A stretch of 64,000 bases of DNA from positions 62,001 to 126,000 of the IMG/VR virus record IMGVR_UViG_3300028572_000010; one strand, given 5' to 3'. The stretch is from an uncultured virus (IMG/VR IMGVR_UViG_3300028572_000010) (lineage: Duplodnaviria > Heunggongvirae > Uroviricota > Caudoviricetes). This document shows positions 1 to 64,000 of this stretch, piece after piece (within the stretch, counting starts at the first letter, position 1; the number at the start of each line of letters is the position of its first letter). The translations under genes were made by a program, and so were the position numbers. The notes below the pieces were generated by a model. It was given only the letters and a program-made list of their open reading frames with translations. It ran no database searches and was not told the origin of the DNA.

Positions 1-1
1 G

Positions 2-160
2 GTAACTGTTCAAGATAAGAATAAGGCACAGATTTTTGCTAGTATAGGTAATCAATTCTGGGAAGAGTTTAAAGATAAGGTAGTTAATATAAAGATCACT
101 ATCAATGTAGCTAATGCATTTGGAACTATGCCTTCAGAGTTGATCTATGTAGCTAGATGA
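2..160 (+). CDS. C-terminal part of a probable head-tail adaptor/neck protein (5' truncated)
   Basis: Open frame VTVQDKNKAQIFASIGNQFWEEF...NVANAFGTMPSELIYVAR* to TGA 158-160; sits upstream of the neck/tail genes. Confidence 0.35.
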   Translation, partial: VTVQDKNKAQIFASIGNQFWEEFKDKVVNIKITINVANAFGTMPSELIYVAR

Positions 161-161
161 T

Positions 162-464
162 ATGGCTGAATACGATAAGATAGTAGATAATGCTAAAAGT
201 GGACCTACCACTAATCAAATACTAGGTGATAAGAAGTTTGCATTGAACTTAAGGCAGTGGTGTTGTGAGAAGAAGATTAAATCATCATTAAAGAGACTGT
301 CTGGTAGTAAGGTTGTGGCTCAGGATCAAATACAGAAAATGATTCACGATAAGATAATGAATAATCCTAACCTATTTATGAGTGGTAGAAGTAAGGGGAA
401 AACTGCCTGGAATATTACTAAAGAATACTACGATAAATTTACTAGACTAAATGTTAAACACTAA
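162..464 (+). CDS. hypothetical protein
   Basis: 100 aa ORF, coupled to its neighbours. Confidence 0.6.
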   Translation: MAEYDKIVDNAKSGPTTNQILGDKKFALNLRQWCCEKKIKSSLKRLSGSKVVAQDQIQKMIHDKIMNNPNLFMSGRSKGKTAWNITKEYYDKFTRLNVKH

Positions 465-1251
465 TCCATTCATTAATATACAATTAAGTATAGTTGGAAA
501 TGTCATTACGGTACAATATGACATTGACCCTTTATTTAATGGCAGGGCACCTTATACTTTTGAACTACTAGCATTTGAAGATGAATCATTTAAAACTACA
601 CTATATTGTATCCCTAGTACTACTTTCTTTGTAATAGATAATACTAATATTAGGCAGAATCAACTACCTGGATTCTTCTACAAACTAAGGTTAACAGATT
701 TAAATAAGAAATGTTATTATAGCAATTTCTTTGGCTGGCATCCTTCAGATTCAGTAACTCAACATCACTATCTATTAGCTTCGGAAATTACTAGAAGGGA
801 ACAGGTAAGATTTAACTATGCTGGACTATATGTTTACTTATTAAAGCGAAAGAACTATGCGACTGACTGTATAGCAGAAACAGATCCTATAACTGGGGAA
901 CCTATGCTAGATACAGTTAAGACTTTCGGTACTGGTGTGGTAGGTGGATATTATGAACCAGTATTGACTAGGATAAGTATTGAGAACAGGGAAGTTAAAG
1001 AAGATTATGATGCTGCGGGTCGAGGGACACAATTTTCAGAAATGTTGTTAATTAGAAGTGCAGGGTTCCCATATATAGATCAACATGATATAATAGTAAT
1101 GAGAGATGGTAAGAGATTCATAGTAATAGACCCGGCAAATAAATACTTTCCTGGTACTACTATGATATTACTACAATCTCCTACACTAAGATTAATACCA
1201 AGTACTGATACTACACAAAGCATTCAAGTTCCTCCATTTCCAGTTCTATGA
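451..1251 (+). CDS. probable head-closure/neck protein
   Basis: FGTGVVGGYYEP and DIIV..DGKRFIV motifs typical of large-phage head-closure proteins; synteny before terminator and sheath. Confidence 0.5.
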   Translation: MLNTNPFINIQLSIVGNVITVQYDIDPLFNGRAPYTFELLAFEDESFKTTLYCIPSTTFFVIDNTNIRQNQLPGFFYKLRLTDLNKKCYYSNFFGWHPSDSVTQHHYLLASEITRREQVRFNYAGLYVYLLKRKNYATDCIAETDPITGEPMLDTVKTFGTGVVGGYYEPVLTRISIENREVKEDYDAAGRGTQFSEMLLIRSAGFPYIDQHDIIVMRDGKRFIVIDPANKYFPGTTMILLQSPTLRLIPSTDTTQSIQVPPFPVL

Positions 1252-1931
1252 GCTACAATATTACCTCAACTGCACTTACCCCTAGTCAAAGACATGGACT
1301 TGAAGTATGTGAACATGATAGATTATTTTTAAATACTATCACCATACCTAGAATAGTATATGAAATAATAAAGAGGTATATGCTCACTAATAAACCTTGT
1401 GATGTAGGTGTCAGGCTAGCTCAAAAATATAGTGCGATAGAAGCTGAGAGTGACATTCTATTAGCTATTGGTTATGATTGGAAACCTAAGACGATGAGTA
1501 AGGTTCCAGCTATCTATGTTCAAAGAGGTGAGGCAGATTTTCAGGCCAAAGTACTGAGACAGGCTATAGCAGGTAATCAACCAGATGGATTAGAGATTAG
1601 AGATGTATTTGTTAAATTACCAGTCATCATTACTTGTGTAGCAGCCGAACCAGTAGAGGTAGTTGAAAACTTAGCTGAATACGTTAAACAACCACTATTA
1701 TATTTTAGACGTACTATTCAACAAGATTTCGGTATTAGAACATTTGAACTAGAAAAGATGTCAGCTCCTGAACTCTTAAAAGAAGGTAAAAACAACTTTT
1801 CCATCCAATTAATGCTTAATGTAACTTATAATGATAGTTGGTCTATTACTAGAAACTCACTGAAAATGAAGCATATATCTATTGAGATTTATAATGCAGT
1901 GCAGGACTTAATAGAAGAGATTTCGTTATAA
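1248..1931 (+). CDS. probable tail terminator/completion protein
   Basis: PAIYVQRG motif, 227 aa, directly upstream of the sheath. Confidence 0.5.
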   Translation: MSYNITSTALTPSQRHGLEVCEHDRLFLNTITIPRIVYEIIKRYMLTNKPCDVGVRLAQKYSAIEAESDILLAIGYDWKPKTMSKVPAIYVQRGEADFQAKVLRQAIAGNQPDGLEIRDVFVKLPVIITCVAAEPVEVVENLAEYVKQPLLYFRRTIQQDFGIRTFELEKMSAPELLKEGKNNFSIQLMLNVTYNDSWSITRNSLKMKHISIEIYNAVQDLIEEISL

Positions 1932-2011
1932 AAAGTAGTTGCCTAAGCCAGTATAACAAGATAATATTATAGTAAGACATTTAAGTAATCTAACAAGAGA
2001 TAAATAATTTT

Positions 2012-3670
2012 ATGGCATATACAGTCCCCCAACTACAGATTAGTCAGCAATTTACTAATACGCCAACTTCTGTAGTAAGCCCACTTTCTGCCTTGATAAT
2101 TGGTCCCGCTTACACTAATAATTCTATTACTGCTGTAGCTCTGGGTACTGCTGGTACTGGTTACACAGCCCCAGTAGTTGCAGTAACTGATTCAACCGGT
2201 TCTGGTGCTGGTGCAATTATTACAGCTAATTGTGTTCCAGTAGGTGCAATTACTGCTGTAGCTCTGGGTACTGCTGGTTCTTTGTATACTCTTCCACCTA
2301 TAGTTTCAATTGCTGATCCTACTGGTTATGGTGCAGTAATCACATCAAATTTAAGTGGTAATGCAGTTGGTTCATATACTGTAGTTTCTGGTGGATTTAA
2401 TTATACTTCTCCAGTTATCACAGTAACTAATGCTCCTGGAGATTCTACTGGGCATAACGCTGTTCCTGGTGCTGCAACTCTATCTACTGGTGCTATTACT
2501 AGTTATACTGTTGTAAATGGTGGTAATAGTTATCTTACACCAGTTCTGGTGGTTACTGATTCTAATGGTAGTGGTGTAAATGCAGTTCCTGGCACTGTTA
2601 CTATAAGTTCTTCACCTGTTCTTAATACTGCTTATAGTTCTGCTATTGGCTCGGTCAACACAATAACAGATATCGAAAATTTGTTTGGTAATCCTACTGC
2701 TAATCCTAGTGCAAATCCTTTAGCTTATGGTCTTTATTGTGCAGTATTAAATAGTAATAACAATACTGTTTATTATGGTGCAGTTCCTACTAATAACTTG
2801 GCTGGCTACAATGCTATTTTAGCCTTGGCTGCTAAATCAAATAATTACTATGGTATTGTACCGTTAACTAATGATGCAACTATTTCTGGAATCAGTGCTG
2901 CCGTTATTAGTCATATAAACTCTATGAGTACACCAGCCAATGCTAAATGGCGTACTTGTTGGTTGTCTCCCTCACTTTCTGGTATTGGTAGTTTACAAAC
3001 ACAAATTAATGCATATATTGCAGCTCTTCCAGACGGATTAGCTGAGAATATTAACATTAATACTGGTCCTCGTAGAATACACTATGTTTTCCCTGATACT
3101 TATTATATTGGACCTAGTACTAATGTTTCTGGATATTACTTAGCTGCTTCATTAGCTGCTACGAGGTCTGGTGCTGCTCCTAATCAGAGTTTAACCAATA
3201 CTCAGGTTCTTGGACCTTACTATCTAGATAAACCTTTGTCTACTTTTACTGATACACAACTCAATCAATTAGCTGCGGCTGGTGTCTGGATTGTAACACA
3301 GGTAGGTAAAGGTGCTACAGCCTATACTAGACAGCAATTAACTGGTGATAATACTAATCTTAATTTCTCAGAAGATAGTATTACAGCTAACGTAGATAGT
3401 ATTAGCTATGCACTACAAGCTGCTCTAACTCCATTCATAGGTATTTACAACATTACACCAGCTACGGTTCTTGGAGTTAAAGCTGCTATCAATTCAGTAT
3501 TGCAATTTTACATGTTGGAAACCTTTACTGAAAGAGCTGGTAATCAATTAATCGGATATACTATTAATAGTATTCAGCAAGACCCAACTTATCTAGACCA
3601 GATTGATATTGTAGTTACATTGCAGGTTCCATACCCAATGAACTTTATCACCTTGTCTCTGAGTGTTTAA
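2012..3670 (+). CDS. contractile tail sheath protein
   Basis: MAY..P..I.Q start; C-terminal sheath core (QLNQLAAAGVWIV...TRQQLT...IGIYNIT...VPYPMNFI); inserted G-x-G-Y-T-x-P repeats. Confidence 0.85.
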   Translation: MAYTVPQLQISQQFTNTPTSVVSPLSALIIGPAYTNNSITAVALGTAGTGYTAPVVAVTDSTGSGAGAIITANCVPVGAITAVALGTAGSLYTLPPIVSIADPTGYGAVITSNLSGNAVGSYTVVSGGFNYTSPVITVTNAPGDSTGHNAVPGAATLSTGAITSYTVVNGGNSYLTPVLVVTDSNGSGVNAVPGTVTISSSPVLNTAYSSAIGSVNTITDIENLFGNPTANPSANPLAYGLYCAVLNSNNNTVYYGAVPTNNLAGYNAILALAAKSNNYYGIVPLTNDATISGISAAVISHINSMSTPANAKWRTCWLSPSLSGIGSLQTQINAYIAALPDGLAENININTGPRRIHYVFPDTYYIGPSTNVSGYYLAASLAATRSGAAPNQSLTNTQVLGPYYLDKPLSTFTDTQLNQLAAAGVWIVTQVGKGATAYTRQQLTGDNTNLNFSEDSITANVDSISYALQAALTPFIGIYNITPATVLGVKAAINSVLQFYMLETFTERAGNQLIGYTINSIQQDPTYLDQIDIVVTLQVPYPMNFITLSLSV

Positions 3671-3870
3671 TGAGAATTTTAGTAGCAGGTGGGCTTAAAA
3701 ACCCAGTATTACTAGATACAACTGAGGCCACAGCATTATTGATAGCTGATGACGAAGGCAGACCAAACGTAATCTATAAAATTCAAGATACTGGTAAAGG
3801 TTGGATAAGATTTACTAAAGGTGAAGATAAGAATTTTAGTGAAGTAGCAGCTGATTTAGGCTTAATTTAA
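3670..3870 (+). CDS. hypothetical protein
   Basis: 66 aa, TAATG-coupled to the sheath. Confidence 0.6.
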   Translation: MRILVAGGLKNPVLLDTTEATALLIADDEGRPNVIYKIQDTGKGWIRFTKGEDKNFSEVAADLGLI

Positions 3871-3895
3871 CAAAATATTTACAGGATAATAATAT

Positions 3896-4432
3896 ATGGC
3901 AACAAACCAAGACATCTTTGGCAAGCCACAATTTGGAATCACCCATCCAATTACAGCTGACCAGATTTATATACAATGGGAAGGTGTGGATGGTAGTTTT
4001 GATGATATTTATCAAGCTACTAATGTGCAGCTTCAATATCAGCAATCAGTGTCTCGTAGATACACACTTTCTAGCCAACAGAATCAAGCAGTTATAATTC
4101 CAGGTCGTCCTATAGGTACCATGACGATTGGCCGTTTATTTGTTGGTACTCAGCAAGATATTTTTACTACATTGCTAGGTTGGAATGTCTGTTTAAACCC
4201 AGCAACCATTCATATTAATCTTAGTGGTGCAAATGCTACTGATTGTTCTACTTCTACTGGTGCTTTTCAATTAGCTGGTTGTTACGTCACTGCTTACTCA
4301 TTCCAAGGTAACGCTGATGACCTACAAGTAGTTGATAATATTACTATTGAATTCTTGCAACTACTTACATCTGGCTGGTCTCCTATTAATGTTTCCCAAG
4401 ATCCTAACTTTCCTCCTACTGGTCCTAGCTAA
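3896..4432 (+). CDS. tail tube protein
   Basis: 178 aa beta-rich protein after the sheath (QLQYQQSVSRRY...GRPIGTMTIGR...GCYVTAYSF...ITIEF). Confidence 0.7.
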   Translation: MATNQDIFGKPQFGITHPITADQIYIQWEGVDGSFDDIYQATNVQLQYQQSVSRRYTLSSQQNQAVIIPGRPIGTMTIGRLFVGTQQDIFTTLLGWNVCLNPATIHINLSGANATDCSTSTGAFQLAGCYVTAYSFQGNADDLQVVDNITIEFLQLLTSGWSPINVSQDPNFPPTGPS

Positions 4433-4443
4433 TAATAAGAAAT

Positions 4444-4472
4444 TTGACAACAACCTAGTTTGGCTTTATCCT
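4444..4472 (+). promoter_or_regulatory. sigma70-like promoter
   Basis: TTGACA-17 nt-TATCCT in the intergenic gap. Confidence 0.5.
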
Positions 4473-4500
4473 TTAATAGCTAAACTAGGTTTTATCATTT

Positions 4501-6843
4501 ATGTCTCTAAGTCAACAAGAACTGAGTAAAAATTTCGCCCCCTATCTTAATAGTGATATTTTTAATGCCACTGTAGTTAGTTGTGATCCGGCTACTCATT
4601 GTATAATTGTCTCTCCTGATGGTGAGTCTGGATTTATGACTTATCAAGCACATCCCCTTTGTGCTACTTACAGTGCAGCTATGGGATTTAATGAAACTAT
4701 CTTACCTGGAGTTGGTTCTAGAGTATTGTGTCAAGGTAGAAGTGGTGATAGTACAATATTAATTGGCACTATTCCTAGTCCTGAATCCAATGGTGTTTTA
4801 GCTTCCTCAGTTTTAGCTAATAAAGCAATCCTGGCTAGTAGGGAGCCGGTACATGATTCAGTTCATAAAACTGGTTATGCCTCTCATATAACTAAAGGTG
4901 CAGTATTAAATAATAATCTACCTACTGATACTGTGCAGGGTGAGAAAGTTATTGCCAATGAATTTGGTGTAATGATGGGTTTATTTAAGTTATTTGCTAA
5001 TCTCAAAGCTTCTGAACTATCACAAATTCAATGTCACTTTCTGGATGATTTGGTTAGAATTATTAGTCATAACTTTCAACATTATACAGCTTTGGGTGAG
5101 TTAAGAGTATTTCATGATGGACAAGGAATCCATCTTGAAATTGGCGCTACTCATGATCCAGATGAAAGTATGGGGAATTCCGTCAATCCTGCTATATCAC
5201 CTACCGATCCACAAACCGAATCTAATTTATCAAGATTCTATAAATTATCTTCTGACCAATTAAATATGTTGGAAAGAATGAAAGTATTTGTAGGTAAATT
5301 AGGGCAATTTGTGAACTTTTTAATAGTTAAACCTGCTAATATACCTCACACTTTGGACGGAACTGTACCTAAAACACCAGATACCGGTTTGCTACAAGTT
5401 AAAGCAGGATTAGACGGTACACTCATTCTTAGAAGTGCCAATGGTATATATTTGGAGAAAACTGATTGGATTAGAGTACCACATAGAATTAGAACTCCAG
5501 AAGACCCTACTGGTGATGCTGGTGATCTATTAGATTATCCTACTACCGAAGATTATACATTTACTGATACTTATACTGCACTAGATGCAAATTACAATGA
5601 CACAGCTTTTCTTTATTATCTACAGCTGAAAGATTATCTAGCTTATATCAATGAAGAGATAGGTTATGCTAATTTTAAAGCCCAGACCAAGGATTTCTAT
5701 GTTAATGATGATATTACTAAAGAGACAGAGTTAAATAATATCACCTTTGTAGATCCATTAACTGGTTCTAGTTTTAAAAAGAATAAGAGTTGCATAGCTT
5801 TAATGAAGAATGGTGGAATAAGTCTTTCTGATAGTTGGGGTAGTGCTATTAATATGGAAGGTGGCAACATCTATATTCAACCAGCCAAGGATTTAATAGT
5901 TCAACCTAATCGAAATATTATAGGTAAGGTTGGTGGTAATATAAGTATTGCAGCTCAACAAGATATAGATTTAAGCAGTACTTCTGGTGGTATGAGAGTA
6001 AAGACAAACTTGGCACAATATCTATATAGTAGCCAAGGCGGGATAGTATTACATACAGATGGTCAGGACTTTACCAACAATGTATCTACTTATCCTAACT
6101 CAACTGTAATATCTAGTGTATCTGGTATTGTAATAAATGCTCCCAATTCATCAATAAGTGCTAACGCTAGTCAAATAGGATTAAATGCCAGCAATTCACT
6201 CATAGCTACTTCTCCGGACGCAATTATTCAAACTACCAATGATCTACTACTATTAAGTGATCAAAGCTTATATCTATCTAGTAATGTAACTGGTGTATTT
6301 GCAGACCAGGAAATAATAAGCTTTAGTAATGGGTCAAATGTAATGATAGGATTGTCTCAAAGTTTAGTTGGTATTAAAGGACAATACTTTGGGGCAGCTA
6401 ACTTTGGTGGTGGAGAAATTCCAGTAGAAGGATTATTACCTCAATCTAACAAGTTCATAACCCAGGTACAAGCAGTGGTAACTCAATTAGAGGCTACAAA
6501 CACAGCTAAACTACTAGATGTATTTAGCACTCCTACACAATACAATACTATCAAATTTCAATTTCTACCTAGCAGTTATTATGAGTTGGAAGCTTCTGAT
6601 GTTATTCCTCAAACCGTATCCCAGCAAATTGATGCCTTGTTAAATGAAAACTTAAATAATTGGATTGAAACCCCGGTAAATAATACTTATCCTTATCCAG
6701 GTAATGATAATGCTCAAACCTATATCACCATACCTTTAAGTAATATATCAAATACCGATCTAGCAAACAAAGCAGTGGGATTAATCTCCCAAGAACAACC
6801 TTTCGCCGTTAAAAATATATTCACAGATTATAAATCATTTTAA
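4501..6843 (+). CDS. baseplate hub/central spike (gp5/VgrG-like)
   Basis: N-terminal OB-fold pattern (ATVV..D...LPGVGSRVL...ILIG) followed by beta-helix-like spike repeats (GGISLSDSWGSAINMEGGNIYI). Confidence 0.6.
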   Translation: MSLSQQELSKNFAPYLNSDIFNATVVSCDPATHCIIVSPDGESGFMTYQAHPLCATYSAAMGFNETILPGVGSRVLCQGRSGDSTILIGTIPSPESNGVLASSVLANKAILASREPVHDSVHKTGYASHITKGAVLNNNLPTDTVQGEKVIANEFGVMMGLFKLFANLKASELSQIQCHFLDDLVRIISHNFQHYTALGELRVFHDGQGIHLEIGATHDPDESMGNSVNPAISPTDPQTESNLSRFYKLSSDQLNMLERMKVFVGKLGQFVNFLIVKPANIPHTLDGTVPKTPDTGLLQVKAGLDGTLILRSANGIYLEKTDWIRVPHRIRTPEDPTGDAGDLLDYPTTEDYTFTDTYTALDANYNDTAFLYYLQLKDYLAYINEEIGYANFKAQTKDFYVNDDITKETELNNITFVDPLTGSSFKKNKSCIALMKNGGISLSDSWGSAINMEGGNIYIQPAKDLIVQPNRNIIGKVGGNISIAAQQDIDLSSTSGGMRVKTNLAQYLYSSQGGIVLHTDGQDFTNNVSTYPNSTVISSVSGIVINAPNSSISANASQIGLNASNSLIATSPDAIIQTTNDLLLLSDQSLYLSSNVTGVFADQEIISFSNGSNVMIGLSQSLVGIKGQYFGAANFGGGEIPVEGLLPQSNKFITQVQAVVTQLEATNTAKLLDVFSTPTQYNTIKFQFLPSSYYELEASDVIPQTVSQQIDALLNENLNNWIETPVNNTYPYPGNDNAQTYITIPLSNISNTDLANKAVGLISQEQPFAVKNIFTDYKSF

Positions 6844-6845
6844 AT

Positions 6846-7346
6846 ATGGAAGACCTAATATTACCTAATACACAGACAGATCAATTAAAAGAAGTAAAAG
6901 AGAAGTTAACTGAAGCGGAGAAGGAGCAATTCTTTAAAGCTTTCTTAGCAGATAAACCTTATGTAGCAGAGGAAACTCTTTTTAATGGAAAACTAACAGC
7001 CAAGTTTAAGACATTGAATATGGCTGAAAGCAATCTAGTCATGCTACAAATGCAACTAGACAAAGAAAATGGTACAGCCAAGGATAATGATGCTTACCTT
7101 ATTAAAGTTATTCAATATAGAATAGCAGCTAGTTTAATAGAATTAGATAAAAAGCCATTTAACGCTGGTATAAATGAAACCAGCAATCCAACTGACCTTA
7201 AAACTGGCACAACTTATTTGATTGAAAAACTCAAGATAATGGATAACTGGCCTACTTTCAAAATTAGTGGTATAACAGCAGCTTTCCAGAGCTTTGAGAA
7301 GAAAGTCAGGGCATTGACTGAGGAAAGTTTCAAAGAAAATTTTTAA
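6846..7346 (+). CDS. tail assembly chaperone (G-like)
   Basis: Upstream of the tape measure; ends in slippery heptamer A_AAT_TTT immediately before TAA. Confidence 0.65.
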   Translation: MEDLILPNTQTDQLKEVKEKLTEAEKEQFFKAFLADKPYVAEETLFNGKLTAKFKTLNMAESNLVMLQMQLDKENGTAKDNDAYLIKVIQYRIAASLIELDKKPFNAGINETSNPTDLKTGTTYLIEKLKIMDNWPTFKISGITAAFQSFEKKVRALTEESFKENF

Positions 7347-7391
7347 ATAGCCGTCGCGCCATAGCTATAACTAGAGGGTATGTTGGCGGCT
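7337..7391 (+). promoter_or_regulatory. programmed -1 ribosomal frameshift signal
   Basis: X_XXY_YYZ heptamer AAATTTT (7337-7343), 5 nt spacer, then stem AGCCGTCG/TGGCGGCT; the -1 frame is open into the 7391-7741 ORF. Confidence 0.75.
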
Positions 7392-7741
7392 TGACTAGTT
7401 TTGAATATCCCATGCCGTTTAGCCGGCTTAGGGAGGATTACCTAGTAAATTATCTAGAAAATCAAGTAGTGGCTGAATTGTTAAAGGTTCAGGCATTAAT
7501 GTTGTCTAGTCTTCTCCCTCTTTCAGGTAAATCCAAAGATATAGCTAAGAATGTGTTTGATAAGTATGAAGCTTATTGTGGAATAGTTTTGCCCAACAAC
7601 AAAAAATTGGCTAATATTAAGGATATACCTAAGACTGAAATTAAAGCAATCAAAGATAACTTGGCAGCTATGAAGAAGTTAATGCAGCAACCTAAAGCAG
7701 TAACTAATAAGAAGTTAACAAAGAAACCTCCTAAACCTTAA
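7343..7741 (+). CDS. frameshift extension of the tail assembly chaperone (GT-like, about 298 aa fusion)
   Basis: -1 frame reads LNSRRAIAITRGYVGGLTSFEYP... with no stop from 7337; only a weak independent start. Confidence 0.7.
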   Translation, partial: LNSRRAIAITRGYVGGLTSFEYPMPFSRLREDYLVNYLENQVVAELLKVQALMLSSLLPLSGKSKDIAKNVFDKYEAYCGIVLPNNKKLANIKDIPKTEIKAIKDNLAAMKKLMQQPKAVTNKKLTKKPPKP

Positions 7742-10449
7742 TGGGACATTTTATATATTTACCTGGTGAACAACCTGCAAGTCTAGCTCAATTTGCAGGG
7801 CTTCATTCCTATTCTACTGGGGCAGGTTACGGAGATAGACTATCTTTTGGTAGTGGTAGCTTGCTTACAGCCTTAATGGGTAATATGATGGCTCCTATAC
7901 CTTCTCCGGGTACTCCTGAAGGTATATATGATGCTATGGCTCAAAGGCAGCAGAGTATTCAGATGATGCAGATAGCTAGAAATACTGTTGCTAGTTGGAG
8001 GCCATTTCAGAATTTAGGCGGTTTAAATCAAAATAGTCTACTAAGTACGGTAGCTACTAGTATGATGAGCAATCCAGATGGTATTGCTGCTACTTTAATG
8101 AAGCCTTTCTTAGGAGGTAACCCTATACAAGCTCAAATGGCCGCTTTCGCTAACCTACAAGGCATTGGAGCTGCAGGGTTAGGTAAAGTCACTGGTACTA
8201 GTATTGGAGAGCTTAGAGGGGCTGCAGACGCTTTTGAGAAGTACTTCTATAATCAACAGAATACTGGTATTAAACTAGCCCCAGACAGCCTTAAGCAAAT
8301 TACTGATGCTGTGGAGAAGGGTGCTAAAGCTGGCATATCTAAAGGTACGGAAGATTCTTTTAAGATTACTAGAGGTGTAAATTATACTAATACTTTGGGC
8401 TTTAGTTATGAGAATTTGATGGGTGCTAGAGATGAGATGATTAGAAATGGTCTGGTAGGTGGAAAGGGATTTACTGATTTAATAAAGATAAGTGAACAAT
8501 TTGGTGGGAGTAATAATGCCGGAATACCCAAGTTATTAGATGCTGCTAGATCTGCTTTTGGTAATGACTTAAGTGGCAAGCAATTAGCAGATAGATTAAG
8601 CTCATTTGTAGGATACAGTAATTACAATCTCAATACTACAGCTGGTCAGACAGCATTAGAGAATAATCTACGTACTTTAAAAGCCACTGCTAGAGTAACT
8701 GGTATTAGTTACGATACTATGCTGAATGTTATAGGTCAGGCACAAGGAGTAGCAGGAAGTAATCCTCTATTATCTCATTTAGGTGGTGCTGAATTAGGAC
8801 CCATGGCTAGTGAGGCAGCTTTAAGGACTATGGTGATGGCTTCTGGTATGACTGGGCAAGATGTTCGTTATTTAGGTGGTACTGCTAATATGTTTAGAAG
8901 TACTATTGAGGGGAATTTAAGTAGTGCTGGACAAGGTATATCTACTCAATTAGCCGCTATGCACACTTACTTTCAAGGTAATGGAACTGTGCAACAAGCA
9001 ATAAGAAATTATGCCGTATCTGGTAATAAGACTGCTGGTGGTTGGCAGGCATTTCAAGAAAGTATAGCTAGAGCAACTGGTGTAAATGCTGTGGATATGC
9101 AGAGATATACCCAATACAATCCTGCTGCTACTAGATATGGTTTTCAAGATGCTCCGGAAATATTAAAAGCTGGTGGACAAGCTCAAGTACAAGGTTTACT
9201 ACAAGGTATAAACTTATTCTATGGTAATAATAGTTATGGTAAATATGCTGCTGGTTTGATTAGAAGTGGTAATTTTAAGCAATTGTTAACTGATAGAAGA
9301 TTAAATCAAGGGGAATTTGGACCGGCTTGGGAAGATGCTTTATCTAAAGGGTATCTTTATGATTATGCGGTAGCTAATAATAGTACATTTGCTAAACAAG
9401 ATGCATTGTTAAGAAATAGAGTACAATCTACTATATTATTAGATAAAACTGTATCTTATCATATGGGTAAAATGAATGCCCCTACTATGCAAAGAATGAT
9501 TCAGTCTTTGTTTAGTGGTGATTTGAAAGATAAGGGTATTTCATCCATGTTTGAAAGTTTGGGATTCTCAAAAGATAATACTGTAACTGCTGGTATAATG
9601 AAAAATGTAGACCAGATACAGAAGTTAACAGGTGCTAATTCTATAGAGAATTTAATGCTTGTATCTGGAGCTAAAGGACCAGCTGCTAAAAATGTAGCTA
9701 CTTTTGCAGCTTTAGCTCAGAAATTTGGAATAAAATCCAGTGCTATACAAGACATATTAAAGGCTGGGCCAAGTGCTGATGCATTGAAAAAACTAGTAGC
9801 TAATCCTGCTAATATGGATTCAGCTTCAGCTCAGCAATTATTCACCGCTACCCAACATATGGTTAATGGTGGAACGTTATCAGGTTATGTTGGAGATTTT
9901 TCTCAAGGTAGTATTGCTGATTTCTTAAAACAACCTTTAGTTGGAGCTACGGTAGATGCGTTAGGGAATACAGCTCAAAGGAATAAAGGTTTCAATGATA
10001 TGTTGATGGGTTGGGCTTCAGACCTTCAAAAAGGTGGTGGGGAAGGTGGTCAGTTAGGTAAGGCTATTAGTAGCCTTGGTAGTAATGCTTGGGATGTATT
10101 AAATGGTATACAGAGTGAGGCTGGAATGGGTTATGAAAAAAATAAAAATGGTAAATATGTATTAACTGGAGACACATTAAAGTTTGGCTTGGGCATAGGT
10201 AAAGATTGGGGGAAAGAATTTGATTCAGAAGATGCGGCTAAAAAAGCTGCTGAAACCGTACAAGCCATAGCTGGTTCTAATTCTACTGTAACAGGATTAG
10301 TAGGAGAAAAGACCCAAGCTGATGCAGATAGTCAGGCAATTAAGGATAGTGCTGTGAAACAAGCAAGTGATATGGATGGTATAAAAAATGGTATTGCTAG
10401 TTTAGTCACGCAATTACAACAAATAAACAGTACCTTAACCAACATGTAA
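7741..10449 (+). CDS. tape measure protein
   Basis: 902 aa Ala/Gly/Gln-rich helical protein after the chaperone pair. Confidence 0.75.
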   Translation: MGHFIYLPGEQPASLAQFAGLHSYSTGAGYGDRLSFGSGSLLTALMGNMMAPIPSPGTPEGIYDAMAQRQQSIQMMQIARNTVASWRPFQNLGGLNQNSLLSTVATSMMSNPDGIAATLMKPFLGGNPIQAQMAAFANLQGIGAAGLGKVTGTSIGELRGAADAFEKYFYNQQNTGIKLAPDSLKQITDAVEKGAKAGISKGTEDSFKITRGVNYTNTLGFSYENLMGARDEMIRNGLVGGKGFTDLIKISEQFGGSNNAGIPKLLDAARSAFGNDLSGKQLADRLSSFVGYSNYNLNTTAGQTALENNLRTLKATARVTGISYDTMLNVIGQAQGVAGSNPLLSHLGGAELGPMASEAALRTMVMASGMTGQDVRYLGGTANMFRSTIEGNLSSAGQGISTQLAAMHTYFQGNGTVQQAIRNYAVSGNKTAGGWQAFQESIARATGVNAVDMQRYTQYNPAATRYGFQDAPEILKAGGQAQVQGLLQGINLFYGNNSYGKYAAGLIRSGNFKQLLTDRRLNQGEFGPAWEDALSKGYLYDYAVANNSTFAKQDALLRNRVQSTILLDKTVSYHMGKMNAPTMQRMIQSLFSGDLKDKGISSMFESLGFSKDNTVTAGIMKNVDQIQKLTGANSIENLMLVSGAKGPAAKNVATFAALAQKFGIKSSAIQDILKAGPSADALKKLVANPANMDSASAQQLFTATQHMVNGGTLSGYVGDFSQGSIADFLKQPLVGATVDALGNTAQRNKGFNDMLMGWASDLQKGGGEGGQLGKAISSLGSNAWDVLNGIQSEAGMGYEKNKNGKYVLTGDTLKFGLGIGKDWGKEFDSEDAAKKAAETVQAIAGSNSTVTGLVGEKTQADADSQAIKDSAVKQASDMDGIKNGIASLVTQLQQINSTLTNM

Positions 10450-10456
10450 ACGTAAT

Positions 10457-10975
10457 ATGGCTGCTATATTTTATACAATCCCTGATAATGGTAACAGTGT
10501 CTTTCAAGGAGGAATAACTGTAAATAACTCTGTTCATATACCATTTCTCACCAATCTTATTAATCCAGATGCTATGTTAATAGTTTGTGAAGTAAGCATT
10601 CAGAATAAAGATACGGTACAATACTTTTTAACCTTCAATGATTTGGTTACCTTCTTTTATTTCGGTAAAGGATTGGGTAGTTTGTCTATTAGTGGGTTAA
10701 TTGCTGGTTCCTGTTTAACTTCTTCTTCACAATTCAGTTATAATGGACCTACAAACTATCCTGGAGTAGATCAGTTAATGAATGTAATAGGAAATCAATT
10801 AAGAGGCAAGTCACAACAGATAACCTTTGGAAATACTACATTCTGGTGTGTATTATCCAGTTTCTCTTTTAAGGCTTCATCCGAGTCTTCAGCCATAAAC
10901 TTTGTAGAGTATAACCTGCAATTCGAGATTGTAGATCATACTTTGCCATCACCAGTATTTATTTCAAACTGTTAA
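10457..10975 (+). CDS. probable tail tube initiator/baseplate protein
   Basis: Tube-like beta pattern (VQYFLTFND...FYFGKGLGSLSISG) after the tape measure. Confidence 0.45.
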   Translation: MAAIFYTIPDNGNSVFQGGITVNNSVHIPFLTNLINPDAMLIVCEVSIQNKDTVQYFLTFNDLVTFFYFGKGLGSLSISGLIAGSCLTSSSQFSYNGPTNYPGVDQLMNVIGNQLRGKSQQITFGNTTFWCVLSSFSFKASSESSAINFVEYNLQFEIVDHTLPSPVFISNC

Positions 10976-10976
10976 T

Positions 10977-11426
10977 ATGTCATACATTAATAATTTTAGA
11001 ACTAGATTGATGAATATTACTCCCACTAATATAGCTGGAGAATATATTGATTCAACCTTTACAACCATAACTTTACCTACACAATTAAGCAGCTTCTATA
11101 GTTTATTGTATCCATCCAATACAGAGACTGATATTCTTACCAGAACTAATGCTTATACTCAGTTAATAGTTGCTTGTAAATTAGATCAGGTTTTTAAACA
11201 AGTAGATCCTAGAATAGCCTATACATTACAAGATTTAGCAGTGTTTCAAACTACTCCGCCAAATTTAATAAGTGTGGCTTCAAGTGTCATTGGTAATATA
11301 ACTACTACCAATATGTTAAATTACAATACCAACTATCCTTTATATTTGGATATATATGAAAATGGCACTACTAATTTGCAAAAATTGGCTGGGCTAATCT
11401 GTAATTATTCATATAAATTAGGTTAA
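10977..11426 (+). CDS. virion/baseplate protein, unknown function
   Basis: 149 aa ORF in the baseplate operon. Confidence 0.5.
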   Translation: MSYINNFRTRLMNITPTNIAGEYIDSTFTTITLPTQLSSFYSLLYPSNTETDILTRTNAYTQLIVACKLDQVFKQVDPRIAYTLQDLAVFQTTPPNLISVASSVIGNITTTNMLNYNTNYPLYLDIYENGTTNLQKLAGLICNYSYKLG

Positions 11427-11428
11427 AG

Positions 11429-13102
11429 ATGAATACAAATGTACAGATAACTTTGAGCAGCACCGACCCGATTATAACTGCTATTATCCCAAACTTAAAG
11501 GTATTAGGAGCTTCTATATCTTATGGAATAAATAGGTTGCCTGTAGCTCAAGTAGATGTAGATCCATCAGGACTGCAAACTTTCTGTGACTTTGATAACT
11601 ACCGTAGAAGAGATCTTACGGTAACTATAAAGACTGGTGGGTTATCCTATGATCCTGGTTGCTTACAATTTAATGGCTGGTTGGATGGTGTTAATATATC
11701 CCAACATCCTGGTAGCTTATCTTCGGCTTTAATAATCAAGCATAAGTTTGTATTGTTGAATGAAATTTATCCTAGAATATTAGGACTCAACGCCGGTACT
11801 GCTAATATGTTTACGGTCCAACAACCAGTAACTTATGAACCTAATCAATTTGGACCAGCTTCAGCCAATACTCAATTCTTGACCAGTGATTTACCTTTAT
11901 ATGGCATATTTAGTGGACCACAATTTACACCTGACCTGACATTACCTATTATTCCATTTATTATTCAATTATTTAAAATTGTAGTAGTATATCAAGCAAC
12001 TACTGGTGTTCTACAAGTAGCTAACAGTTATTTAAACATACAAAATGCTTTAGGCAAGGTTATCGAAGCCCAACAAATAAATGCCAATAATCTATTACCA
12101 GTTGTTAAGAATCTCTTAAATCAAATTAATACAAGTTATACTTCAAATGAGGTATTACAAGCTAGTAATACCTTATTAAGTGCTGGTAGTCCGACCATCG
12201 CCTGTTCCATCATAAGTGCCATGTCTGGTCTGGATGATACAGTACTTAATTCAATGATACGCTTTATAGGACAATATGGTTCGACATTTGTAGTTGGTAA
12301 TAAAACTGCCTTTGTTGTTCCTGAAGCGGCATATCTACAAGTTACTATAGATCCTTCACTACTAGTCAATAAAAGGTCAATACAAAGAAATGTGGCTTAC
12401 CCTGCTGATTATGATTCTTTTAACTTTAATGATAATGGAGAGAATACGATTAAAGGCGTATATGTAGTACCAGATACAGTAGGTTTGCAAGGAACTTGGG
12501 CAGTTGGAGGGGTTAATGTATTAAATGGTTATTATATAGATCCTGCTCCTAATACCTTAGGTAATATTGTAGTAAAAACACTACCTCAGTTAGCGGAATC
12601 ATACGTTAGTAGGATAGTTACTCAAGGTAGTATGGCTATTCAGACAAATATAAAAAATGGAGATAATTTGATAACTAAAAAAGTGGAAACTGAAGAAGCT
12701 ACTGATAATTTCATGGCTAATAAGAGCCAGATACTGGCTGAACGGGATAATATTTTATCATTCTTAAATGCCTGGGCTCAAGGTGAATATTGTAGAATAA
12801 AGTATGGCGATAGAGTTGGTTCGATATCAATGCCATTTAACAATAATTGGACTCCTGGTGCTCCTGGGGCTGCATATACTAATCATCCTGGTACTTGGGT
12901 TCACTTTTACGTAACTGAAGTAAGTCATTCATTTCAAGTAACTCCTGGCAGTGGTAATGCATCAACCAATGTAAACTTTAACGGGGGAAGACCTGGTAAA
13001 TCAATTAGTTCTGGCTTAACTTCTGTGCCTCTATATAATTATACATATGCTAATAGTCAGGATTTTTGTAACCATTTTGTAACTGATATATCTCCTAGTT
13101 AA
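11429..13102 (+). CDS. probable baseplate hub (gp27-like)
   Basis: ISYGINRLPVAQV, FNGWLDGV and FYVTEVSHSF motifs; synteny. Confidence 0.5.
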   Translation: MNTNVQITLSSTDPIITAIIPNLKVLGASISYGINRLPVAQVDVDPSGLQTFCDFDNYRRRDLTVTIKTGGLSYDPGCLQFNGWLDGVNISQHPGSLSSALIIKHKFVLLNEIYPRILGLNAGTANMFTVQQPVTYEPNQFGPASANTQFLTSDLPLYGIFSGPQFTPDLTLPIIPFIIQLFKIVVVYQATTGVLQVANSYLNIQNALGKVIEAQQINANNLLPVVKNLLNQINTSYTSNEVLQASNTLLSAGSPTIACSIISAMSGLDDTVLNSMIRFIGQYGSTFVVGNKTAFVVPEAAYLQVTIDPSLLVNKRSIQRNVAYPADYDSFNFNDNGENTIKGVYVVPDTVGLQGTWAVGGVNVLNGYYIDPAPNTLGNIVVKTLPQLAESYVSRIVTQGSMAIQTNIKNGDNLITKKVETEEATDNFMANKSQILAERDNILSFLNAWAQGEYCRIKYGDRVGSISMPFNNNWTPGAPGAAYTNHPGTWVHFYVTEVSHSFQVTPGSGNASTNVNFNGGRPGKSISSGLTSVPLYNYTYANSQDFCNHFVTDISPS

Positions 13103-13103
13103 T

Positions 13104-13745
13104 ATGAACGATATTAAAAAACTTTTAGCTGACTACGATAAAATGATAAAATATGAAGCTGGAAAATATAGTAAGTTAATTCCTTATGAAGTAGTATTGG
13201 CTGAGGCATATAAGTTAGCTCATAAAGCAGCTGAGTCATTTGATCCTTCTAAGAATATTAAATTCAGTACTCATCTTACTAATCAATTGAAGAAGCTTAG
13301 TAGAATATCAACTTTATATGGTGCTGCAGTGAGATTGCCTGAAAATAAACAATTTAAATCACAGCACATTAATGAGGCGGAACTATATCTAAAAGATGAA
13401 TTAGGTAGAGAACCATCAGCTATGGAAGTAAGTGAGTATACACATATACCATTGGTTCATGTAAATAAGATAAAACAAAACAAAGCCAATGAAGTTAATC
13501 TAAGTAGTTTAACACATACTCCAGTCTTTTTAACTAATCAAAATGATGATTGGCTTCATTTTGTATACCATGATTTATCAGATTTAGATAGAGTAATATT
13601 TGAATATAAAACTGGTTTTAATAATAAACCTACATTAAATAACGAAGAGATAGCTAAAAAATTGAATATCTCTACCAATACTGTAATAAGTAGGGTAAAA
13701 GTTATAGGAGATAAAGTTAAATCTGGTTGGGAGGATGATGAATAA
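13104..13745 (+). CDS. RNA polymerase sigma70-family factor (FliA/WhiG-like), probable late sigma
   Basis: Region 2 AAESFDPSKNIKFSTHL, region 3 LGREPSAMEVSE, region 4 HTH NEEIAKKLNIS. Confidence 0.85.
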   Translation: MNDIKKLLADYDKMIKYEAGKYSKLIPYEVVLAEAYKLAHKAAESFDPSKNIKFSTHLTNQLKKLSRISTLYGAAVRLPENKQFKSQHINEAELYLKDELGREPSAMEVSEYTHIPLVHVNKIKQNKANEVNLSSLTHTPVFLTNQNDDWLHFVYHDLSDLDRVIFEYKTGFNNKPTLNNEEIAKKLNISTNTVISRVKVIGDKVKSGWEDDE

Positions 13746-14158
13746 TGCCTCAAACATATACACAATTAGCAGAATCTATTAGAACTTGGTTAAGTGATAC
13801 ATATACTTCAATGTATACTGATCCTACTGAAAGACAGTGGTGTTTACTAGGAATAACTGATATACTTACACCAAGCAATATAGATACTTATTTTGATTCA
13901 AGTGTCCCTAATAAAGCATTTGATGCCCAAGTAGCAGCTGTGGCACAAGCTAAAACATTAACCAATGTACCAGTAGCCCAACTACAACTAGAAGCAGATA
14001 ATATATATAGTCTAGCTAAATCAATGGTGTATAGACATCAACCTAGGCTGAGAAATTATCGGGATGATATTGAGAATAAAGATATTAGAACCTCAACATC
14101 CATAGCAATAAGTTTAGGTAGATATAATTTGTTACAAGCAATAATGAAAGGTACTTAA
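13745..14158 (+). CDS. hypothetical virion protein
   Basis: 137 aa coupled ORF. Confidence 0.55.
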   Translation: MPQTYTQLAESIRTWLSDTYTSMYTDPTERQWCLLGITDILTPSNIDTYFDSSVPNKAFDAQVAAVAQAKTLTNVPVAQLQLEADNIYSLAKSMVYRHQPRLRNYRDDIENKDIRTSTSIAISLGRYNLLQAIMKGT

Positions 14159-14601
14159 TGCCAGTCTCAGGAACATCAGTAGATTATAGTGGTAGACTAG
14201 TTGATATGTATATTTCTGGTACTTTAAATCCATTAAGTACCGCTACTCAGAATATTACTTATTCATTTGGCTATCCTACTCAATATATAGCTGGGGTACA
14301 AAAGTTAATACAACGTTATATTATAAGTCTTATAAATTCAGGATTTGTTGAAGATTTGATAGGGTTATCCAGTAATAATATACAGACTGCCAAGAATTTA
14401 TTTAACAACTATAATGCTATTGTTATTCAAAACTTTAAGAGTTATCAGAATAGTCAAACACCCTCTTTATTCTTGGATGAACAGTTAAGCACAGTGCAAC
14501 TAAATAACGTGACCAGTACTGGGACATATGTAAATTATTCCATGACTTTAACTACTCAAGCAGGTACCACAGTTACAGTTTTATTACCTTTACCACTTTA
14601 A
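14158..14601 (+). CDS. baseplate wedge subunit (gp25-like)
   Basis: IAGVQKLIQRY...DEQL motif, immediately before the J-like gene. Confidence 0.6.
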   Translation: MPVSGTSVDYSGRLVDMYISGTLNPLSTATQNITYSFGYPTQYIAGVQKLIQRYIISLINSGFVEDLIGLSSNNIQTAKNLFNNYNAIVIQNFKSYQNSQTPSLFLDEQLSTVQLNNVTSTGTYVNYSMTLTTQAGTTVTVLLPLPL

Positions 14602-14604
14602 TTT

Positions 14605-16179
14605 ATGTCAGAAACAATTGCCCAGACTTTAGCTAGATTGACTGCATTTATACAATCATCAGCACCTACTCTTGATTTATCTCCAGGTTCAGTATTTAGT
14701 GAGCTAATACTAGGTTTGGAATCTCAAATACAGAATCAGGTATATAATGATATTGATGCTATATCTACAGAACAAGCTATTAGTCAAGTCATCAATAGCT
14801 TAACACCTACTTACAGCTCTATAATAGATCAAATTGCTAGTAATTATAATGTAACTAGAATTCAAGGAGCGGCAGCTGCTGGTAATATTAAAGTATTCAC
14901 TTCTGCACAAAATGCCAACACTTATGTTTTACCTAGTGGGACTTCGTTTACCCAACCAGCTCTAGGCTATACTTATCAAACTACTAGTCCGATAACCTTA
15001 AATTCTGGTTCATTCATACTTCAAAATGGTTTGTATTACTTTATCATACCTGTTTATGCTACTACGATAGGTATTCAAACTGCAGTATCTAATCTAGCTC
15101 CATTCATACTAAATGCTACTAGTGCTATTCCAAACTATGTAAATTCAGTGGCTTATGGCACTTTCTCACAAGGTATTAATCAAGAAACAGACCAACAACT
15201 TATTACTAGATTCAGAACTGGGCTGGCTACAACAAATCTATTAACTGCTGCTAGTATTAATAATCAATTAACTCAGTTATATCCCAGCTTTAGAGGGGCA
15301 TATTTAGCAGATACAACTTCTCCAGTAAATATAAGAAGTCAAAATAACCTTCTAAATATAAAAGTACCTGGTTGTGTAGATGTATATGTTAAAAATGACA
15401 TTACTATTCCACAAACAAGCTTCCAAATAGTTGGTTCTTATGATTCAATCAATGCAGTCTGGGATGTTACTATTCCAGCTACTCAAGCTCCTGGATTTTA
15501 TAGAATAGTTAATGTACAGGATGCAGCAGCTACAAACTTAGCTTATTTACCATTTACAGTTACTTATGGTTATGATAATACTACTCCTAGTCAGATAACC
15601 ACACCTGCTCAAGCTAGATATTCCATTTATCAGACCGCAACTTTAGCTATTACTTATGTACCTCCTGTAATGAGTCAGCCGTTTACATTCAATATAACAG
15701 CTATTGCTCCATTTAATCTAAGTCCTACCCAAGCACTGTTTTTAAACAATAATAATAGGATTCCTTGTACCGATTATCTAGCTAAAGGTATTATTCCTTG
15801 TAATGTTAGCATGTCTATTTCTATTGTAAGAAATAATGTAACTGATGTAATTAATGTATCTGCTATCCAATCTGCCATATTTAATTATGTCAATAGCCTG
15901 CCTATCGGAAGTTCAGTAGCAGTAAGTCAAATAGTCAGTATTTGTCATCAGTTTAATATAGCTAGAGTAGATTTACCTATATTGTTAAATGGACAAATAC
16001 TAGCTCCTTATGATGCAAATCAAAACGCTACTGATGAAAATATTATAATTGAAGGAAATGACTTCTTAGAGATACCTACTACATTAACTCAATATGGTGT
16101 CTCTCCAGCAAATACAATGTTCTTCTTAAGCTATTATAATGATTCTGGGACACAAAATATTAATATAACTGTTAAATGA
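14605..16179 (+). CDS. baseplate J-like wedge protein
   Basis: DLSPGSVFSEL, IASNYNVTR..G..A.G and GINQETDQQLITR motifs. Confidence 0.8.
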   Translation: MSETIAQTLARLTAFIQSSAPTLDLSPGSVFSELILGLESQIQNQVYNDIDAISTEQAISQVINSLTPTYSSIIDQIASNYNVTRIQGAAAAGNIKVFTSAQNANTYVLPSGTSFTQPALGYTYQTTSPITLNSGSFILQNGLYYFIIPVYATTIGIQTAVSNLAPFILNATSAIPNYVNSVAYGTFSQGINQETDQQLITRFRTGLATTNLLTAASINNQLTQLYPSFRGAYLADTTSPVNIRSQNNLLNIKVPGCVDVYVKNDITIPQTSFQIVGSYDSINAVWDVTIPATQAPGFYRIVNVQDAAATNLAYLPFTVTYGYDNTTPSQITTPAQARYSIYQTATLAITYVPPVMSQPFTFNITAIAPFNLSPTQALFLNNNNRIPCTDYLAKGIIPCNVSMSISIVRNNVTDVINVSAIQSAIFNYVNSLPIGSSVAVSQIVSICHQFNIARVDLPILLNGQILAPYDANQNATDENIIIEGNDFLEIPTTLTQYGVSPANTMFFLSYYNDSGTQNINITVK

Positions 16180-17846
16180 GCTTCTTAAGTTACAATCAAG
16201 ATATTTATCCTGGTAACAATGCTACCGATAGTAGATATTTGTTCAATTCTCTAGGCTATTTCTGGCAGCGAGTATTTAGTGAGCAACAAGTTATTACTGG
16301 GTTGACTTCTGGGCAAGCAGCGGCAGCACAACAAGCATATACTAACATGCTTGAATTGATTAATAGTTATAGTAGTAAACAGATAAGTATATTTGATCAT
16401 CAAAATTGGTATCCTATTTACATATATTTATCGGCAATGGATAATAACACCTTATTATTTGGTGAAAATGTATTGTTTGGAGCTGAAGTGATGGGGAATC
16501 CGTATTTATTCGGAGCCCCCATACCTGAAGATACCAATGTTTATAGTGTAATTCTACCTAATAGCTTGATGTTAACTTCTATTATAGTAGATCAGATAAT
16601 CAATCCTAACTATGTATGGGTTAATGGTCAGAACTTTCAATTAATAAATGAAAGGTTATTCTTTTATGGAAACCCTTTTACCATACCTGGGGTAACTCCA
16701 ACTATCATCTATAATTCTGACGGTACAGATTCTGGAGATAGATTACTTACTCTATGGTGTTATAATGCGGCCATAGATAGTGAGAGTTTAAAATACAATA
16801 TAGGTTATTTATTCGGCCTTGATGTCCCTCATTCAGAACTAGGTAAACAAGTATTAGCAAGTGTAGTACAAATGTTTACTAATGGACCTACCATAAATGA
16901 TCTAAAAGCAATTGCTCTTAGTAGTCTAGGCTTGCCGGTCATTACTCAGCAATCAACTATCCAATCCATATTAAGTGATAATGGATATAATGTATTTGTA
17001 ACTAATACTGGAGCTTATAGATATCCAAATACATATACCATCAAACCTGGTATAATTGTAAGTTCTGTATTGAATATAGGTGATGTTCCAGTAGAAGTAG
17101 TAGAAGTATATGATGAAGTAAATACTGCTAATTGGTGGCAGACACAATTAGGTATTAATATATCTACGCCTACAACTAGATATGTAATTGACCCTACACA
17201 TCAATCAGGATTATTAGTACCTGTTACTGGATTATCTCTGGTTCCTTTAGTATTACCTGCTAGTATGATATTAGTCTCTGCTAATTATTCAGTTCAATTC
17301 AATAATGATCTGGAACCAATCTCTTTGGATAATAATGGATTTCCTATCTTCCCAGTAATAGGCAATCCAACTGACGTAGCTAACTATCAAGCATCATTAA
17401 AAAATACAGCATTTTTAAACTTGGTTAATACTCAAATATCCCCACCTCTATCCAATTCAAATCCAGTTAATGTAATTAATCCAGTAAATTTCATATTTAA
17501 TTGCATATTAAAGAGTTGTGCCGCTCTATTAAGGATAAAGTTCTTTACTACTGACCAAGTTGCAGCATTTCAACAATATTTCGAAGCAGTAAAGGATATG
17601 CTGCCTCCTAATATATTCTTGATAGTTTTATGTGATATTGGTAATGTTGGAGATGAAATTTACCAGATGAATACTGAAGTGATCGATGATGGAATGAGGA
17701 CTTATCAACCACTACAAAAGACTAACGATTTAGTATCATTTAACTCAGGTTCAGGATTGCTGATTAAAGATATGAGTCCGAGCCGGGTTATTGTAACTAA
17801 TCCTATTTCACCAATTACTGGTGTGAGCTTAACTATTGCATCTTAA
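16176..17846 (+). CDS. baseplate wedge protein
   Basis: LGYFW and NGPTINDL..LGLP motifs; follows the J-like gene. Confidence 0.55.
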   Translation: MSFLSYNQDIYPGNNATDSRYLFNSLGYFWQRVFSEQQVITGLTSGQAAAAQQAYTNMLELINSYSSKQISIFDHQNWYPIYIYLSAMDNNTLLFGENVLFGAEVMGNPYLFGAPIPEDTNVYSVILPNSLMLTSIIVDQIINPNYVWVNGQNFQLINERLFFYGNPFTIPGVTPTIIYNSDGTDSGDRLLTLWCYNAAIDSESLKYNIGYLFGLDVPHSELGKQVLASVVQMFTNGPTINDLKAIALSSLGLPVITQQSTIQSILSDNGYNVFVTNTGAYRYPNTYTIKPGIIVSSVLNIGDVPVEVVEVYDEVNTANWWQTQLGINISTPTTRYVIDPTHQSGLLVPVTGLSLVPLVLPASMILVSANYSVQFNNDLEPISLDNNGFPIFPVIGNPTDVANYQASLKNTAFLNLVNTQISPPLSNSNPVNVINPVNFIFNCILKSCAALLRIKFFTTDQVAAFQQYFEAVKDMLPPNIFLIVLCDIGNVGDEIYQMNTEVIDDGMRTYQPLQKTNDLVSFNSGSGLLIKDMSPSRVIVTNPISPITGVSLTIAS

Positions 17847-17850
17847 AACA

Positions 17851-17879
17851 TTGAGATGCTAGAATAAAACTGTTATTAT
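17851..17879 (+). promoter_or_regulatory. sigma70-like promoter, probably leaderless
   Basis: TTGAGA-17-TATTAT with TG extension; ATG 7 nt downstream. Confidence 0.55.
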
Positions 17880-17886
17880 CATTATT

Positions 17887-18411
17887 ATGGACTATTTAGA
17901 TAAAGCCTATACTGTAAATAAAGATGCATTTGGTAGAGTTCGGATATGGCGTGTTAATCCTGAAGGTAGTAAAGAACTGATACTTGAACAACAGAACACT
18001 ATTGTTTTAGGTGGAGCAGACATTACAGCCAAAGCATTGAGTGGATTACCTAATACTGGTATTACTCATATGTATGTAGCTAATGATAATGTAGGGGCTA
18101 TTCCTACAGTAACAGTCAATGATACGGTAACTAGTTTTGGTAGTACATTTACTAGAATACCATTAACATTTTCACCCAACTATTCAAATGAAGCAGGTTA
18201 TACATCAAATCTGGTCTATTTTAGTGTGTATATTACAGGTTCTACAATACCTAATGGAAATTTTATTACTAGTTTGGGTCTTGTCAATGCTAGTGTTCCG
18301 AGTAGCTCTTCTGGTGATAAGCTATTTTCTAGAATTGCTTTTAGCCCTATTACATATAATAGTACTCAAGGATTAGTAATTACTTGGGGATTAACTTTTC
18401 GTGCTTCTTAA
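17887..18411 (+). CDS. tail/baseplate fibre-attachment protein
   Basis: NTIV..G...ITHMYVA...GLV...LFSR...ITW pattern typical of small baseplate proteins. Confidence 0.55.
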   Translation: MDYLDKAYTVNKDAFGRVRIWRVNPEGSKELILEQQNTIVLGGADITAKALSGLPNTGITHMYVANDNVGAIPTVTVNDTVTSFGSTFTRIPLTFSPNYSNEAGYTSNLVYFSVYITGSTIPNGNFITSLGLVNASVPSSSSGDKLFSRIAFSPITYNSTQGLVITWGLTFRAS

Positions 18412-18414
18412 AAT

Positions 18415-20610
18415 ATGAGTACATGGACTGCAAATGTGCCGTTATTTACAGACGGTGTTAGTATATTGAATCAAGCTACGGTTAATCCTGTAGTTACTGC
18501 ACTAGCTAATAGAGATCAATATCTATTTGAAATGCTGAATAATAAGTCAGATAAGACTGTATTAATCAGTTATAACCAACCTATTTATGGTAACCTAGCT
18601 CCAGGCACACCAGTTTACTTTAATAACTCTAGTGGGCAGGCAGTCTTATATCCTGCGCAAGCTGGATATTCACCTGATAGTACCGGTCATCTAATTCCTG
18701 CTACCTCTGCCTTTATATTTGGTATAGTAGATGATATATATGAAGGGCAAACCGGTCCTGTAGTATATGGTGATATTTATGTAAGAGGATTGATAAGTGG
18801 TATTGATTTTAGTCAGGTACTAGATACTGCAAGTTTAGCTGAAGGGACTTTACAACCTGGACCACTTTATCTCTCTAGTAATGAGCCTGGTAAATTAACC
18901 ATCTATCCTAGTGGTGCTGGTATATTTGTAGGTTATTATATTGGTTCAGAAAGCCTGGTACTAGCTCCTAACATTGATTCTTTAAATCAACTATATTTTA
19001 ATTATAGAATAGAAGTCCCTCCTCTAGTAGCTGGTACACCGTCATTACCTAGTGCTGACAATGGTTCTTTATTTGTATGGCATAATACTACTACTGGTCT
19101 TAATTATACTATTAGTAGTGTTAATAACCCACCCCAACTAGCCTGGGTTGTTACCGCTACTGCTATTAATGCTAACAATAATGGAGCAGGTTTAATCTGG
19201 ACCGATCCTACTAATGGACTTAATTATACTATTAGCTGTGTCAATAACCCACCCCAACTAGCTTGGGTACTAACCGGTTCTCCCAATACTAATAACGGAG
19301 CAGTGATGGTATGGAATAATACAACTACTAATCTAAACTATACTATTGAAGCTATTGGTGCTCCTCCCCAACTAGCCTGGCTTACAACCTCAGTTAATAC
19401 TAATGTTTGGACTATTATTCATAATCCAAATGCTACTACTGACATGACTAATAAAGTAGGTTGGGTTAATGCTTCAGATGCTCAATCAGTACTATTAATC
19501 ACACCGCCTACTAATGCTCAATTCTATTATAATCTTCCTACTGCTGCAGTAATTATTGCAACTACAGAAGATAATACTCAACCCTATTATTTGACAGCTC
19601 TGCAAAAAGATAATGCTTTGGAATTGTTGAATGCTTTACCAGCTTATCCAGTAGCTTATACCATGGTTTTCATGAATGGTATATTACAGACCTTAAATGA
19701 TACTGACCACCCTAACGGAGCTTATATTATAGATGAGAATGGATTATGGTGGACTCAAAATCAAATCAATTATGTACCTTGGTCAGGAAGTCCAGGTCCA
19801 GTAGATTTGCAATTGCTTATAACCAAGCTTAATCCTAACTTTAGTGATAGTGTAGTTACTAGTCTAACACCGACTAACTCAGCTTTAACCATAACTAATC
19901 CTGCCGGTCAACCTGCTACGGTAGGGAATTTAAATATACAGCTACAACTTCCTATTACTAATATAGGAAGTACTGGTAATGGAACTGCACTACAAAGTAT
20001 AGCTTATAATACTTCTACTGGATTAACTACTACACAAACTGCACCAGTAATAAATAGTGTAGTGGTAGGACCTGGATTAGTAGTTACGCAGAATATACCA
20101 GGTCAATTAGTCCTTTCACTTAGTAATTTCTCATTAACCGGAGAAGTTGCCGATATTGAGCCAGAAGAGGCAGATTTTATATATAAAGGACTTAATGCAT
20201 ATCTTAGACTAAAGAATCCTATAGTTAATCAAAAGCTGGGGTTTGTAGGCAAGTTTATGGTGCCTGCTACTATACCAAGTAATACGCCAATCTCTATTCA
20301 ATTAGTATGCTTTACTGATAATAATACGGTTGGTTCTGGTACGGCTGCCTTTACATTTGAATATGCAGTAAGCTATAATACCTCTTCCATATCAAGTGCT
20401 ACAGTATTATCTAATGTAAGTATACCTGGTTCACTATTCCCTAGTTTAACTCAGACTACTATTTATACTGATTCAAACAATAATCCTTATTTCACTATTC
20501 CAGCCTCTGCGTTCTCAGGAGGGTCATATGTAAACTTCAGAATAGCTAGAGTGAATTCTAACTATAGTAATTCCATAGGTATACTTGGTGTTCTTTGGAT
20601 AATTGCATAA
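18415..20610 (+). CDS. tail fibre-like structural protein with 3 internal PPQLAW repeats
   Basis: VN..V.ALANRDQYL N-terminus, LQPGPLYLS..EPGKLT domain, triple repeat at 19075-19385. Confidence 0.6.
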   Translation: MSTWTANVPLFTDGVSILNQATVNPVVTALANRDQYLFEMLNNKSDKTVLISYNQPIYGNLAPGTPVYFNNSSGQAVLYPAQAGYSPDSTGHLIPATSAFIFGIVDDIYEGQTGPVVYGDIYVRGLISGIDFSQVLDTASLAEGTLQPGPLYLSSNEPGKLTIYPSGAGIFVGYYIGSESLVLAPNIDSLNQLYFNYRIEVPPLVAGTPSLPSADNGSLFVWHNTTTGLNYTISSVNNPPQLAWVVTATAINANNNGAGLIWTDPTNGLNYTISCVNNPPQLAWVLTGSPNTNNGAVMVWNNTTTNLNYTIEAIGAPPQLAWLTTSVNTNVWTIIHNPNATTDMTNKVGWVNASDAQSVLLITPPTNAQFYYNLPTAAVIIATTEDNTQPYYLTALQKDNALELLNALPAYPVAYTMVFMNGILQTLNDTDHPNGAYIIDENGLWWTQNQINYVPWSGSPGPVDLQLLITKLNPNFSDSVVTSLTPTNSALTITNPAGQPATVGNLNIQLQLPITNIGSTGNGTALQSIAYNTSTGLTTTQTAPVINSVVVGPGLVVTQNIPGQLVLSLSNFSLTGEVADIEPEEADFIYKGLNAYLRLKNPIVNQKLGFVGKFMVPATIPSNTPISIQLVCFTDNNTVGSGTAAFTFEYAVSYNTSSISSATVLSNVSIPGSLFPSLTQTTIYTDSNNNPYFTIPASAFSGGSYVNFRIARVNSNYSNSIGILGVLWIIA

Positions 20611-20611
20611 T

Positions 20612-21481
20612 ATGGTAACATTAGATTATCTTAACACGAATTCACTACGTAACTACCCTATTAAGGATGGTTGCTCTAGAACTTCTGTGGATGGATTGTT
20701 TACTATTCCGAACAGTTTAATTGTAGATTTGGTATTATGTAATCCAGGTACAGTGAGTTTAAGCCTTTATATTTCTGCTGTATCTGTCTCTCCTACAAAT
20801 TTATCTATTGAAATATCTGATCAAACTTTAGGAGAAATGGGGGTATTTCAAACTACATTACCACTAACTAACTATAATACTGATTTATCTTTGATTCCTG
20901 GTTCAAACTTCCCCTCAGCTACTGGGAATATTACTATTGGTTCAGGAGATGATTTAGTAGATTTAGTATCAGGAAACTTTATCTTTAGTTATACTGCTAC
21001 AACTTTATTAATGAGAGTTTATAGTCCTAGTAATCCAGGACTTAGCTGGATATCATTTAGTGATGTTAAAGGCAATACCTCAACTCAAACTGGCTATGTA
21101 CAAATTGATGGTCATAGTAACATCCAATTCAGACTAGGTAGTGGGGTAGTCTATATAGATGCTGGTGAAGATTTAGGACTAAATAAAATTTGTGTTTCCA
21201 ATCAAATCCCTATTACTACTATTAATGGGGTGCCTCCTAATTCAGATGGTAATTTTACGCTAATTCCTGAGCAATGTGTAGCATTAACAACTGCACAATT
21301 CGGTTTATCTATTGCTGATAATTGTGGCCAGACTTGTTTGGGTTGTACAGCTATAGAAACACTAACTACTCAAGTAAATAGCTTGGAGACTAGTGTGATC
21401 AATATAAGAAACTTTACAAATAACCTGCAAGCTGCTATTACTCAAGCAACAACATTACTGAACTACCAATGTCAGTGCTAA
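20612..21481 (+). CDS. fibre/baseplate paralog family member 1
   Basis: LDYLNTNSLRNYP N-terminus, INGVPPNSDGNF, C-terminal coiled coil; ATG at 20612. Confidence 0.6.
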   Translation: MVTLDYLNTNSLRNYPIKDGCSRTSVDGLFTIPNSLIVDLVLCNPGTVSLSLYISAVSVSPTNLSIEISDQTLGEMGVFQTTLPLTNYNTDLSLIPGSNFPSATGNITIGSGDDLVDLVSGNFIFSYTATTLLMRVYSPSNPGLSWISFSDVKGNTSTQTGYVQIDGHSNIQFRLGSGVVYIDAGEDLGLNKICVSNQIPITTINGVPPNSDGNFTLIPEQCVALTTAQFGLSIADNCGQTCLGCTAIETLTTQVNSLETSVINIRNFTNNLQAAITQATTLLNYQCQC

Positions 21482-21484
21482 TCT

Positions 21485-23161
21485 ATGCAGGTTTTAGAAT
21501 ATCAAAATGAATGTAGCCAAATTCGCTATCCATTCCGGGATACAGCTACATTAATATGGAGTAGTGGCGGTAATAGTGGAGTTCTGCCTAATAATGTTAT
21601 TGTCGATGCTCAATTAATAGCTCTGGATAGTGTATTTTCCTCACTATCCTTAACAACAATAGTGTATAGTTCTATTTCCTGGATATTTAATTTCACTGGT
21701 TCAGCAAGCTTATCAATAACGGTACCTATACCTAGTCCTGCCTGTATAAGTACATTTAATATAAGTACTTCTACTAAAGTATTATATGTAGATATTAACG
21801 TTACTGCATTAACAACTTATTTTACTGGATTATCTTACGGAACTTATACCTTTGATGGTAGTTGTTCAATCTGTTTATCTTGTGTAAAACTACTACCTCC
21901 TAATATAACTAGAATAGCTTTGATTAATACTACTAGTTTAGGAATAACTACTATATATGATACCGGAGCTATACTAGTACCTGGAACTGGATTGGCTTTG
22001 AGTGAAGGAACAAATCTTGGCTTTACCACTACACCTAATACTTGTACTTTTGATGTTAATCAAGGGTTAGGCCAAGGACAATATGATAATTGTCCTGCTA
22101 GTAGTGCAATCTTAACTATTAATGAGGTTGAAGCTGATAGTACGGGAAATTTTGTGTTAACTAATGATGGCTGCTATTCTTCTTATGCAGGAATAAGTGG
22201 ATTACATCTACAAAATATATGTAACCCCGAATGTACTGCAGCTAATATAATCAATTTTGCTGACTACTATAATAGAGTTACAGATTTAACAACTCAGATG
22301 GCTGGTTATGCTAATACAACTAATACCAATTATAATACCTGGCTTACTAACTATACTATAACTCAAAATGCACAGCTACAACCATCTACTCCATATATAT
22401 TAGCTCAGGCCAACAGTATTACTAATATAGTTAATCAATATCATACCATCGTTGTAGGTGTGTATTATTCTACTAATTCAGCTATAACTACTTCATTATC
22501 ACTATCTTTAAATACCTCTGAGTTTACTATAGTAAGTGGAACTTATTATTTAGTGGAAGATAATACTAAGAAGGTTCAGCCTACCCCAGTATTTTCATCC
22601 AGTACTGCTCCATTATTCAATACTTCATTTAATTGTGCCACTACTACATTAGCTGGACTGACTTTACAAGAAGCGGCAGTATCAGGCATGTCCCATTTAA
22701 ATCAAGGAACTGCTTTATATGATGCAACCTTTTTATTAACTACTAGTAGTGTTGGGATAAGTGGATTTGTTTTGCCTTTAAACCCAAGTAATTTTAACTT
22801 CACACTAGCTTATGTAGTTCAATACATCTATTCAGTTCCAGGTAACATATTATCACCTATAGCTTATCAAGTAGTATCATTTGATTTAGGTTTTCTAGAT
22901 CCAACTAATACTACTGGAAATTTAAGCTTGGCAGTTTCAGGAATAGTAGGTACAGTAACTCTTAATCAGACTATATTTGATGGAGTTACAGCTAGTCATA
23001 GTGGTTCTGGATTTACTAGTTTAAGTATTAATCCTGTAAATAGTAATCATTATTACTTAACTCTAACCTGTGCTGCAACTTTAAGTGGTACATATCCCAT
23101 AACTTTTACTACTTCTGGAGTAGGAAGTGCTAGCAAGACTGTGAATATAGTGCTAATTTAA
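21485..23161 (+). CDS. fibre/baseplate paralog family member 2
   Basis: LEYQNECSQIRYPF and INEVEADSTGNF. Confidence 0.6.
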   Translation: MQVLEYQNECSQIRYPFRDTATLIWSSGGNSGVLPNNVIVDAQLIALDSVFSSLSLTTIVYSSISWIFNFTGSASLSITVPIPSPACISTFNISTSTKVLYVDINVTALTTYFTGLSYGTYTFDGSCSICLSCVKLLPPNITRIALINTTSLGITTIYDTGAILVPGTGLALSEGTNLGFTTTPNTCTFDVNQGLGQGQYDNCPASSAILTINEVEADSTGNFVLTNDGCYSSYAGISGLHLQNICNPECTAANIINFADYYNRVTDLTTQMAGYANTTNTNYNTWLTNYTITQNAQLQPSTPYILAQANSITNIVNQYHTIVVGVYYSTNSAITTSLSLSLNTSEFTIVSGTYYLVEDNTKKVQPTPVFSSSTAPLFNTSFNCATTTLAGLTLQEAAVSGMSHLNQGTALYDATFLLTTSSVGISGFVLPLNPSNFNFTLAYVVQYIYSVPGNILSPIAYQVVSFDLGFLDPTNTTGNLSLAVSGIVGTVTLNQTIFDGVTASHSGSGFTSLSINPVNSNHYYLTLTCAATLSGTYPITFTTSGVGSASKTVNIVLI

Positions 23162-23162
23162 T

Positions 23163-23984
23163 ATGGAATTAAATTTTATACAGAGCAATTGGTTAAGACA
23201 ATATCCGTTTAGGAATTTTAACGGTGGATTTGATTCTTATAATAATAAATTACCTACCGATATTATAGTAGGTTTAAAGATAAGTTGTCTATTATCAGAT
23301 TTAGATTTATATATTAACAAGATTGTAACTGATAATGGGAATATAGGGATTACATTTGCAGGTAATAATGGTCCAATAGGTTATGCTAATAGTGTAATTA
23401 CTACAAATAATCAAAACTTAATCATCTATAACTTTAATGAAGGAGTGATAGGAAATGTTACGATAGGGAATAGTGCCAGAATCATGCCTAAGCAAACATT
23501 CTCGTTTAACAATACTAATGGATTGATTGAAGGAAGCACTATTACGATTATCTCACCACCTCTAGTAACTGGTATAACTATCAAAGGTACAACTATGACG
23601 GGTGCTATTACATTGACCAGTACTAGTCTTGGTATAAATACAGGTTCAGAACTAAATCTATCTGTCCTTTATCCAGTTAATATATTATCTAGAGGGGATT
23701 TAAGTTCAACCCAGTTATCTTGCAATAACTTTGTAATATCTGGTATAAATACTGTAATACCTAACCTTAATGGAAATATTGATATCTATGCCATATCTCC
23801 ATTAGTAATAAGTACTGGTGTAGTAGATGGAGTTACTCAACTAATTATAACTACACCTGGAATAACCTTGTCTAATGTTTGTGTTCCTATCAATCTACCT
23901 CCTATTAACCCATCCCAGACTAGCTATGAGCCTATTAATACCATAGTTAATCCAGAATATAGTACCTGGCCACAATACTCTTAA
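23163..23984 (+). CDS. fibre/baseplate paralog family member 3
   Basis: LNFIQSNWLRQYPF and INTVIPNLNGNI. Confidence 0.6.
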   Translation: MELNFIQSNWLRQYPFRNFNGGFDSYNNKLPTDIIVGLKISCLLSDLDLYINKIVTDNGNIGITFAGNNGPIGYANSVITTNNQNLIIYNFNEGVIGNVTIGNSARIMPKQTFSFNNTNGLIEGSTITIISPPLVTGITIKGTTMTGAITLTSTSLGINTGSELNLSVLYPVNILSRGDLSSTQLSCNNFVISGINTVIPNLNGNIDIYAISPLVISTGVVDGVTQLIITTPGITLSNVCVPINLPPINPSQTSYEPINTIVNPEYSTWPQYS

Positions 23985-23985
23985 T

Positions 23986-25419
23986 ATGCAAGGAATAGGA
24001 ATAACTAACTGGCAAAATATAAATAATACTGAATATCCTCTAGTCAATGCTGGAGGATTAAATGGAGTATTCTGTGATGCATCATTTATTAGCTATGATA
24101 ATTTTGTACCTACATTAAATACTATTACCATTACTGAAACTGAGCTTATACTAAATATATTAATGGATGATGGAGCTTATGATTTTGCTTATGCATTATC
24201 TACTTTGTCTGAAGGTGTATCAGTTAGACTAAGGACTATTAATAGAAGCTACGGATGTCTAGTATTTGGCCAGTTAATATCTGATATAATAGCTAAGAAA
24301 TACAGTAATATAATTACTTTAAATGCCGCTTTCAATAATAATACGGTAAGGACAATTACCTCTACTAATGGAGTATATAGTATTAATGGCTTATTAGGGA
24401 ATGTAAGTATAGCTTTCGATAACAATCTAATATATAACACTAGCTCCTACTTCGGCTACCCTACCATCAGTGCTGCTAGTCTACCTACAAATCTACAAAC
24501 TTTAGAATTATCTGCTAACCAAGCATACCTTTTTAACTCTAGCCAGGAACTCATTCTAGCAAATACTGTAAATAATACGCTTTCCCCTCAAACTACATTA
24601 GATAAGGTGTATGATATTATCTATGATGAAAGTTCTCATTTAATTGGAGTATTAAATGAATATAATAAAGCTACCATCTATGATTTATCCAGTATTCCAG
24701 CTACACCATTATTAACTAATATAACTGGAAATATAACTGGTATCACTACAGATAATGCTTCTAATCTTTGGGTATTAATAAACAATAGTCTTTATAACTA
24801 TGGTCATTATCCATATACCGTTAATAATACTGGAATCGATACTGGGATAACTAATACTCTAGGACTAACTTATCTAAATAGTACTTTTTATACCTTTACT
24901 AATGGTCCACAAGATTATAGTACATTGCCGAGTATTGTATATTTTAGCAGCTTTATTTATACTGTTACAGTTAGTGGTCTTACTGCTACTTCTACATTAT
25001 TAGGCCCTCTAGTAGATCCAACTATAAATAACTCTATACATTATACTGCTAATCAACATGTTCCTTGGTTAGGAGGGATATTCATCTATAATAATGCATT
25101 GTATGGTTGGAATATGTATAGTACTAGTTTTAATATATACAATATCAACACTAATACACTTTATATAACTCCTTATTTTCAATCAACTTACAACTTATCG
25201 AATAATATAAACACTGTATTTATTGGAGGACCTACTATTACATTGAATAGCATTATACCTTTAAAAACTATTAATGGAGTATCACCATATAATAATCAAA
25301 TTACTATTACAGGTGATGCAGTAATGTCCATCGCTCAAACTACTGGAAATACTTTAACCTTGAATATACCTATTAAAGACAGTAACTTAAATGTAGCCAG
25401 GTCTGTAGTTTATGAGTAA
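23986..25419 (+). CDS. fibre/baseplate paralog family member 4 (possible beta-propeller insert)
   Basis: TNWQNINNTEYPL and INGVSPYNNQI. Confidence 0.55.
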   Translation: MQGIGITNWQNINNTEYPLVNAGGLNGVFCDASFISYDNFVPTLNTITITETELILNILMDDGAYDFAYALSTLSEGVSVRLRTINRSYGCLVFGQLISDIIAKKYSNIITLNAAFNNNTVRTITSTNGVYSINGLLGNVSIAFDNNLIYNTSSYFGYPTISAASLPTNLQTLELSANQAYLFNSSQELILANTVNNTLSPQTTLDKVYDIIYDESSHLIGVLNEYNKATIYDLSSIPATPLLTNITGNITGITTDNASNLWVLINNSLYNYGHYPYTVNNTGIDTGITNTLGLTYLNSTFYTFTNGPQDYSTLPSIVYFSSFIYTVTVSGLTATSTLLGPLVDPTINNSIHYTANQHVPWLGGIFIYNNALYGWNMYSTSFNIYNINTNTLYITPYFQSTYNLSNNINTVFIGGPTITLNSIIPLKTINGVSPYNNQITITGDAVMSIAQTTGNTLTLNIPIKDSNLNVARSVVYE

Positions 25420-26161
25420 TAGTTCAACAATATTAGAGTGGCTGAATGAAAATGCTTTAAGGGATTATCCTTTAGTAGCAAATAGTCCTTATTCAATCAC
25501 TACAGGGAGTACTACAATATATATTAAACCATTGATACTTGATGCCTGCTTATTCTATAGTAGTGTGCCTAGTTCGGTTACTTTAAATACCATAATTACA
25601 ACTACTGCATTATCCATAAACATAACTGGACAACCTGTATTTACGATACCTAACTATCTTACTGCAACTTATCCTTATTATGTAAGAAATAGTAGTAATA
25701 GTTTATTAGTAGTAGGAGATGCAACCCACATATCAAATAATCTTACCTTTAATGTCAATGCTGTATTTGAACCTACTACTTTGATAGAGATTTACCCCAA
25801 CACTTTAGGTCTGACTAATCTTAATATAAATGGGAATAATCTTACTGGAAATGTGAGTTTAAGTGATGGATATCAATTAACTTTATTACCAGAAAAACAA
25901 GAATTAAGTATAGAAGTGGGTAGAAATGAAGGACATCCACTACCTTGTATCAATATTAAAGGTGTAGTAAATGATTGTAGCAGCATAGTTAGTACGGTTA
26001 ATGGAGCTAGTCCCTCAAATACTGGCAACCCAATCTATATAAAAGCAGGGAATCACTTTAAAGTATACGATGATATTAACAATAGTCGTGTTTATATTGG
26101 GTTGGATTTTAACATTACAGATATACTTCCTACAACCCTACCTAACCCTCCTACAATATGA
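25412..26161 (+). CDS. fibre/baseplate paralog family member 5
   Basis: LEWLNENALRDYPL and VNGASPSNTGN. Confidence 0.6.
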   Translation: MSNSSTILEWLNENALRDYPLVANSPYSITTGSTTIYIKPLILDACLFYSSVPSSVTLNTIITTTALSINITGQPVFTIPNYLTATYPYYVRNSSNSLLVVGDATHISNNLTFNVNAVFEPTTLIEIYPNTLGLTNLNINGNNLTGNVSLSDGYQLTLLPEKQELSIEVGRNEGHPLPCINIKGVVNDCSSIVSTVNGASPSNTGNPIYIKAGNHFKVYDDINNSRVYIGLDFNITDILPTTLPNPPTI

Positions 26162-26469
26162 GTAACAGTTATACTATAAGTGGAATAGACCATGTAATAA
26201 GACTATTAAGCCAATATCCTCAATTAATGGCCTTATCTAGTCTTACTCCTATTAAAGACATAGCTAAGAAAGCCCAGGATGCAGTAAAGAAGAGTGGTTG
26301 TGGTTGTAGTGCTGGACCAGTCTATGCTGCTAATAAGAACACCTTTGAACGCAGTCTAGATATGTTAAGCCAGGGTGATCATATAGTTGCAAAAACTATA
26401 TTAAAAGTGGATAAAATCTGTTATTATACTAGAGATAGCTCTGGTAAAACTACTTTGAAGTGTATCTAG
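26158..26469 (+). CDS. hypothetical protein
   Basis: 103 aa, GCGC motif, ATGA-coupled. Confidence 0.55.
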   Translation: MSNSYTISGIDHVIRLLSQYPQLMALSSLTPIKDIAKKAQDAVKKSGCGCSAGPVYAANKNTFERSLDMLSQGDHIVAKTILKVDKICYYTRDSSGKTTLKCI

Positions 26470-26487
26470 ATTAAGCTATAATGAATT

Positions 26488-26955
26488 ATGAAAGAGTTAC
26501 CAAATTACTTGCCAACCCAATTTGAAATGTATGGTGTGAAACAAGAAGCTCCTAACCACTATCAAGGAGATAATATTATTATTCCTATTTTTGAACTGAT
26601 AGATACTGCTAAATATACATTACATGCATATCTTAAAGCTGAATTAGATGGTCCGGGTCTAGTCTGGGAAGGTTCTAGAGATGATGGCATAGTATTAGAA
26701 GATGGATTTGTTATTATAAAGATAAGAGCTAGTACTGCACAAACCTTTCTGCCAGGTATATACTATTTAACGCTAGCCGGCTCTACAGATCGAGATGTTA
26801 ATACTAGACATGTTTTGACACAGCTAGTATTTTCGATCACTCCTGCAGCTAGTAGTAATTACTTTAATATCAATATCAATAATAGATACTGTAATAATGA
26901 TGTAGGTAGACCAATACCTAATTATGTAGGTATTCAATATTTTAGTGCAGGATGA
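26488..26955 (+). CDS. hypothetical protein
   Basis: 155 aa; TTGAAG-16-TATAAT directly upstream. Confidence 0.55.
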   Translation: MKELPNYLPTQFEMYGVKQEAPNHYQGDNIIIPIFELIDTAKYTLHAYLKAELDGPGLVWEGSRDDGIVLEDGFVIIKIRASTAQTFLPGIYYLTLAGSTDRDVNTRHVLTQLVFSITPAASSNYFNININNRYCNNDVGRPIPNYVGIQYFSAG

Positions 26956-27323
26956 ATATTAAACCTTATCATGCAGAGGAGAGAGGCAAAGAAAGACTAA
27001 ACCTCAGTCCAGAATCTGTCAGTGCTTTACAAAGAGCTGCTGATAAGATGTGGTATTCTGGTGGGTATAAGAAACTTACTGGAAAGAACTATTATAGCAA
27101 TATTAGAGACCCGAGACAGAATTTACTAGGCTATGCTGCTTATAAGGTAGTAGGAGGAGTAGTTAATAGACCTAGACTTATTCTTGCTTCTATTCTATCT
27201 AAAAATATGAGACCTAGAGGGAGTAATATATCTACCTTCTTTAATGAAAGATTGTTAGATAATAAGGTGAAGTTAAACGTTCCTACCCAATTCGATAAAT
27301 TCCCTAAAATGTTCAATAACTAA
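26952..27323 (+). CDS. hypothetical basic protein
   Basis: 123 aa coupled ORF. Confidence 0.55.
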   Translation: MNIKPYHAEERGKERLNLSPESVSALQRAADKMWYSGGYKKLTGKNYYSNIRDPRQNLLGYAAYKVVGGVVNRPRLILASILSKNMRPRGSNISTFFNERLLDNKVKLNVPTQFDKFPKMFNN

Positions 27324-27324
27324 T

Positions 27325-27591
27325 ATGATAGGAACTATTGAATATGGCGAGCCGGAATTAGGTAGTCCAGCTATAATACCACCTATTAATCCTGTAATGC
27401 CTGGTATTCTAGGATTGTGTGAGTTAGGGCAACCGGTTTGGAGAGAGAATACCTTGGTATATAAAACTTCTGAGCATTGTTATCGTAGTCATGCCAGGAT
27501 AATTAATACTTCTGGCTTTACACAAACTAATAAAGTTAGTTATAACTGTAATGCCAGAATGACTAGAAGGCCGATTTATCTTCCTATTTAA
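27325..27591 (+). CDS. hypothetical protein
   Basis: 88 aa ORF closing the + strand operon. Confidence 0.45.
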   Translation: MIGTIEYGEPELGSPAIIPPINPVMPGILGLCELGQPVWRENTLVYKTSEHCYRSHARIINTSGFTQTNKVSYNCNARMTRRPIYLPI

Positions 27592-27817
27592 CGCCAGTAA
27601 TATCTGCGTTATAAGTAATAGGCAGATTATATACATTACCAGGGATTATATTACTCTTTCCTGAAGACTTCCTATAATTGAGAATATCATTAGTATGTTT
27701 CTTACTAAATGTATATGAAACACTCCTATAATGTTTATATTGATTCATCATCTGCTTAAACACTTCTGGAGTTAATGTGACCTCTTCCGGTATTGTAAGT
27801 AAATATCCTTTATTCAT
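27584..27817 (-). CDS. hypothetical protein
   Basis: ORF, likely start MNKGY at 27817. Confidence 0.4.
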   Translation of the reverse strand: MNKGYLLTIPEEVTLTPEVFKQMMNQYKHYRSVSYTFSKKHTNDILNYRKSSGKSNIIPGNVYNLPITYNADITGVK

Positions 27818-27955
27818 AATTGAAATACTATGATGAAATAAAGAACTAGTCAAGAAGAGATATTAGCCAGTCTTTTCCATTCAATAAACCAGGCATGCTC
27901 CCACCAATTAAGGCTACCATCATACCTCATATACTGATGAACTAGATTGAACATC

Positions 27956-29848
27956 TTATTGTATGATACTACCAGTCATACCAGTACCATATAACATTTC
28001 GTGAGGATGTAGAGTAAGGAAATCATTATTAACAGCAATCGTACCTATAATAGCATTGGCGGTACTAACGTTATTACTAAATATGATAGTTGTACCTTGA
28101 AGATTGAATACTCTAACATCATAGGTATTATTGTTAGTATAACCGGTAGAGGTCATAGTTGCTTGATTAGTACCTAATATTCCGATTGAACCAGCAAATA
28201 CATTAGCTTGATTGGTATAATCAACAACATCTGCTACCCAATTTGTCCCGTTAACCCAGTGTGAATCTGATAAACCTGATGATTGCACAAAAAAGTCTAA
28301 GACGTGAGAATAAGGAGCATTGACCGACATGTCTGGTCTTCCTCCGTTTTCCGTGACTCCGTTATTAAAATAAGCATTCCCAAGCGACAAAAAACCGTTA
28401 TTAAAATTCGCTGAATTGCCAAACGTGCAATATTGTCCTACGCCGTTTTCATTCACTGCAACCATACATCCTGCCGCCCCAATTGTTACCGTGCCTTGGC
28501 CTGGCGCCCAAACTACCGTATTTGTCCCGCTAATTACTGCCGGCACCGTCCCTTGAATCGGATAATTTACCCCTACATCATTCAAGTTTGTATGCCACGT
28601 AAAACCACATGTGTTTGCAGATAAATATTGCGGATATTGCAAAAAATCAATGTTGCCCATGAATCCGTCTGCCGTCCAAATATCGAATACGTTCGTCTCA
28701 TTCGGCAGCTGGCCGGTAAACGTGTCCGACCGGAAAGAGATATGCTGACCGTTCGTCGCGTACAAACCAATTGCGGCAAGATAATTACTTGTTCCAAAGA
28801 CACCGTTCCCCGCAATGTGGCAATCCTCGAAGTGCACTACTGAGTTCCAGATTTCGAACTGGCACAGATTTGTGGGATAGCTCGCAAACATCCCTTCATA
28901 TTCGCCACCCCGGAAAAAGATCGTTGATCCACCCACCCAGGGCGACACTTTGAAAGCTTGCTTATCGCTGCCGCCGTTATTGTAGCTGACCTCTAGATGG
29001 ATGCAGTACGCATCTAGCTGGATGTCGATGCAATTATGACGCTGTGAATCAACAACGCTGGTCGGTGACGAGTTATTGTCATCCAGGGTGTTCATGTCGT
29101 TCAGCGTGATTATGCTCTCGTCACCGCCCTCGCTCGACGTCTGCGATTGTGCAACCGACTGGGCCACATAAACCTTGTTGCTCCAACAGTTACCCATCAT
29201 ACAATGTCTAATATCGAATTGCGGTGTATTAATAATCTCTACATTCCTCCAGAGGTTTGAAAAGTGAACAAATTCTGTTTTTAAATCTTCGAAATAGCTA
29301 AATCCTAATACCCCATTTTGGATACCTACAACGGATGGATCGGGGGCATTTGTTCCTTGTCTCTCAATTGTTAGACCGTGATAATAAGCTCCATTGCCTA
29401 ACTGTCCTTGTATTGATTGGCTGTGTATAAACACAGACCCAACGAAATTACTAGGGACTACTATGGTTGCATTCCTAATTTCAATATGTCCCCTAGTCCA
29501 AGCAACTCCAGAGGTGATATAATACGTCTGCCCCTGCCCATCCCATACCAGGATGTTGCCCGCGTTCATGGCGGTAACTGAATTGCTCAAAGCCAAAGTA
29601 TCATTTGCTATACCGTTACCAACTGCACCATATTGCATCGGTGAAATAAAGGTAAAATTAGTCACAATTGTAGGGCTACTAGCATTTACTGCAGCATTAA
29701 AAGGAATAGAGTTGGAGGCAAATATATTTGTACTTTGACCTAGCAGAACTTCGTTAGTATCAGTAACAACTTCCAAATCTACTAGTTGGGCTTTAACGCA
29801 AAATACATTAAATAATAAAGCTAACGGTATTAAATATTTCTTAAACAT
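27956..29848 (-). CDS. signal-peptide-bearing pectate-lyase-superfamily beta-helix (tailspike/depolymerase-like) protein
   Basis: MFKKYLIPLALLFNVFCVKA signal peptide; SPMQYGAVGNGIANDTLAL motif; GC-richer core. Confidence 0.65.
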   Translation of the reverse strand: MFKKYLIPLALLFNVFCVKAQLVDLEVVTDTNEVLLGQSTNIFASNSIPFNAAVNASSPTIVTNFTFISPMQYGAVGNGIANDTLALSNSVTAMNAGNILVWDGQGQTYYITSGVAWTRGHIEIRNATIVVPSNFVGSVFIHSQSIQGQLGNGAYYHGLTIERQGTNAPDPSVVGIQNGVLGFSYFEDLKTEFVHFSNLWRNVEIINTPQFDIRHCMMGNCWSNKVYVAQSVAQSQTSSEGGDESIITLNDMNTLDDNNSSPTSVVDSQRHNCIDIQLDAYCIHLEVSYNNGGSDKQAFKVSPWVGGSTIFFRGGEYEGMFASYPTNLCQFEIWNSVVHFEDCHIAGNGVFGTSNYLAAIGLYATNGQHISFRSDTFTGQLPNETNVFDIWTADGFMGNIDFLQYPQYLSANTCGFTWHTNLNDVGVNYPIQGTVPAVISGTNTVVWAPGQGTVTIGAAGCMVAVNENGVGQYCTFGNSANFNNGFLSLGNAYFNNGVTENGGRPDMSVNAPYSHVLDFFVQSSGLSDSHWVNGTNWVADVVDYTNQANVFAGSIGILGTNQATMTSTGYTNNNTYDVRVFNLQGTTIIFSNNVSTANAIIGTIAVNNDFLTLHPHEMLYGTGMTGSIIQ

Positions 29849-29851
29849 AAA

Positions 29852-30079
29852 TTATTTCGGTTTAACTTCCTCAATTATCTCTGGATTTAAAGTACCAGTT
29901 TTAAAGAATAGACTAACACCCTTCCACCCACCTAATTGAGTCCAGAACTTAATACAAGCCCAGATATGAAGATAGAGTGTGTGAGGGAGTGCAAGTAGTA
30001 ATGCTACTTCATAACCACTTAAATGATAACCTGCTGCACTAGCTATTTGTTGTGCTAATTGAATTTCGTTCGTATTCAT
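29852..30079 (-). CDS. small membrane protein (holin-like?)
   Basis: 75 aa with a hydrophobic segment and a charged C-terminus. Confidence 0.35.
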   Translation of the reverse strand: MNTNEIQLAQQIASAAGYHLSGYEVALLLALPHTLYLHIWACIKFWTQLGGWKGVSLFFKTGTLNPEIIEEVKPK

Positions 30080-30080
30080 A

Positions 30081-31913
30081 TTATTTCTTAATACCTACTA
30101 ATACCCCATTACTATATACTAGAGTTATATTAGATGATATTACTTCATTAGTTGTCAATCCACCTATTAATCCTAGATAAGGTATATTTGTAACTCCACT
30201 ACCATTACCTGAAAATGTACCAGTTAACTTATTAGTATTGTTGTTAAGATTAATTGTATTGGAATATGTGCCAGAAATCAATGAAGAACTAATTGTACCC
30301 TTATTTAGGTTAGTAGTATTTAAATTAGTTAGATTAAGTCCACTCCCACTAAAAGTACCGGTAAAGTTATTAGAATAAGTTCCAGGTAATAGATTGGAGG
30401 CGGTTAGATTAGTAAGATTAACTCCATTACCTATATAATTACCTATGAATGTATTACTAGTACTTGTAAAGTTAACTATATTAGAGTAGTTACCTGATAT
30501 TAATGAAGATGTTATAAACCCAACCAAATTAGTAGTATTAATATTTGTTATAGTAGACCCATTACCTGTTATAGCACCATTTACAGTTAAATCATTCCTC
30601 ACATTTATAGGATCAGTGAATATATTAGTACCTATACCTAGCATTGGATTTCCGAATAAATCTGTATTGTTATGAATAGCTACATTAATGGAAGGTGCCC
30701 AGGTAAATATATTATAATTCATTGAACTATCATAACTATTACCGCTTACATTTAATCCAGTAAATGCCCCACCAGCTACGAATCCTTGCCAGATTGCATT
30801 AGATACACCTGCTACATATTCAACTACATTCCCTGTTATCCAGATGTTCGTAAATGAAGTATATATAGTTCCTGGATAAAAATAGAATGCACAGGGAGGA
30901 AATGGTTCAGCTCCTACATTAGTTGAGTTATTAAAGAAACTTAATATCCTTACATGATTATTGGCTATAGTTATATTAACTCTATCAAATCCTATAGCTT
31001 CTACTCCGTAATCACAATCCAGTATTTGATTATTTTGAATTATTACATTATGTGCCCAACCCGTATCTCCAGGTATGCCAACGTCACAACCTTCTAGATA
31101 ATTGCCTTCAATCAATACATCATGCTGCCAACCACCTAAACCGATACCAAACCATGAACCTTTTGAATATATAGGATAATTTGTACTAACTAATATAACT
31201 TTATTATTTCTTATAATACCAGATATAGTTTGAGCTGGTTCTGAATTACTACCAAAATTATCTCCACCACCTGCTAATGCTATACTAGTGATACCTCCAC
31301 CACCCCTATACTGAGATACTTCACATTCTTCTATAATATTTCCTATACTGTCTGGTAAATAATAATTTGCTATCACTATTCCCCAAGCCTCACTATTGCC
31401 ACCAAATTTACCGCAGTTAATTACCTTAACTCTTCTTATACTATTTTCTGTACCAATCAATCCAACTCCACTATATGTATCTAAAACATTACTTACATTA
31501 CAATCTATAGTTAAGTCTTGTATCTCATTGTTAGTAACTGAACCAAAATTTCCCATTACTGATACTCCTGAACCTCCTACAAAAGTTGGTGCTACTAATT
31601 GGACTATAGTATTATCAATGCCACTACCGCATACTTTCTGTCCAGACTTTAATCCATATCCTTGCCACGATCCTTTAGTTTGGAATGTACCTGTTAATAA
31701 GTGAATAGTAGAATTTGCTGGGATTAGACCCATATTCAAATCGAAATTAGTATTATTTGAACCGTCTAATGGATTATCTATAGTACCATTAGTAGGAAAG
31801 ATATTACCGGTATTAACTGTAGATACCCAATACTCATTAGGTATGGAGGTAGAAGCTAAAATATAGTTAATTGATAACAATAATAGAATAAATACTTGAT
31901 TCACGATCTTCAT
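30081..31913 (-). CDS. signal-peptide-bearing right-handed beta-helix protein with fibre-like C-terminus
   Basis: Hydrophobic N-terminus; GTIDNPLD...IHLLTGTF; NNxI repeats; FxGNGSGLTNL repeats. Confidence 0.65.
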   Translation of the reverse strand: MKIVNQVFILLLLSINYILASTSIPNEYWVSTVNTGNIFPTNGTIDNPLDGSNNTNFDLNMGLIPANSTIHLLTGTFQTKGSWQGYGLKSGQKVCGSGIDNTIVQLVAPTFVGGSGVSVMGNFGSVTNNEIQDLTIDCNVSNVLDTYSGVGLIGTENSIRRVKVINCGKFGGNSEAWGIVIANYYLPDSIGNIIEECEVSQYRGGGGITSIALAGGGDNFGSNSEPAQTISGIIRNNKVILVSTNYPIYSKGSWFGIGLGGWQHDVLIEGNYLEGCDVGIPGDTGWAHNVIIQNNQILDCDYGVEAIGFDRVNITIANNHVRILSFFNNSTNVGAEPFPPCAFYFYPGTIYTSFTNIWITGNVVEYVAGVSNAIWQGFVAGGAFTGLNVSGNSYDSSMNYNIFTWAPSINVAIHNNTDLFGNPMLGIGTNIFTDPINVRNDLTVNGAITGNGSTITNINTTNLVGFITSSLISGNYSNIVNFTSTSNTFIGNYIGNGVNLTNLTASNLLPGTYSNNFTGTFSGSGLNLTNLNTTNLNKGTISSSLISGTYSNTINLNNNTNKLTGTFSGNGSGVTNIPYLGLIGGLTTNEVISSNITLVYSNGVLVGIKK

Positions 31914-31988
31914 TTTAATTTAAGTCTGATTTCGGAATTCACTTAATAATATTGGTCAAAAACAGGATTGCGGTGGTTAGGGTCATAG

Positions 31989-34484
31989 TTAGAATCCAGT
32001 CACTGCTGTATGTGCCACCTGTCCAGCATCAAAGTACGTTCTGTATCCGATTGGTACAGCGGTCCCTGCTGCATTGTTGCTTTCCCACAAAAGCGATACG
32101 TTAGAAATTCCAAACCATGTCGGAGTACTCGTTAAGTTGTAAATGCGATATACTAGATTGGTCAATGCACTTCCATCAAATGTCGTGCGTTGTGCGCCAT
32201 TTGTATCCCCCAATTGAAACGACAGCTGTTGCATTCCCTGAATCCCGGCATCAACCGTCCCCATGCTGGAATTGTAATTCAGCCATGTTGCTGACCAGTT
32301 CGGATACGGCCACGGTTTGAATGCACAGAGATCCGCGAAACCGAGGTTAAAATTGTGCGCGAAAAGAGTGCGTGCGTCAGGATGGATGGGGGGCACGTCG
32401 GCCGAAAATGCGGCCTCGACATTTGACCCCACATAATCCGACTCCCGGATTACCCCGGCGATGGATTGCAGAAAGTTGGTATACAAGGCCGCTTGCACGT
32501 TCTTCCAATACAGATTCGTTGACGCCCCAAAGCGGTAGTCCCAGTGTGTATCTATTAACCAAATTGGGATGCCCACATTGTATAAGGGGATATAAAACGA
32601 GTTCCAATAAGAGATAATATTGGCAATGGACGTGTTGGCAAAGGCATCGTTGCGCGGCCCATCAGTCTCAAATATTACACTGGGATAGCGCAAGCGGTTT
32701 AGGTTGGTCATGGCACCCGGACTCCAAGAGTTTGTCCCATAACCCTCATTGTTATAGGTCGCCATCGTGCTTCCGGGCGAAGCATCAACAAGCGTCAGCA
32801 CGTCTGGGTTCTCGACCGCGAACAAATAAGGCATCGAGTTGGTGTAGACAATGCCGCTTCCCAGACCGACGAACTTGGCAGGTACAGCAAAATTAATGAG
32901 ACTCGACCCGCCAAAATCAACCGCCGAGTGATAACGCATTAAATCGGTCGCAAATTTGTATCCCGCGATAGCAACAGACGGGTTATTTTCCGCACTAACA
33001 TTGTACAGGATATAACCACCCAGAGTGCCCACGGCGTTGGTGATGAAGTTCCCAGGTGCACTCAAGGCAAAATTGGTTCCAGCACCACCAATCCATAATT
33101 GATTATAAGGGCCGCCTGCTGGACCAAAGTTGTTGACATTCGTTGGCACTGCCGCGAATGTGAAGAAACCAGGCTTCGACTGGCACCAATAACTGGCTTG
33201 ACCATTGGTGTTACCACTAATGCCGATGACATAAGGGATTCCCATCGGTGTGCGCGAATCGTACTGCCCATTCATCATGATCTTGGCTTGATTTGTCGAA
33301 ATATTAAATGGGTTCTGATAAGTGTTGAAATTTGTACCAAATGGGCTTGCCCATATCTGTTCATTTTGGTTTACGTCAATGGTCGTACCAGCAATGCCGG
33401 ACCAATTATTGGTATTATAAAGTGCCACCCATGGACACGCCCCATTACCCTCGTTAAGGTTATTTGCATCCATATTGCTGGCATTATTCCAATACCATAA
33501 GACCGCAAAGAAATTAGTTAATGGGGCAATGTTGACCGTGAAAATGTTGGTTCCGGACTCCCGTGCTCCGTTGATGTTCGGGCCTGTAAAACCGTAGCTC
33601 ACCCCCAATGGGACTGTCATCGGGTTCAGCATTAAATCGTAATTGGTGGGGTTGAACCGGCTATCAAAGCATCCAGCTGACACCACATTAGACGCGACAC
33701 TTAATGCGTACTGATCATTCCAAGCTGTTGTAAGAAATGACTGTGCTTCAATGTCTGATACATGATTTGTATTGCAGTAAGTTCTGGCAAGAGTGTCATT
33801 ATATATCGTTATTGCAGTATTTGTGCTGACGTAGTTATTCGTCGTCACCACACTCCCTGGCAGGCTGGCGATTGGGAGCGTGCCGGTTGCGGTGGAAACC
33901 GAGTAGTTGGTTGCGTTGACCAGATTCAATGCTGGTGATGCGCCATTAGTGACAAACGAAGGTAGATTGGTCGGGTTGATAATACCGACGATGTTTGGGC
34001 CGGACAGATTAGTCCCAGCGCCTAGATTCGATGGCTCGACGAGGTTAAATCCATTCGTCCACGTTGCTACTAAGTTTCCACCAGAATCACGAAGCTGTCG
34101 AGTAGTTGTATTAATTGCCTGAAAGCCACCAATGAAATCAAATCCAGTTAGTCCGTAAATCGTCTCACTAGCTGTCTGTGTAATGCCATTCGTAGCCGTA
34201 AAATTACCACTCACCAATAGTGTGTTGTTCACGGTTACATTATTACTAAAGGTTACAGGTCCAGTAGCATTATTACTAAGGATATTCTGAGGTATGGTAA
34301 ATCCTAACACTGTGCTATTAGTCAGTGTTGCAGCCAAAGCCGGAGCATTGGTCTGGAATAGATTAGTACTTGAACCTGCTAAAACCCCATTAGTATCAGT
34401 AATAACAGCTACTGATATAATATTAGCCTGGATTGATACTAAACTAAATAATAGGATTGATGATGCTATGAATTTCTTAAACAT
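31989..34484 (-). CDS. signal-peptide-bearing fibre-like protein with possible C-terminal SGNH-like domain
   Basis: MFKKFIASSILLFSLVSIQA signal; GGSSL / PRND / PPIHP blocks; GC-richer core. Confidence 0.55.
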   Translation of the reverse strand: MFKKFIASSILLFSLVSIQANIISVAVITDTNGVLAGSSTNLFQTNAPALAATLTNSTVLGFTIPQNILSNNATGPVTFSNNVTVNNTLLVSGNFTATNGITQTASETIYGLTGFDFIGGFQAINTTTRQLRDSGGNLVATWTNGFNLVEPSNLGAGTNLSGPNIVGIINPTNLPSFVTNGASPALNLVNATNYSVSTATGTLPIASLPGSVVTTNNYVSTNTAITIYNDTLARTYCNTNHVSDIEAQSFLTTAWNDQYALSVASNVVSAGCFDSRFNPTNYDLMLNPMTVPLGVSYGFTGPNINGARESGTNIFTVNIAPLTNFFAVLWYWNNASNMDANNLNEGNGACPWVALYNTNNWSGIAGTTIDVNQNEQIWASPFGTNFNTYQNPFNISTNQAKIMMNGQYDSRTPMGIPYVIGISGNTNGQASYWCQSKPGFFTFAAVPTNVNNFGPAGGPYNQLWIGGAGTNFALSAPGNFITNAVGTLGGYILYNVSAENNPSVAIAGYKFATDLMRYHSAVDFGGSSLINFAVPAKFVGLGSGIVYTNSMPYLFAVENPDVLTLVDASPGSTMATYNNEGYGTNSWSPGAMTNLNRLRYPSVIFETDGPRNDAFANTSIANIISYWNSFYIPLYNVGIPIWLIDTHWDYRFGASTNLYWKNVQAALYTNFLQSIAGVIRESDYVGSNVEAAFSADVPPIHPDARTLFAHNFNLGFADLCAFKPWPYPNWSATWLNYNSSMGTVDAGIQGMQQLSFQLGDTNGAQRTTFDGSALTNLVYRIYNLTSTPTWFGISNVSLLWESNNAAGTAVPIGYRTYFDAGQVAHTAVTGF

Positions 34485-34487
34485 AAA

Positions 34488-35000
34488 TTAATTAGATACT
34501 ACCCAAGCGAGTTGAGGAGGATTGTTGACACACTGTAAATTATAACTTAATCCAGTAGTGGTATTGCTATAAATAAACGATGAACCATTTGATGTACTAG
34601 ATCCTACTACAGATAATGTTACTGGATTATATAGATTATCATGAGAGATCCAAATATATAGATAATTACCGGTTAAATTAAGATTAGTATTTGATTCAAA
34701 ATCAAATAAGTTACTATTATAAGGATTAATAGTCTTTATAGTAGTAGACCCTGAATTACCGTCTACTACAACATTCTGCCTAATCGAACCAGCAATTAGA
34801 CCAGAACTAGTTAAAGGTAGATTGGAACTTGTAATAAGATAATTGATACTTACTTCTGCACCTTGAGCTGGAGGATTAGTACCATTTACTAAAGTTACGG
34901 TAAAGGTAGGAGAAGTCCAGCCACCACCTACTTGAATAGCATTGGCATCATATTCATAGGTTGCAGCCAAAGTCTTGTTAGTTATTAGATTTGTACTCAT
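34488..35000 (-). CDS. structural protein ending in a PPQLAW module
   Basis: C-terminus NTTTGLSYNLQCVNNPPQLAWV matches the repeats of 18415-20610. Confidence 0.55.
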   Translation of the reverse strand: MSTNLITNKTLAATYEYDANAIQVGGGWTSPTFTVTLVNGTNPPAQGAEVSINYLITSSNLPLTSSGLIAGSIRQNVVVDGNSGSTTIKTINPYNSNLFDFESNTNLNLTGNYLYIWISHDNLYNPVTLSVVGSSTSNGSSFIYSNTTTGLSYNLQCVNNPPQLAWVVSN

Positions 35001-35002
35001 AA

Positions 35003-36100
35003 TTATACATTACCTGCATCTAATGTAGGTGTGGGTAAGGAGGTATTGCCTGTAGTTAGGGTATGCCATAGATTGGTTGTACTATTATGATATTGCATAC
35101 CTTTTACCAAATCAAATCTAAAGTTACTACCTGAACCTGTAGTTGTGGTTCCATCATCAAAAGCTAGTTCGGCTGGATTACTTATACAAAGAAGCGTATG
35201 CCATTTAGTAGTAGAAGTATTGTAGAATTGAAAACCTAGATTGTCTATAAATCTCACATTAGAGAAGTTATTATTAAATAAGTTATTATTAAAAGCTGGT
35301 TGGGGGGTTGAGCCGTAATTCATTAATGTATACCAGGAAGTTGTAGGTATATGATATAATTGCCACCCTATATTCTCTTTAAACCTAACTCCAGTAACCC
35401 CTAATGTATAATTACCATATAAATCCCTGGTCATATTTAAACTACTGTTATTATATATATAATTAACGTAATTTAAACTTGTACCACTAACAATACCTCC
35501 AGCATCGGTTATGTCTGGAAAGAAGGAAGCTCCTGATACCGCTTGAGTAGAAACTGCAGTAATCAAACCTTTAGCATTAACTGTAATTACTGGAATGTGT
35601 TGTAAATCACCAAAAATACCTACATTAGAGTTTACTGTAGCTAAGGTAGTTAATACTGATCCTACTGAAGTTGTTATATCTCCGGTCAAGGCTGGCATTC
35701 TTAGCGTAGGCAATGTTCCGGATATAATAGCAGAGGCATCAAAAGTAGAAGTAGTAGCTGCTAATGTATTGATAGCAGATTCAATATCAGTAAGTGTTTT
35801 TGCTGTAACTACTAAACTAATTATATCCCCTACTAATATAGACCTTGGACTAGTTCCTTCCTGTGCTCTAGTTATTGCTGTAAATGTATCCCCACTAACA
35901 GCAGTAACTCTAAAGATTTCCGAGTTTAATAAGGTTGGGAAAATACCTGTAGGATATACTACTACATTAAATGGCGGGCTAGGAAATAAGGCTCCACCAC
36001 CACTAGCTAGAGTTAAAGATGTTCCGGATAGGGCTGGACTAGGGGCACCTAATACTGAAGTACTAACCAGGTTCTTGTGAAGATCAAAAGTAAAAGCCAT
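35003..36100 (-). CDS. tail fibre-like structural protein
   Basis: EIFRVTAVSGDTFT.ITRAQEGT and ITVNAKGLITA fibre motifs. Confidence 0.65.
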   Translation of the reverse strand: MAFTFDLHKNLVSTSVLGAPSPALSGTSLTLASGGGALFPSPPFNVVVYPTGIFPTLLNSEIFRVTAVSGDTFTAITRAQEGTSPRSILVGDIISLVVTAKTLTDIESAINTLAATTSTFDASAIISGTLPTLRMPALTGDITTSVGSVLTTLATVNSNVGIFGDLQHIPVITVNAKGLITAVSTQAVSGASFFPDITDAGGIVSGTSLNYVNYIYNNSSLNMTRDLYGNYTLGVTGVRFKENIGWQLYHIPTTSWYTLMNYGSTPQPAFNNNLFNNNFSNVRFIDNLGFQFYNTSTTKWHTLLCISNPAELAFDDGTTTTGSGSNFRFDLVKGMQYHNSTTNLWHTLTTGNTSLPTPTLDAGNV

Positions 36101-36103
36101 AAA

Positions 36104-36478
36104 TTATGTTATGATTATCGTCTCGCCTATAAGTTTTCCATCATCTTCACCAGTATAACCTAAATGATACTCAGTATTAATTATTTTACCGTCACTTTGG
36201 ATAGTTATAGTATTTCTTCTAAAGTGCTTCAATTTTATATAGTTAGGATTAGTATGGGTTGGTTTAAATATTATATGCTTTTTAAAATAAAATGTTAATG
36301 TAGCTAGGTCCAAACTAAACCAGTTTTCGTCATTATAGAGAGTAAATGTCTTAATTTCATCCAATTTAAGATCAGAATAACAGCTTTTAGTAGGATCTAT
36401 AATAGAAATATCTTCCTCATTCTGTTCATAAGTAGACCCATCATTATAAACTACTTTGTATAAATATTTAAACTTCAT
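36104..36478 (-). CDS. hypothetical protein
   Basis: 124 aa; FRR...YHLGY pattern. Confidence 0.55.
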   Translation of the reverse strand: MKFKYLYKVVYNDGSTYEQNEEDISIIDPTKSCYSDLKLDEIKTFTLYNDENWFSLDLATLTFYFKKHIIFKPTHTNPNYIKLKHFRRNTITIQSDGKIINTEYHLGYTGEDDGKLIGETIIIT

Positions 36479-37019
36479 TATAACTTACCTGGAGTATTAC
36501 ATTGTTTAAATCTCCAGCATTGGCATTGATGGCTACTTGTAATTGAGTTATAAAATATGTGCTATATAATGGAGTTCCTGAATTACCAGCTGCATTAGAC
36601 TTACCATCAGCTCCAGCACCATCTACATTATTAGGAGCAGGACCTATTAACAGATTAACTGAACTACCTACACTACTTAAATCATTGGAGGTGATGGAGG
36701 TAGTTGCTGTAGTAGGTGTAATATAAAGTGGTCTATTACTAGTTTGAGTTATAGTTGGATTCGACATTAATTTCACTCCGGAAGGGAGGGTACCGGTTAA
36801 ATGAGTAACTGATACATTTCCTATACTTGTAAATACTCCAGTAAATTTAAAATAATTATATACAGTATAGCTATTATTGCCTAGATTGAGGACAGCATTA
36901 TAAGAACTATATGGAGTAGTAACATCATCTACAGCTTTCCAACTAATTGAGCTTATATTCTCTGTAATCAAGCCTGGTATAACACCATTCCTTTCACACA
37001 ATGAGATAATAGCTGACAT
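36468..37019 (-). CDS. hypothetical structural protein
   Basis: GNNSY...YFITQLQV...AGD...SYNE; likely start ATG 37019. Confidence 0.55.
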   Translation of the reverse strand: MSAIISLCERNGVIPGLITENISSISWKAVDDVTTPYSSYNAVLNLGNNSYTVYNYFKFTGVFTSIGNVSVTHLTGTLPSGVKLMSNPTITQTSNRPLYITPTTATTSITSNDLSSVGSSVNLLIGPAPNNVDGAGADGKSNAAGNSGTPLYSTYFITQLQVAINANAGDLNNVILQVSYNEV

Positions 37020-37025
37020 AACTAT

Positions 37026-37054
37026 ATAATACAATCAAGTTAATCTATATTCAA
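37026..37054 (-). promoter_or_regulatory. sigma70-like promoter, probably leaderless
   Basis: TTGAAT-17-TATTAT, ATG 6 nt downstream. Confidence 0.55.
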
Positions 37055-37215
37055 GGCAAACTTACTGATAGCTAAAAAAAGGTGTGCTTTGCAGCTATCA
37101 CCTTAGGTAGATTAAAACAGAACATATCTGGGAGGGCTATAATTAAGTGGTCTAGCTTCATTCTTAGTCAACTTAATATCTGCCATTGTTGCTATATTAT
37201 ATAATATGTGAAGTT

Positions 37216-37593
37216 TCATAATTCTAATTCTAGCTTTCTATCATTAATATTGTATTCCTGTCTAATTTTAGCAATTTTATTCTTTTTCTTAGATTTAATA
37301 GGCTGTGGTTTATAGTTTTTCTTAAAGTCTAATTCTATTGACTGTTTGCAACCTTTACAACCTATACAATTATAACAAGCACTACAACGACTACAACTTC
37401 TACAACTATTACAATTAATACAATCACTACAATAACTACAATTAATACAACTACTACAATTACTACAACTACTACAATCTCTACAATTATAACAATTAGT
37501 TAAGGTAGGTGAATATGTAGTAGCTAGTTCTTCAGTTATCCAACTATTACCGTTTTCGTCATACCATCTATCAGCTCTTTTTGTTAGTTTCAT
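37216..37593 (-). CDS. (Cxx)n repeat protein, RWYDEN family; ends DRKLELEL
   Basis: Conserved N-domain, 9-bp TGT-NNT-NNT repeats and tagged tail. Confidence 0.8.
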   Translation of the reverse strand: MKLTKRADRWYDENGNSWITEELATTYSPTLTNCYNCRDCSSCSNCSSCINCSYCSDCINCNSCRSCSRCSACYNCIGCKGCKQSIELDFKKNYKPQPIKSKKKNKIAKIRQEYNINDRKLELEL

Positions 37594-37772
37594 GATTGTG
37601 TTACTGAAATATAACGTAAAGAACTACCATTTAAAGCATAAGCGTAATTAAGTATTCTAACTTCATCATCACTTAAATCAACTATGGTAAGGTCTTCAAA
37701 ATTTAATGTTCCATTTATCTTATCAACCAATATATAAGTATCATCGATTGTATTTTTATTGTTTATTATCAT
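37590..37772 (-). CDS. hypothetical protein
   Basis: 60 aa, ATGA-coupled on both sides. Confidence 0.55.
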   Translation of the reverse strand: MIINNKNTIDDTYILVDKINGTLNFEDLTIVDLSDDEVRILNYAYALNGSSLRYISVTQS

Positions 37773-38182
37773 AGTTCAATCTCCAATCTTCTATCATTAA
37801 TATTGTATTCCTGTCTAATTTTAGCAATTTTATTCTTTTTCTTAGATTTAATAGGCTGTGGTTTATAGTTTTTCTTAAAGTCTAATTCTATTGACTGTTT
37901 GCAACCTTTACAAATACTACAACCACTACAACGACTACAACTAATACAATTTCTACAATTACTACAATCACTACAATTATAACAATTAATACAACTACTA
38001 CAATTACTACAACTACTACAATAACTACAATTATAACAATCTCTACAACTACTACAATTACTACAACCTCTACAATCATAACAATTAGTTAAGGTAGGTG
38101 AGTATTGAGTAGCTGATTCTTCAGTTATCCAACTATTATTATTTTCGTCATACCATCTATTATTTCGTTTTCTTAGTTTCAT
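37769..38182 (-). CDS. (Cxx)n repeat protein, RWYDEN family; ends DRRLEIEL
   Basis: Same N-domain, repeats and tagged tail as 37216. Confidence 0.8.
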   Translation of the reverse strand: MKLRKRNNRWYDENNNSWITEESATQYSPTLTNCYDCRGCSNCSSCRDCYNCSYCSSCSNCSSCINCYNCSDCSNCRNCISCSRCSGCSICKGCKQSIELDFKKNYKPQPIKSKKKNKIAKIRQEYNINDRRLEIEL

Positions 38183-38202
38183 AGTGCTGTTTGTAAATGA
38201 TA

Positions 38203-38229
38203 ATAGCCTCCTAATTTTGTAGGAGGCTA
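38203..38229. terminator. intergenic hairpin
   Basis: TAGCCTCCTA...TAGGAGGCTA inverted repeat. Confidence 0.45.
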
Positions 38230-38243
38230 TGTTAAGATTGATA

Positions 38244-38942
38244 TTATTTATTTAAATAATGGACTAATTTCAATTTAATTTGATTAGCTAACTTCTTCCA
38301 ACCACTACTATTAGGATGTATTTCATTACCCCAGTCAGAAGTAGTTAATGTTCCTTGAAAATTAATATGAAGATGATTAGGTAGACTGAGCAAACTTATT
38401 CTTCTTTCAAATTCTAAAAGAATAAGCTTCGTTATATCAGCAGCATCTTTAGGATTAGTCCAGCCACAATGATCCATCCCAGGTTTAATCCAAGGACCTA
38501 ACCACAATACACCATTACCAATCATTTCAGGAACAGGAAAATCATAGCTATGTGTAATTATGAGACAGTTAGGAGCTATTTCATCTCTTAACTGAAACAG
38601 ATCCTCATAATCTGCTATAGCAAGATCCATGGCTGCATCAAGTCTATCAAGATCTATGGCTTTATTAATATTTCCATCCTTATTATCATTTAGAAATATA
38701 GGAAGCTGATCACCCACAAAATCATCACCACCACCTGAGAATAATAAGATATCACTGTTTGGTAGATATTGTTCCAACTTTAATCTCTTCTTTAAGCCCA
38801 TTGTTTCTTCAGTACTATCACCGGGATGGGCATAGTTTTCAATATCAATATCTAACACAACAGCTAAATGATCAGCCAACCCACCACCAGAGAAAGGAAG
38901 TGGGTAGCTGTTCCAACTATCACCATCTGCTATTATTTTCAT
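38244..38942 (-). CDS. SGNH/GDSL-family hydrolase
   Basis: ADGDSW, SGGGDD and NEIHP blocks. Confidence 0.8.
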   Translation of the reverse strand: MKIIADGDSWNSYPLPFSGGGLADHLAVVLDIDIENYAHPGDSTEETMGLKKRLKLEQYLPNSDILLFSGGGDDFVGDQLPIFLNDNKDGNINKAIDLDRLDAAMDLAIADYEDLFQLRDEIAPNCLIITHSYDFPVPEMIGNGVLWLGPWIKPGMDHCGWTNPKDAADITKLILLEFERRISLLSLPNHLHINFQGTLTTSDWGNEIHPNSSGWKKLANQIKLKLVHYLNK

Positions 38943-39262
38943 AATTCTAGTTCCAATCTTCTATCGTTAATATTGTATTCTTGTCTAATTTTAGTAATTT
39001 TCTTCTTTTTCTTAGATTTAATAGGTTGTGGTTTATAGTTTTTCTTATTTGCAAGATGATTACAACTCCTACAATTAACACACATATAACAATCTCTACA
39101 ATCACTACAATCACTACAACTATTACAATTATTACAATTACTACAATCACTACACCAGTTACAATTAGTTAGATTAGGTGAGTGTAGAGTAGCTAGTTGT
39201 TCTGTTATCCAACTATTATTGTTTTCGTCATACCATCTATCATTTCTTTTTGTTAGTTTCAT
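38939..39262 (-). CDS. (Cxx)n repeat protein, RWYDEN family; ends DRRLELEL
   Basis: Same architecture as 37216. Confidence 0.8.
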   Translation of the reverse strand: MKLTKRNDRWYDENNNSWITEQLATLHSPNLTNCNWCSDCSNCNNCNSCSDCSDCRDCYMCVNCRSCNHLANKKNYKPQPIKSKKKKKITKIRQEYNINDRRLELEL

Positions 39263-39292
39263 AGTGTAGTAGTATAAACTACTCTAACTAAA

Positions 39293-39925
39293 TTAGAAGT
39301 TGTATTTCCAACTAACGAATAAGTGATATCTATGTCCAGACTCAGTTCCGGCATTGATCCATTCACCCCAAGTAAACCCAGCGCCGACTTTACTAGTAGC
39401 AGTATTATAAATATCAACGTTGTATCCTATATCCCACAACTCAGCTGCCCCAGATGACCCAGATAAGGGTGTTCCGATACCAGCAATAGCAATAGGATCA
39501 GCTTCAATGTTACGAATACCGGTAGGAAGCCAGTTTAATAGTGATGTTGATGCTAATGGATGCGTAGGTGTTGAAAGAGTTACTGAACCACTGACCAAAG
39601 ACCAGGACCCCAACCAATCTGCCCCTAACACTGCACCAACTGCTCCTAAAGACCCGGTAAGTGTTGGGACATTATATACTGCCAATACACCACCACCATA
39701 TTTGTTAGCTGACTTAGGTGCATAAGTACCATAAGGACTAACTCCCCAATTAGTTGCCTGCATAATACCAGAATTTGCAATGTCCTGATAGATAGCCTGC
39801 ACAGCTGTTGAGACAGGAATGTTGGCCATCAAGTTTGGGACTTGAGTGACATTAGTTTGACCGAAAGCAGAAATAGTGCATAGACTAATTACTGCCATTA
39901 TTGATGTTATTGATGTTAATTTCAT
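39293..39925 (-). CDS. outer-membrane beta-barrel-like protein
   Basis: Signal peptide, amphipathic strands, C-terminal beta-signal-like HLFVSWKYNF. Confidence 0.55.
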   Translation of the reverse strand: MKLTSITSIMAVISLCTISAFGQTNVTQVPNLMANIPVSTAVQAIYQDIANSGIMQATNWGVSPYGTYAPKSANKYGGGVLAVYNVPTLTGSLGAVGAVLGADWLGSWSLVSGSVTLSTPTHPLASTSLLNWLPTGIRNIEADPIAIAGIGTPLSGSSGAAELWDIGYNVDIYNTATSKVGAGFTWGEWINAGTESGHRYHLFVSWKYNF

Positions 39926-39956
39926 ATGTTTATTATACGTTAATTTGTTTGTTTGT

Positions 39957-40202
39957 CTAGTTGTTATTCTTAAAAAATTCTTTGGTTAATCTTCTTATTC
40001 CTGATATCAAACCTAAAATTGCATATAAAGGCCAAATTGTTACATCTATTACAGCATATATGGCAATTACTAGGATAAATAATATTAACTTACACTTCTT
40101 AGGATAGTAATGGATGTCAGTATATTCAATAACAGTTCTTAAAGCTATAAGTATCCCTACTACTAAGTAACAGCTGGTTAATATTATATGGTTTGCTATC
40201 AC
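39957..40202 (-). CDS. small two-TM membrane protein
   Basis: Two hydrophobic segments; GTGA-coupled. Confidence 0.55.
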   Translation of the reverse strand: MIANHIILTSCYLVVGILIALRTVIEYTDIHYYPKKCKLILFILVIAIYAVIDVTIWPLYAILGLISGIRRLTKEFFKNNN

Positions 40203-40678
40203 AGTTCAATCTCCAATCTTCTATCATTAATGTCATATTCCTGTCTAATTTTACTCTTCTTAGCTCTACGTTTATACTTCATAGGTTTATAATAGCTTTT
40301 CTTAAAACCAAAAGCACAGTTTCTACAAAAAGAAAAGGTATTACATTTATAACAGTTTTTACAGTTACTACACTCACTACAATTATTACAATAACTACAA
40401 TAACTACAATCAATACAGCCAGTACAATCACTACAACGATTACAATCAATACAACTACTACAACCACTACAACTACTACAATTACTACAATCATTACAAT
40501 CATAACAATCAATACAACCAATACAACCTTTACAATGAATACAATTCCTACACCATCTACAATCTCTACAACTACTACAATTAGTTAGGGTAGGAGAGTC
40601 AGTAGTAGCTAGTTCTTCTGTAGACCAACTATTATTGTTTTCGTCATACCATCTATTATCTATTTTAGTTATTGTCAT
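40199..40678 (-). CDS. (Cxx)n repeat protein, RWYDEN family; ends DRRLEIEL
   Basis: Same architecture as 37216. Confidence 0.8.
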   Translation of the reverse strand: MTITKIDNRWYDENNNSWSTEELATTDSPTLTNCSSCRDCRWCRNCIHCKGCIGCIDCYDCNDCSNCSSCSGCSSCIDCNRCSDCTGCIDCSYCSYCNNCSECSNCKNCYKCNTFSFCRNCAFGFKKSYYKPMKYKRRAKKSKIRQEYDINDRRLEIEL

Positions 40679-40968
40679 AAGTCTAGTTCTAATCTTCTCT
40701 CTCCTCCCTCACTTCTAATTGACTTATTACCTTTAAATTCTACTAGCTCAAACTCAAGAATTTTAGTAACGAGAAAATTAAAACTATTCATTAGTGTAAT
40801 TTCATATAGTTCGTCTCCAATTTTTTCTCTATCTTCAAATACTCTAGCATTTTTTACTTCCCTTGTTGTATAGTCTATATAAGAATTCACTGCTAAATAC
40901 CGAATTTCATCAGCATTATCATATAGAAAACCATTTAGTTTTAGAACCTGTATTAGGTATATTTTCAT
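40675..40968 (-). CDS. non-Cys hypothetical protein ending IRSEGGERRLELDL
   Basis: 97 aa; carries the shared C-terminal motif. Confidence 0.65.
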   Translation of the reverse strand: MKIYLIQVLKLNGFLYDNADEIRYLAVNSYIDYTTREVKNARVFEDREKIGDELYEITLMNSFNFLVTKILEFELVEFKGNKSIRSEGGERRLELDL

Positions 40969-41016
40969 TTAGAATATATTGTGCTAGTTCATATTTATCT
41001 ACTACTTCATATATGT

Positions 41017-41289
41017 TCATAATAGTTTAATTAATCTTGCTATTATTAATTCATGGGTATAAATAATGTCTGGATTAGATTGAACTGATTTACACATATG
41101 TATATCCCTTATACAATCTCTAACCCCTTCTCTCCTAGCATCTCTTTGTATTTCTTCAACTATATCTTCAAACCGATGCGCAAAAGTATCCATAAATACA
41201 TTTTTGCCTTCTAATTTAGCTTTAGCTTCTCTCTCACAAGCAGCTATAAGTTCTTTTTGTTGTTCTTCAAATTCGTATAGTGTCTTCAT
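41017..41289 (-). CDS. hypothetical protein
   Basis: 90 aa, ATGA-coupled. Confidence 0.55.
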   Translation of the reverse strand: MKTLYEFEEQQKELIAACEREAKAKLEGKNVFMDTFAHRFEDIVEEIQRDARREGVRDCIRDIHMCKSVQSNPDIIYTHELIIARLIKLL

Positions 41290-41684
41290 AGTTCTATTTC
41301 CAGTTTTCTATTGTTTAAGTCAAATTCTTCTCTAACTAAATTTTCTTTGCAGCTTTCAATTAAACTTGCATCAACTTCAACTCTATCAAATAAAGAAGCA
41401 ATAAACTTACAATTATCACAATCACTACACCTACAACAACTCCTACAATTACTACAACTACTACAACTACCACAATTATTACAATTAATACAATCTCTAC
41501 AACTATCACAATCATTACAATTACTACACCAATTACTACAATCACTACAAACACTACAATTACTACAATTACTACAATTATAACAATTAGTTAGGGTAGG
41601 TGAATATAAAGTAGCTGCTTCTTCAGTATCCCAGCTATTATTGTTTTCGTCATACCATCTATTAGCTATTTTTGTTATTTTCAT
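41286..41684 (-). CDS. (Cxx)n repeat protein, RWYDEN family; ends NRKLEIEL
   Basis: Same architecture as 37216. Confidence 0.8.
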   Translation of the reverse strand: MKITKIANRWYDENNNSWDTEEAATLYSPTLTNCYNCSNCSNCSVCSDCSNWCSNCNDCDSCRDCINCNNCGSCSSCSNCRSCCRCSDCDNCKFIASLFDRVEVDASLIESCKENLVREEFDLNNRKLEIEL

Positions 41685-42013
41685 AAATCTGGTTCTAATA
41701 GTCTATCTCTACAATCTATAAACGGTCTAGTTACTGGTTCATACTTCTTATTATCAGTCCAATCACTACAATCAATACAGTTACTACAATCATTACACCA
41801 TCTACAATAAGTACAACTACTACAATTACTACAATTACTACAATTACTACAATTATAACAATCTCTACAATCTCTACAATCATTACACCATCTACAATCT
41901 CTACAACTAATACAATTAGTTAGAGTAGGTGAGAATTGAGTAGCTGATTCTTCTGTAGACCAACTATTATCGTTTTCGTCATACCATCTATCATCTCTTT
42001 TAGTTATTTTCAT
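41681..42013 (-). CDS. (Cxx)n repeat protein, RWYDEN family; ends DRLLEPDL
   Basis: Start MKITK at 42013 by alignment with paralogs. Confidence 0.8.
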   Translation of the reverse strand: MKITKRDDRWYDENDNSWSTEESATQFSPTLTNCISCRDCRWCNDCRDCRDCYNCSNCSNCSNCSSCTYCRWCNDCSNCIDCSDWTDNKKYEPVTRPFIDCRDRLLEPDL

Positions 42014-42245
42014 AGTATTCACCATTATACTGTTTAAGTTCTCTCCTTTTTATAATAGCTTTAACCTGTGTCTCTCCTACTTTATTATATACTAAAAAGT
42101 AGTTATTATTATCTTCTATAATTACATCGAATAAATAATGTAGATCACCCCACCACTGTACATCTATTTCTTTAGTTATTATGACTTCCATATTACTCAA
42201 AAGCCGAAATCGAGTAGGAAAGATACGAGGATTTGGATCTGACAT
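42000..42245 (-). CDS. hypothetical protein
   Basis: 81 aa ORF. Confidence 0.5.
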   Translation of the reverse strand: MSDPNPRIFPTRFRLLSNMEVIITKEIDVQWWGDLHYLFDVIIEDNNNYFLVYNKVGETQVKAIIKRRELKQYNGEYYENN

Positions 42246-42246
42246 A

Positions 42247-42687
42247 CTAAATCTCGTCTAACATAGATTCCTGCTCAACCTTACGCCGCATTAACATACC
42301 AAGTACATAGCAATTAGGTGAAGAAGAAAGCCAAAAATTGTCTTTTAACACATATGAATGCATAATATGTAGATAGAGACAAATAGCTGAACTTCTAGAT
42401 ACCCCAGCTGCACAATGAACTATGAAATCTTTGGTTAAATGCTTATCAATGAACTTTAATATTTTAAAAGCATCTTCAGCACTAATAGGATGATACATTT
42501 CGCCTTCATGAGTTAAAGGTGCAGTTATATCAGTAAATCTTAAAGTTAACACATTTTCTGACTCTCTATCCAACTTTAAAGGATAAAGTGGCTCATATTC
42601 TTCATTTATTGATATCAATACTGTGTTATCTGGTAGTTTATTGATATCTTTGGCGGCATGACAATTTATATTTGTGGCTTTAGGCAT
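42247..42687 (-). CDS. protein tyrosine/dual-specificity phosphatase-like protein
   Basis: VHCAAGVSRS (CX5R) active-site loop. Confidence 0.85.
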   Translation of the reverse strand: MPKATNINCHAAKDINKLPDNTVLISINEEYEPLYPLKLDRESENVLTLRFTDITAPLTHEGEMYHPISAEDAFKILKFIDKHLTKDFIVHCAAGVSRSSAICLYLHIMHSYVLKDNFWLSSSPNCYVLGMLMRRKVEQESMLDEI

Positions 42688-42692
42688 ATTGT

Positions 42693-43019
42693 TTATAATT
42701 CTAGATCTAATCTTCTGTACTGGTTCTCTATTCTTATTTCAGGCTTACTTAACTCAGCTAATTCTATCTCAACTATTTCGTATTTGTACGCTTCTTTTAT
42801 CATCCTTACCCTTTTAATTTCTTGTTCCACAGCTTCTTTACTAAGATACAAAGAGGCTTGGTATAAATCTACAGGTTCAATACTAGTCTGTTCTTCATCA
42901 TCACAGTAACCTTCCCTATCATAAAATTCGATATACTTAATAACTACTCTAACAAACTTATTAGGTAGGGTATTTCTACTATATTTAACTTTCAATATTT
43001 TAATAGCATATACAATCAT
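42693..43019 (-). CDS. non-Cys hypothetical protein ending YRRLDLEL
   Basis: 108 aa; carries the shared C-terminal motif. Confidence 0.65.
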   Translation of the reverse strand: MIVYAIKILKVKYSRNTLPNKFVRVVIKYIEFYDREGYCDDEEQTSIEPVDLYQASLYLSKEAVEQEIKRVRMIKEAYKYEIVEIELAELSKPEIRIENQYRRLDLEL

Positions 43020-43429
43020 AAATCTAGGTCTAGCTTTCTATTATTAATGTCTAATTCTGGTCTTATTTCCTTATTAACTTCATCTCCATAATACATGGAC
43101 TTAAACCACGATTTATCATTTTCTGAAGAAATATTACTACAACTACTACAATAAATACAATCTCTACAACTACTACAATCACTACAACCATTACAATCTC
43201 TACAATCAATACAATTACTACAATTATAACAATCTCTACAACCATTACAACCACTACAAGCATTACAATCACTACAATATCTACAATTACTACACCTTCT
43301 ACAATCACTACAACCTCTACACCATCTACAATCAGTTAGGGTAGGTGAGTGTAAAGTAGCTGATTCTTTAGTATCCCAGCTATTATAGTTTTCGTCATAC
43401 CATCTAGTATCTCTTTTAGTTATTGTCAT
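43016..43429 (-). CDS. (Cxx)n repeat protein, RWYDEN family; ends NRKLDLDL
   Basis: Same architecture as 37216. Confidence 0.8.
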   Translation of the reverse strand: MTITKRDTRWYDENYNSWDTKESATLHSPTLTDCRWCRGCSDCRRCSNCRYCSDCNACSGCNGCRDCYNCSNCIDCRDCNGCSDCSSCRDCIYCSSCSNISSENDKSWFKSMYYGDEVNKEIRPELDINNRKLDLDL

Positions 43430-43659
43430 AAATCTGGTTCTAATCTTCTTTCCCCACCCTCACTTCTAATTGTTATCTCATCTTTCTCAACCGATACAAA
43501 CTCCTTCAATTCAAATTCACCTACTACAGTACTATTATCTGTTAAAAATTTGATATATTCCAGGGCTGCCTCCTTATTTTGAAACGCTTGATATAGGACG
43601 TCTATAATAGCGTTAGTTGATGGAGATCTGATATGTCTTAGAATGATATAAAGAGTCAT
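43426..43659 (-). CDS. non-Cys hypothetical protein ending IRSEGGERRLEPDL
   Basis: 77 aa; carries the shared C-terminal motif. Confidence 0.65.
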   Translation of the reverse strand: MTLYIILRHIRSPSTNAIIDVLYQAFQNKEAALEYIKFLTDNSTVVGEFELKEFVSVEKDEITIRSEGGERRLEPDL

Positions 43660-43661
43660 AA

Positions 43662-44159
43662 CTACATTAACTTTTTAGGAAGTTTATATAGAGTAACTTC
43701 AATGTTACTTCCTTTAATAACCTCCTTAACCATAGTTTCAATAATATTCCAATTACCGCCAGCCCTATCCGCACCTATCTTATAAGGTAAAGCCAGTCTA
43801 GTCATATTCTGCTCACTCATTTGCTTTATTAATGACTCTAAAGCTAAGTAAAATCCTTCATAATGCACATATCTAAGATGCATTGTACCATAACCTAATT
43901 GACCATATAGATTGGCAACGTATAGTAGCTTGGTCTGATTAGGTAGAGTAGTGATAGGAACTAACACACATTTACCCAACATAGCTGAACCAAAGTTAAT
44001 ATAAGACTTGGTATCAGTTGCATATACTTCCGGAAATCTACATCTTAGGGCTCTGGCTACCCCACTACCCATTTTGTTCATATTATTACAGCAATGAGCA
44101 ACTACTTGGGCGTCTGCTAATAATATGTTTTGTTCTACTATTTTAAGGTTGTTATTCAT
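43662..44159 (-). CDS. macrodomain protein (ADP-ribose binding/hydrolase)
   Basis: AHCCN..MGSGVA...ANLYGQ...PYKIGADRAGGNW. Confidence 0.85.
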   Translation of the reverse strand: MNNNLKIVEQNILLADAQVVAHCCNNMNKMGSGVARALRCRFPEVYATDTKSYINFGSAMLGKCVLVPITTLPNQTKLLYVANLYGQLGYGTMHLRYVHYEGFYLALESLIKQMSEQNMTRLALPYKIGADRAGGNWNIIETMVKEVIKGSNIEVTLYKLPKKLM

Positions 44160-44533
44160 AAATCTGGTTCTAATAGTCTGTTAGTACAGTCTATAAATGG
44201 TCTAATTACCGGTTCATATTTCTTATTATCAGTCCAATCACTACAATCTCTACAACGACTACAATAACTACAATCACTACAATCACTACACCTATTACAA
44301 TTATTACAATTACTACAATTACTACAATTATTACAATTAATACAACTACTACAATTACTACAACTACTACAATAACTACAATTATAACAATCTCTACAAC
44401 TACTACAATTACTACAACCTCTACAATCATAACAATTAGTTAAGGTAGGTGAGTATTGAGTAGCTGATTCTTCAGTTATCCAACTATTATTATTTTCGTC
44501 ATACCATCTATTATTTCTTTTTGTTATTGTCAT
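44156..44533 (-). CDS. (Cxx)n repeat protein, RWYDEN family; ends NRLLEPDL
   Basis: Same architecture as 37216. Confidence 0.8.
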   Translation of the reverse strand: MTITKRNNRWYDENNNSWITEESATQYSPTLTNCYDCRGCSNCSSCRDCYNCSYCSSCSNCSSCINCNNCSNCSNCNNCNRCSDCSDCSYCSRCRDCSDWTDNKKYEPVIRPFIDCTNRLLEPDL

Positions 44534-44955
44534 AAGTCTGGTTCCAACTTTCTATCATTAATGTCTAATTCTGGTCTTATCATAACTTCAGTCTTAATTT
44601 GAACTGGCTCTAGATGTGTTCCATTATCACATTTATAACATTTTTTACAATCACTACAATCATTACAACTACTACAATCACTACAAACACTACAAACACT
44701 ACAATTAATACAACCTCCACAACTACTACAATCACTACAAACACTACAAACACTACAATTAATACAACCTCCACAAGTACTACAACCACTACAATTACTA
44801 CAATCATCACAATAACTACAATCATCACAATTACTACAACCTCTACAATCTCTACAATTAGTTAGGGTAGGTGAGTATTGAGTAGCTGCTTCTTCTGATA
44901 ACCAGCTATTATTGTTTTCGTCATACCATCTATTGTTTATTTTTGTTATTGTCAT
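44530..44955 (-). CDS. (Cxx)n repeat protein, RWYDEN family; ends DRKLEPDL
   Basis: Same architecture as 37216. Confidence 0.8.
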   Translation of the reverse strand: MTITKINNRWYDENNNSWLSEEAATQYSPTLTNCRDCRGCSNCDDCSYCDDCSNCSGCSTCGGCINCSVCSVCSDCSSCGGCINCSVCSVCSDCSSCNDCSDCKKCYKCDNGTHLEPVQIKTEVMIRPELDINDRKLEPDL

Positions 44956-45218
44956 AAGAAAGGGTCTAGATTTCTATCATTAATGTCTAAGATAGGTCGT
45001 TTTTCATTTGTTGTATCAATGCTAGGTTGCGCTGACCAATTTTTCTTATTTATAAAATTATAAAGTCCTTCACAATCACTACAATTAATACCATTACTAC
45101 AATTATTACAATCATTACAACCACTACAATCCCAACAATCAATACAATCACTACAATTGTAGCAATCATTACAACCATCATGATTTATTAGTATTACTTT
45201 ATAGTCATAAGTTTTCAT
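44952..45218 (-). CDS. (Cxx)n repeat protein lacking the RWYDEN N-domain; ends DRNLDPFL
   Basis: Cys repeats plus shared tail. Confidence 0.7.
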   Translation of the reverse strand: MKTYDYKVILINHDGCNDCYNCSDCIDCWDCSGCNDCNNCSNGINCSDCEGLYNFINKKNWSAQPSIDTTNEKRPILDINDRNLDPFL

Positions 45219-45230
45219 ACTACTTCTTAA

Positions 45231-45518
45231 TTAAAGGTCACGCATAGTATCGAATTCAGTTATATCAGCCCGCATAGTTCCTGGTTCTTCAACTTCACTG
45301 ATAACCGGCTCTGGAACCTTGAGTACAGTTCTAATTTCTCTAATAATATCTTCAAATATAGGACGATCCAGACCTAAGTGAATGTTATAAGCTACACTAG
45401 TTGCAAAAGCCATTCTAGTACCGGTAGTGTCATCGATATTCTCTAATTGATTTAAAACTGCCCAAAGAATGGCATCTTTAGGGTCAGAGACTAGGGCTGG
45501 TAATGGTGATATAGGCAT
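45231..45518 (-). CDS. hypothetical protein
   Basis: 95 aa ORF. Confidence 0.5.
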   Translation of the reverse strand: MPISPLPALVSDPKDAILWAVLNQLENIDDTTGTRMAFATSVAYNIHLGLDRPIFEDIIREIRTVLKVPEPVISEVEEPGTMRADITEFDTMRDL

Positions 45519-45551
45519 AATATTAGTTTGTTGGTTTGTTGGTTTGGTTGT

Positions 45552-46031
45552 TTACTTTTTGGTTTTTGGTTTAATAGCATCCTGGAAATTCTTGAGTTCT
45601 TGCTGAGCTGTTTTTATGCTTCTGGTAGTTAGTTTAGCATAATGTTTCTTCTTCTTTTCAATATCTTTTGCTTTTCGGATCAATGCTGGAATAACACTAC
45701 TATAATGTACAATCGACCTTTGTATTTTAATCAGACTATTATCAACTTCTATATATTCCGAACCAGGACTAAAATAGTGGTAATTATAGGTTAATCTATC
45801 AAACTCAAAATATAGAAGAGAACTTATTATTGGAATCTCTAAATAGATGTTAATGTCTCTACATTGACCTACTTTTAATTTATTGTTATTTTTTTGTTCT
45901 ATCCCACCAAAAGTTAAATTAGAATAAGTATTATTAGTATTCCATATTTGAACCAATCTATTAACTAAATCTATATTAATTTTAACTATTGTACTATTAT
46001 GGTCTTGGAAGCATTGTTCTAGGAAAGTCAT
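45552..46031 (-). CDS. hypothetical protein
   Basis: 159 aa ORF. Confidence 0.55.
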   Translation of the reverse strand: MTFLEQCFQDHNSTIVKINIDLVNRLVQIWNTNNTYSNLTFGGIEQKNNNKLKVGQCRDINIYLEIPIISSLLYFEFDRLTYNYHYFSPGSEYIEVDNSLIKIQRSIVHYSSVIPALIRKAKDIEKKKKHYAKLTTRSIKTAQQELKNFQDAIKPKTKK

Positions 46032-46348
46032 ATAAACAATATTTTAGGGTGTATTCTACATTTATTCAATTTAAGCTCAGCATAAATCTGTGTAGCTAAT
46101 TCAAAATCATCTTTATCTATTACTTTATAATAAGTGGAATCTACTTTAGCAGCTAAATAGACTGTATCATTATTATCAAGTTCCACCTTCTTTAGTGATT
46201 CTTTACTCGAAATTCTAATATATACGGTTGATTCGTCCAATACCTTTGAAATATTTGTAGATCCACTAAATCCATCAAACAAATCTTTTATAATACTAAG
46301 TGGGACTAGCTCTTTGGTAGGTTTGGCTACGATGAGGAAATAATTCAT
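46028..46348 (-). CDS. hypothetical protein
   Basis: 106 aa coupled ORF. Confidence 0.55.
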   Translation of the reverse strand: MNYFLIVAKPTKELVPLSIIKDLFDGFSGSTNISKVLDESTVYIRISSKESLKKVELDNNDTVYLAAKVDSTYYKVIDKDDFELATQIYAELKLNKCRIHPKILFI

Positions 46349-46602
46349 ATATTTATCATTTTTATATTAATACTTTGTTTAGTTGGTAAAATTTTAATCT
46401 TTTCTAGGAAGGAATTCATCATCCTTAAATTCATATCAGCTTCCATGAATACTGTTTCATTAGGTATGAAGTTTGTAAATTCTAGGTGATCTGGTTCAGT
46501 TATAATAGCTGTTTCTTCAGGTTTAAGCTTAAATTCTGAGGTTATAGTATTACCATTTACTATATTTTTAGCTATAACTATTGATATGTTTGGATTGTTC
46601 AT
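46345..46602 (-). CDS. hypothetical protein
   Basis: 85 aa coupled ORF. Confidence 0.55.
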   Translation of the reverse strand: MNNPNISIVIAKNIVNGNTITSEFKLKPEETAIITEPDHLEFTNFIPNETVFMEADMNLRMMNSFLEKIKILPTKQSINIKMINI

Positions 46603-47051
46603 AAGTCTGGTTCTAATAGTCTGTTAGTACAGTCTATAAATGGTCTAATTACCGGTTCATATTTCATGTTATTAGTCCAGTCATTACAACCACTACAACT
46701 ACTACAATTATTACAATTAATACAATGATCACACCAACTACTACAACTATTACAACCACTACAATTATAACAAGTACTACAACCACTACAACTATTACAA
46801 CCACTACAACTACTACAACTACTACAATCACTACAAACACTACAAACACTACAACTAATACAACCTCTACAAGTACTACAACCACTACAATTACTACAAT
46901 CATCACAATAACTACAATCATCACAATTACTACAACCTCTACAATCTCTACAATTAGTTAGGGTAGGTGAGTATTGAGTAGCTGCTTCTTCTGATAACCA
47001 GCTATTATTGTTTTCGTCATACCATCTATTGTTTATTTTTGTTATTGTCAT
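46599..47051 (-). CDS. (Cxx)n repeat protein, RWYDEN family; ends NRLLEPDL
   Basis: Same architecture; apparent mosaic of the 44530 and 44156 copies. Confidence 0.8.
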   Translation of the reverse strand: MTITKINNRWYDENNNSWLSEEAATQYSPTLTNCRDCRGCSNCDDCSYCDDCSNCSGCSTCRGCISCSVCSVCSDCSSCSSCSGCNSCSGCSTCYNCSGCNSCSSWCDHCINCNNCSSCSGCNDWTNNMKYEPVIRPFIDCTNRLLEPDL

Positions 47052-47091
47052 ATATTAAGGGGAAGATAGTAACTATCCTCCCATCTTATTT

Positions 47092-47310
47092 TTAGCTATC
47101 AACACCTCTAGCCGCAACATAAAGTTGATTATCTTTATTTACGCTTAGCAATACCCATTTAGGTTTATCTGTATTCAGTATCATTCCAAATACTACTGGC
47201 ATTTCATCGTCAATCATACTTTTAGCTTTGGTAACTAACTCTGCTGGAGCATTAGTCACACCATAATTCCAACCTTTACTAGTTATTTCTTCACAGATTT
47301 TATAAGTCAT
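47092..47310 (-). CDS. hypothetical protein
   Basis: 72 aa coupled ORF. Confidence 0.5.
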   Translation of the reverse strand: MTYKICEEITSKGWNYGVTNAPAELVTKAKSMIDDEMPVVFGMILNTDKPKWVLLSVNKDNQLYVAARGVDS

Positions 47311-48119
47311 ATTTTAGTATCATTAGTTGAAGTTGGATTAGTGATGAAACTTATCTGACTAGTACTTGTGACTTTATCCAGGGCATCAATAGAACAAGTA
47401 AACATGGCAACAGTATCGACACAACGCTTTTGTAGGACATTGGAAGAAGCTAAACTATAAGCATATGCAATACCACTACTAGTTTGCTGATAATTCAAAC
47501 TTTGCCCTGGAGCTACACTATATTGTGAACTTTCTTGAATTGCATCCTGATTAGCACCTAGATAGATAAACTGCCAATTAAGACTTTGTTTATCCGCTAT
47601 CCTTCTAGACAGATCATCCTTCTTAAACTTAGTACTGCTATTTTCCGCCCCATCAGTAATGACTAGAAAAATAATCCTACCAGGCCTGTCTTCTTCTTTA
47701 GTCACATTAATAAACTGTGTGCAATCATCAATAGCTTTACAAAATGCATCTATTAATGGAGTTCCACCTACAGGACTTATCTCTTGAATAGGAGTGATGT
47801 CGTTAATATTAACTTTATCGAAATGAACTACATAATTGAAATTAACATCAACAGGTTCTCCATGATTAGAATTATAGTTAGTAAACCAATTACTAGGATG
47901 ACTAACACTACTAAAGAATACTACCGAAGTAGTACATTTAACATTATTACTACTATCACTTAAATCTTCTGCAAAACTAAGATTTCTATCCTGGCTTGGC
48001 AATACCTTCTGTTGATTCAAGAAGTTATTTATGCCATCTACGGTAGCTTGTCTAGTATTAAACATGCTACCACTATTGTCTACTAATACTACGATATGTG
48101 TATAATTTGTATTACTCAT
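47307..48119 (-). CDS. von Willebrand factor A (vWA) domain protein
   Basis: MIDAS DNSGSM, GGTPLIDA, VITDGAENSS, WQFIYLGANQD. Confidence 0.9.
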   Translation of the reverse strand: MSNTNYTHIVVLVDNSGSMFNTRQATVDGINNFLNQQKVLPSQDRNLSFAEDLSDSSNNVKCTTSVVFFSSVSHPSNWFTNYNSNHGEPVDVNFNYVVHFDKVNINDITPIQEISPVGGTPLIDAFCKAIDDCTQFINVTKEEDRPGRIIFLVITDGAENSSTKFKKDDLSRRIADKQSLNWQFIYLGANQDAIQESSQYSVAPGQSLNYQQTSSGIAYAYSLASSNVLQKRCVDTVAMFTCSIDALDKVTSTSQISFITNPTSTNDTKI

Positions 48120-48487
48120 AAGTCTGGTTCTAAAAGTCTCTGGGCCGGGTCAAATTCTTCTCTTAAAGTTGATTCACGAACAATTTCTTGGGGTTCTAGG
48201 TTTATTTTATTTAAATAATTAGCGCAATGTATGCAACTTCTACAAGCATGACAAGCATAACAATCTCTGCAATTACTACAATCATAACAATTAATACACG
48301 CAATACAATCATTACACCAACTACAACGACTACAATCTCTACAATCTCTACACTCTCTACAATAACTACAATCTCTACAACTACTACAATTAGTTAGGGT
48401 AGGTGAGTATTGAGTAGCTTCTTCTTCAGTTATCCAACTATTATTGTTTTCATCAAAGTATCTATTATTTCTTTTAATTATTGTCAT
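48116..48487 (-). CDS. (Cxx)n repeat protein, RWYDEN family (RYFDEN variant); ends QRLLEPDL
   Basis: Same architecture as 37216. Confidence 0.8.
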   Translation of the reverse strand: MTIIKRNNRYFDENNNSWITEEEATQYSPTLTNCSSCRDCSYCRECRDCRDCSRCSWCNDCIACINCYDCSNCRDCYACHACRSCIHCANYLNKINLEPQEIVRESTLREEFDPAQRLLEPDL

Positions 48488-49011
48488 AGATTTGGATCTA
48501 AATTTCTATCTTCATCTGAATACATAGTTCTAGTAGTAGATTGCTCGTCTACTGGTCTTACTGTAGGTCTTAGAGAGGCTGTATAATTTGTAGGATCTTC
48601 ATTTAATGATGGAACAACACTTCTAGTATCAACTACAATTTCAGATCCTCTAATTCCTTGTAGTACTCCTCCTACGCTAGCAGGAACTCCAACGACAGTA
48701 TCTCTTCTCATAATATTGCTTACCTGCCTTATATATTCCATCTCTGTCCTTAAAGAATTAATCGAATTTGCTAATAATTCTATATTAGATCTTAGTTCAC
48801 ATACGTCTCTATAACGACTATCTAAATTACTTTTAAGTCCTTTTAATTCAGACTGGGCCGAAAATTGATGAGTAGGTAAACTACATACTTCATTACTCTT
48901 ACCTATGTAAATTATATGCTTACCTACATAAGTTATATCAGCGCCTTTAGTTTCAGGTTTAATACTGTTGAATAACCAATTAATGAATTTAGCTTTGAGT
49001 TTGTTTAACAT
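48484..49011 (-). CDS. coiled-coil hypothetical protein ending DRNLDPNL
   Basis: 175 aa; carries the shared C-terminal motif. Confidence 0.6.
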   Translation of the reverse strand: MLNKLKAKFINWLFNSIKPETKGADITYVGKHIIYIGKSNEVCSLPTHQFSAQSELKGLKSNLDSRYRDVCELRSNIELLANSINSLRTEMEYIRQVSNIMRRDTVVGVPASVGGVLQGIRGSEIVVDTRSVVPSLNEDPTNYTASLRPTVRPVDEQSTTRTMYSDEDRNLDPNL

Positions 49012-49218
49012 AAATTATGAATTTACCCCCAACCCTCCAGCCCCTTTAGATTTAAGCTTAATATTTGATATTTTAAGCCTAAGTTGTTGATTTATAAGCA
49101 GAGTATTGTCTGCTAATGAGTTAATTTTTATCGTATAAAATAGTAGAGCTGAATCAAATAAGCCAATACTTAATATTTGATCCAGCATTAAGGAAATCTA
49201 TACTAACCTATTTATATG

Positions 49219-49617
49219 TCAAGGAGAGACAGTAATTGAGGAACTATTGATGGTAACGGTTTCAGGAGTGGATAAAGTACTTAAATCATCCGTTTGTTGA
49301 CATAGAATTTGAATGTCAGAATATATGTGTGTACTTATATCAGTTAATAAAGTGGGATCTTCTGATATTAAAGATATGGCACTATCTCTGAAAAACATAT
49401 TGCCTTGATTAGGACTACTATAAGGCAAATCCTCCATCTCAGTAGGTGAAGCTACAGTATAGAAAGTATCGTCAAAAGTACCATCAGCTCTAACAATACG
49501 TTGTTTGACAAATATATGAGAATCTATATTATTAGAAGAAGTGACGGTAATATTTAATAAGTAGTTGCTCGGTCTGGTTGATTGAGCAGTCTGTTGTGTT
49601 AATGTTATGGATGTCAT
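49219..49617 (-). CDS. hypothetical (structural-like) protein
   Basis: Likely start MTSITL at 49617. Confidence 0.55.
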   Translation of the reverse strand: MTSITLTQQTAQSTRPSNYLLNITVTSSNNIDSHIFVKQRIVRADGTFDDTFYTVASPTEMEDLPYSSPNQGNMFFRDSAISLISEDPTLLTDISTHIYSDIQILCQQTDDLSTLSTPETVTINSSSITVSP

Positions 49618-49644
49618 ACCACAAATTATTATATTAAACAAATT

Positions 49645-50301
49645 ATGGCAAGTATTTTAAGCATACCTTATGACCCGGAAATCGTTGAAGTAAGCCCTGA
49701 TGCTTCTGCTCCACCTAAAAGTTATATTGTTCCTAAATTCGATAATTTTGGTAAAAAGAAAGTAAATGGTGAAATGGTAGGTGGTAGTAAAGAAGCAGAG
49801 AAACTAAAAAGATTAATGTTAGATAGTATGCAGAATAGAGGTTCTTTGATGCCGGGGTTTGTAATGACTCCTACTGGCCCTATAAAAGCAGTACATGCTA
49901 AGCAGGAACCTTTAACTATTAAATTTACTAAGCAAGCAACTGAAGAAGTACAAAACTTAACCAAACCTAAAAAAGGTAAGAAAGCTAAACTACAAGAAAT
50001 TGAATCATTACCTATTATGGAAGAAACTATGCCTACTAAAACAGAATACCCTGTCACTTTCATTATTGAGTCAGGTAAGATCAAGGGTATGATAGATGCA
50101 GTATTGGAAGATGAATTATTCCTGGCACTAGTATTTAATAATGAGGGATCAGTAACTTATGTACCAGAACAAGGCAGTCCATTAAAATTATTGTTACCTG
50201 ATAAAAGACAATTAAATGTAGTTTTTTCAGGCTCTCAATTAGATTGGTACAATACTAATCAACAAATATTATTATTCCTTAAACAGGAAAAAGTTAGCTA
50301 A
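49645..50301 (+). CDS. hypothetical protein
   Basis: 218 aa ORF. Confidence 0.6.
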   Translation: MASILSIPYDPEIVEVSPDASAPPKSYIVPKFDNFGKKKVNGEMVGGSKEAEKLKRLMLDSMQNRGSLMPGFVMTPTGPIKAVHAKQEPLTIKFTKQATEEVQNLTKPKKGKKAKLQEIESLPIMEETMPTKTEYPVTFIIESGKIKGMIDAVLEDELFLALVFNNEGSVTYVPEQGSPLKLLLPDKRQLNVVFSGSQLDWYNTNQQILLFLKQEKVS

Positions 50302-50330
50302 ACATAAGTAATGATGCTATAATTAATTCT

Positions 50331-50522
50331 ATGATTGATATTAATGATTTAATCAAGATGGCAATGGAACCAGAACCTGAAAAACTAGAAGAACAACATT
50401 CTCCTACCAGAAAAGTATATGATGCTGTATCTAATAGTGCTACAGTTTTAGGTAGTGGTGTAGTGGCAGGTATTGCTAGTCTAAATTCATTAGATCAAAA
50501 AGCACCACCAAAAACTATATGA
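50331..50522 (+). CDS. hypothetical protein
   Basis: 63 aa; TGcTATAAT ends 7 nt upstream of the ATG. Confidence 0.5.
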   Translation: MIDINDLIKMAMEPEPEKLEEQHSPTRKVYDAVSNSATVLGSGVVAGIASLNSLDQKAPPKTI

Positions 50523-50689
50523 TTAAATATGGCATCGTAGATAAAGACTCTCATTCAGATTTCGACCTTACTAAAAAGGCCAAGTACTATGATGAACTAG
50601 GTACTGAGATTGCTGATGAGCAGAACAAAGATAAGCTTAAAGAACCTAAATTGATAGAAATTGAACCTACTAAGCAAAAATCTTCTTGA
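50519..50689 (+). CDS. hypothetical protein (not in ORF track)
   Basis: ATGA-coupled 56 aa ORF MIKYGIVDKDSH... Confidence 0.45.
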   Translation: MIKYGIVDKDSHSDFDLTKKAKYYDELGTEIADEQNKDKLKEPKLIEIEPTKQKSS

Positions 50690-50812
50690 CTTTTATTTGT
50701 TATCTGATACCGTAAAACATTAAGTTATCTAGTTAAAAAAGCTACCTGTTTCTGTTGCATCAGGACCCTAGTTTGGGAGTTAATGCAACTAACTAGATAA
50801 CTACAATAATAT

Positions 50813-51037
50813 ATGAATAATCCAATAATGAGAGCTAAGCTTAAAGTAGATTCAATCACTTTAACTGAATATGGACAAATACTAAACTTAACTGTTAAGT
50901 ATTCTGACAATCCTGAAGATAATAGCTATTCTAAATATACACCCGTAGCTTCAGCTTCACTTACTATTACTAATCCAGCTTTAACAGACAAGTTTAAACC
51001 AGGACAAGTGTTCTATGTAGATTTTAGTGAAGCGTGA
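50813..51037 (+). CDS. small conserved phage protein
   Basis: MRAK.KV...EDNSYSKYTP.AS..LTITNPA....FKPGQVFYVDF pattern common in phages. Confidence 0.6.
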   Translation: MNNPIMRAKLKVDSITLTEYGQILNLTVKYSDNPEDNSYSKYTPVASASLTITNPALTDKFKPGQVFYVDFSEA

Positions 51038-51173
51038 ATAACAATTCTGAAGAAATGAAAGAAGAGTACTTAAGTTAAACTACACTAATTTACAACCATT
51101 ATGGATAGCTATGTAGGGAATTCAGAGAAAAGTAATAAATCATTGGTAATCCACAAATTATAAAGAATAATAT

Positions 51174-52928
51174 ATGAGCCAAGGCCACTTAACTGAAATT
51201 GATAATGCACAGATACCTAACTTTTTTGGAGCTGGTGCAGGACCATTAAGATATTCTAATCCCTTCTACGGGGTCCCGCAGCAATTTCTACCATTAAATA
51301 TTGACCATCAAATTTGGTGGTCTGCACATTTTTTGGTACGCTTTGGCTTTTACAGAACCGCATTGGAGAGAATAGCTAACTATTTCATTACTTCTCTTAA
51401 GATAGAATGTGATGATATTGATACTAAACAGAAATATGAAGATGCCTTTGAAAAACTTAAGTGGAAAGAAAGACTTGCAGAATCAGGATTAAACTTGTTG
51501 TCTTCCGGCAATCTTATGGTCTCTGTAGCCCAGGGATTTGATAGATTCCTTCAATGTCAGACTGAAGGTTGTAAGAGAATTACTAATATACAAAAGATAG
51601 ACAATTATGAATTTACAGCAAAAGGACATTATATTCTTCAATGCCCTCAATGCCAGGTTAAAGGTGATCATTTATGCATAGATAAACCTAGTAAAGATCT
51701 GGAAAGACTTAACCTTATTTTCTGGAATCCTAGGGAAATTCAGATTAGATTTGATAGAACTACCAATACCTCAGAATACTTGTGGGATATTCCTCAAGAA
51801 TACAGCAGTAAAGTCACTCAAGTAAACAATAAGTTTTTTAGCAAGGTTACTCCTAAACCTATATTTGATGCTATTTATAATAAAAGATTGTTTGCATTTA
51901 ACAATAAGAACTTTGTACATATTAAAACACCTACTCCAGTTCTTATGCCTCAAACTGGTAAGGGTATTCCACTTTGTATTTATTTATGGGATTCGTTCTT
52001 CATGCTTAAAGTATTAGAACGTTATAATGAAACTATAATGTTTGAAGATATAGTTCCTTTTAGAGTATTTAGCATGGCTCAACCTGGTGGAGATAATAGG
52101 CAAACAAGTCCTGTTATTCATCAAAATGCAAGTCAATGGAAGGCACACATAAATAATATGATAGAGAAGCATAGACAAGACCCAGGTGCTTATCATATGT
52201 TCCCCTTTCCATTTCAATATGACCATTTAGGTGGTGATGGTAAACAAATTGCACCTACTGAGCTTATTCAGAACACTATAGGTAATATTCTTAATGCCCT
52301 TAATATACCTCAAGAACTATATACCATGAATCTACAAGTACAAGCTATGAGTCCAGCACTTAGATTATTTGAGAATAGCTGGTCTTTTATGATTGATGTA
52401 TATAATAACTTATTACAAGAAATAGCAGATATCATTAGTAAAATTCAAGGATATGCCAAGGCTAAGGTGAGTATATTGCCAGTCACTCTTTCAGATGATA
52501 TTGAACGTAAGAGTATTATTGGTCAATTAGTCAGTGCTAATTCAATTGCTAGAAGTACCTTGCTCGACATTTACCATCTCGACTTCAAAGACCAGCTCAA
52601 GAAGAAGATGGAAGAAGATGAGATTACAAAAGAATTGCAGGAAGAACAACAAATTAAAGATCAACTTAAGCAAATGGCTGAATCTGGTCAATCTAATCAA
52701 CAAGGTGGTTCTAGTCCAGGTGATGTATTGCAACAAGCCCAGACTATTGCTCAACAACTATTCCCGTTAGATGGAGCACAACGCAGAACTGAATTGCAGA
52801 AGATTAAAGCTACTAATCAAACATTATGGTCTAGTGTTAAATCTGCTTTGGACGATATGACTAGTCAGGCTAAGTCACAGGGAGTACAAGGAAGCAAACA
52901 ACAAGCTCAAGGCGGGCAGCAACAATAA
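51174..52928 (+). CDS. probable portal protein with inserted Zn-ribbon
   Basis: 584 aa; NPF..P, ALERIANYFIT, FWNPREI and ALNIPQEL motifs; CQTEGC...CPQC insert; Gln-rich tail. Confidence 0.6.
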   Translation: MSQGHLTEIDNAQIPNFFGAGAGPLRYSNPFYGVPQQFLPLNIDHQIWWSAHFLVRFGFYRTALERIANYFITSLKIECDDIDTKQKYEDAFEKLKWKERLAESGLNLLSSGNLMVSVAQGFDRFLQCQTEGCKRITNIQKIDNYEFTAKGHYILQCPQCQVKGDHLCIDKPSKDLERLNLIFWNPREIQIRFDRTTNTSEYLWDIPQEYSSKVTQVNNKFFSKVTPKPIFDAIYNKRLFAFNNKNFVHIKTPTPVLMPQTGKGIPLCIYLWDSFFMLKVLERYNETIMFEDIVPFRVFSMAQPGGDNRQTSPVIHQNASQWKAHINNMIEKHRQDPGAYHMFPFPFQYDHLGGDGKQIAPTELIQNTIGNILNALNIPQELYTMNLQVQAMSPALRLFENSWSFMIDVYNNLLQEIADIISKIQGYAKAKVSILPVTLSDDIERKSIIGQLVSANSIARSTLLDIYHLDFKDQLKKKMEEDEITKELQEEQQIKDQLKQMAESGQSNQQGGSSPGDVLQQAQTIAQQLFPLDGAQRRTELQKIKATNQTLWSSVKSALDDMTSQAKSQGVQGSKQQAQGGQQQ

Positions 52929-52930
52929 TT

Positions 52931-53266
52931 ATGTCTAAACCAAACAAACCCAAAACTACAACTACTGACGCTATTCTAGGTAAGGCTAAAATACTTAAAG
53001 AAGTAACTTATCCTACTACCTGTCTGATCTGTGAAAAGACCATACCAGCTGAAAGGTTAGAGGCACTTAAGTTAATGAATACTACTAGAGATAGATGGAC
53101 TTGTATTGGTTGTAGTCAGGTAAGTAAAGTTAAAGGTTTATACTTGGGTGAGAGTGGAACTAGTCAATTACAGATCTGTACTAGAGTATATAATGACTCA
53201 GTTAGAAGTGTATTTAAGAGTGCAGAGACTGATTTAGAAGATAATAGTGAAGAGGAAAAAGTCTAA
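52931..53266 (+). CDS. DksA/TraR C4-type zinc-finger protein
   Basis: CLICEKTIPAERLEAL...TCIGC. Confidence 0.7.
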   Translation: MSKPNKPKTTTTDAILGKAKILKEVTYPTTCLICEKTIPAERLEALKLMNTTRDRWTCIGCSQVSKVKGLYLGESGTSQLQICTRVYNDSVRSVFKSAETDLEDNSEEEKV

Positions 53267-53269
53267 CCT

Positions 53270-54064
53270 ATGTCTAGTCCATCACTACAAGAAATACTTA
53301 GTAGATTAAATATAAATGGTGCCACAACTTTAGGTGGCATCAATTTTCCCAACTATCTTGTATCTACTAATAACTCTGGAGTAATAGATGCAACCTTATT
53401 CACTAGTACCCAATCAGTATATCAAGTAACGACTATTGGTGGTGGATTAGGAAGTATTACTAGTCCTAAAACTTGTGAAATAGCTATATTAGATAGTTCT
53501 TCAGTCTATGTTTACTCCTTAAGTGGTTGGTTATTGATAAGCTATACTGGTTCTGGAGTATTACCTTTTACTGGAGCTGGGTTTTCCAGCACTAATGTTC
53601 AAGCTGCGATAAATGAATTAGCAGGGAAAACCTTGCTTAATACTGGAGGTACAATAACAGGTTTAGTCTCATTCACTAATAATCCTCCATTCAGTGTTTC
53701 TAATGCTAGTCTAGTAACTAATTTAACAGCAAATTATCTTTATGTTAATAGTGTAATTGGTAGTCAGCGAGGAGATTACTTTACTAATGCATCTAATCTA
53801 GTTAATGGTACTATCGGATCAAGCTTGCTTAGTGGTGCATATAATATTAGTGTGCAATCTGCCAGTACTGCTGTTACTGCTAATAATGCTCTACACGCTA
53901 ATTCGGCTACTACTTTAGATACCGGACTACCCTTCAATCAAGTTACTGTAGGTGGCAATAACGCATTATCATCTACTAATACTACCTTAACCATAGTTGC
54001 TGGGGCTAATATTACATTAAGTTTAAATCCAGCTACTAATACCTTAACTATATCTGCTAGCTAA
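53270..54064 (+). CDS. fibre-like structural protein
   Basis: STNVQAAINEL, GGTITG, PPFSVSNASLVTNLTA and AGANITLS motifs. Confidence 0.6.
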   Translation: MSSPSLQEILSRLNINGATTLGGINFPNYLVSTNNSGVIDATLFTSTQSVYQVTTIGGGLGSITSPKTCEIAILDSSSVYVYSLSGWLLISYTGSGVLPFTGAGFSSTNVQAAINELAGKTLLNTGGTITGLVSFTNNPPFSVSNASLVTNLTANYLYVNSVIGSQRGDYFTNASNLVNGTIGSSLLSGAYNISVQSASTAVTANNALHANSATTLDTGLPFNQVTVGGNNALSSTNTTLTIVAGANITLSLNPATNTLTISAS

Positions 54065-54150
54065 AAAATAAAAATGAGCTGGAAAACTTATAGAGAAAAT
54101 TTCCCTACAGTTCTCCATCTTGTAGTCAAACTAAAGCAGTTCAATACTAG

Positions 54151-54178
54151 GCCCCTCCTACTAAAGAATAGGAGGGGC
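54151..54178. terminator. hairpin/terminator
   Basis: GCCCCTCCTA...TAGGAGGGGC inverted repeat. Confidence 0.45.
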
Positions 54179-54308
54179 GCAAAATTATGTTTTGTTCCTT
54201 TTAGCCAGTTTTTCTGCCAAAGGTGCAGGAAGTTTCACTTTCTCTCTAGGTTTTTTGATTGTATCAGCAGCACACCAATCATACTTAAAAATCGCCCACA
54301 TTATTTTT

Positions 54309-54698
54309 ATGGAAAATACTATAACTACTACTTTAAATAACAAACCAGTTTCATATAAACCAGCTACTAGAATAAATAATGCCAACCAACCAGAGGAAGT
54401 TAACTTCTTGTTCATTTTCTTATTAGGTATAATTGCCTCTAAATGGTGTATAAACCATAATAAGAAACGAATGCGAATTTATCTACCTGAAACTAAAAGG
54501 TATTTGGCTCTAGCTTTGCAGCAAGAGTGGGGTGGGACGGTTAGTAGAATAAACCGTGATAAACACCATAATGTTATGTGGCAAATAACCAGCACACGTT
54601 CCTTACAAGCAATTCGGGAGGCAGCTTTAGCTATTAAAACCTGGCTACCTCCCGAATTCTATCAGCAATTAATGATGTTTCTACAAGAACATATCTAG
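54309..54698 (+). CDS. degenerate LAGLIDADG-fold protein
   Basis: FLLGIIASKWCI aligns to the LAGLIDADG helix; LQQEWGGTV..W.I pattern. Confidence 0.4.
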   Translation: MENTITTTLNNKPVSYKPATRINNANQPEEVNFLFIFLLGIIASKWCINHNKKRMRIYLPETKRYLALALQQEWGGTVSRINRDKHHNVMWQITSTRSLQAIREAALAIKTWLPPEFYQQLMMFLQEHI

Positions 54699-54925
54699 GC
54701 CTTTTCAGGCTTTGATTTGTGACCGGTATTGTGATTAAGCTTTTGGGCTTTCCGATCAGCCAAACTCAACACTTTCTTACCATTCTTCTTCACACCCTTC
54801 TTAATCCACATATCCCGTTTAGCAACTCGTTTAGCCAACTGCTGCTTTTTATGACGGATAGTGACTGATTTTTGGGCTTCGTAGTAGGACCTTTTCCAAC
54901 CTGATCCCTTTTTATGTTTAGGCAT
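54695..54925 (-). CDS. small highly basic protein
   Basis: 76 aa, Lys/Arg-rich. Confidence 0.5.
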   Translation of the reverse strand: MPKHKKGSGWKRSYYEAQKSVTIRHKKQQLAKRVAKRDMWIKKGVKKNGKKVLSLADRKAQKLNHNTGHKSKPEKA

Positions 54926-54936
54926 GTAGGAGAAGG

Positions 54937-55725
54937 TTATGATTTGTGCTGTTCAGATTCCTCCAACACCTTATCCAAATCCGCCATAGCCTCCTGCATC
55001 GAGTTGATTGGAGGAGGGGCAACGAACTTGATTTTGGGCTTGGATTTCACCTTGCTGAAGTTATAGCTCCCTTTAAACTGGTTGCGCCGGAATTCGTTCC
55101 GCTTCTCGTAATCCACGCCGATATGTACCTCCAACTCTCCTATATCGATATTACCATTCTTGGAGAGAAGAGTATGCACATTGCTGGGTGTCCATATTTT
55201 CTTCGGTTTACCGCAGAACCAGGCCAGGAAAGTCTGCTGGTCCTGGGATGTGATGATCGTAATCACATCACACTTCAAGAACCTGAACCCGGCTGCATGG
55301 GCTACATAGGAGTAGGTGTTATGCTCCGGATCATAGTCCTTGGCAATACCCAAAGATTTGCCCCAGTTCGCCTTTTCGATTTCCGCAATAGTAGCGATGG
55401 TGCTGTGACCTTTCCCCTTATAAGAATCCACCAAGTTGAAGACCCAGGCCATGTCACCATCAGCCGTAACAGAGGTCAAATTCTTATCCATACTGGTAGG
55501 ATGAGAAATGACCTCCATAAACATGGCTTCTACTGAGAGGAAGTCAGTAACACCAACAACCGCAGAGCCTTCCCGGTATCCATGAGCTAGCCGGATTTTC
55601 TCAATTTCGAATTCCTCCTTGCTTTGAATGTTTTCCAGGTTGTTCACTGCATTACGATAAGCAGTGAGAATGACCTCTGTAAGAGAGGGTGTGACTTCAG
55701 TTTCCGGCAAGTTTTGTGTTTCCAT
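54937..55725 (-). CDS. hypothetical protein
   Basis: 262 aa ORF. Confidence 0.6.
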   Translation of the reverse strand: METQNLPETEVTPSLTEVILTAYRNAVNNLENIQSKEEFEIEKIRLAHGYREGSAVVGVTDFLSVEAMFMEVISHPTSMDKNLTSVTADGDMAWVFNLVDSYKGKGHSTIATIAEIEKANWGKSLGIAKDYDPEHNTYSYVAHAAGFRFLKCDVITIITSQDQQTFLAWFCGKPKKIWTPSNVHTLLSKNGNIDIGELEVHIGVDYEKRNEFRRNQFKGSYNFSKVKSKPKIKFVAPPPINSMQEAMADLDKVLEESEQHKS

Positions 55726-55759
55726 ATACTATTTTTGTTTGTGGTTTACTAACTTTGGT

Positions 55760-56410
55760 TTACTGGTTTTGTGTGTTTTGTGTGTGTTCCGTAGAATCAT
55801 TAACTATCTGTTTAACCATCCGCTTCGCTAACTTTTTACCGGTAGGAAAATCTTCGAGAAGTGACCCGTAAAGCTGACCCCAGGCACTTTGCAAACCTTT
55901 CGTATGATTAAAAGGATCAAGAACAAAACATTTAGACTCTCCAGTATATACCTTACCAGTAACTGGATGTGTAAATGATACTTTGGTTGATCCGCCGTTA
56001 GGAAAAATATAATTAGTATGCCGGGCATAATTTTCAGCTATACCACCAGCAATTTCATTCAGAACATCCAATTCTCGTCTTGCATGAAGTTGATGTACTG
56101 GTTGAAGTACATCCTGGCACATACGCTTAAACTTTGAAAGGGCATGGACATATTGAGCTTTATTGGTTGCCCCCAATCTTCTCAATTTTTCCTTCCACAC
56201 ATTTGTCAATGATACACCATCCCAGTCACTAAACCGCTTTACTTCAACGTTTACAGTGTAATTCAATTTTTCCAGAGTAGTACGAATTGTGGTTGGCTTT
56301 TCCAGATTCTCAAAAATGTCAGCCAGCACAATCACATTTGTATCTGTAACTTTGCCAAGCCATTTCCTTTTTGCTGGTTTCTTTTGTTTGTCTTCTACTT
56401 TTTCATTCAT
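55760..56410 (-). CDS. hypothetical protein
   Basis: 216 aa coupled ORF. Confidence 0.6.
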   Translation of the reverse strand: MNEKVEDKQKKPAKRKWLGKVTDTNVIVLADIFENLEKPTTIRTTLEKLNYTVNVEVKRFSDWDGVSLTNVWKEKLRRLGATNKAQYVHALSKFKRMCQDVLQPVHQLHARRELDVLNEIAGGIAENYARHTNYIFPNGGSTKVSFTHPVTGKVYTGESKCFVLDPFNHTKGLQSAWGQLYGSLLEDFPTGKKLAKRMVKQIVNDSTEHTQNTQNQ

Positions 56411-57393
56411 AATTCATTTTGTTTGGTTGCTGCTATTGCTAGTTTTGTTGCTCCTTCTATTGTTTTTGCGGTTGCCAGGAATTGAGCAGAATGACAGAAT
56501 ATTGCCTCTTCTACTCCCGAAATTGCTTGAAGTTTTTGGTCAGTTAATCCTGCCCATTCTTTAGGAAATGGTATTCTAAGATTTTCCGGGCCATTACTTT
56601 GATTGCCATCCATTCTGACTGCTGTGACTACATGAGCAGTTTTTTCCTGGTTAGGAAATATTACATGGGTTATATGAGGATGGTCTTTTACCACATCATA
56701 CCAAGTACAAAACTCCTCTAAGTATAAGAAAGGACTATGCTTGCTAATCCTAGCTTCGATATAAGGCTTGGCCAGAATCTCACTAGCCTTCTTTAAGATC
56801 AATCTAGTAAGCACAATACCAGCAGTACCAACCGCTAGTTTAAATGCATCATCATCTAAATCATAGCCTACTAAAGGAATTGGATTAAAACTACTTATAA
56901 TTGATTGAATTGTAGCTACTTCACAAATGAGTTCTGAATGACTACTATTTCTAGCTACAATGTTTAGTTGACCTTGGTCCTGCCAATCAATACTTTTGAC
57001 GAAGTTATCAACTTTATCAACAACATCAAATTCTAAGTTGGAGTCATAAATCTTTAACTTCTGCATACAATCATAAAGAAGATAACTTACAACTTGCCAA
57101 CCATGAGCTAACCAGACTAGACCAAATGAGCTATAGAGTGTCCCATCCTCCCTACAACTATTAAATCCAGGTTGGTGATGATCAAACTTACCATTAAGAG
57201 CATCATACTCACCCCCAACGTCTACCAAATAATCAGCACCTATCCAATCAACAGGATCACGACTTCTTATTACCGTTACAGGGATCTCTTCAGAATAAAG
57301 TAGTTGAAGGGTGGCACAAGCAAATACTTCATCGGCGTGAAAAATTCCTGTATGGGTCACTATAGTTATTTTTTCAGTTTTTGGCTCTTCCAT
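56407..57393 (-). CDS. MYG1-family (DHH superfamily) exonuclease/metal hydrolase
   Basis: THTGIFHADE, VDVGG, FDHHQ, SSFGLVW, FPKEWAGL and FCHSAQF motifs. Confidence 0.9.
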   Translation of the reverse strand: MEEPKTEKITIVTHTGIFHADEVFACATLQLLYSEEIPVTVIRSRDPVDWIGADYLVDVGGEYDALNGKFDHHQPGFNSCREDGTLYSSFGLVWLAHGWQVVSYLLYDCMQKLKIYDSNLEFDVVDKVDNFVKSIDWQDQGQLNIVARNSSHSELICEVATIQSIISSFNPIPLVGYDLDDDAFKLAVGTAGIVLTRLILKKASEILAKPYIEARISKHSPFLYLEEFCTWYDVVKDHPHITHVIFPNQEKTAHVVTAVRMDGNQSNGPENLRIPFPKEWAGLTDQKLQAISGVEEAIFCHSAQFLATAKTIEGATKLAIAATKQNEL

Positions 57394-57396
57394 AAA

Positions 57397-57912
57397 TCAG
57401 ATTTTGGTTTTGATAATGTGTTCAACCAGATTGATTAACTTCTTATACTGCTTACCAAACTTATTGTTTTTATGAGTCTTTTCTACTTTGTTTTTGAACT
57501 CAGTCAAATTTCCTGTAAAACAACCACAATCTACTTGAACATTCTTTCCTACCCAATAAATGGTAGTTTGAGCGTTTCTAGAACCAATTTTAGAAGAAGT
57601 AAATCTTTGTGGGTTAGATTTGAAACCAATACAAGTAATACAACTTATACAATCTCTACAATCTCTACAATAATTACAACTATTACAATCTCTACAATCA
57701 TAGCAACCATTACAACCTTTACAATAAATACAATCATTGCAATATCTACAATTACTACAATTATTACAACTACTACAATTATCACACCAACCACAATCAA
57801 TACAACTAGTACAACCGGTTAGGGTAGGTGAGTATAGAGTAGCTAATTCTTCTGATAACCAGCTATTATTGTTTTCGTCATACCATCTATTATATCTTTT
57901 TGTTATTTTCAT
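57397..57912 (-). CDS. (Cxx)n repeat protein, RWYDEN family, with IGSR...CGCF.G C-terminal domain
   Basis: Same N-domain and repeats; C-domain of the type seen on phage pentapeptide/hexapeptide repeat proteins; no shared tail motif. Confidence 0.75.
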   Translation of the reverse strand: MKITKRYNRWYDENNNSWLSEELATLYSPTLTGCTSCIDCGWCDNCSSCNNCSNCRYCNDCIYCKGCNGCYDCRDCNSCNYCRDCRDCISCITCIGFKSNPQRFTSSKIGSRNAQTTIYWVGKNVQVDCGCFTGNLTEFKNKVEKTHKNNKFGKQYKKLINLVEHIIKTKI

Positions 57913-58141
57913 AGTATTCAAAAGCTTCATCTAATTGTTTTAAAGCCTGGTCACGTTTTGACCCTTCCTTATACTTGAGATTAATACCTTTATTACCAGT
58001 AAGTCCAATATACAACCATGCTTTAAGTAGATCTCTAGGTTGAGGTGATGGACTATCAAACTCATTATATGCATAATAATTAGTTATAGCTGATAAAACT
58101 AACCTATGTCCATCTATAAATATAATTTTAGAATTTTTCAT
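57890..58141 (-). CDS. hypothetical protein
   Basis: 83 aa ORF. Confidence 0.5.
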   Translation of the reverse strand: MKNSKIIFIDGHRLVLSAITNYYAYNEFDSPSPQPRDLLKAWLYIGLTGNKGINLKYKEGSKRDQALKQLDEAFEYYENNKKI

Positions 58142-58164
58142 TGTTTTAGTTTTGTTGCTTTGGT

Positions 58165-58238
58165 TGGAGACGGTAATAGGAATTGAACCTATGAAACTTG
58201 TTTTGCAGACAAGTGCTTTGCCATTCAGCCATACCGTC
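58165..58238 (-). tRNA. tRNA-Cys(GCA)
   Basis: GACGGTA...CTTGT-CT-GCA-AA-ACAAG...GGTTCAATTCC-TATTACCGTC-T-CCA; U73 discriminator, encoded CCA. Confidence 0.92.
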
Positions 58239-58352
58239 TAGGATTAAAATTAGTACAGTACTTCAGCTTACGTGATGACTAAATATTTAGCAGGAACGAG
58301 TATGAAGTACTGTAATATCATCATAATATTCGTGACCTATAATGATGAAAGC

Positions 58353-58491
58353 GGAGCCGTGGGCCGGATTTGAACCGACATCGGCCGAATTTACTTCGGT
58401 GCTCTTCTTATTGAGCTACTTTTTCAAAAGACATTAATTAGCTAGATTAACGCGCGCTCTAGCCAACAACGTACAGTTAATAATTCACGGC
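58353..58491 (-). ncRNA. tRNA-like RNA with a 66-nt structured insertion in the acceptor stem
   Basis: GCCGTG[66 nt]G pairs with CCACGGC; D arm TAGCTCAA..GAGC; T arm GTCGG-TTCAAAT-CCGGC; atypical anticodon loop. Confidence 0.55.
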
Positions 58492-58528
58492 ATTAAGGCC
58501 TGTCAAATAATGAAATTGACAGGGAAAG

Positions 58529-58940
58529 TGGTGGACGTGGTTGGATTCTCACCAACGTGTTTACTTCAAAACAATATGATTTCTACAAGCTTAGCCAGAA
58601 TTTTAATACTAGAATAAGGAACTGACTCAACCTTAGCTATTCCAGTATTTTGTCCTTGTTAATTAGATTGTAATAGTACATAGACTAAACTATCACAACT
58701 CACTTATAGATTACGGTTCGTTAGTCCCATAAGTTTCAGACCAGGAACCGGTATTGGTTAAACCAACACTTCATTGACGGAGGGAACGAACTCATCCGCT
58801 TGCGCAGAAATCGCCATCGCTTCATCAAGAATGCTCATTTTGTTAGCATTTAACGTTTGCATTCATTTTTAGGTAGCCGAGAATGCTTCTACCGCTTGCT
58901 GTCATATCTTTCTAAAATAAGTCGATTATGTTACACGCCC
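58529..58940 (-). ncRNA. ssrA: tmRNA
   Basis: 5' GGGCGTG..ATCGAC pairs with 3' CACGTCC-ACCA including the G3-U alanine identity pair; T-arm; tag ORF 58847-58758 starting TAAAT-GCT-AAC. Confidence 0.85.
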
Positions 58941-59097
58941 ATAAAGCATATAAGAAAATGTTACACTACTAAATTATAATATGCTAGTATAATTTAGTTA
59001 AAGAAGGATTTGATTCTATTAAAGAACTTATCCTTTATTTTTGTTATTCTCCTGATAATTGAATCAGGTTTTCGACTAAGGGGGCTTTATTATTTAG

Positions 59098-59231
59098 TGC
59101 AGGAGGTAGGATTCGAACCTACAAGACGAATCTAATATCTTCAATGCTACGTTCGTCGACGGAGACCGGCTACTGATTGAAGTCAGGTAAGCCTACTATC
59201 CGTTGCGTCTGCCAATTCCACCACTACCTGC
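59098..59231 (-). ncRNA. tRNA(Leu)-like RNA with greatly expanded anticodon and variable arms
   Basis: Acceptor GCAGG(T)AG/CTCCTGC-A73; class II D arm TGGTGGAATTGGCAGACGC; T arm GTAGG-TTCGAAT-CCTAC; 134 nt. Confidence 0.65.
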
Positions 59232-59235
59232 AAAA

Positions 59236-59739
59236 CTATTCCTTAGACTTAAACTTACGTAATTGATACTGAGAAACACTAGAATAGACCTTACTGAGGT
59301 TGTTGTAAATTGCTTCAAATATATCACCGAACAAATTCCAAAACACACTCCAAGGCCAATAAGCAATCCAAGTTATAATCTTAGACTTCCAATAAGACAA
59401 GGATAGCTCACTTTTTAAACTCATTAATTGAACTTCACTTAATTCATTGCCGTATGCTGTTTTAAATTTTTCTATTATTTTTGCAGAAAACTTGAACCAC
59501 CGAAAAATGGACCAAAGCATTCCTATCACTAAATAACAGAAAGAATAAAGAATGACTGAACCCAAAGTTAAATGATGATGAATAGGTTCCCAACACATAA
59601 AAATCAAACTAGCCAGAACTATACTTCCAAATACTGGTTTATTGTGATCAATAGCGGCTGCCAATATCAGATTGGCAATTATGAGTAGCAACCAGAAAGC
59701 TAAGGTGCCAACTGCGAACAATGTGAATAAAGTATGCAT
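59236..59739 (-). CDS. membrane protein
   Basis: Three hydrophobic segments; WIAYWPWS motif. Confidence 0.65.
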   Translation of the reverse strand: MHTLFTLFAVGTLAFWLLLIIANLILAAAIDHNKPVFGSIVLASLIFMCWEPIHHHLTLGSVILYSFCYLVIGMLWSIFRWFKFSAKIIEKFKTAYGNELSEVQLMSLKSELSLSYWKSKIITWIAYWPWSVFWNLFGDIFEAIYNNLSKVYSSVSQYQLRKFKSKE

Positions 59740-59748
59740 ATTGGTTTA

Positions 59749-60318
59749 TTAGAATTCAAGACCGATCCCTGCCTGCCAACGAACTCCATTATCACTCCCA
59801 CTAGTACGCCAACTCTTACCTGATTCTTGAGTAAACAAGTCATAATTAGCGCCGGCATAAGAATAGGTATGATCGTTAAAATACCATTGCAGCAAGATTT
59901 CAGGCCCGGTTCTCCACAAATCAGAAACACCAGCACCATAAACGTTACCTATACTCCAACCTCCGTTAAAGTATAGGTTCCTCCAAATCTGCTGGTTCCA
60001 ATCTGCATCAATATCTGTAGCCCCACCAAACAAAGGCTGCCAGTAAATGCTCTGACTAGCACCAACCCAGATACTCGGAACCTGTTTGAACGGATCAATA
60101 GAGAAGGAGGTATCAAATCCTACTGTATTGTGGTTGTTATATGAAGTACCGGCACCACCAAATGTAATGTCGATCTTATTATAGTCAACACTACCTACAT
60201 TAGTTTCACTCAATGTAGGCGGACTGAGTATAATTGGTGTGTGGTTAGTATTGGTTTCGGCCAATGTTGTAATTGCTGACAATATAGTAATTGCCAGCAA
60301 GATTGTAGTTTTTATCAT
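59749..60318 (-). CDS. outer-membrane beta-barrel-like protein
   Basis: Signal peptide, about 8 amphipathic strands, C-terminal VRWQAGIGLEF. Confidence 0.65.
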   Translation of the reverse strand: MIKTTILLAITILSAITTLAETNTNHTPIILSPPTLSETNVGSVDYNKIDITFGGAGTSYNNHNTVGFDTSFSIDPFKQVPSIWVGASQSIYWQPLFGGATDIDADWNQQIWRNLYFNGGWSIGNVYGAGVSDLWRTGPEILLQWYFNDHTYSYAGANYDLFTQESGKSWRTSGSDNGVRWQAGIGLEF

Positions 60319-60333
60319 TGCTTTTGTTTTGTT

Positions 60334-61410
60334 TTAGTTTGAATTTACTGGGATGATGGATTGTAGAATAATGACCTTAAAAAGCACCATCAATTGCTGC
60401 TTACTAATATTGTTACCTGTCAGATCAATTGTAACTGCTGAATGTGACGTTGCATCATCTACTAATGGCAACGTATCTTTATATTTTATCGTACCGGTCA
60501 ATCCTGCAATCTTGGTATCAGTATCAAAGAAAGAGGATTCATCAGATGTTGATACACTAAAAGCTGCATCAGGATTAGGTAGAGGTTCATTAACTCTGAT
60601 ATCGAAGTCATATTCACCCAAACCATTTGATTCTCGATTAGGATCAGGAACCCACCTAAAAATACCAGCAATTCGATCAATTTTCACACCACTTATATCA
60701 TTGTATTGAGCAGTCAGATTATTAAGAAACCAACATTTCTTATCATAATCATATAACAGCTCACCATTGACAGTAACGGAATCATAATAACCTAACGGGC
60801 CTTGACCAATTATGACTTGATTAAACGACATCTTATCATACTTCTTTAGTTGTACTGTAGTTGTCTTACCATTAATACATCTGGTAATGTTAATCAGGCT
60901 TAGACTATCAGCCCAATTATCCGGTTTATTAGGTATCTTGCCAGCAGCAGTTCCTTTAAAGTAGCTAGTAAATCCTCCAGCTTGTCCCATTGGTAGAATA
61001 TCAAATACTAGACTACCTGAATCATAGTTATATACCCCATTATCATTAATAGGTACAATACCATGTAATGATCCAATATTCTTGGTTTGAGCAGGATTAT
61101 GTGGGTTAACTACATCACAATCAACGTTATAAGCCAATGCTCGATGTTGAGTCACAGCCTTGCTCACCCAACCACTAATGATTTGTGGAGTGTCTTGAAT
61201 AGTACCGTGAAATAAGACACTATTGGCTACGTTGAAATTCAGATTATACACATCCCTCACACCAGGTATGTTGGGTGAATTGAAGGTATTGAATTTAATG
61301 TCCATTGTCCCTTTAATGAATAAGGGTGAGGGAGGTGTTTGAGCCGATACTCCGAGCACAAAAAGAAGTGATAGGAGTAAGCTGTTGATTTTCCAAAGAT
61401 GTGTGTTCAT
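60334..61410 (-). CDS. secreted protein of unknown function
   Basis: Signal peptide LLLSLLFVLGVSA-Q; beta-rich. Confidence 0.6.
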   Translation of the reverse strand: MNTHLWKINSLLLSLLFVLGVSAQTPPSPLFIKGTMDIKFNTFNSPNIPGVRDVYNLNFNVANSVLFHGTIQDTPQIISGWVSKAVTQHRALAYNVDCDVVNPHNPAQTKNIGSLHGIVPINDNGVYNYDSGSLVFDILPMGQAGGFTSYFKGTAAGKIPNKPDNWADSLSLINITRCINGKTTTVQLKKYDKMSFNQVIIGQGPLGYYDSVTVNGELLYDYDKKCWFLNNLTAQYNDISGVKIDRIAGIFRWVPDPNRESNGLGEYDFDIRVNEPLPNPDAAFSVSTSDESSFFDTDTKIAGLTGTIKYKDTLPLVDDATSHSAVTIDLTGNNISKQQLMVLFKVIILQSIIPVNSN

Positions 61411-61544
61411 GTATTAGTTTTGTTGTTGGTTTTGGTCAGGCATAACAGCTTGACTATCTTGTTGTTGTTGAGCACGGTTTAAGGCCAAAGCTACCAAAAT
61501 CAAGATGACTATGATAACAATTGACCCCATCAGTTTATAGTGTT

Positions 61545-62336
61545 TCATGTGATTTTTTGTTTAGGTATTCTCACGATGTCATTGTTACTAGTTGAAGTAA
61601 CTTCCGCATCCCAAATCTCAGCATCTTTTAAGGCTTTAGGGGTTGAGCTAACAATAGCTTTCTGTTTATCCGCCTCTTCCTCAGCTAGACTGATCTCCAA
61701 ACTACTGAATGCCTGATTAAGACTAGTCTGCACGCTATCCAGAGCTGTAGTAGTCTTTATCTTGGCAAAAATATCATTATCATTGAATCCAGCTGCCTCA
61801 TTAGCTTCTCTAGCAGCTTGAGCTAATTGCCATTCAGCATCGACTCTTTCAATAGTCTTGCCAAACTTCTGCAATTCATCCTTAGCCGCCATTAATTTCT
61901 GGGTCCTGGCTTTATAGATTTGATGGAGTTTCACACTCTCATCCCGATAAGCTGCTGCTCTATCAGGATAGTCTTTAATAAAACCATCCAATTTACTGTC
62001 AAAATTCTTGCACTGGGCACCAATATTCTCTACTGCAACTTTAGCAGCATCCCACAATTTCTGCTTACGCTGCTGTTCCACTAATAGAGTTTCTACTGGG
62101 TTTTTATTAGCTTCAGCCCTAATAGCCTTCAACCTCCAATTAGCAAATTTCATGCCGATATAAGGCCAGAAGTAGAGGGTGGAGTAACTGATACCGAAAG
62201 CAACTATCATACCCACCAATCCTTGGATAATGGTGAATATAAATGGAGCAACTATCAATGCGGTTAAGCAAAGTCCTCCAATTTTTACAATTGCTTGAAT
62301 TCTTTCTTTACGTTGTTCTGGTGTTAATGTGTTCAT
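61545..62336 (-). CDS. membrane-anchored coiled-coil protein (PspA-like architecture)
   Basis: Two N-terminal TM helices, NPVETL, long coiled coil. Confidence 0.55.
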   Translation of the reverse strand: MNTLTPEQRKERIQAIVKIGGLCLTALIVAPFIFTIIQGLVGMIVAFGISYSTLYFWPYIGMKFANWRLKAIRAEANKNPVETLLVEQQRKQKLWDAAKVAVENIGAQCKNFDSKLDGFIKDYPDRAAAYRDESVKLHQIYKARTQKLMAAKDELQKFGKTIERVDAEWQLAQAAREANEAAGFNDNDIFAKIKTTTALDSVQTSLNQAFSSLEISLAEEEADKQKAIVSSTPKALKDAEIWDAEVTSTSNNDIVRIPKQKIT

Positions 62337-62368
62337 TATTTGTTTTGTTTTGGCTGTTGTTCAAAGGA

Positions 62369-62400
62369 GGGAGTGGACCCTTAGCACGGTATCCACTCCC
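62369..62400 (-). terminator. probable intrinsic terminator after the permuted RNA
   Basis: GGGAGTGGA...TCCACTCCC stem. Confidence 0.5.
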
Positions 62401-62423
62401 CATAATTATATTTCAGATATAAC

Positions 62424-62597
62424 GTCTAGGCTAATCAACTTATTAATCACAATGCAACAAATGTTTAACTTAATCATAACGCTCTACCGCTAAGCTACCG
62501 GGCAATTCTGTGAAGTGGAATAAAATGGCTGCCCAGCTCGGATTTGAACCGAGGTCTTTACTTTAGTACATCTGTTATTGTAATTAACTACCTAAAC
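62424..62597 (-). ncRNA. circularly permuted tRNA-like RNA (YrlA-like topology)
   Basis: T arm plus acceptor 3' strand CTGGGCA-GCCA precede acceptor 5' strand TGCCCGG plus D arm; the ends pair as a long helix at the anticodon position. Confidence 0.7.
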
Positions 62598-62616
62598 TAA
62601 TTTTGAACTTAGGGTG

Positions 62617-62664
62617 AAAACTTGAGCTTCAACCTTATCTTTAACTTTAACTTGAGCTTGAGTT
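62617..62664 (-). repeat. hexamer tandem repeat
   Basis: AACTCA AGCTCA AGTTAA AGTTAA AGATAA GGTTGA AGCTCA AGTTTT. Confidence 0.6.
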
Positions 62665-62709
62665 GCAGAGCATAGTATATCTATGTCTCTGCTCACCCAA
62701 ATTGTTTGA

Positions 62710-63453
62710 TCACTTACCAAGGATGTATTTGACTATGTCCTGGCCGATTTTCTCGCCCACAACATCAATATTGTTGGCGCGTGCTTGTGCTGACTTGATA
62801 GCGGCCACCAAGTCCTCACAACGAGACAAAAGATCACTTTTTTCAGCTGGTGTGAGCATGCCAGACCACTCCGTTTCATGCTTATAACCTATTATCACAT
62901 CCCTTACTTCTTTCGTAGCCTGGGCCGGATGTTGAGCTGTGGCAGGAACCAGTACGAAAGGATAGAACTCCTTGGTAGTCCTGGAAGTGACCCGAGGTTC
63001 AGCTTTATAAACATCTTCACCTTGATCATGGTCAGGCTTGAAGTTTTTGACTGGATCAAGAGTTGGGATCTTTTCGAGCAGACTTTTGAAGGTCTGAATA
63101 TGCTTTTCAAGTTCCAGCAGACCAGTAGCCGGAATGTCCTTGAGTAGAACTGTACCATCCACAATTACATCTGCCTTAGCCAGACAATTTGTGGAATTGA
63201 TTCGATTACAGACATCCAGAACATTAGCAAAATCATTGCCGATCCAGCTCAGTTCTTTCCGTACTGTAGTTTGCCGCTTCACGTTCTTCTCCACCACATC
63301 CTGTTGATTTTCGCCCAAAGGTTTGAATATAACATGTTCTTCAACAAAGTGAAGGTGCTTCTTAGTGAAGAGTTCAGTCAAGTCACTGATTAGCTTTGTG
63401 AGCTTACCAACGACACCTGACTTTACTGCCAGGATTTCATGTAGTTTAGCCAT
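62710..63453 (-). CDS. conserved coiled-coil hypothetical protein (MAKLHEILAV type)
   Basis: 247 aa; bracketed by hexamer repeats, upstream of the permuted RNA. Confidence 0.7.
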   Translation of the reverse strand: MAKLHEILAVKSGVVGKLTKLISDLTELFTKKHLHFVEEHVIFKPLGENQQDVVEKNVKRQTTVRKELSWIGNDFANVLDVCNRINSTNCLAKADVIVDGTVLLKDIPATGLLELEKHIQTFKSLLEKIPTLDPVKNFKPDHDQGEDVYKAEPRVTSRTTKEFYPFVLVPATAQHPAQATKEVRDVIIGYKHETEWSGMLTPAEKSDLLSRCEDLVAAIKSAQARANNIDVVGEKIGQDIVKYILGK

Positions 63454-63455
63454 AA

Positions 63456-63502
63456 TTAGTTTGAGTTTAATGTTTAGTTTGAGTTTTAGCTTAGTGTTAG
63501 TT
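63456..63502 (-). repeat. hexamer tandem repeat in the 5' UTR
   Basis: AACTAA CACTAA GCTAA AACTCA AACTAA ACATTA AACTCA AACTAA immediately before the ATG. Confidence 0.6.
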
Positions 63503-63669
63503 CAGGAATATACTTCCCGTTCTTCGTTTCTTTTTGTTTCACCAGTTCCTTTACAGACTGGACATTTTTGCTTGTTTCTTTTGTTGGTTACGTGATGCTT
63601 GCCAACAATCCCTCTCCCACCACAATTAAGGCAGGTGGTTGGTACTTCGACTAGTTTTGTGTGTTTCAT
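63502..63669 (-). CDS. small DnaJ-type CxxCxGxG zinc-finger protein (not in ORF track)
   Basis: 55 aa MKHTKLVEVPTTCLNCGGRG...KCPVCKGTG. Confidence 0.6.
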   Translation of the reverse strand: MKHTKLVEVPTTCLNCGGRGIVGKHHVTNKRNKQKCPVCKGTGETKRNEEREVYS

Positions 63670-63815
63670 GATTTTAGTGTATTACTCCAAAATGTTTAAG
63701 GCACCAGAAAATAAAGTAAATAACCCCGCACAGTATAGTTAAATAGATTGTTACTGTAATCACCCAACCTAAAATTAGGTATTTGATCGCTTTTTTCTTG
63801 TAGTCAAGCATAGTT

Positions 63816-64000
63816 TTAGTGTTTTGTTAAATAGTTTACTAACATAAGTATCAAGGTTCCTCCAAGCAATACAAGAAATAGTTTTAAAACGAAATAAGGA
63901 TATTTATTTCGGTCCTGTATAGAATTGACGTTATGATGATAATCTTTACGATCTCTACAATATGTACAACCACTACAATTATTACAATCACTACAATGAC
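63816..64000 (-). CDS. (Cxx)n repeat protein with C-terminal TM helix (5' truncated)
   Basis: ...CSDCNNCSGCTYCRD...YFVLKLFLVLLGGTLILMLVNYLTKH*. Confidence 0.6.
   Translation of the reverse strand, partial: HCSDCNNCSGCTYCRDRKDYHHNVNSIQDRNKYPYFVLKLFLVLLGGTLILMLVNYLTKH

Follow-up and report, generated by a model that had tools for sequence, protein, structure and literature searches.

Why should 16 small and mostly unrelated proteins, encoded within 12 kb of a phage genome, all end in the same few residues? The initial annotation of the window, by which we mean the whole stretch of 64,000 nucleotides analysed here, had listed these genes, and all of them were found where it placed them, on the minus strand and with endings as described. 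R-x-L-[DE]-x-x-L-stop is the C-terminus of each, and the consensus of the tag is [DEN]-R-[RKNL]-L-[DE]-[PLI]-[DEYF]-L-COOH. A further Arg had been reported 6–8 residues before R(-6), and it is present in 16 of 16, at -14 in 13 ORFs and at -12 in three.

Occurrence and position of the tag

The Cys-repeat carriers are found at 37216..37593 (125 aa, ending in IRQEYNINDRKLELEL), 37769..38182 (137 aa, NDRRLEIEL), 38939..39262 (107 aa, NDRRLELEL), 40199..40678 (159 aa, NDRRLEIEL), 41286..41684 (132 aa, NNRKLEIEL), 41681..42025 (114 aa, RDRLLEPDL), 43016..43429 (137 aa, NNRKLDLDL), 44156..44533 (125 aa, TNRLLEPDL), 44530..44955 (141 aa, NDRKLEPDL), 46599..47051 (150 aa, TNRLLEPDL) and 48116..48487 (123 aa, AQRLLEPDL), together with a short one at 44952..45218 (88 aa, NDRNLDPFL) that lacks the N-terminal domain of the family. 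Four carriers had been described as having no Cys repeats, and only 0, 1, 0 and 2 Cys residues were found in them: 40675..40968 (97 aa, ending in SEGGERRLELDL), 42693..43019 (108 aa, QYRRLDLEL), 43426..43659 (77 aa, GGERRLEPDL) and the unique protein at 48484..49011 (175 aa, EDRNLDPNL). The likeness between 40675 and 43426 is confined to their last ~34 residues, and for 42693 no relatedness was detectable. As the annotation had stated, the tag is absent from the interleaved enzymes and from two minus-strand Cys-repeat paralogs. In the paralog at 57397..57930 the tag is replaced by the ancestral ~60-aa helical C-terminal domain (phrog_20532), and in the one at 63816..64000, which runs off the window (genome 125816-126211), by a C-terminal hydrophobic helix.

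When the regular expression R.L[DE]..L$ was run over all 496 ORFs of at least 40 aa in the 127,352-bp contig it gave 17 matches, every one on the minus strand, and the only tagged ORF beyond the 16 is the gene at 17060-17455 (genome coordinates), outside the window. Counted over non-overlapping gene calls this is 17 of 177, as compared to 0.004 expected from composition, and 2000 within-protein shuffles never gave more than 1 match (mean 0.007). The tag is thus ~4000-fold above chance, and the possibility that it is no more frequent than among shuffled termini can be set aside. Inside proteins there were 0 matches over 38,610 contig positions (0.93 expected), and 1 in the 325 genes of the composite genome described below (2.0 expected). 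A PSSM built on the last 10 residues, with which both C-termini and internal sites were scored, gave a bimodal result: the 17 tagged ORFs reach at least 19.6 bits, the next-best C-terminus has -4.0, and internal sites stay at or below 8 bits. Position at the very C-terminus is required.

Constraint on the peptide and on the DNA

The shared end could also have arisen without any function of the peptide, by paralogy combined with a translational-coupling element in the DNA or RNA at the ATGA overlap; such an element at the DNA level had been considered in the annotation itself. One paralog family supplies 27 of the 44 carriers of the composite genome, and a 4-nt overlap with the next start (YTATGA or CTGTGA) was found in 14 of 17 tagged as compared to 21 of 160 untagged genes; at 40199 the final Leu codon CTG overlaps a GTG start, and the stop of 48116 overlaps the start of the VWA gene. 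Some of the constraint on the last Leu codon thus comes from the DNA. However, the stop is TAA or TAG and the ATGA overlap is missing in 12 of the 50 distinct tag DNAs, as in 42693 with its TAA stop, and the carrier at 37216 (tag codons 37219-37242, stop 37216-37218) has no gene downstream to overlap with. Of 37 genes that lie downstream of a tag only 9 have an SD-like 4-mer, and untagged genes sharing the overlap end variously in I, L, K, Q, G, S or R.

The codons of the 50 tag DNAs were tallied. R(-6) is encoded by AGA in 35, AGG in 8, CGA in 5, CGT in 1 and CGG in 1, L(-4) by TTA in 21, CTA in 12, TTG in 8, CTT in 5 and CTG in 4, and the stop is TGA in 38, TAA in 11 and TAG in 1. The synonymous variation of Leu codons that had been claimed is thereby confirmed, and it extends to every conserved codon of the tag. 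Since the variation includes a switch between the AGR and CGN families of Arg codons, the peptide is the conserved thing. Among 13 pairs of strain variants identity is 96.2% over the last 8 residues, as compared to 76.1% elsewhere in the proteins. With the tag also spread over 21 BLAST-unrelated clusters, an origin without peptide function is largely refuted and we find it scarcely credible; selection acts on the tag peptide, not on the tag DNA.

Families and gene context

The contig is a fragment, and joining it with two overlapping records gave a 212.6-kb composite of a jumbo myovirus in which at least 44 of 325 genes are tagged. These belong to 14 BLAST-unrelated families. The sister species G004 has 7 of 201 genes tagged, in 7 further families unrelated by BLAST, and the 51 carriers of both phages form the 21 clusters mentioned above. 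Among the 120 Cys-repeat homologues listed only 27 are tagged, all of them close relatives, and outside the tagged lineage this family has a helical C-terminal domain in the place of the tag. A literature search found no description of the tag.

The tag-bearing genes are grouped in islands together with genes of counter-defence type (Tad4, macro domain, phosphatases), and their copy number and repeat length differ between strains; both observations fit early, fast-evolving host-interaction proteins. It is conceivable that the tag is an address to the virion, by which small proteins are loaded into its capsid or tail to be co-injected. The carriers are small and numerous, the counter-defence-type genes they adjoin would gain from early arrival, and capsid-targeting peptides at the C- or N-terminus are known in HK97, T4 and encapsulins. 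The tag is, however, absent from all recognisable structural proteins (sheath, baseplate J, fibre-like and prohead-protease-like ORFs, at or below -4 bits), and its native bearers are an AAA+ ATPase and a DUF3150 protein. We consider virion addressing improbable, and with it the capsid packaging that the annotation had suggested.

Prototype tails and their change between lineages

The tag is the same motif as the native C-terminal tails of these two conserved core proteins, whose adjacent genes lie in a replication-type block with a helicase, a polymerase and a phosphoesterase. The ATPase is of type II (D1-like and D2), a Cdc48/Rix7-like double ring, and its full length aligns to the D1-D2 tandem of Rix7, p97 and Cdc48 (TMq ~0.6, E ~1e-22). 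In this phage the tails of the two proteins are DRALDPFN and RRLDFDEL. Among homologues, 79 of 120 AAA+ proteins end in R-x-[LIVM]-x(1-5) and 52 of 54 DUF3150 proteins in [YF]-x-R-x-[LIVM]-[DEK]-x(0-5), 11 of the 54 matching the strict tag. The AF2 models have pLDDT below 50 at residues 536-554 of the AAA+ protein and 323-328 of DUF3150, the adjoining bodies being well folded, and both tails are thus predicted to be free.

In four related lineages the tails of the AAA+ protein, DUF3150 and the small proteins change together. They read RRLDT[DHQ]L in G004, RN[ILV][ST][LF]xL in G007 (5 of 105 genes), R[RS]I[ESA][VLI] in G006 (4 of 258) and RxI[KR][ILA] in G008 (6 of 56), with AAA+ and DUF3150 among the bearers in the last two. 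At most 0.006 such termini would be expected by chance in each lineage, the motifs of G006, G007 and G008 having been defined on the same data that were used for counting.

These differences bear on two possible readers. The minus-strand gene at 47307..48119 encodes an untagged protein with a VWA domain, whose MIDAS is complete (D14, S16, S18, T120, D156), and this metal site could bind the acidic residue of the tag in the way integrins bind LDV/LDT-type ligands, which tails such as LDTDL and LEPDL resemble. Both here and in G004 (50% identity) the gene lies directly behind a tagged one, whose stop overlaps its start, and conservation of all five MIDAS residues extends to 93 homologues. But the acidic residue has become Ser/Thr in G007 and Lys/Arg in G008, which still has a VWA homologue, so that the comparative data do not favour this protein as the receptor; we regard it as very improbable.

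The other is a host-encoded unfoldase, protease or other hub. To it the tail would serve as a degron or as a hijacking handle, adjusted to each host. The G+C content of the lineages is 35, 42, 45 and 53%, so their hosts may differ, and in that case a host-encoded reader would likewise yield lineage-specific tails. Furthermore, we take the G008 tails RRKIKL, KRAIKI and VRKIKA to resemble the MuA-type ClpX signal RRKKAI. Signals for host unfoldases, such as the ssrA tail, are nevertheless widely conserved, whereas these tails shift between fairly close phages (terminase 77% identical), and the prototype tails are found on conserved phage core proteins, the destruction of which would bring no obvious benefit. 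A host reader therefore seems distinctly unlikely.

A candidate reader

The annotation had proposed a strictly terminal docking or addressing signal acting as a peptide on unrelated proteins. The codons, the 21 families and the tails changing in step uphold this part. Its list of receptors (capsid, phage compartment, clamp, RNAP, protease) did not include what the data point to, a tag copied from the tails of the Cdc48-like AAA+ protein and DUF3150. Our tentative explanation, to which we would give somewhat less than an even chance, is that the tag is a portable C-terminal docking peptide with one co-evolving phage-encoded reader, the AAA+ machine being the leading candidate. A single reader would then bind all tagged proteins, possibly on the degenerate D1-like ring of the AAA+ machine. 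DUF3150 would be a built-in cofactor of this machine, the tail of the ATPase itself would act as a self- or pseudo-ligand, and the tagged small proteins would be clients of the unfoldase. The clients may serve as substrates, to be taken apart or cleared when a cue is given, or as adaptors, each joining a variable binding domain to a constant handle.

Covariation weakly suggests the AAA+ protein as reader. The charge of the fourth residue of the tail is complementary to the charges at AAA+ positions 15, 43, 59, 62, 101 and 337. These columns were picked on 54 sequences and applied to 20 held-out close pairs, of which 11 changed in the opposite and 3 in the same direction and 6 were unchanged, a post hoc comparison confounded by relatedness that random column sets equal in a fraction of 0.0485. 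As a non-circular control tail charge was compared, in 20 close pairs, with the net charge summed over the D1-like domain as a whole, and 9 were opposite and 10 the same. Docking of the ATPase's own tail in cis was not seen with AF2.

It is also possible that the reader is a third phage protein, a ring or hub for the ATPase, DUF3150 and the small proteins alike, as proteasome activators of different kinds dock on the 20S core by a common C-terminal tail. Such a hub would account equally well for the AAA+ and DUF3150 proteins bearing the tail themselves, and it agrees with their free tails in AF2 and with the lack of signal from net D1 charge. The pair is accompanied in all lineages examined by five small conserved ORFs, DUF1257 and DUF2997 among them. 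On the other hand, Pfam and PHROGs scans (224 and 133 ORFs) showed no clamp, peptidase ring or PDZ-like reader, and the position-specific covariation within the AAA+ protein would be left unexplained. We hold a third protein to be unlikely, although it deserves consideration, and prefer the AAA+ machine.

Likenesses to known systems

The annotation had compared the tag to the C-terminal clamp-binding motif of T4; sliding-clamp-binding tails of this kind are found on gp43, gp33 and gp55 of T4/RB69. One hub with many partners and a short C-terminal peptide is common to both, and L-x-[LI]-x-L in this phage is reminiscent of the bacterial clamp motif QL[SD]LF / QLxLxL. But small orphan proteins carry the tag here, rather than enzymes of replication or transcription. 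In 24 of 50 tags Pro takes the place of the middle hydrophobic residue, and the L-x-L-x-L appearance is lost in G004, with Thr or Pro at -2; no clamp gene was found in the Pfam and PHROGs scans of the phage ORFs. HbYX / GQYL tails are common to proteasomal ATPases and non-ATPase activators; the phage tag likewise ends both an AAA+ ATPase and proteins unrelated to it, with one putative receptor. The penultimate Tyr is, however, found in only 6 of 44 tags, and no proteasome-like core was found in this phage.

The adaptor SspB has a C-terminal ClpX-binding (XB) peptide, and ssrA and MuA RRKKAI are C-terminal ClpX degrons. The arrangement in the phage would be similar, with a linker joining a folded domain to a short C-terminal peptide that engages an AAA+ unfoldase, the last being a candidate here, and the basic-hydrophobic tails of G008 look MuA-like. 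In contrast to SspB and ClpX, there are dozens of carriers in one genome, the unfoldase is phage-encoded, and the tag sequence in this phage, L-[DE]-x-[DE]-L, is acidic. p97/Cdc48 recruits cofactors through short linear motifs (VIM, VBM, SHP box) and through its C-terminal tail. The candidate hub has the type-II Cdc48/Rix7 fold, one short peptide is common to many unrelated partners, and the ATPase ends in a conserved flexible tail. Unlike p97, the phage protein lacks a separate N domain and opens with a degenerate D1-like domain; the phage motif is strictly C-terminal and of another sequence, there is no ubiquitin system, and partner binding is a candidate function.

Poxvirus ankyrin-repeat proteins end in a C-terminal PRANC/F-box-like piece, and cellular F-box proteins are comparable. 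As in the phage, a large and fast-evolving paralog array combines variable repeats with a constant C-terminal piece for one machine. PRANC, which binds host Skp1, folds into a domain of ~50 residues, whereas the phage handle has 7-8 residues and its machine is probably the virus's own.

Frequency and position of the tag

The tag is real and occurs far above chance. The 16 minus-strand ORFs between 37216 and 49011 to which the initial annotation had assigned a shared C-terminal peptide were all recovered, and every one of them ends in R-x-L-[DE]-x-x-L-stop. The window is taken from a single-contig virus record of 127,352 bp (bases 62001–126000), and a regular expression search over its 496 ORFs of at least 40 aa gave 17 carriers, 17 of 17 on the minus strand; the one not listed before lies at genome positions 17060–17455 (minus strand). 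Shuffling the residues within each protein produced at most one tagged terminus in 2000 shuffles, as compared to the 17 real ones, and 17 of the 177 non-overlapping gene calls are tagged where composition predicts 0.004. The tag was also shown to be strictly terminal, on many unrelated proteins. Internal matches were found at none of 38,610 positions in the record (0.93 expected), and a position-specific score over the last ten residues was cleanly bimodal, with the 17 carriers at 19.6 bits or more, the best other terminus at −4.0 bits and no internal site above 8 bits. With the last Leu counted as 0, 13 carriers have the additional upstream Arg described in the annotation at position −14, and 3 have it at −12.

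The record is a fragment of a larger genome. Contig G001 (151,189 bp) overlaps it in reverse orientation, with a 100% match over bases 1–91,796, and continues past this part, and a second contig, G002, prolongs G001, so that a working composite of 212,600 bp could be joined; a database contig of 218,290 bp encodes the same proteins. This is a jumbo phage with a contractile tail; its multisubunit RNA polymerase is interrupted by inteins, it encodes a sigma-like factor, and homing elements are numerous. Its nearest cultured relatives, judged by the RNA polymerase, are only about 30% identical. At least 44 of the 325 gene calls in the composite (about 14%) have the strict tag, all on the same strand. 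BLAST of the 44 carriers without their last 18 residues separates them into 14 clusters. The Cys-repeat family, with 27 members, is one of these, and the number of clusters rises to 21 when the carriers of the sister species G004 are counted in. Some of the single-member clusters have a common SH3-like start, xYxVGD, and may be remotely related. No carrier had a Pfam match at E 0.01 or better, and Pfam and PHROGs together returned nothing except phrog_15341 for the Cys-repeat family. Megablast of the 12-kb carrier region against the phage collection gave no match, and neither did tblastn with a Cys-repeat carrier, for which the low-complexity filter was probably responsible.

The islands of tagged genes also contain other proteins. 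In the window, untagged genes between the carriers encode an SGNH-hydrolase-like protein starting GDSW (38244–38942, no Pfam match), a dual-specificity-phosphatase-like protein with the HCxxGxxR motif (42247–42687), a macro-domain protein (43662–44159; phrog_335, E 9e-33) and a protein with a VWA domain (47307–48119, minus strand). Outside the window there are an R2K-clade ATP-grasp enzyme (L051:15272–16117) and a homologue of the anti-Thoeris protein Tad4 (L052:2661–2990).

Selection on the peptide

The stop codon overlaps the start of the next gene (ending YTATGA or CTGTGA) in 14 of the 17 tags, as compared to 21 of 160 untagged genes, which implies that the last Leu codon is constrained. 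This overlap is the only real signal at the DNA level. In a sample of 50 different DNA sequences for the tag, taken from this phage and from strain variants of it and selected by the regular expression so that the residues are fixed by definition, Arg(−6) is encoded by AGA in 35, AGG in 8, CGA in 5, and CGT and CGG in 1 each, and Leu(−4) by five different codons, in agreement with the synonymous Leu variation reported before. Twelve of the 50 have a TAA or TAG stop without the ATGA overlap, and there is no gene downstream of the tag at 37216. Untagged genes with the identical 4-nt overlap have I, L, K, Q, G, S or R as their final residue. A Shine-Dalgarno-like 4-mer precedes only 9 of the 37 genes starting at or just after a tag, and 36 of 288 other genes. 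Furthermore, in 13 carrier pairs between this phage and the strain variant L003, identity is 96.2% in the last eight residues and 76.1% elsewhere. The codon variation, the stops without overlap and the terminal conservation indicate that selection acts on the peptide, and the possibility raised in the annotation, that translational coupling or another DNA-level element would explain the conservation entirely, is not borne out.

The Cys-repeat family

Most carriers in the window belong to the Cys-repeat family (phrog_15341), which has 12 genes at 37216–48487 and further members at 57397–57930 and 63816–64000. Its proteins have a conserved N-terminal domain of about 33 aa (RWYDENNNSW..SPTLTNC) followed by C-x-x repeats, the number of which varies among paralogs and among strains. 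The family profile has 178 database relatives, and most of the 120 listed ones that we examined have the same N-terminal domain and repeats, and then a helical C-terminal domain of about 60 residues. The tag is found on only 27 of these 120, all close to this phage. Judging from the sequences, the family appears to have acquired the tag by domain replacement. The two paralogs that had been noted as untagged do lack it: the protein at 57397 retains the ancestral helical domain (phrog_20532), and the one at 63816 ends in a hydrophobic helix. The C-terminal module can thus be exchanged within the family, as expected of a piece for localisation or partner binding.

Origin of the tag in the AAA+ and DUF3150 tails

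The sister species G004 (134,588 bp, 42% G+C) has a terminase that is 77% identical to that of this phage. There the strict tag is seen on another seven small proteins of unrelated families, with a slightly shifted consensus (ERRLDTDL, ERRLDT[HQ]L, R[RQ]LDP[DNH]L), and looser variants such as ERNIEPDL, ERRMDTDL and DRNLDQTI also occur. In both species, near-tags are seen on two conserved core proteins encoded next to each other. The AAA+ ATPase (554 aa) ends in NRRLDEKFS in G004 and in DRALDPFN in this phage, and the adjoining DUF3150 protein has YTRRLDTEGI and YTRRLDFDEL, respectively. Such tails are a trait of both families. Of the DUF3150 homologues, 52 of 54 end in [YF]-x-R-x-[LIVM]-[DEK]-x(0-5), and 11 of the 54 have the strict tag, for instance YTRRLDTDL and YTRRLDLEL. 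Among ATPase homologues, 79 of 120 end in R-x-[LIVM]-x(1-5), as in MRKLSIAIG.., LRELDIS, LRSIAI and VRKIKA, and the ATPase gp96 of mycobacteriophage Corndog ends in RVLDL. It follows that the small proteins carry a copy of a pre-existing tail, and this comparison of sequences now traces the tag to the C-terminal ends of the AAA+ and DUF3150 proteins.

An expanded set of small tagged proteins was seen in neither of two cultured phages. In Corndog such tails were seen only on the AAA+ protein and perhaps its neighbour (YALDFEEVV), and in the 25 kb read of Rhizobium phage L338C only the neighbour of the ATPase ends in this way (RRAVKL). As to the DUF3150 protein itself, tblastn gave no match, a PDB search with its profile gave nothing at E <0.37, and Foldseek with its AF2 model (pLDDT 81) gave nothing at E 0.001 or better.

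In this phage, the AAA+ gene is split exactly at Walker A (...KGVLLAG / insert / IPGTGKT...) by an in-frame insert of about 290 nt with many stop codons, which lies outside the window at L045:12643–12933 (in G001; composite 64112–64402). The G004 gene is uninterrupted. The insert is probably a self-splicing intron, but Rfam gave nothing for it at E 0.01 or better. In the same neighbourhood, a conserved 75-aa protein (composite 60309–60536, L045:16509–16736) is 68% identical to its ortholog in the more distant lineage G007, and both end in ...EEVRVIESRL, which has the tag-like form R-x-I-E-x-x-L.

Tails change in step across lineages

Three more distant relatives, G006, G007 and G008, were found through DUF3150. 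In G007 (45% G+C) the DUF3150 protein ends in RRLDVGDDL, the AAA+ protein in DRKVTVDDL, and small proteins in RNISLKL (two), RNITLTL, RNVTLSL and RNLSFEL, 5 of 105 genes. In G006 (53% G+C) the corresponding tails are RRIEV, RSIAI, and RRIEL and RRISL on small proteins, 4 of 258 genes including AAA+ and DUF3150. In G008 (35% G+C) they are RAIKL, RKIKA, and RAIKI (two), RKIKL and RAIRL, 6 of 56 genes, again including AAA+ and DUF3150. Composition predicts at most 0.006 terminal matches in every lineage, and internal matches are at or near expectation; the lineage motifs were defined after the data had been seen, which makes these enrichment figures generous. An orthologous carrier could be followed as well, the 166-aa protein ending in RRLDMEL in this phage being the 180-aa protein ending in DRNLSFEL in G007 (28% identity).

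It is plain that the tails change in step across lineages, and the simplest explanation is a shared reader that drifts together with its ligands. A charge-swap screen over five lineages could test just 5 ortholog groups, since G008 is 20% complete.

Comparison with known systems

The arrangement is best described as hub-and-tail docking, a known kind of system, on an unusually large scale. It agrees with unfoldase degrons and adaptor tails (ssrA, MuA, SspB XB) in that a short peptide with a free C-terminus is found on otherwise unrelated proteins. Sliding-clamp motifs, both of the T4 type and the bacterial QL[SD]LF or QLxLxL, have alternating hydrophobic residues up to the C-terminus, whereas the tag does not: at −2, Pro is present in 24 of the 50 distinct tags, and 7 of 7 G004 tags have Thr or Pro. 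Pfam detected no clamp family among 125 and 99 ORFs, where a remote homologue may have been missed. The VIM, VBM and SHP consensus motifs of p97/Cdc48 cofactors differ from the tag, and the phage ATPase model has no separate N domain before its D1-like fold.

Packaging into the capsid was one of the destinations proposed in the initial annotation for a docking signal. Capsid-targeting peptides (T4 CTS, HK97 protease tail, encapsulin cargo-loading peptide) sit on head-internal proteins, which the tag does not. The prohead-protease-like ORF (L036:10456–13014) and all other recognised structural ORFs are untagged, which makes this option less probable.

Plasmodium PEXEL (RxLxE), cyclin RxL, KDEL, type I and type IV secretion signals and SSB tails were considered and dropped, for reasons of register, of a eukaryotic context or of machinery absent from the scans. 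Searches of openly accessible full text turned up neither an account of such a tag on proteins of these phages nor one of the AAA+/DUF3150 module; PMC4284462 has a passage on a cyanobacterial gene cluster.

The reader of the tag

By sequence, the ATPase is an AAA+ protein of the Cdc48/p97 type (phmmer to the Cdc48/p97 D2 domain, E 2.6e-47). Its AF2 model (pLDDT 90.7) aligns over its full length with the D1-D2 tandem of Rix7/p97/Cdc48 in Foldseek (about 585 columns, E about 1e-22), which implies that the first 250 or so residues are a degenerate D1-like domain. The putative hub belongs to the type-II AAA+ ATPases of the Cdc48 group. The last 19 residues of the ATPase and the last 6 of DUF3150 are predicted to be disordered, as free docking tails would be.

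In the 94 ATPase homologues whose tail can be recognised, the fourth tail residue has a charge complementary to those at positions 337, 101, 59, 43, 15 and 62 (G004 numbering), a post hoc pattern confounded by relatedness: ATPases with an acidic tail mostly have Arg or Lys in these columns, and those with a Lys/Arg tail mostly Asp or Glu. In 20 close pairs differing in tail class, this patch was opposite in 15, the same in 2 and unchanged in 3. When the columns were picked on the other 54 sequences, the result was 11, 3 and 6, which random column sets match in a fraction of 0.0485. A non-circular control, in which the D1-like domain was represented by its overall net charge, showed no signal in these pairs (9 opposite, 10 the same). 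The covariation weakly favours the ATPase as the reader, and it is fully possible that a third partner binds the ATPase, DUF3150 and the small proteins alike.

The VWA protein was initially an attractive candidate for the reader, as it sits in the carrier cluster, directly after a tagged gene in two species, with an intact MIDAS (D14, S18, T120 and D156 invariant and S16 at least 90% conserved in 93 sequences). However, an integrin-type ligand of a VWA domain would need an invariant Asp or Glu for the metal. The residue at −3 is acidic in this phage and G004, but 5 of 5 G007 tags have Ser or Thr instead, and 6 of 6 G008 tails have Lys or Arg in the corresponding position. Complex prediction of the VWA protein with Mg and 36-residue tag tails scored 0.00 in both runs, and counts neither way.

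We infer a single reader that co-evolves with the tag; the AAA+ machine, assisted by DUF3150 as a cofactor, is the most likely one. The small proteins would be its clients, acting either as substrates for timed removal or as adaptors through which other proteins reach the unfoldase. The boldest reading that the data allow, and one that we consider rather unlikely, is that the tagged proteins form a diversifying library of adaptors, delivering host proteins, including defence factors, to the phage Cdc48-like unfoldase for disassembly. In each adaptor a constant handle would then be joined to a binding domain that varies, such as a Cys-repeat array of changing length or an SH3-like barrel, and the phages would retune handle and socket together as lineages diverge. 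If so, it would be a viral counterpart, by analogy, of F-box/PRANC substrate receptors, operating without ubiquitin.

About one gene in seven of this phage of about 213 kb seems to be wired to a single reader by a label of seven residues, which derives from the AAA+ machine of the phage itself. If the unfoldase is the reader, a widespread and hitherto unstudied phage module of a Cdc48-like AAA+ protein with DUF3150, the ATPase being present also in cultured phages such as Corndog, gains a function and a client list, and dozens of orphan genes a common biochemical handle for pull-downs. It would also provide a natural, portable and lineage-tunable pair of tag and socket for targeted protein unfolding. 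The lineage-specific tails also offer a simple rule by which such client sets can be recognised in the sequences of other large phages.

Other features of the genome

The genome is unusually rich in selfish elements. Outside the window, intein or homing-endonuclease domains (Hint, LAGLIDADG) are present in an SNF2-type helicase, RNA polymerase beta'-like subunits and the prohead-protease-like ORF (L035:8837–17312, L036:642–2981, L036:10456–13014), and there are three stand-alone endonuclease VII/HNH genes in addition. A ThiF (E1-like) gene adjoins a prokaryotic JAB peptidase gene (L046:17324–18707, outside the window); enzymes of the ThiF and JAB types act on protein C-termini in other systems.

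A search for enriched 7-mers in 114 upstream regions revealed no clear promoter motif. The start codons of the divergent ORFs at 49219–49641 (minus strand) and 49645–50301 (plus strand) are only 3 nt apart, which leaves no room for a promoter, and one start or ORF may be miscalled. In an SH3-like tagged array in a relative of the extension region (L010:11488–12164; composite 8665–9341), the longest ORFs overlap by 29 nt, and the N-terminus of the next gene, M[NS]ETLTHIYN, is read in another frame across the tag of the preceding one (ENIYERNLDPYL).

It was also possible to observe signal-peptide-like N-termini on phage proteins in the window (27956–34484, 39293–39925, 59749–60318 and 60334–61410). 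Three of these proteins are large (630, 610 and 831 aa) and follow a tail-fibre-like gene, and two small ones end in ...YNF and ...GLEF, resembling outer-membrane beta-barrels. The signal peptides and the barrel-like Phe ends suggest a Gram-negative host and secreted or surface-exposed phage products.
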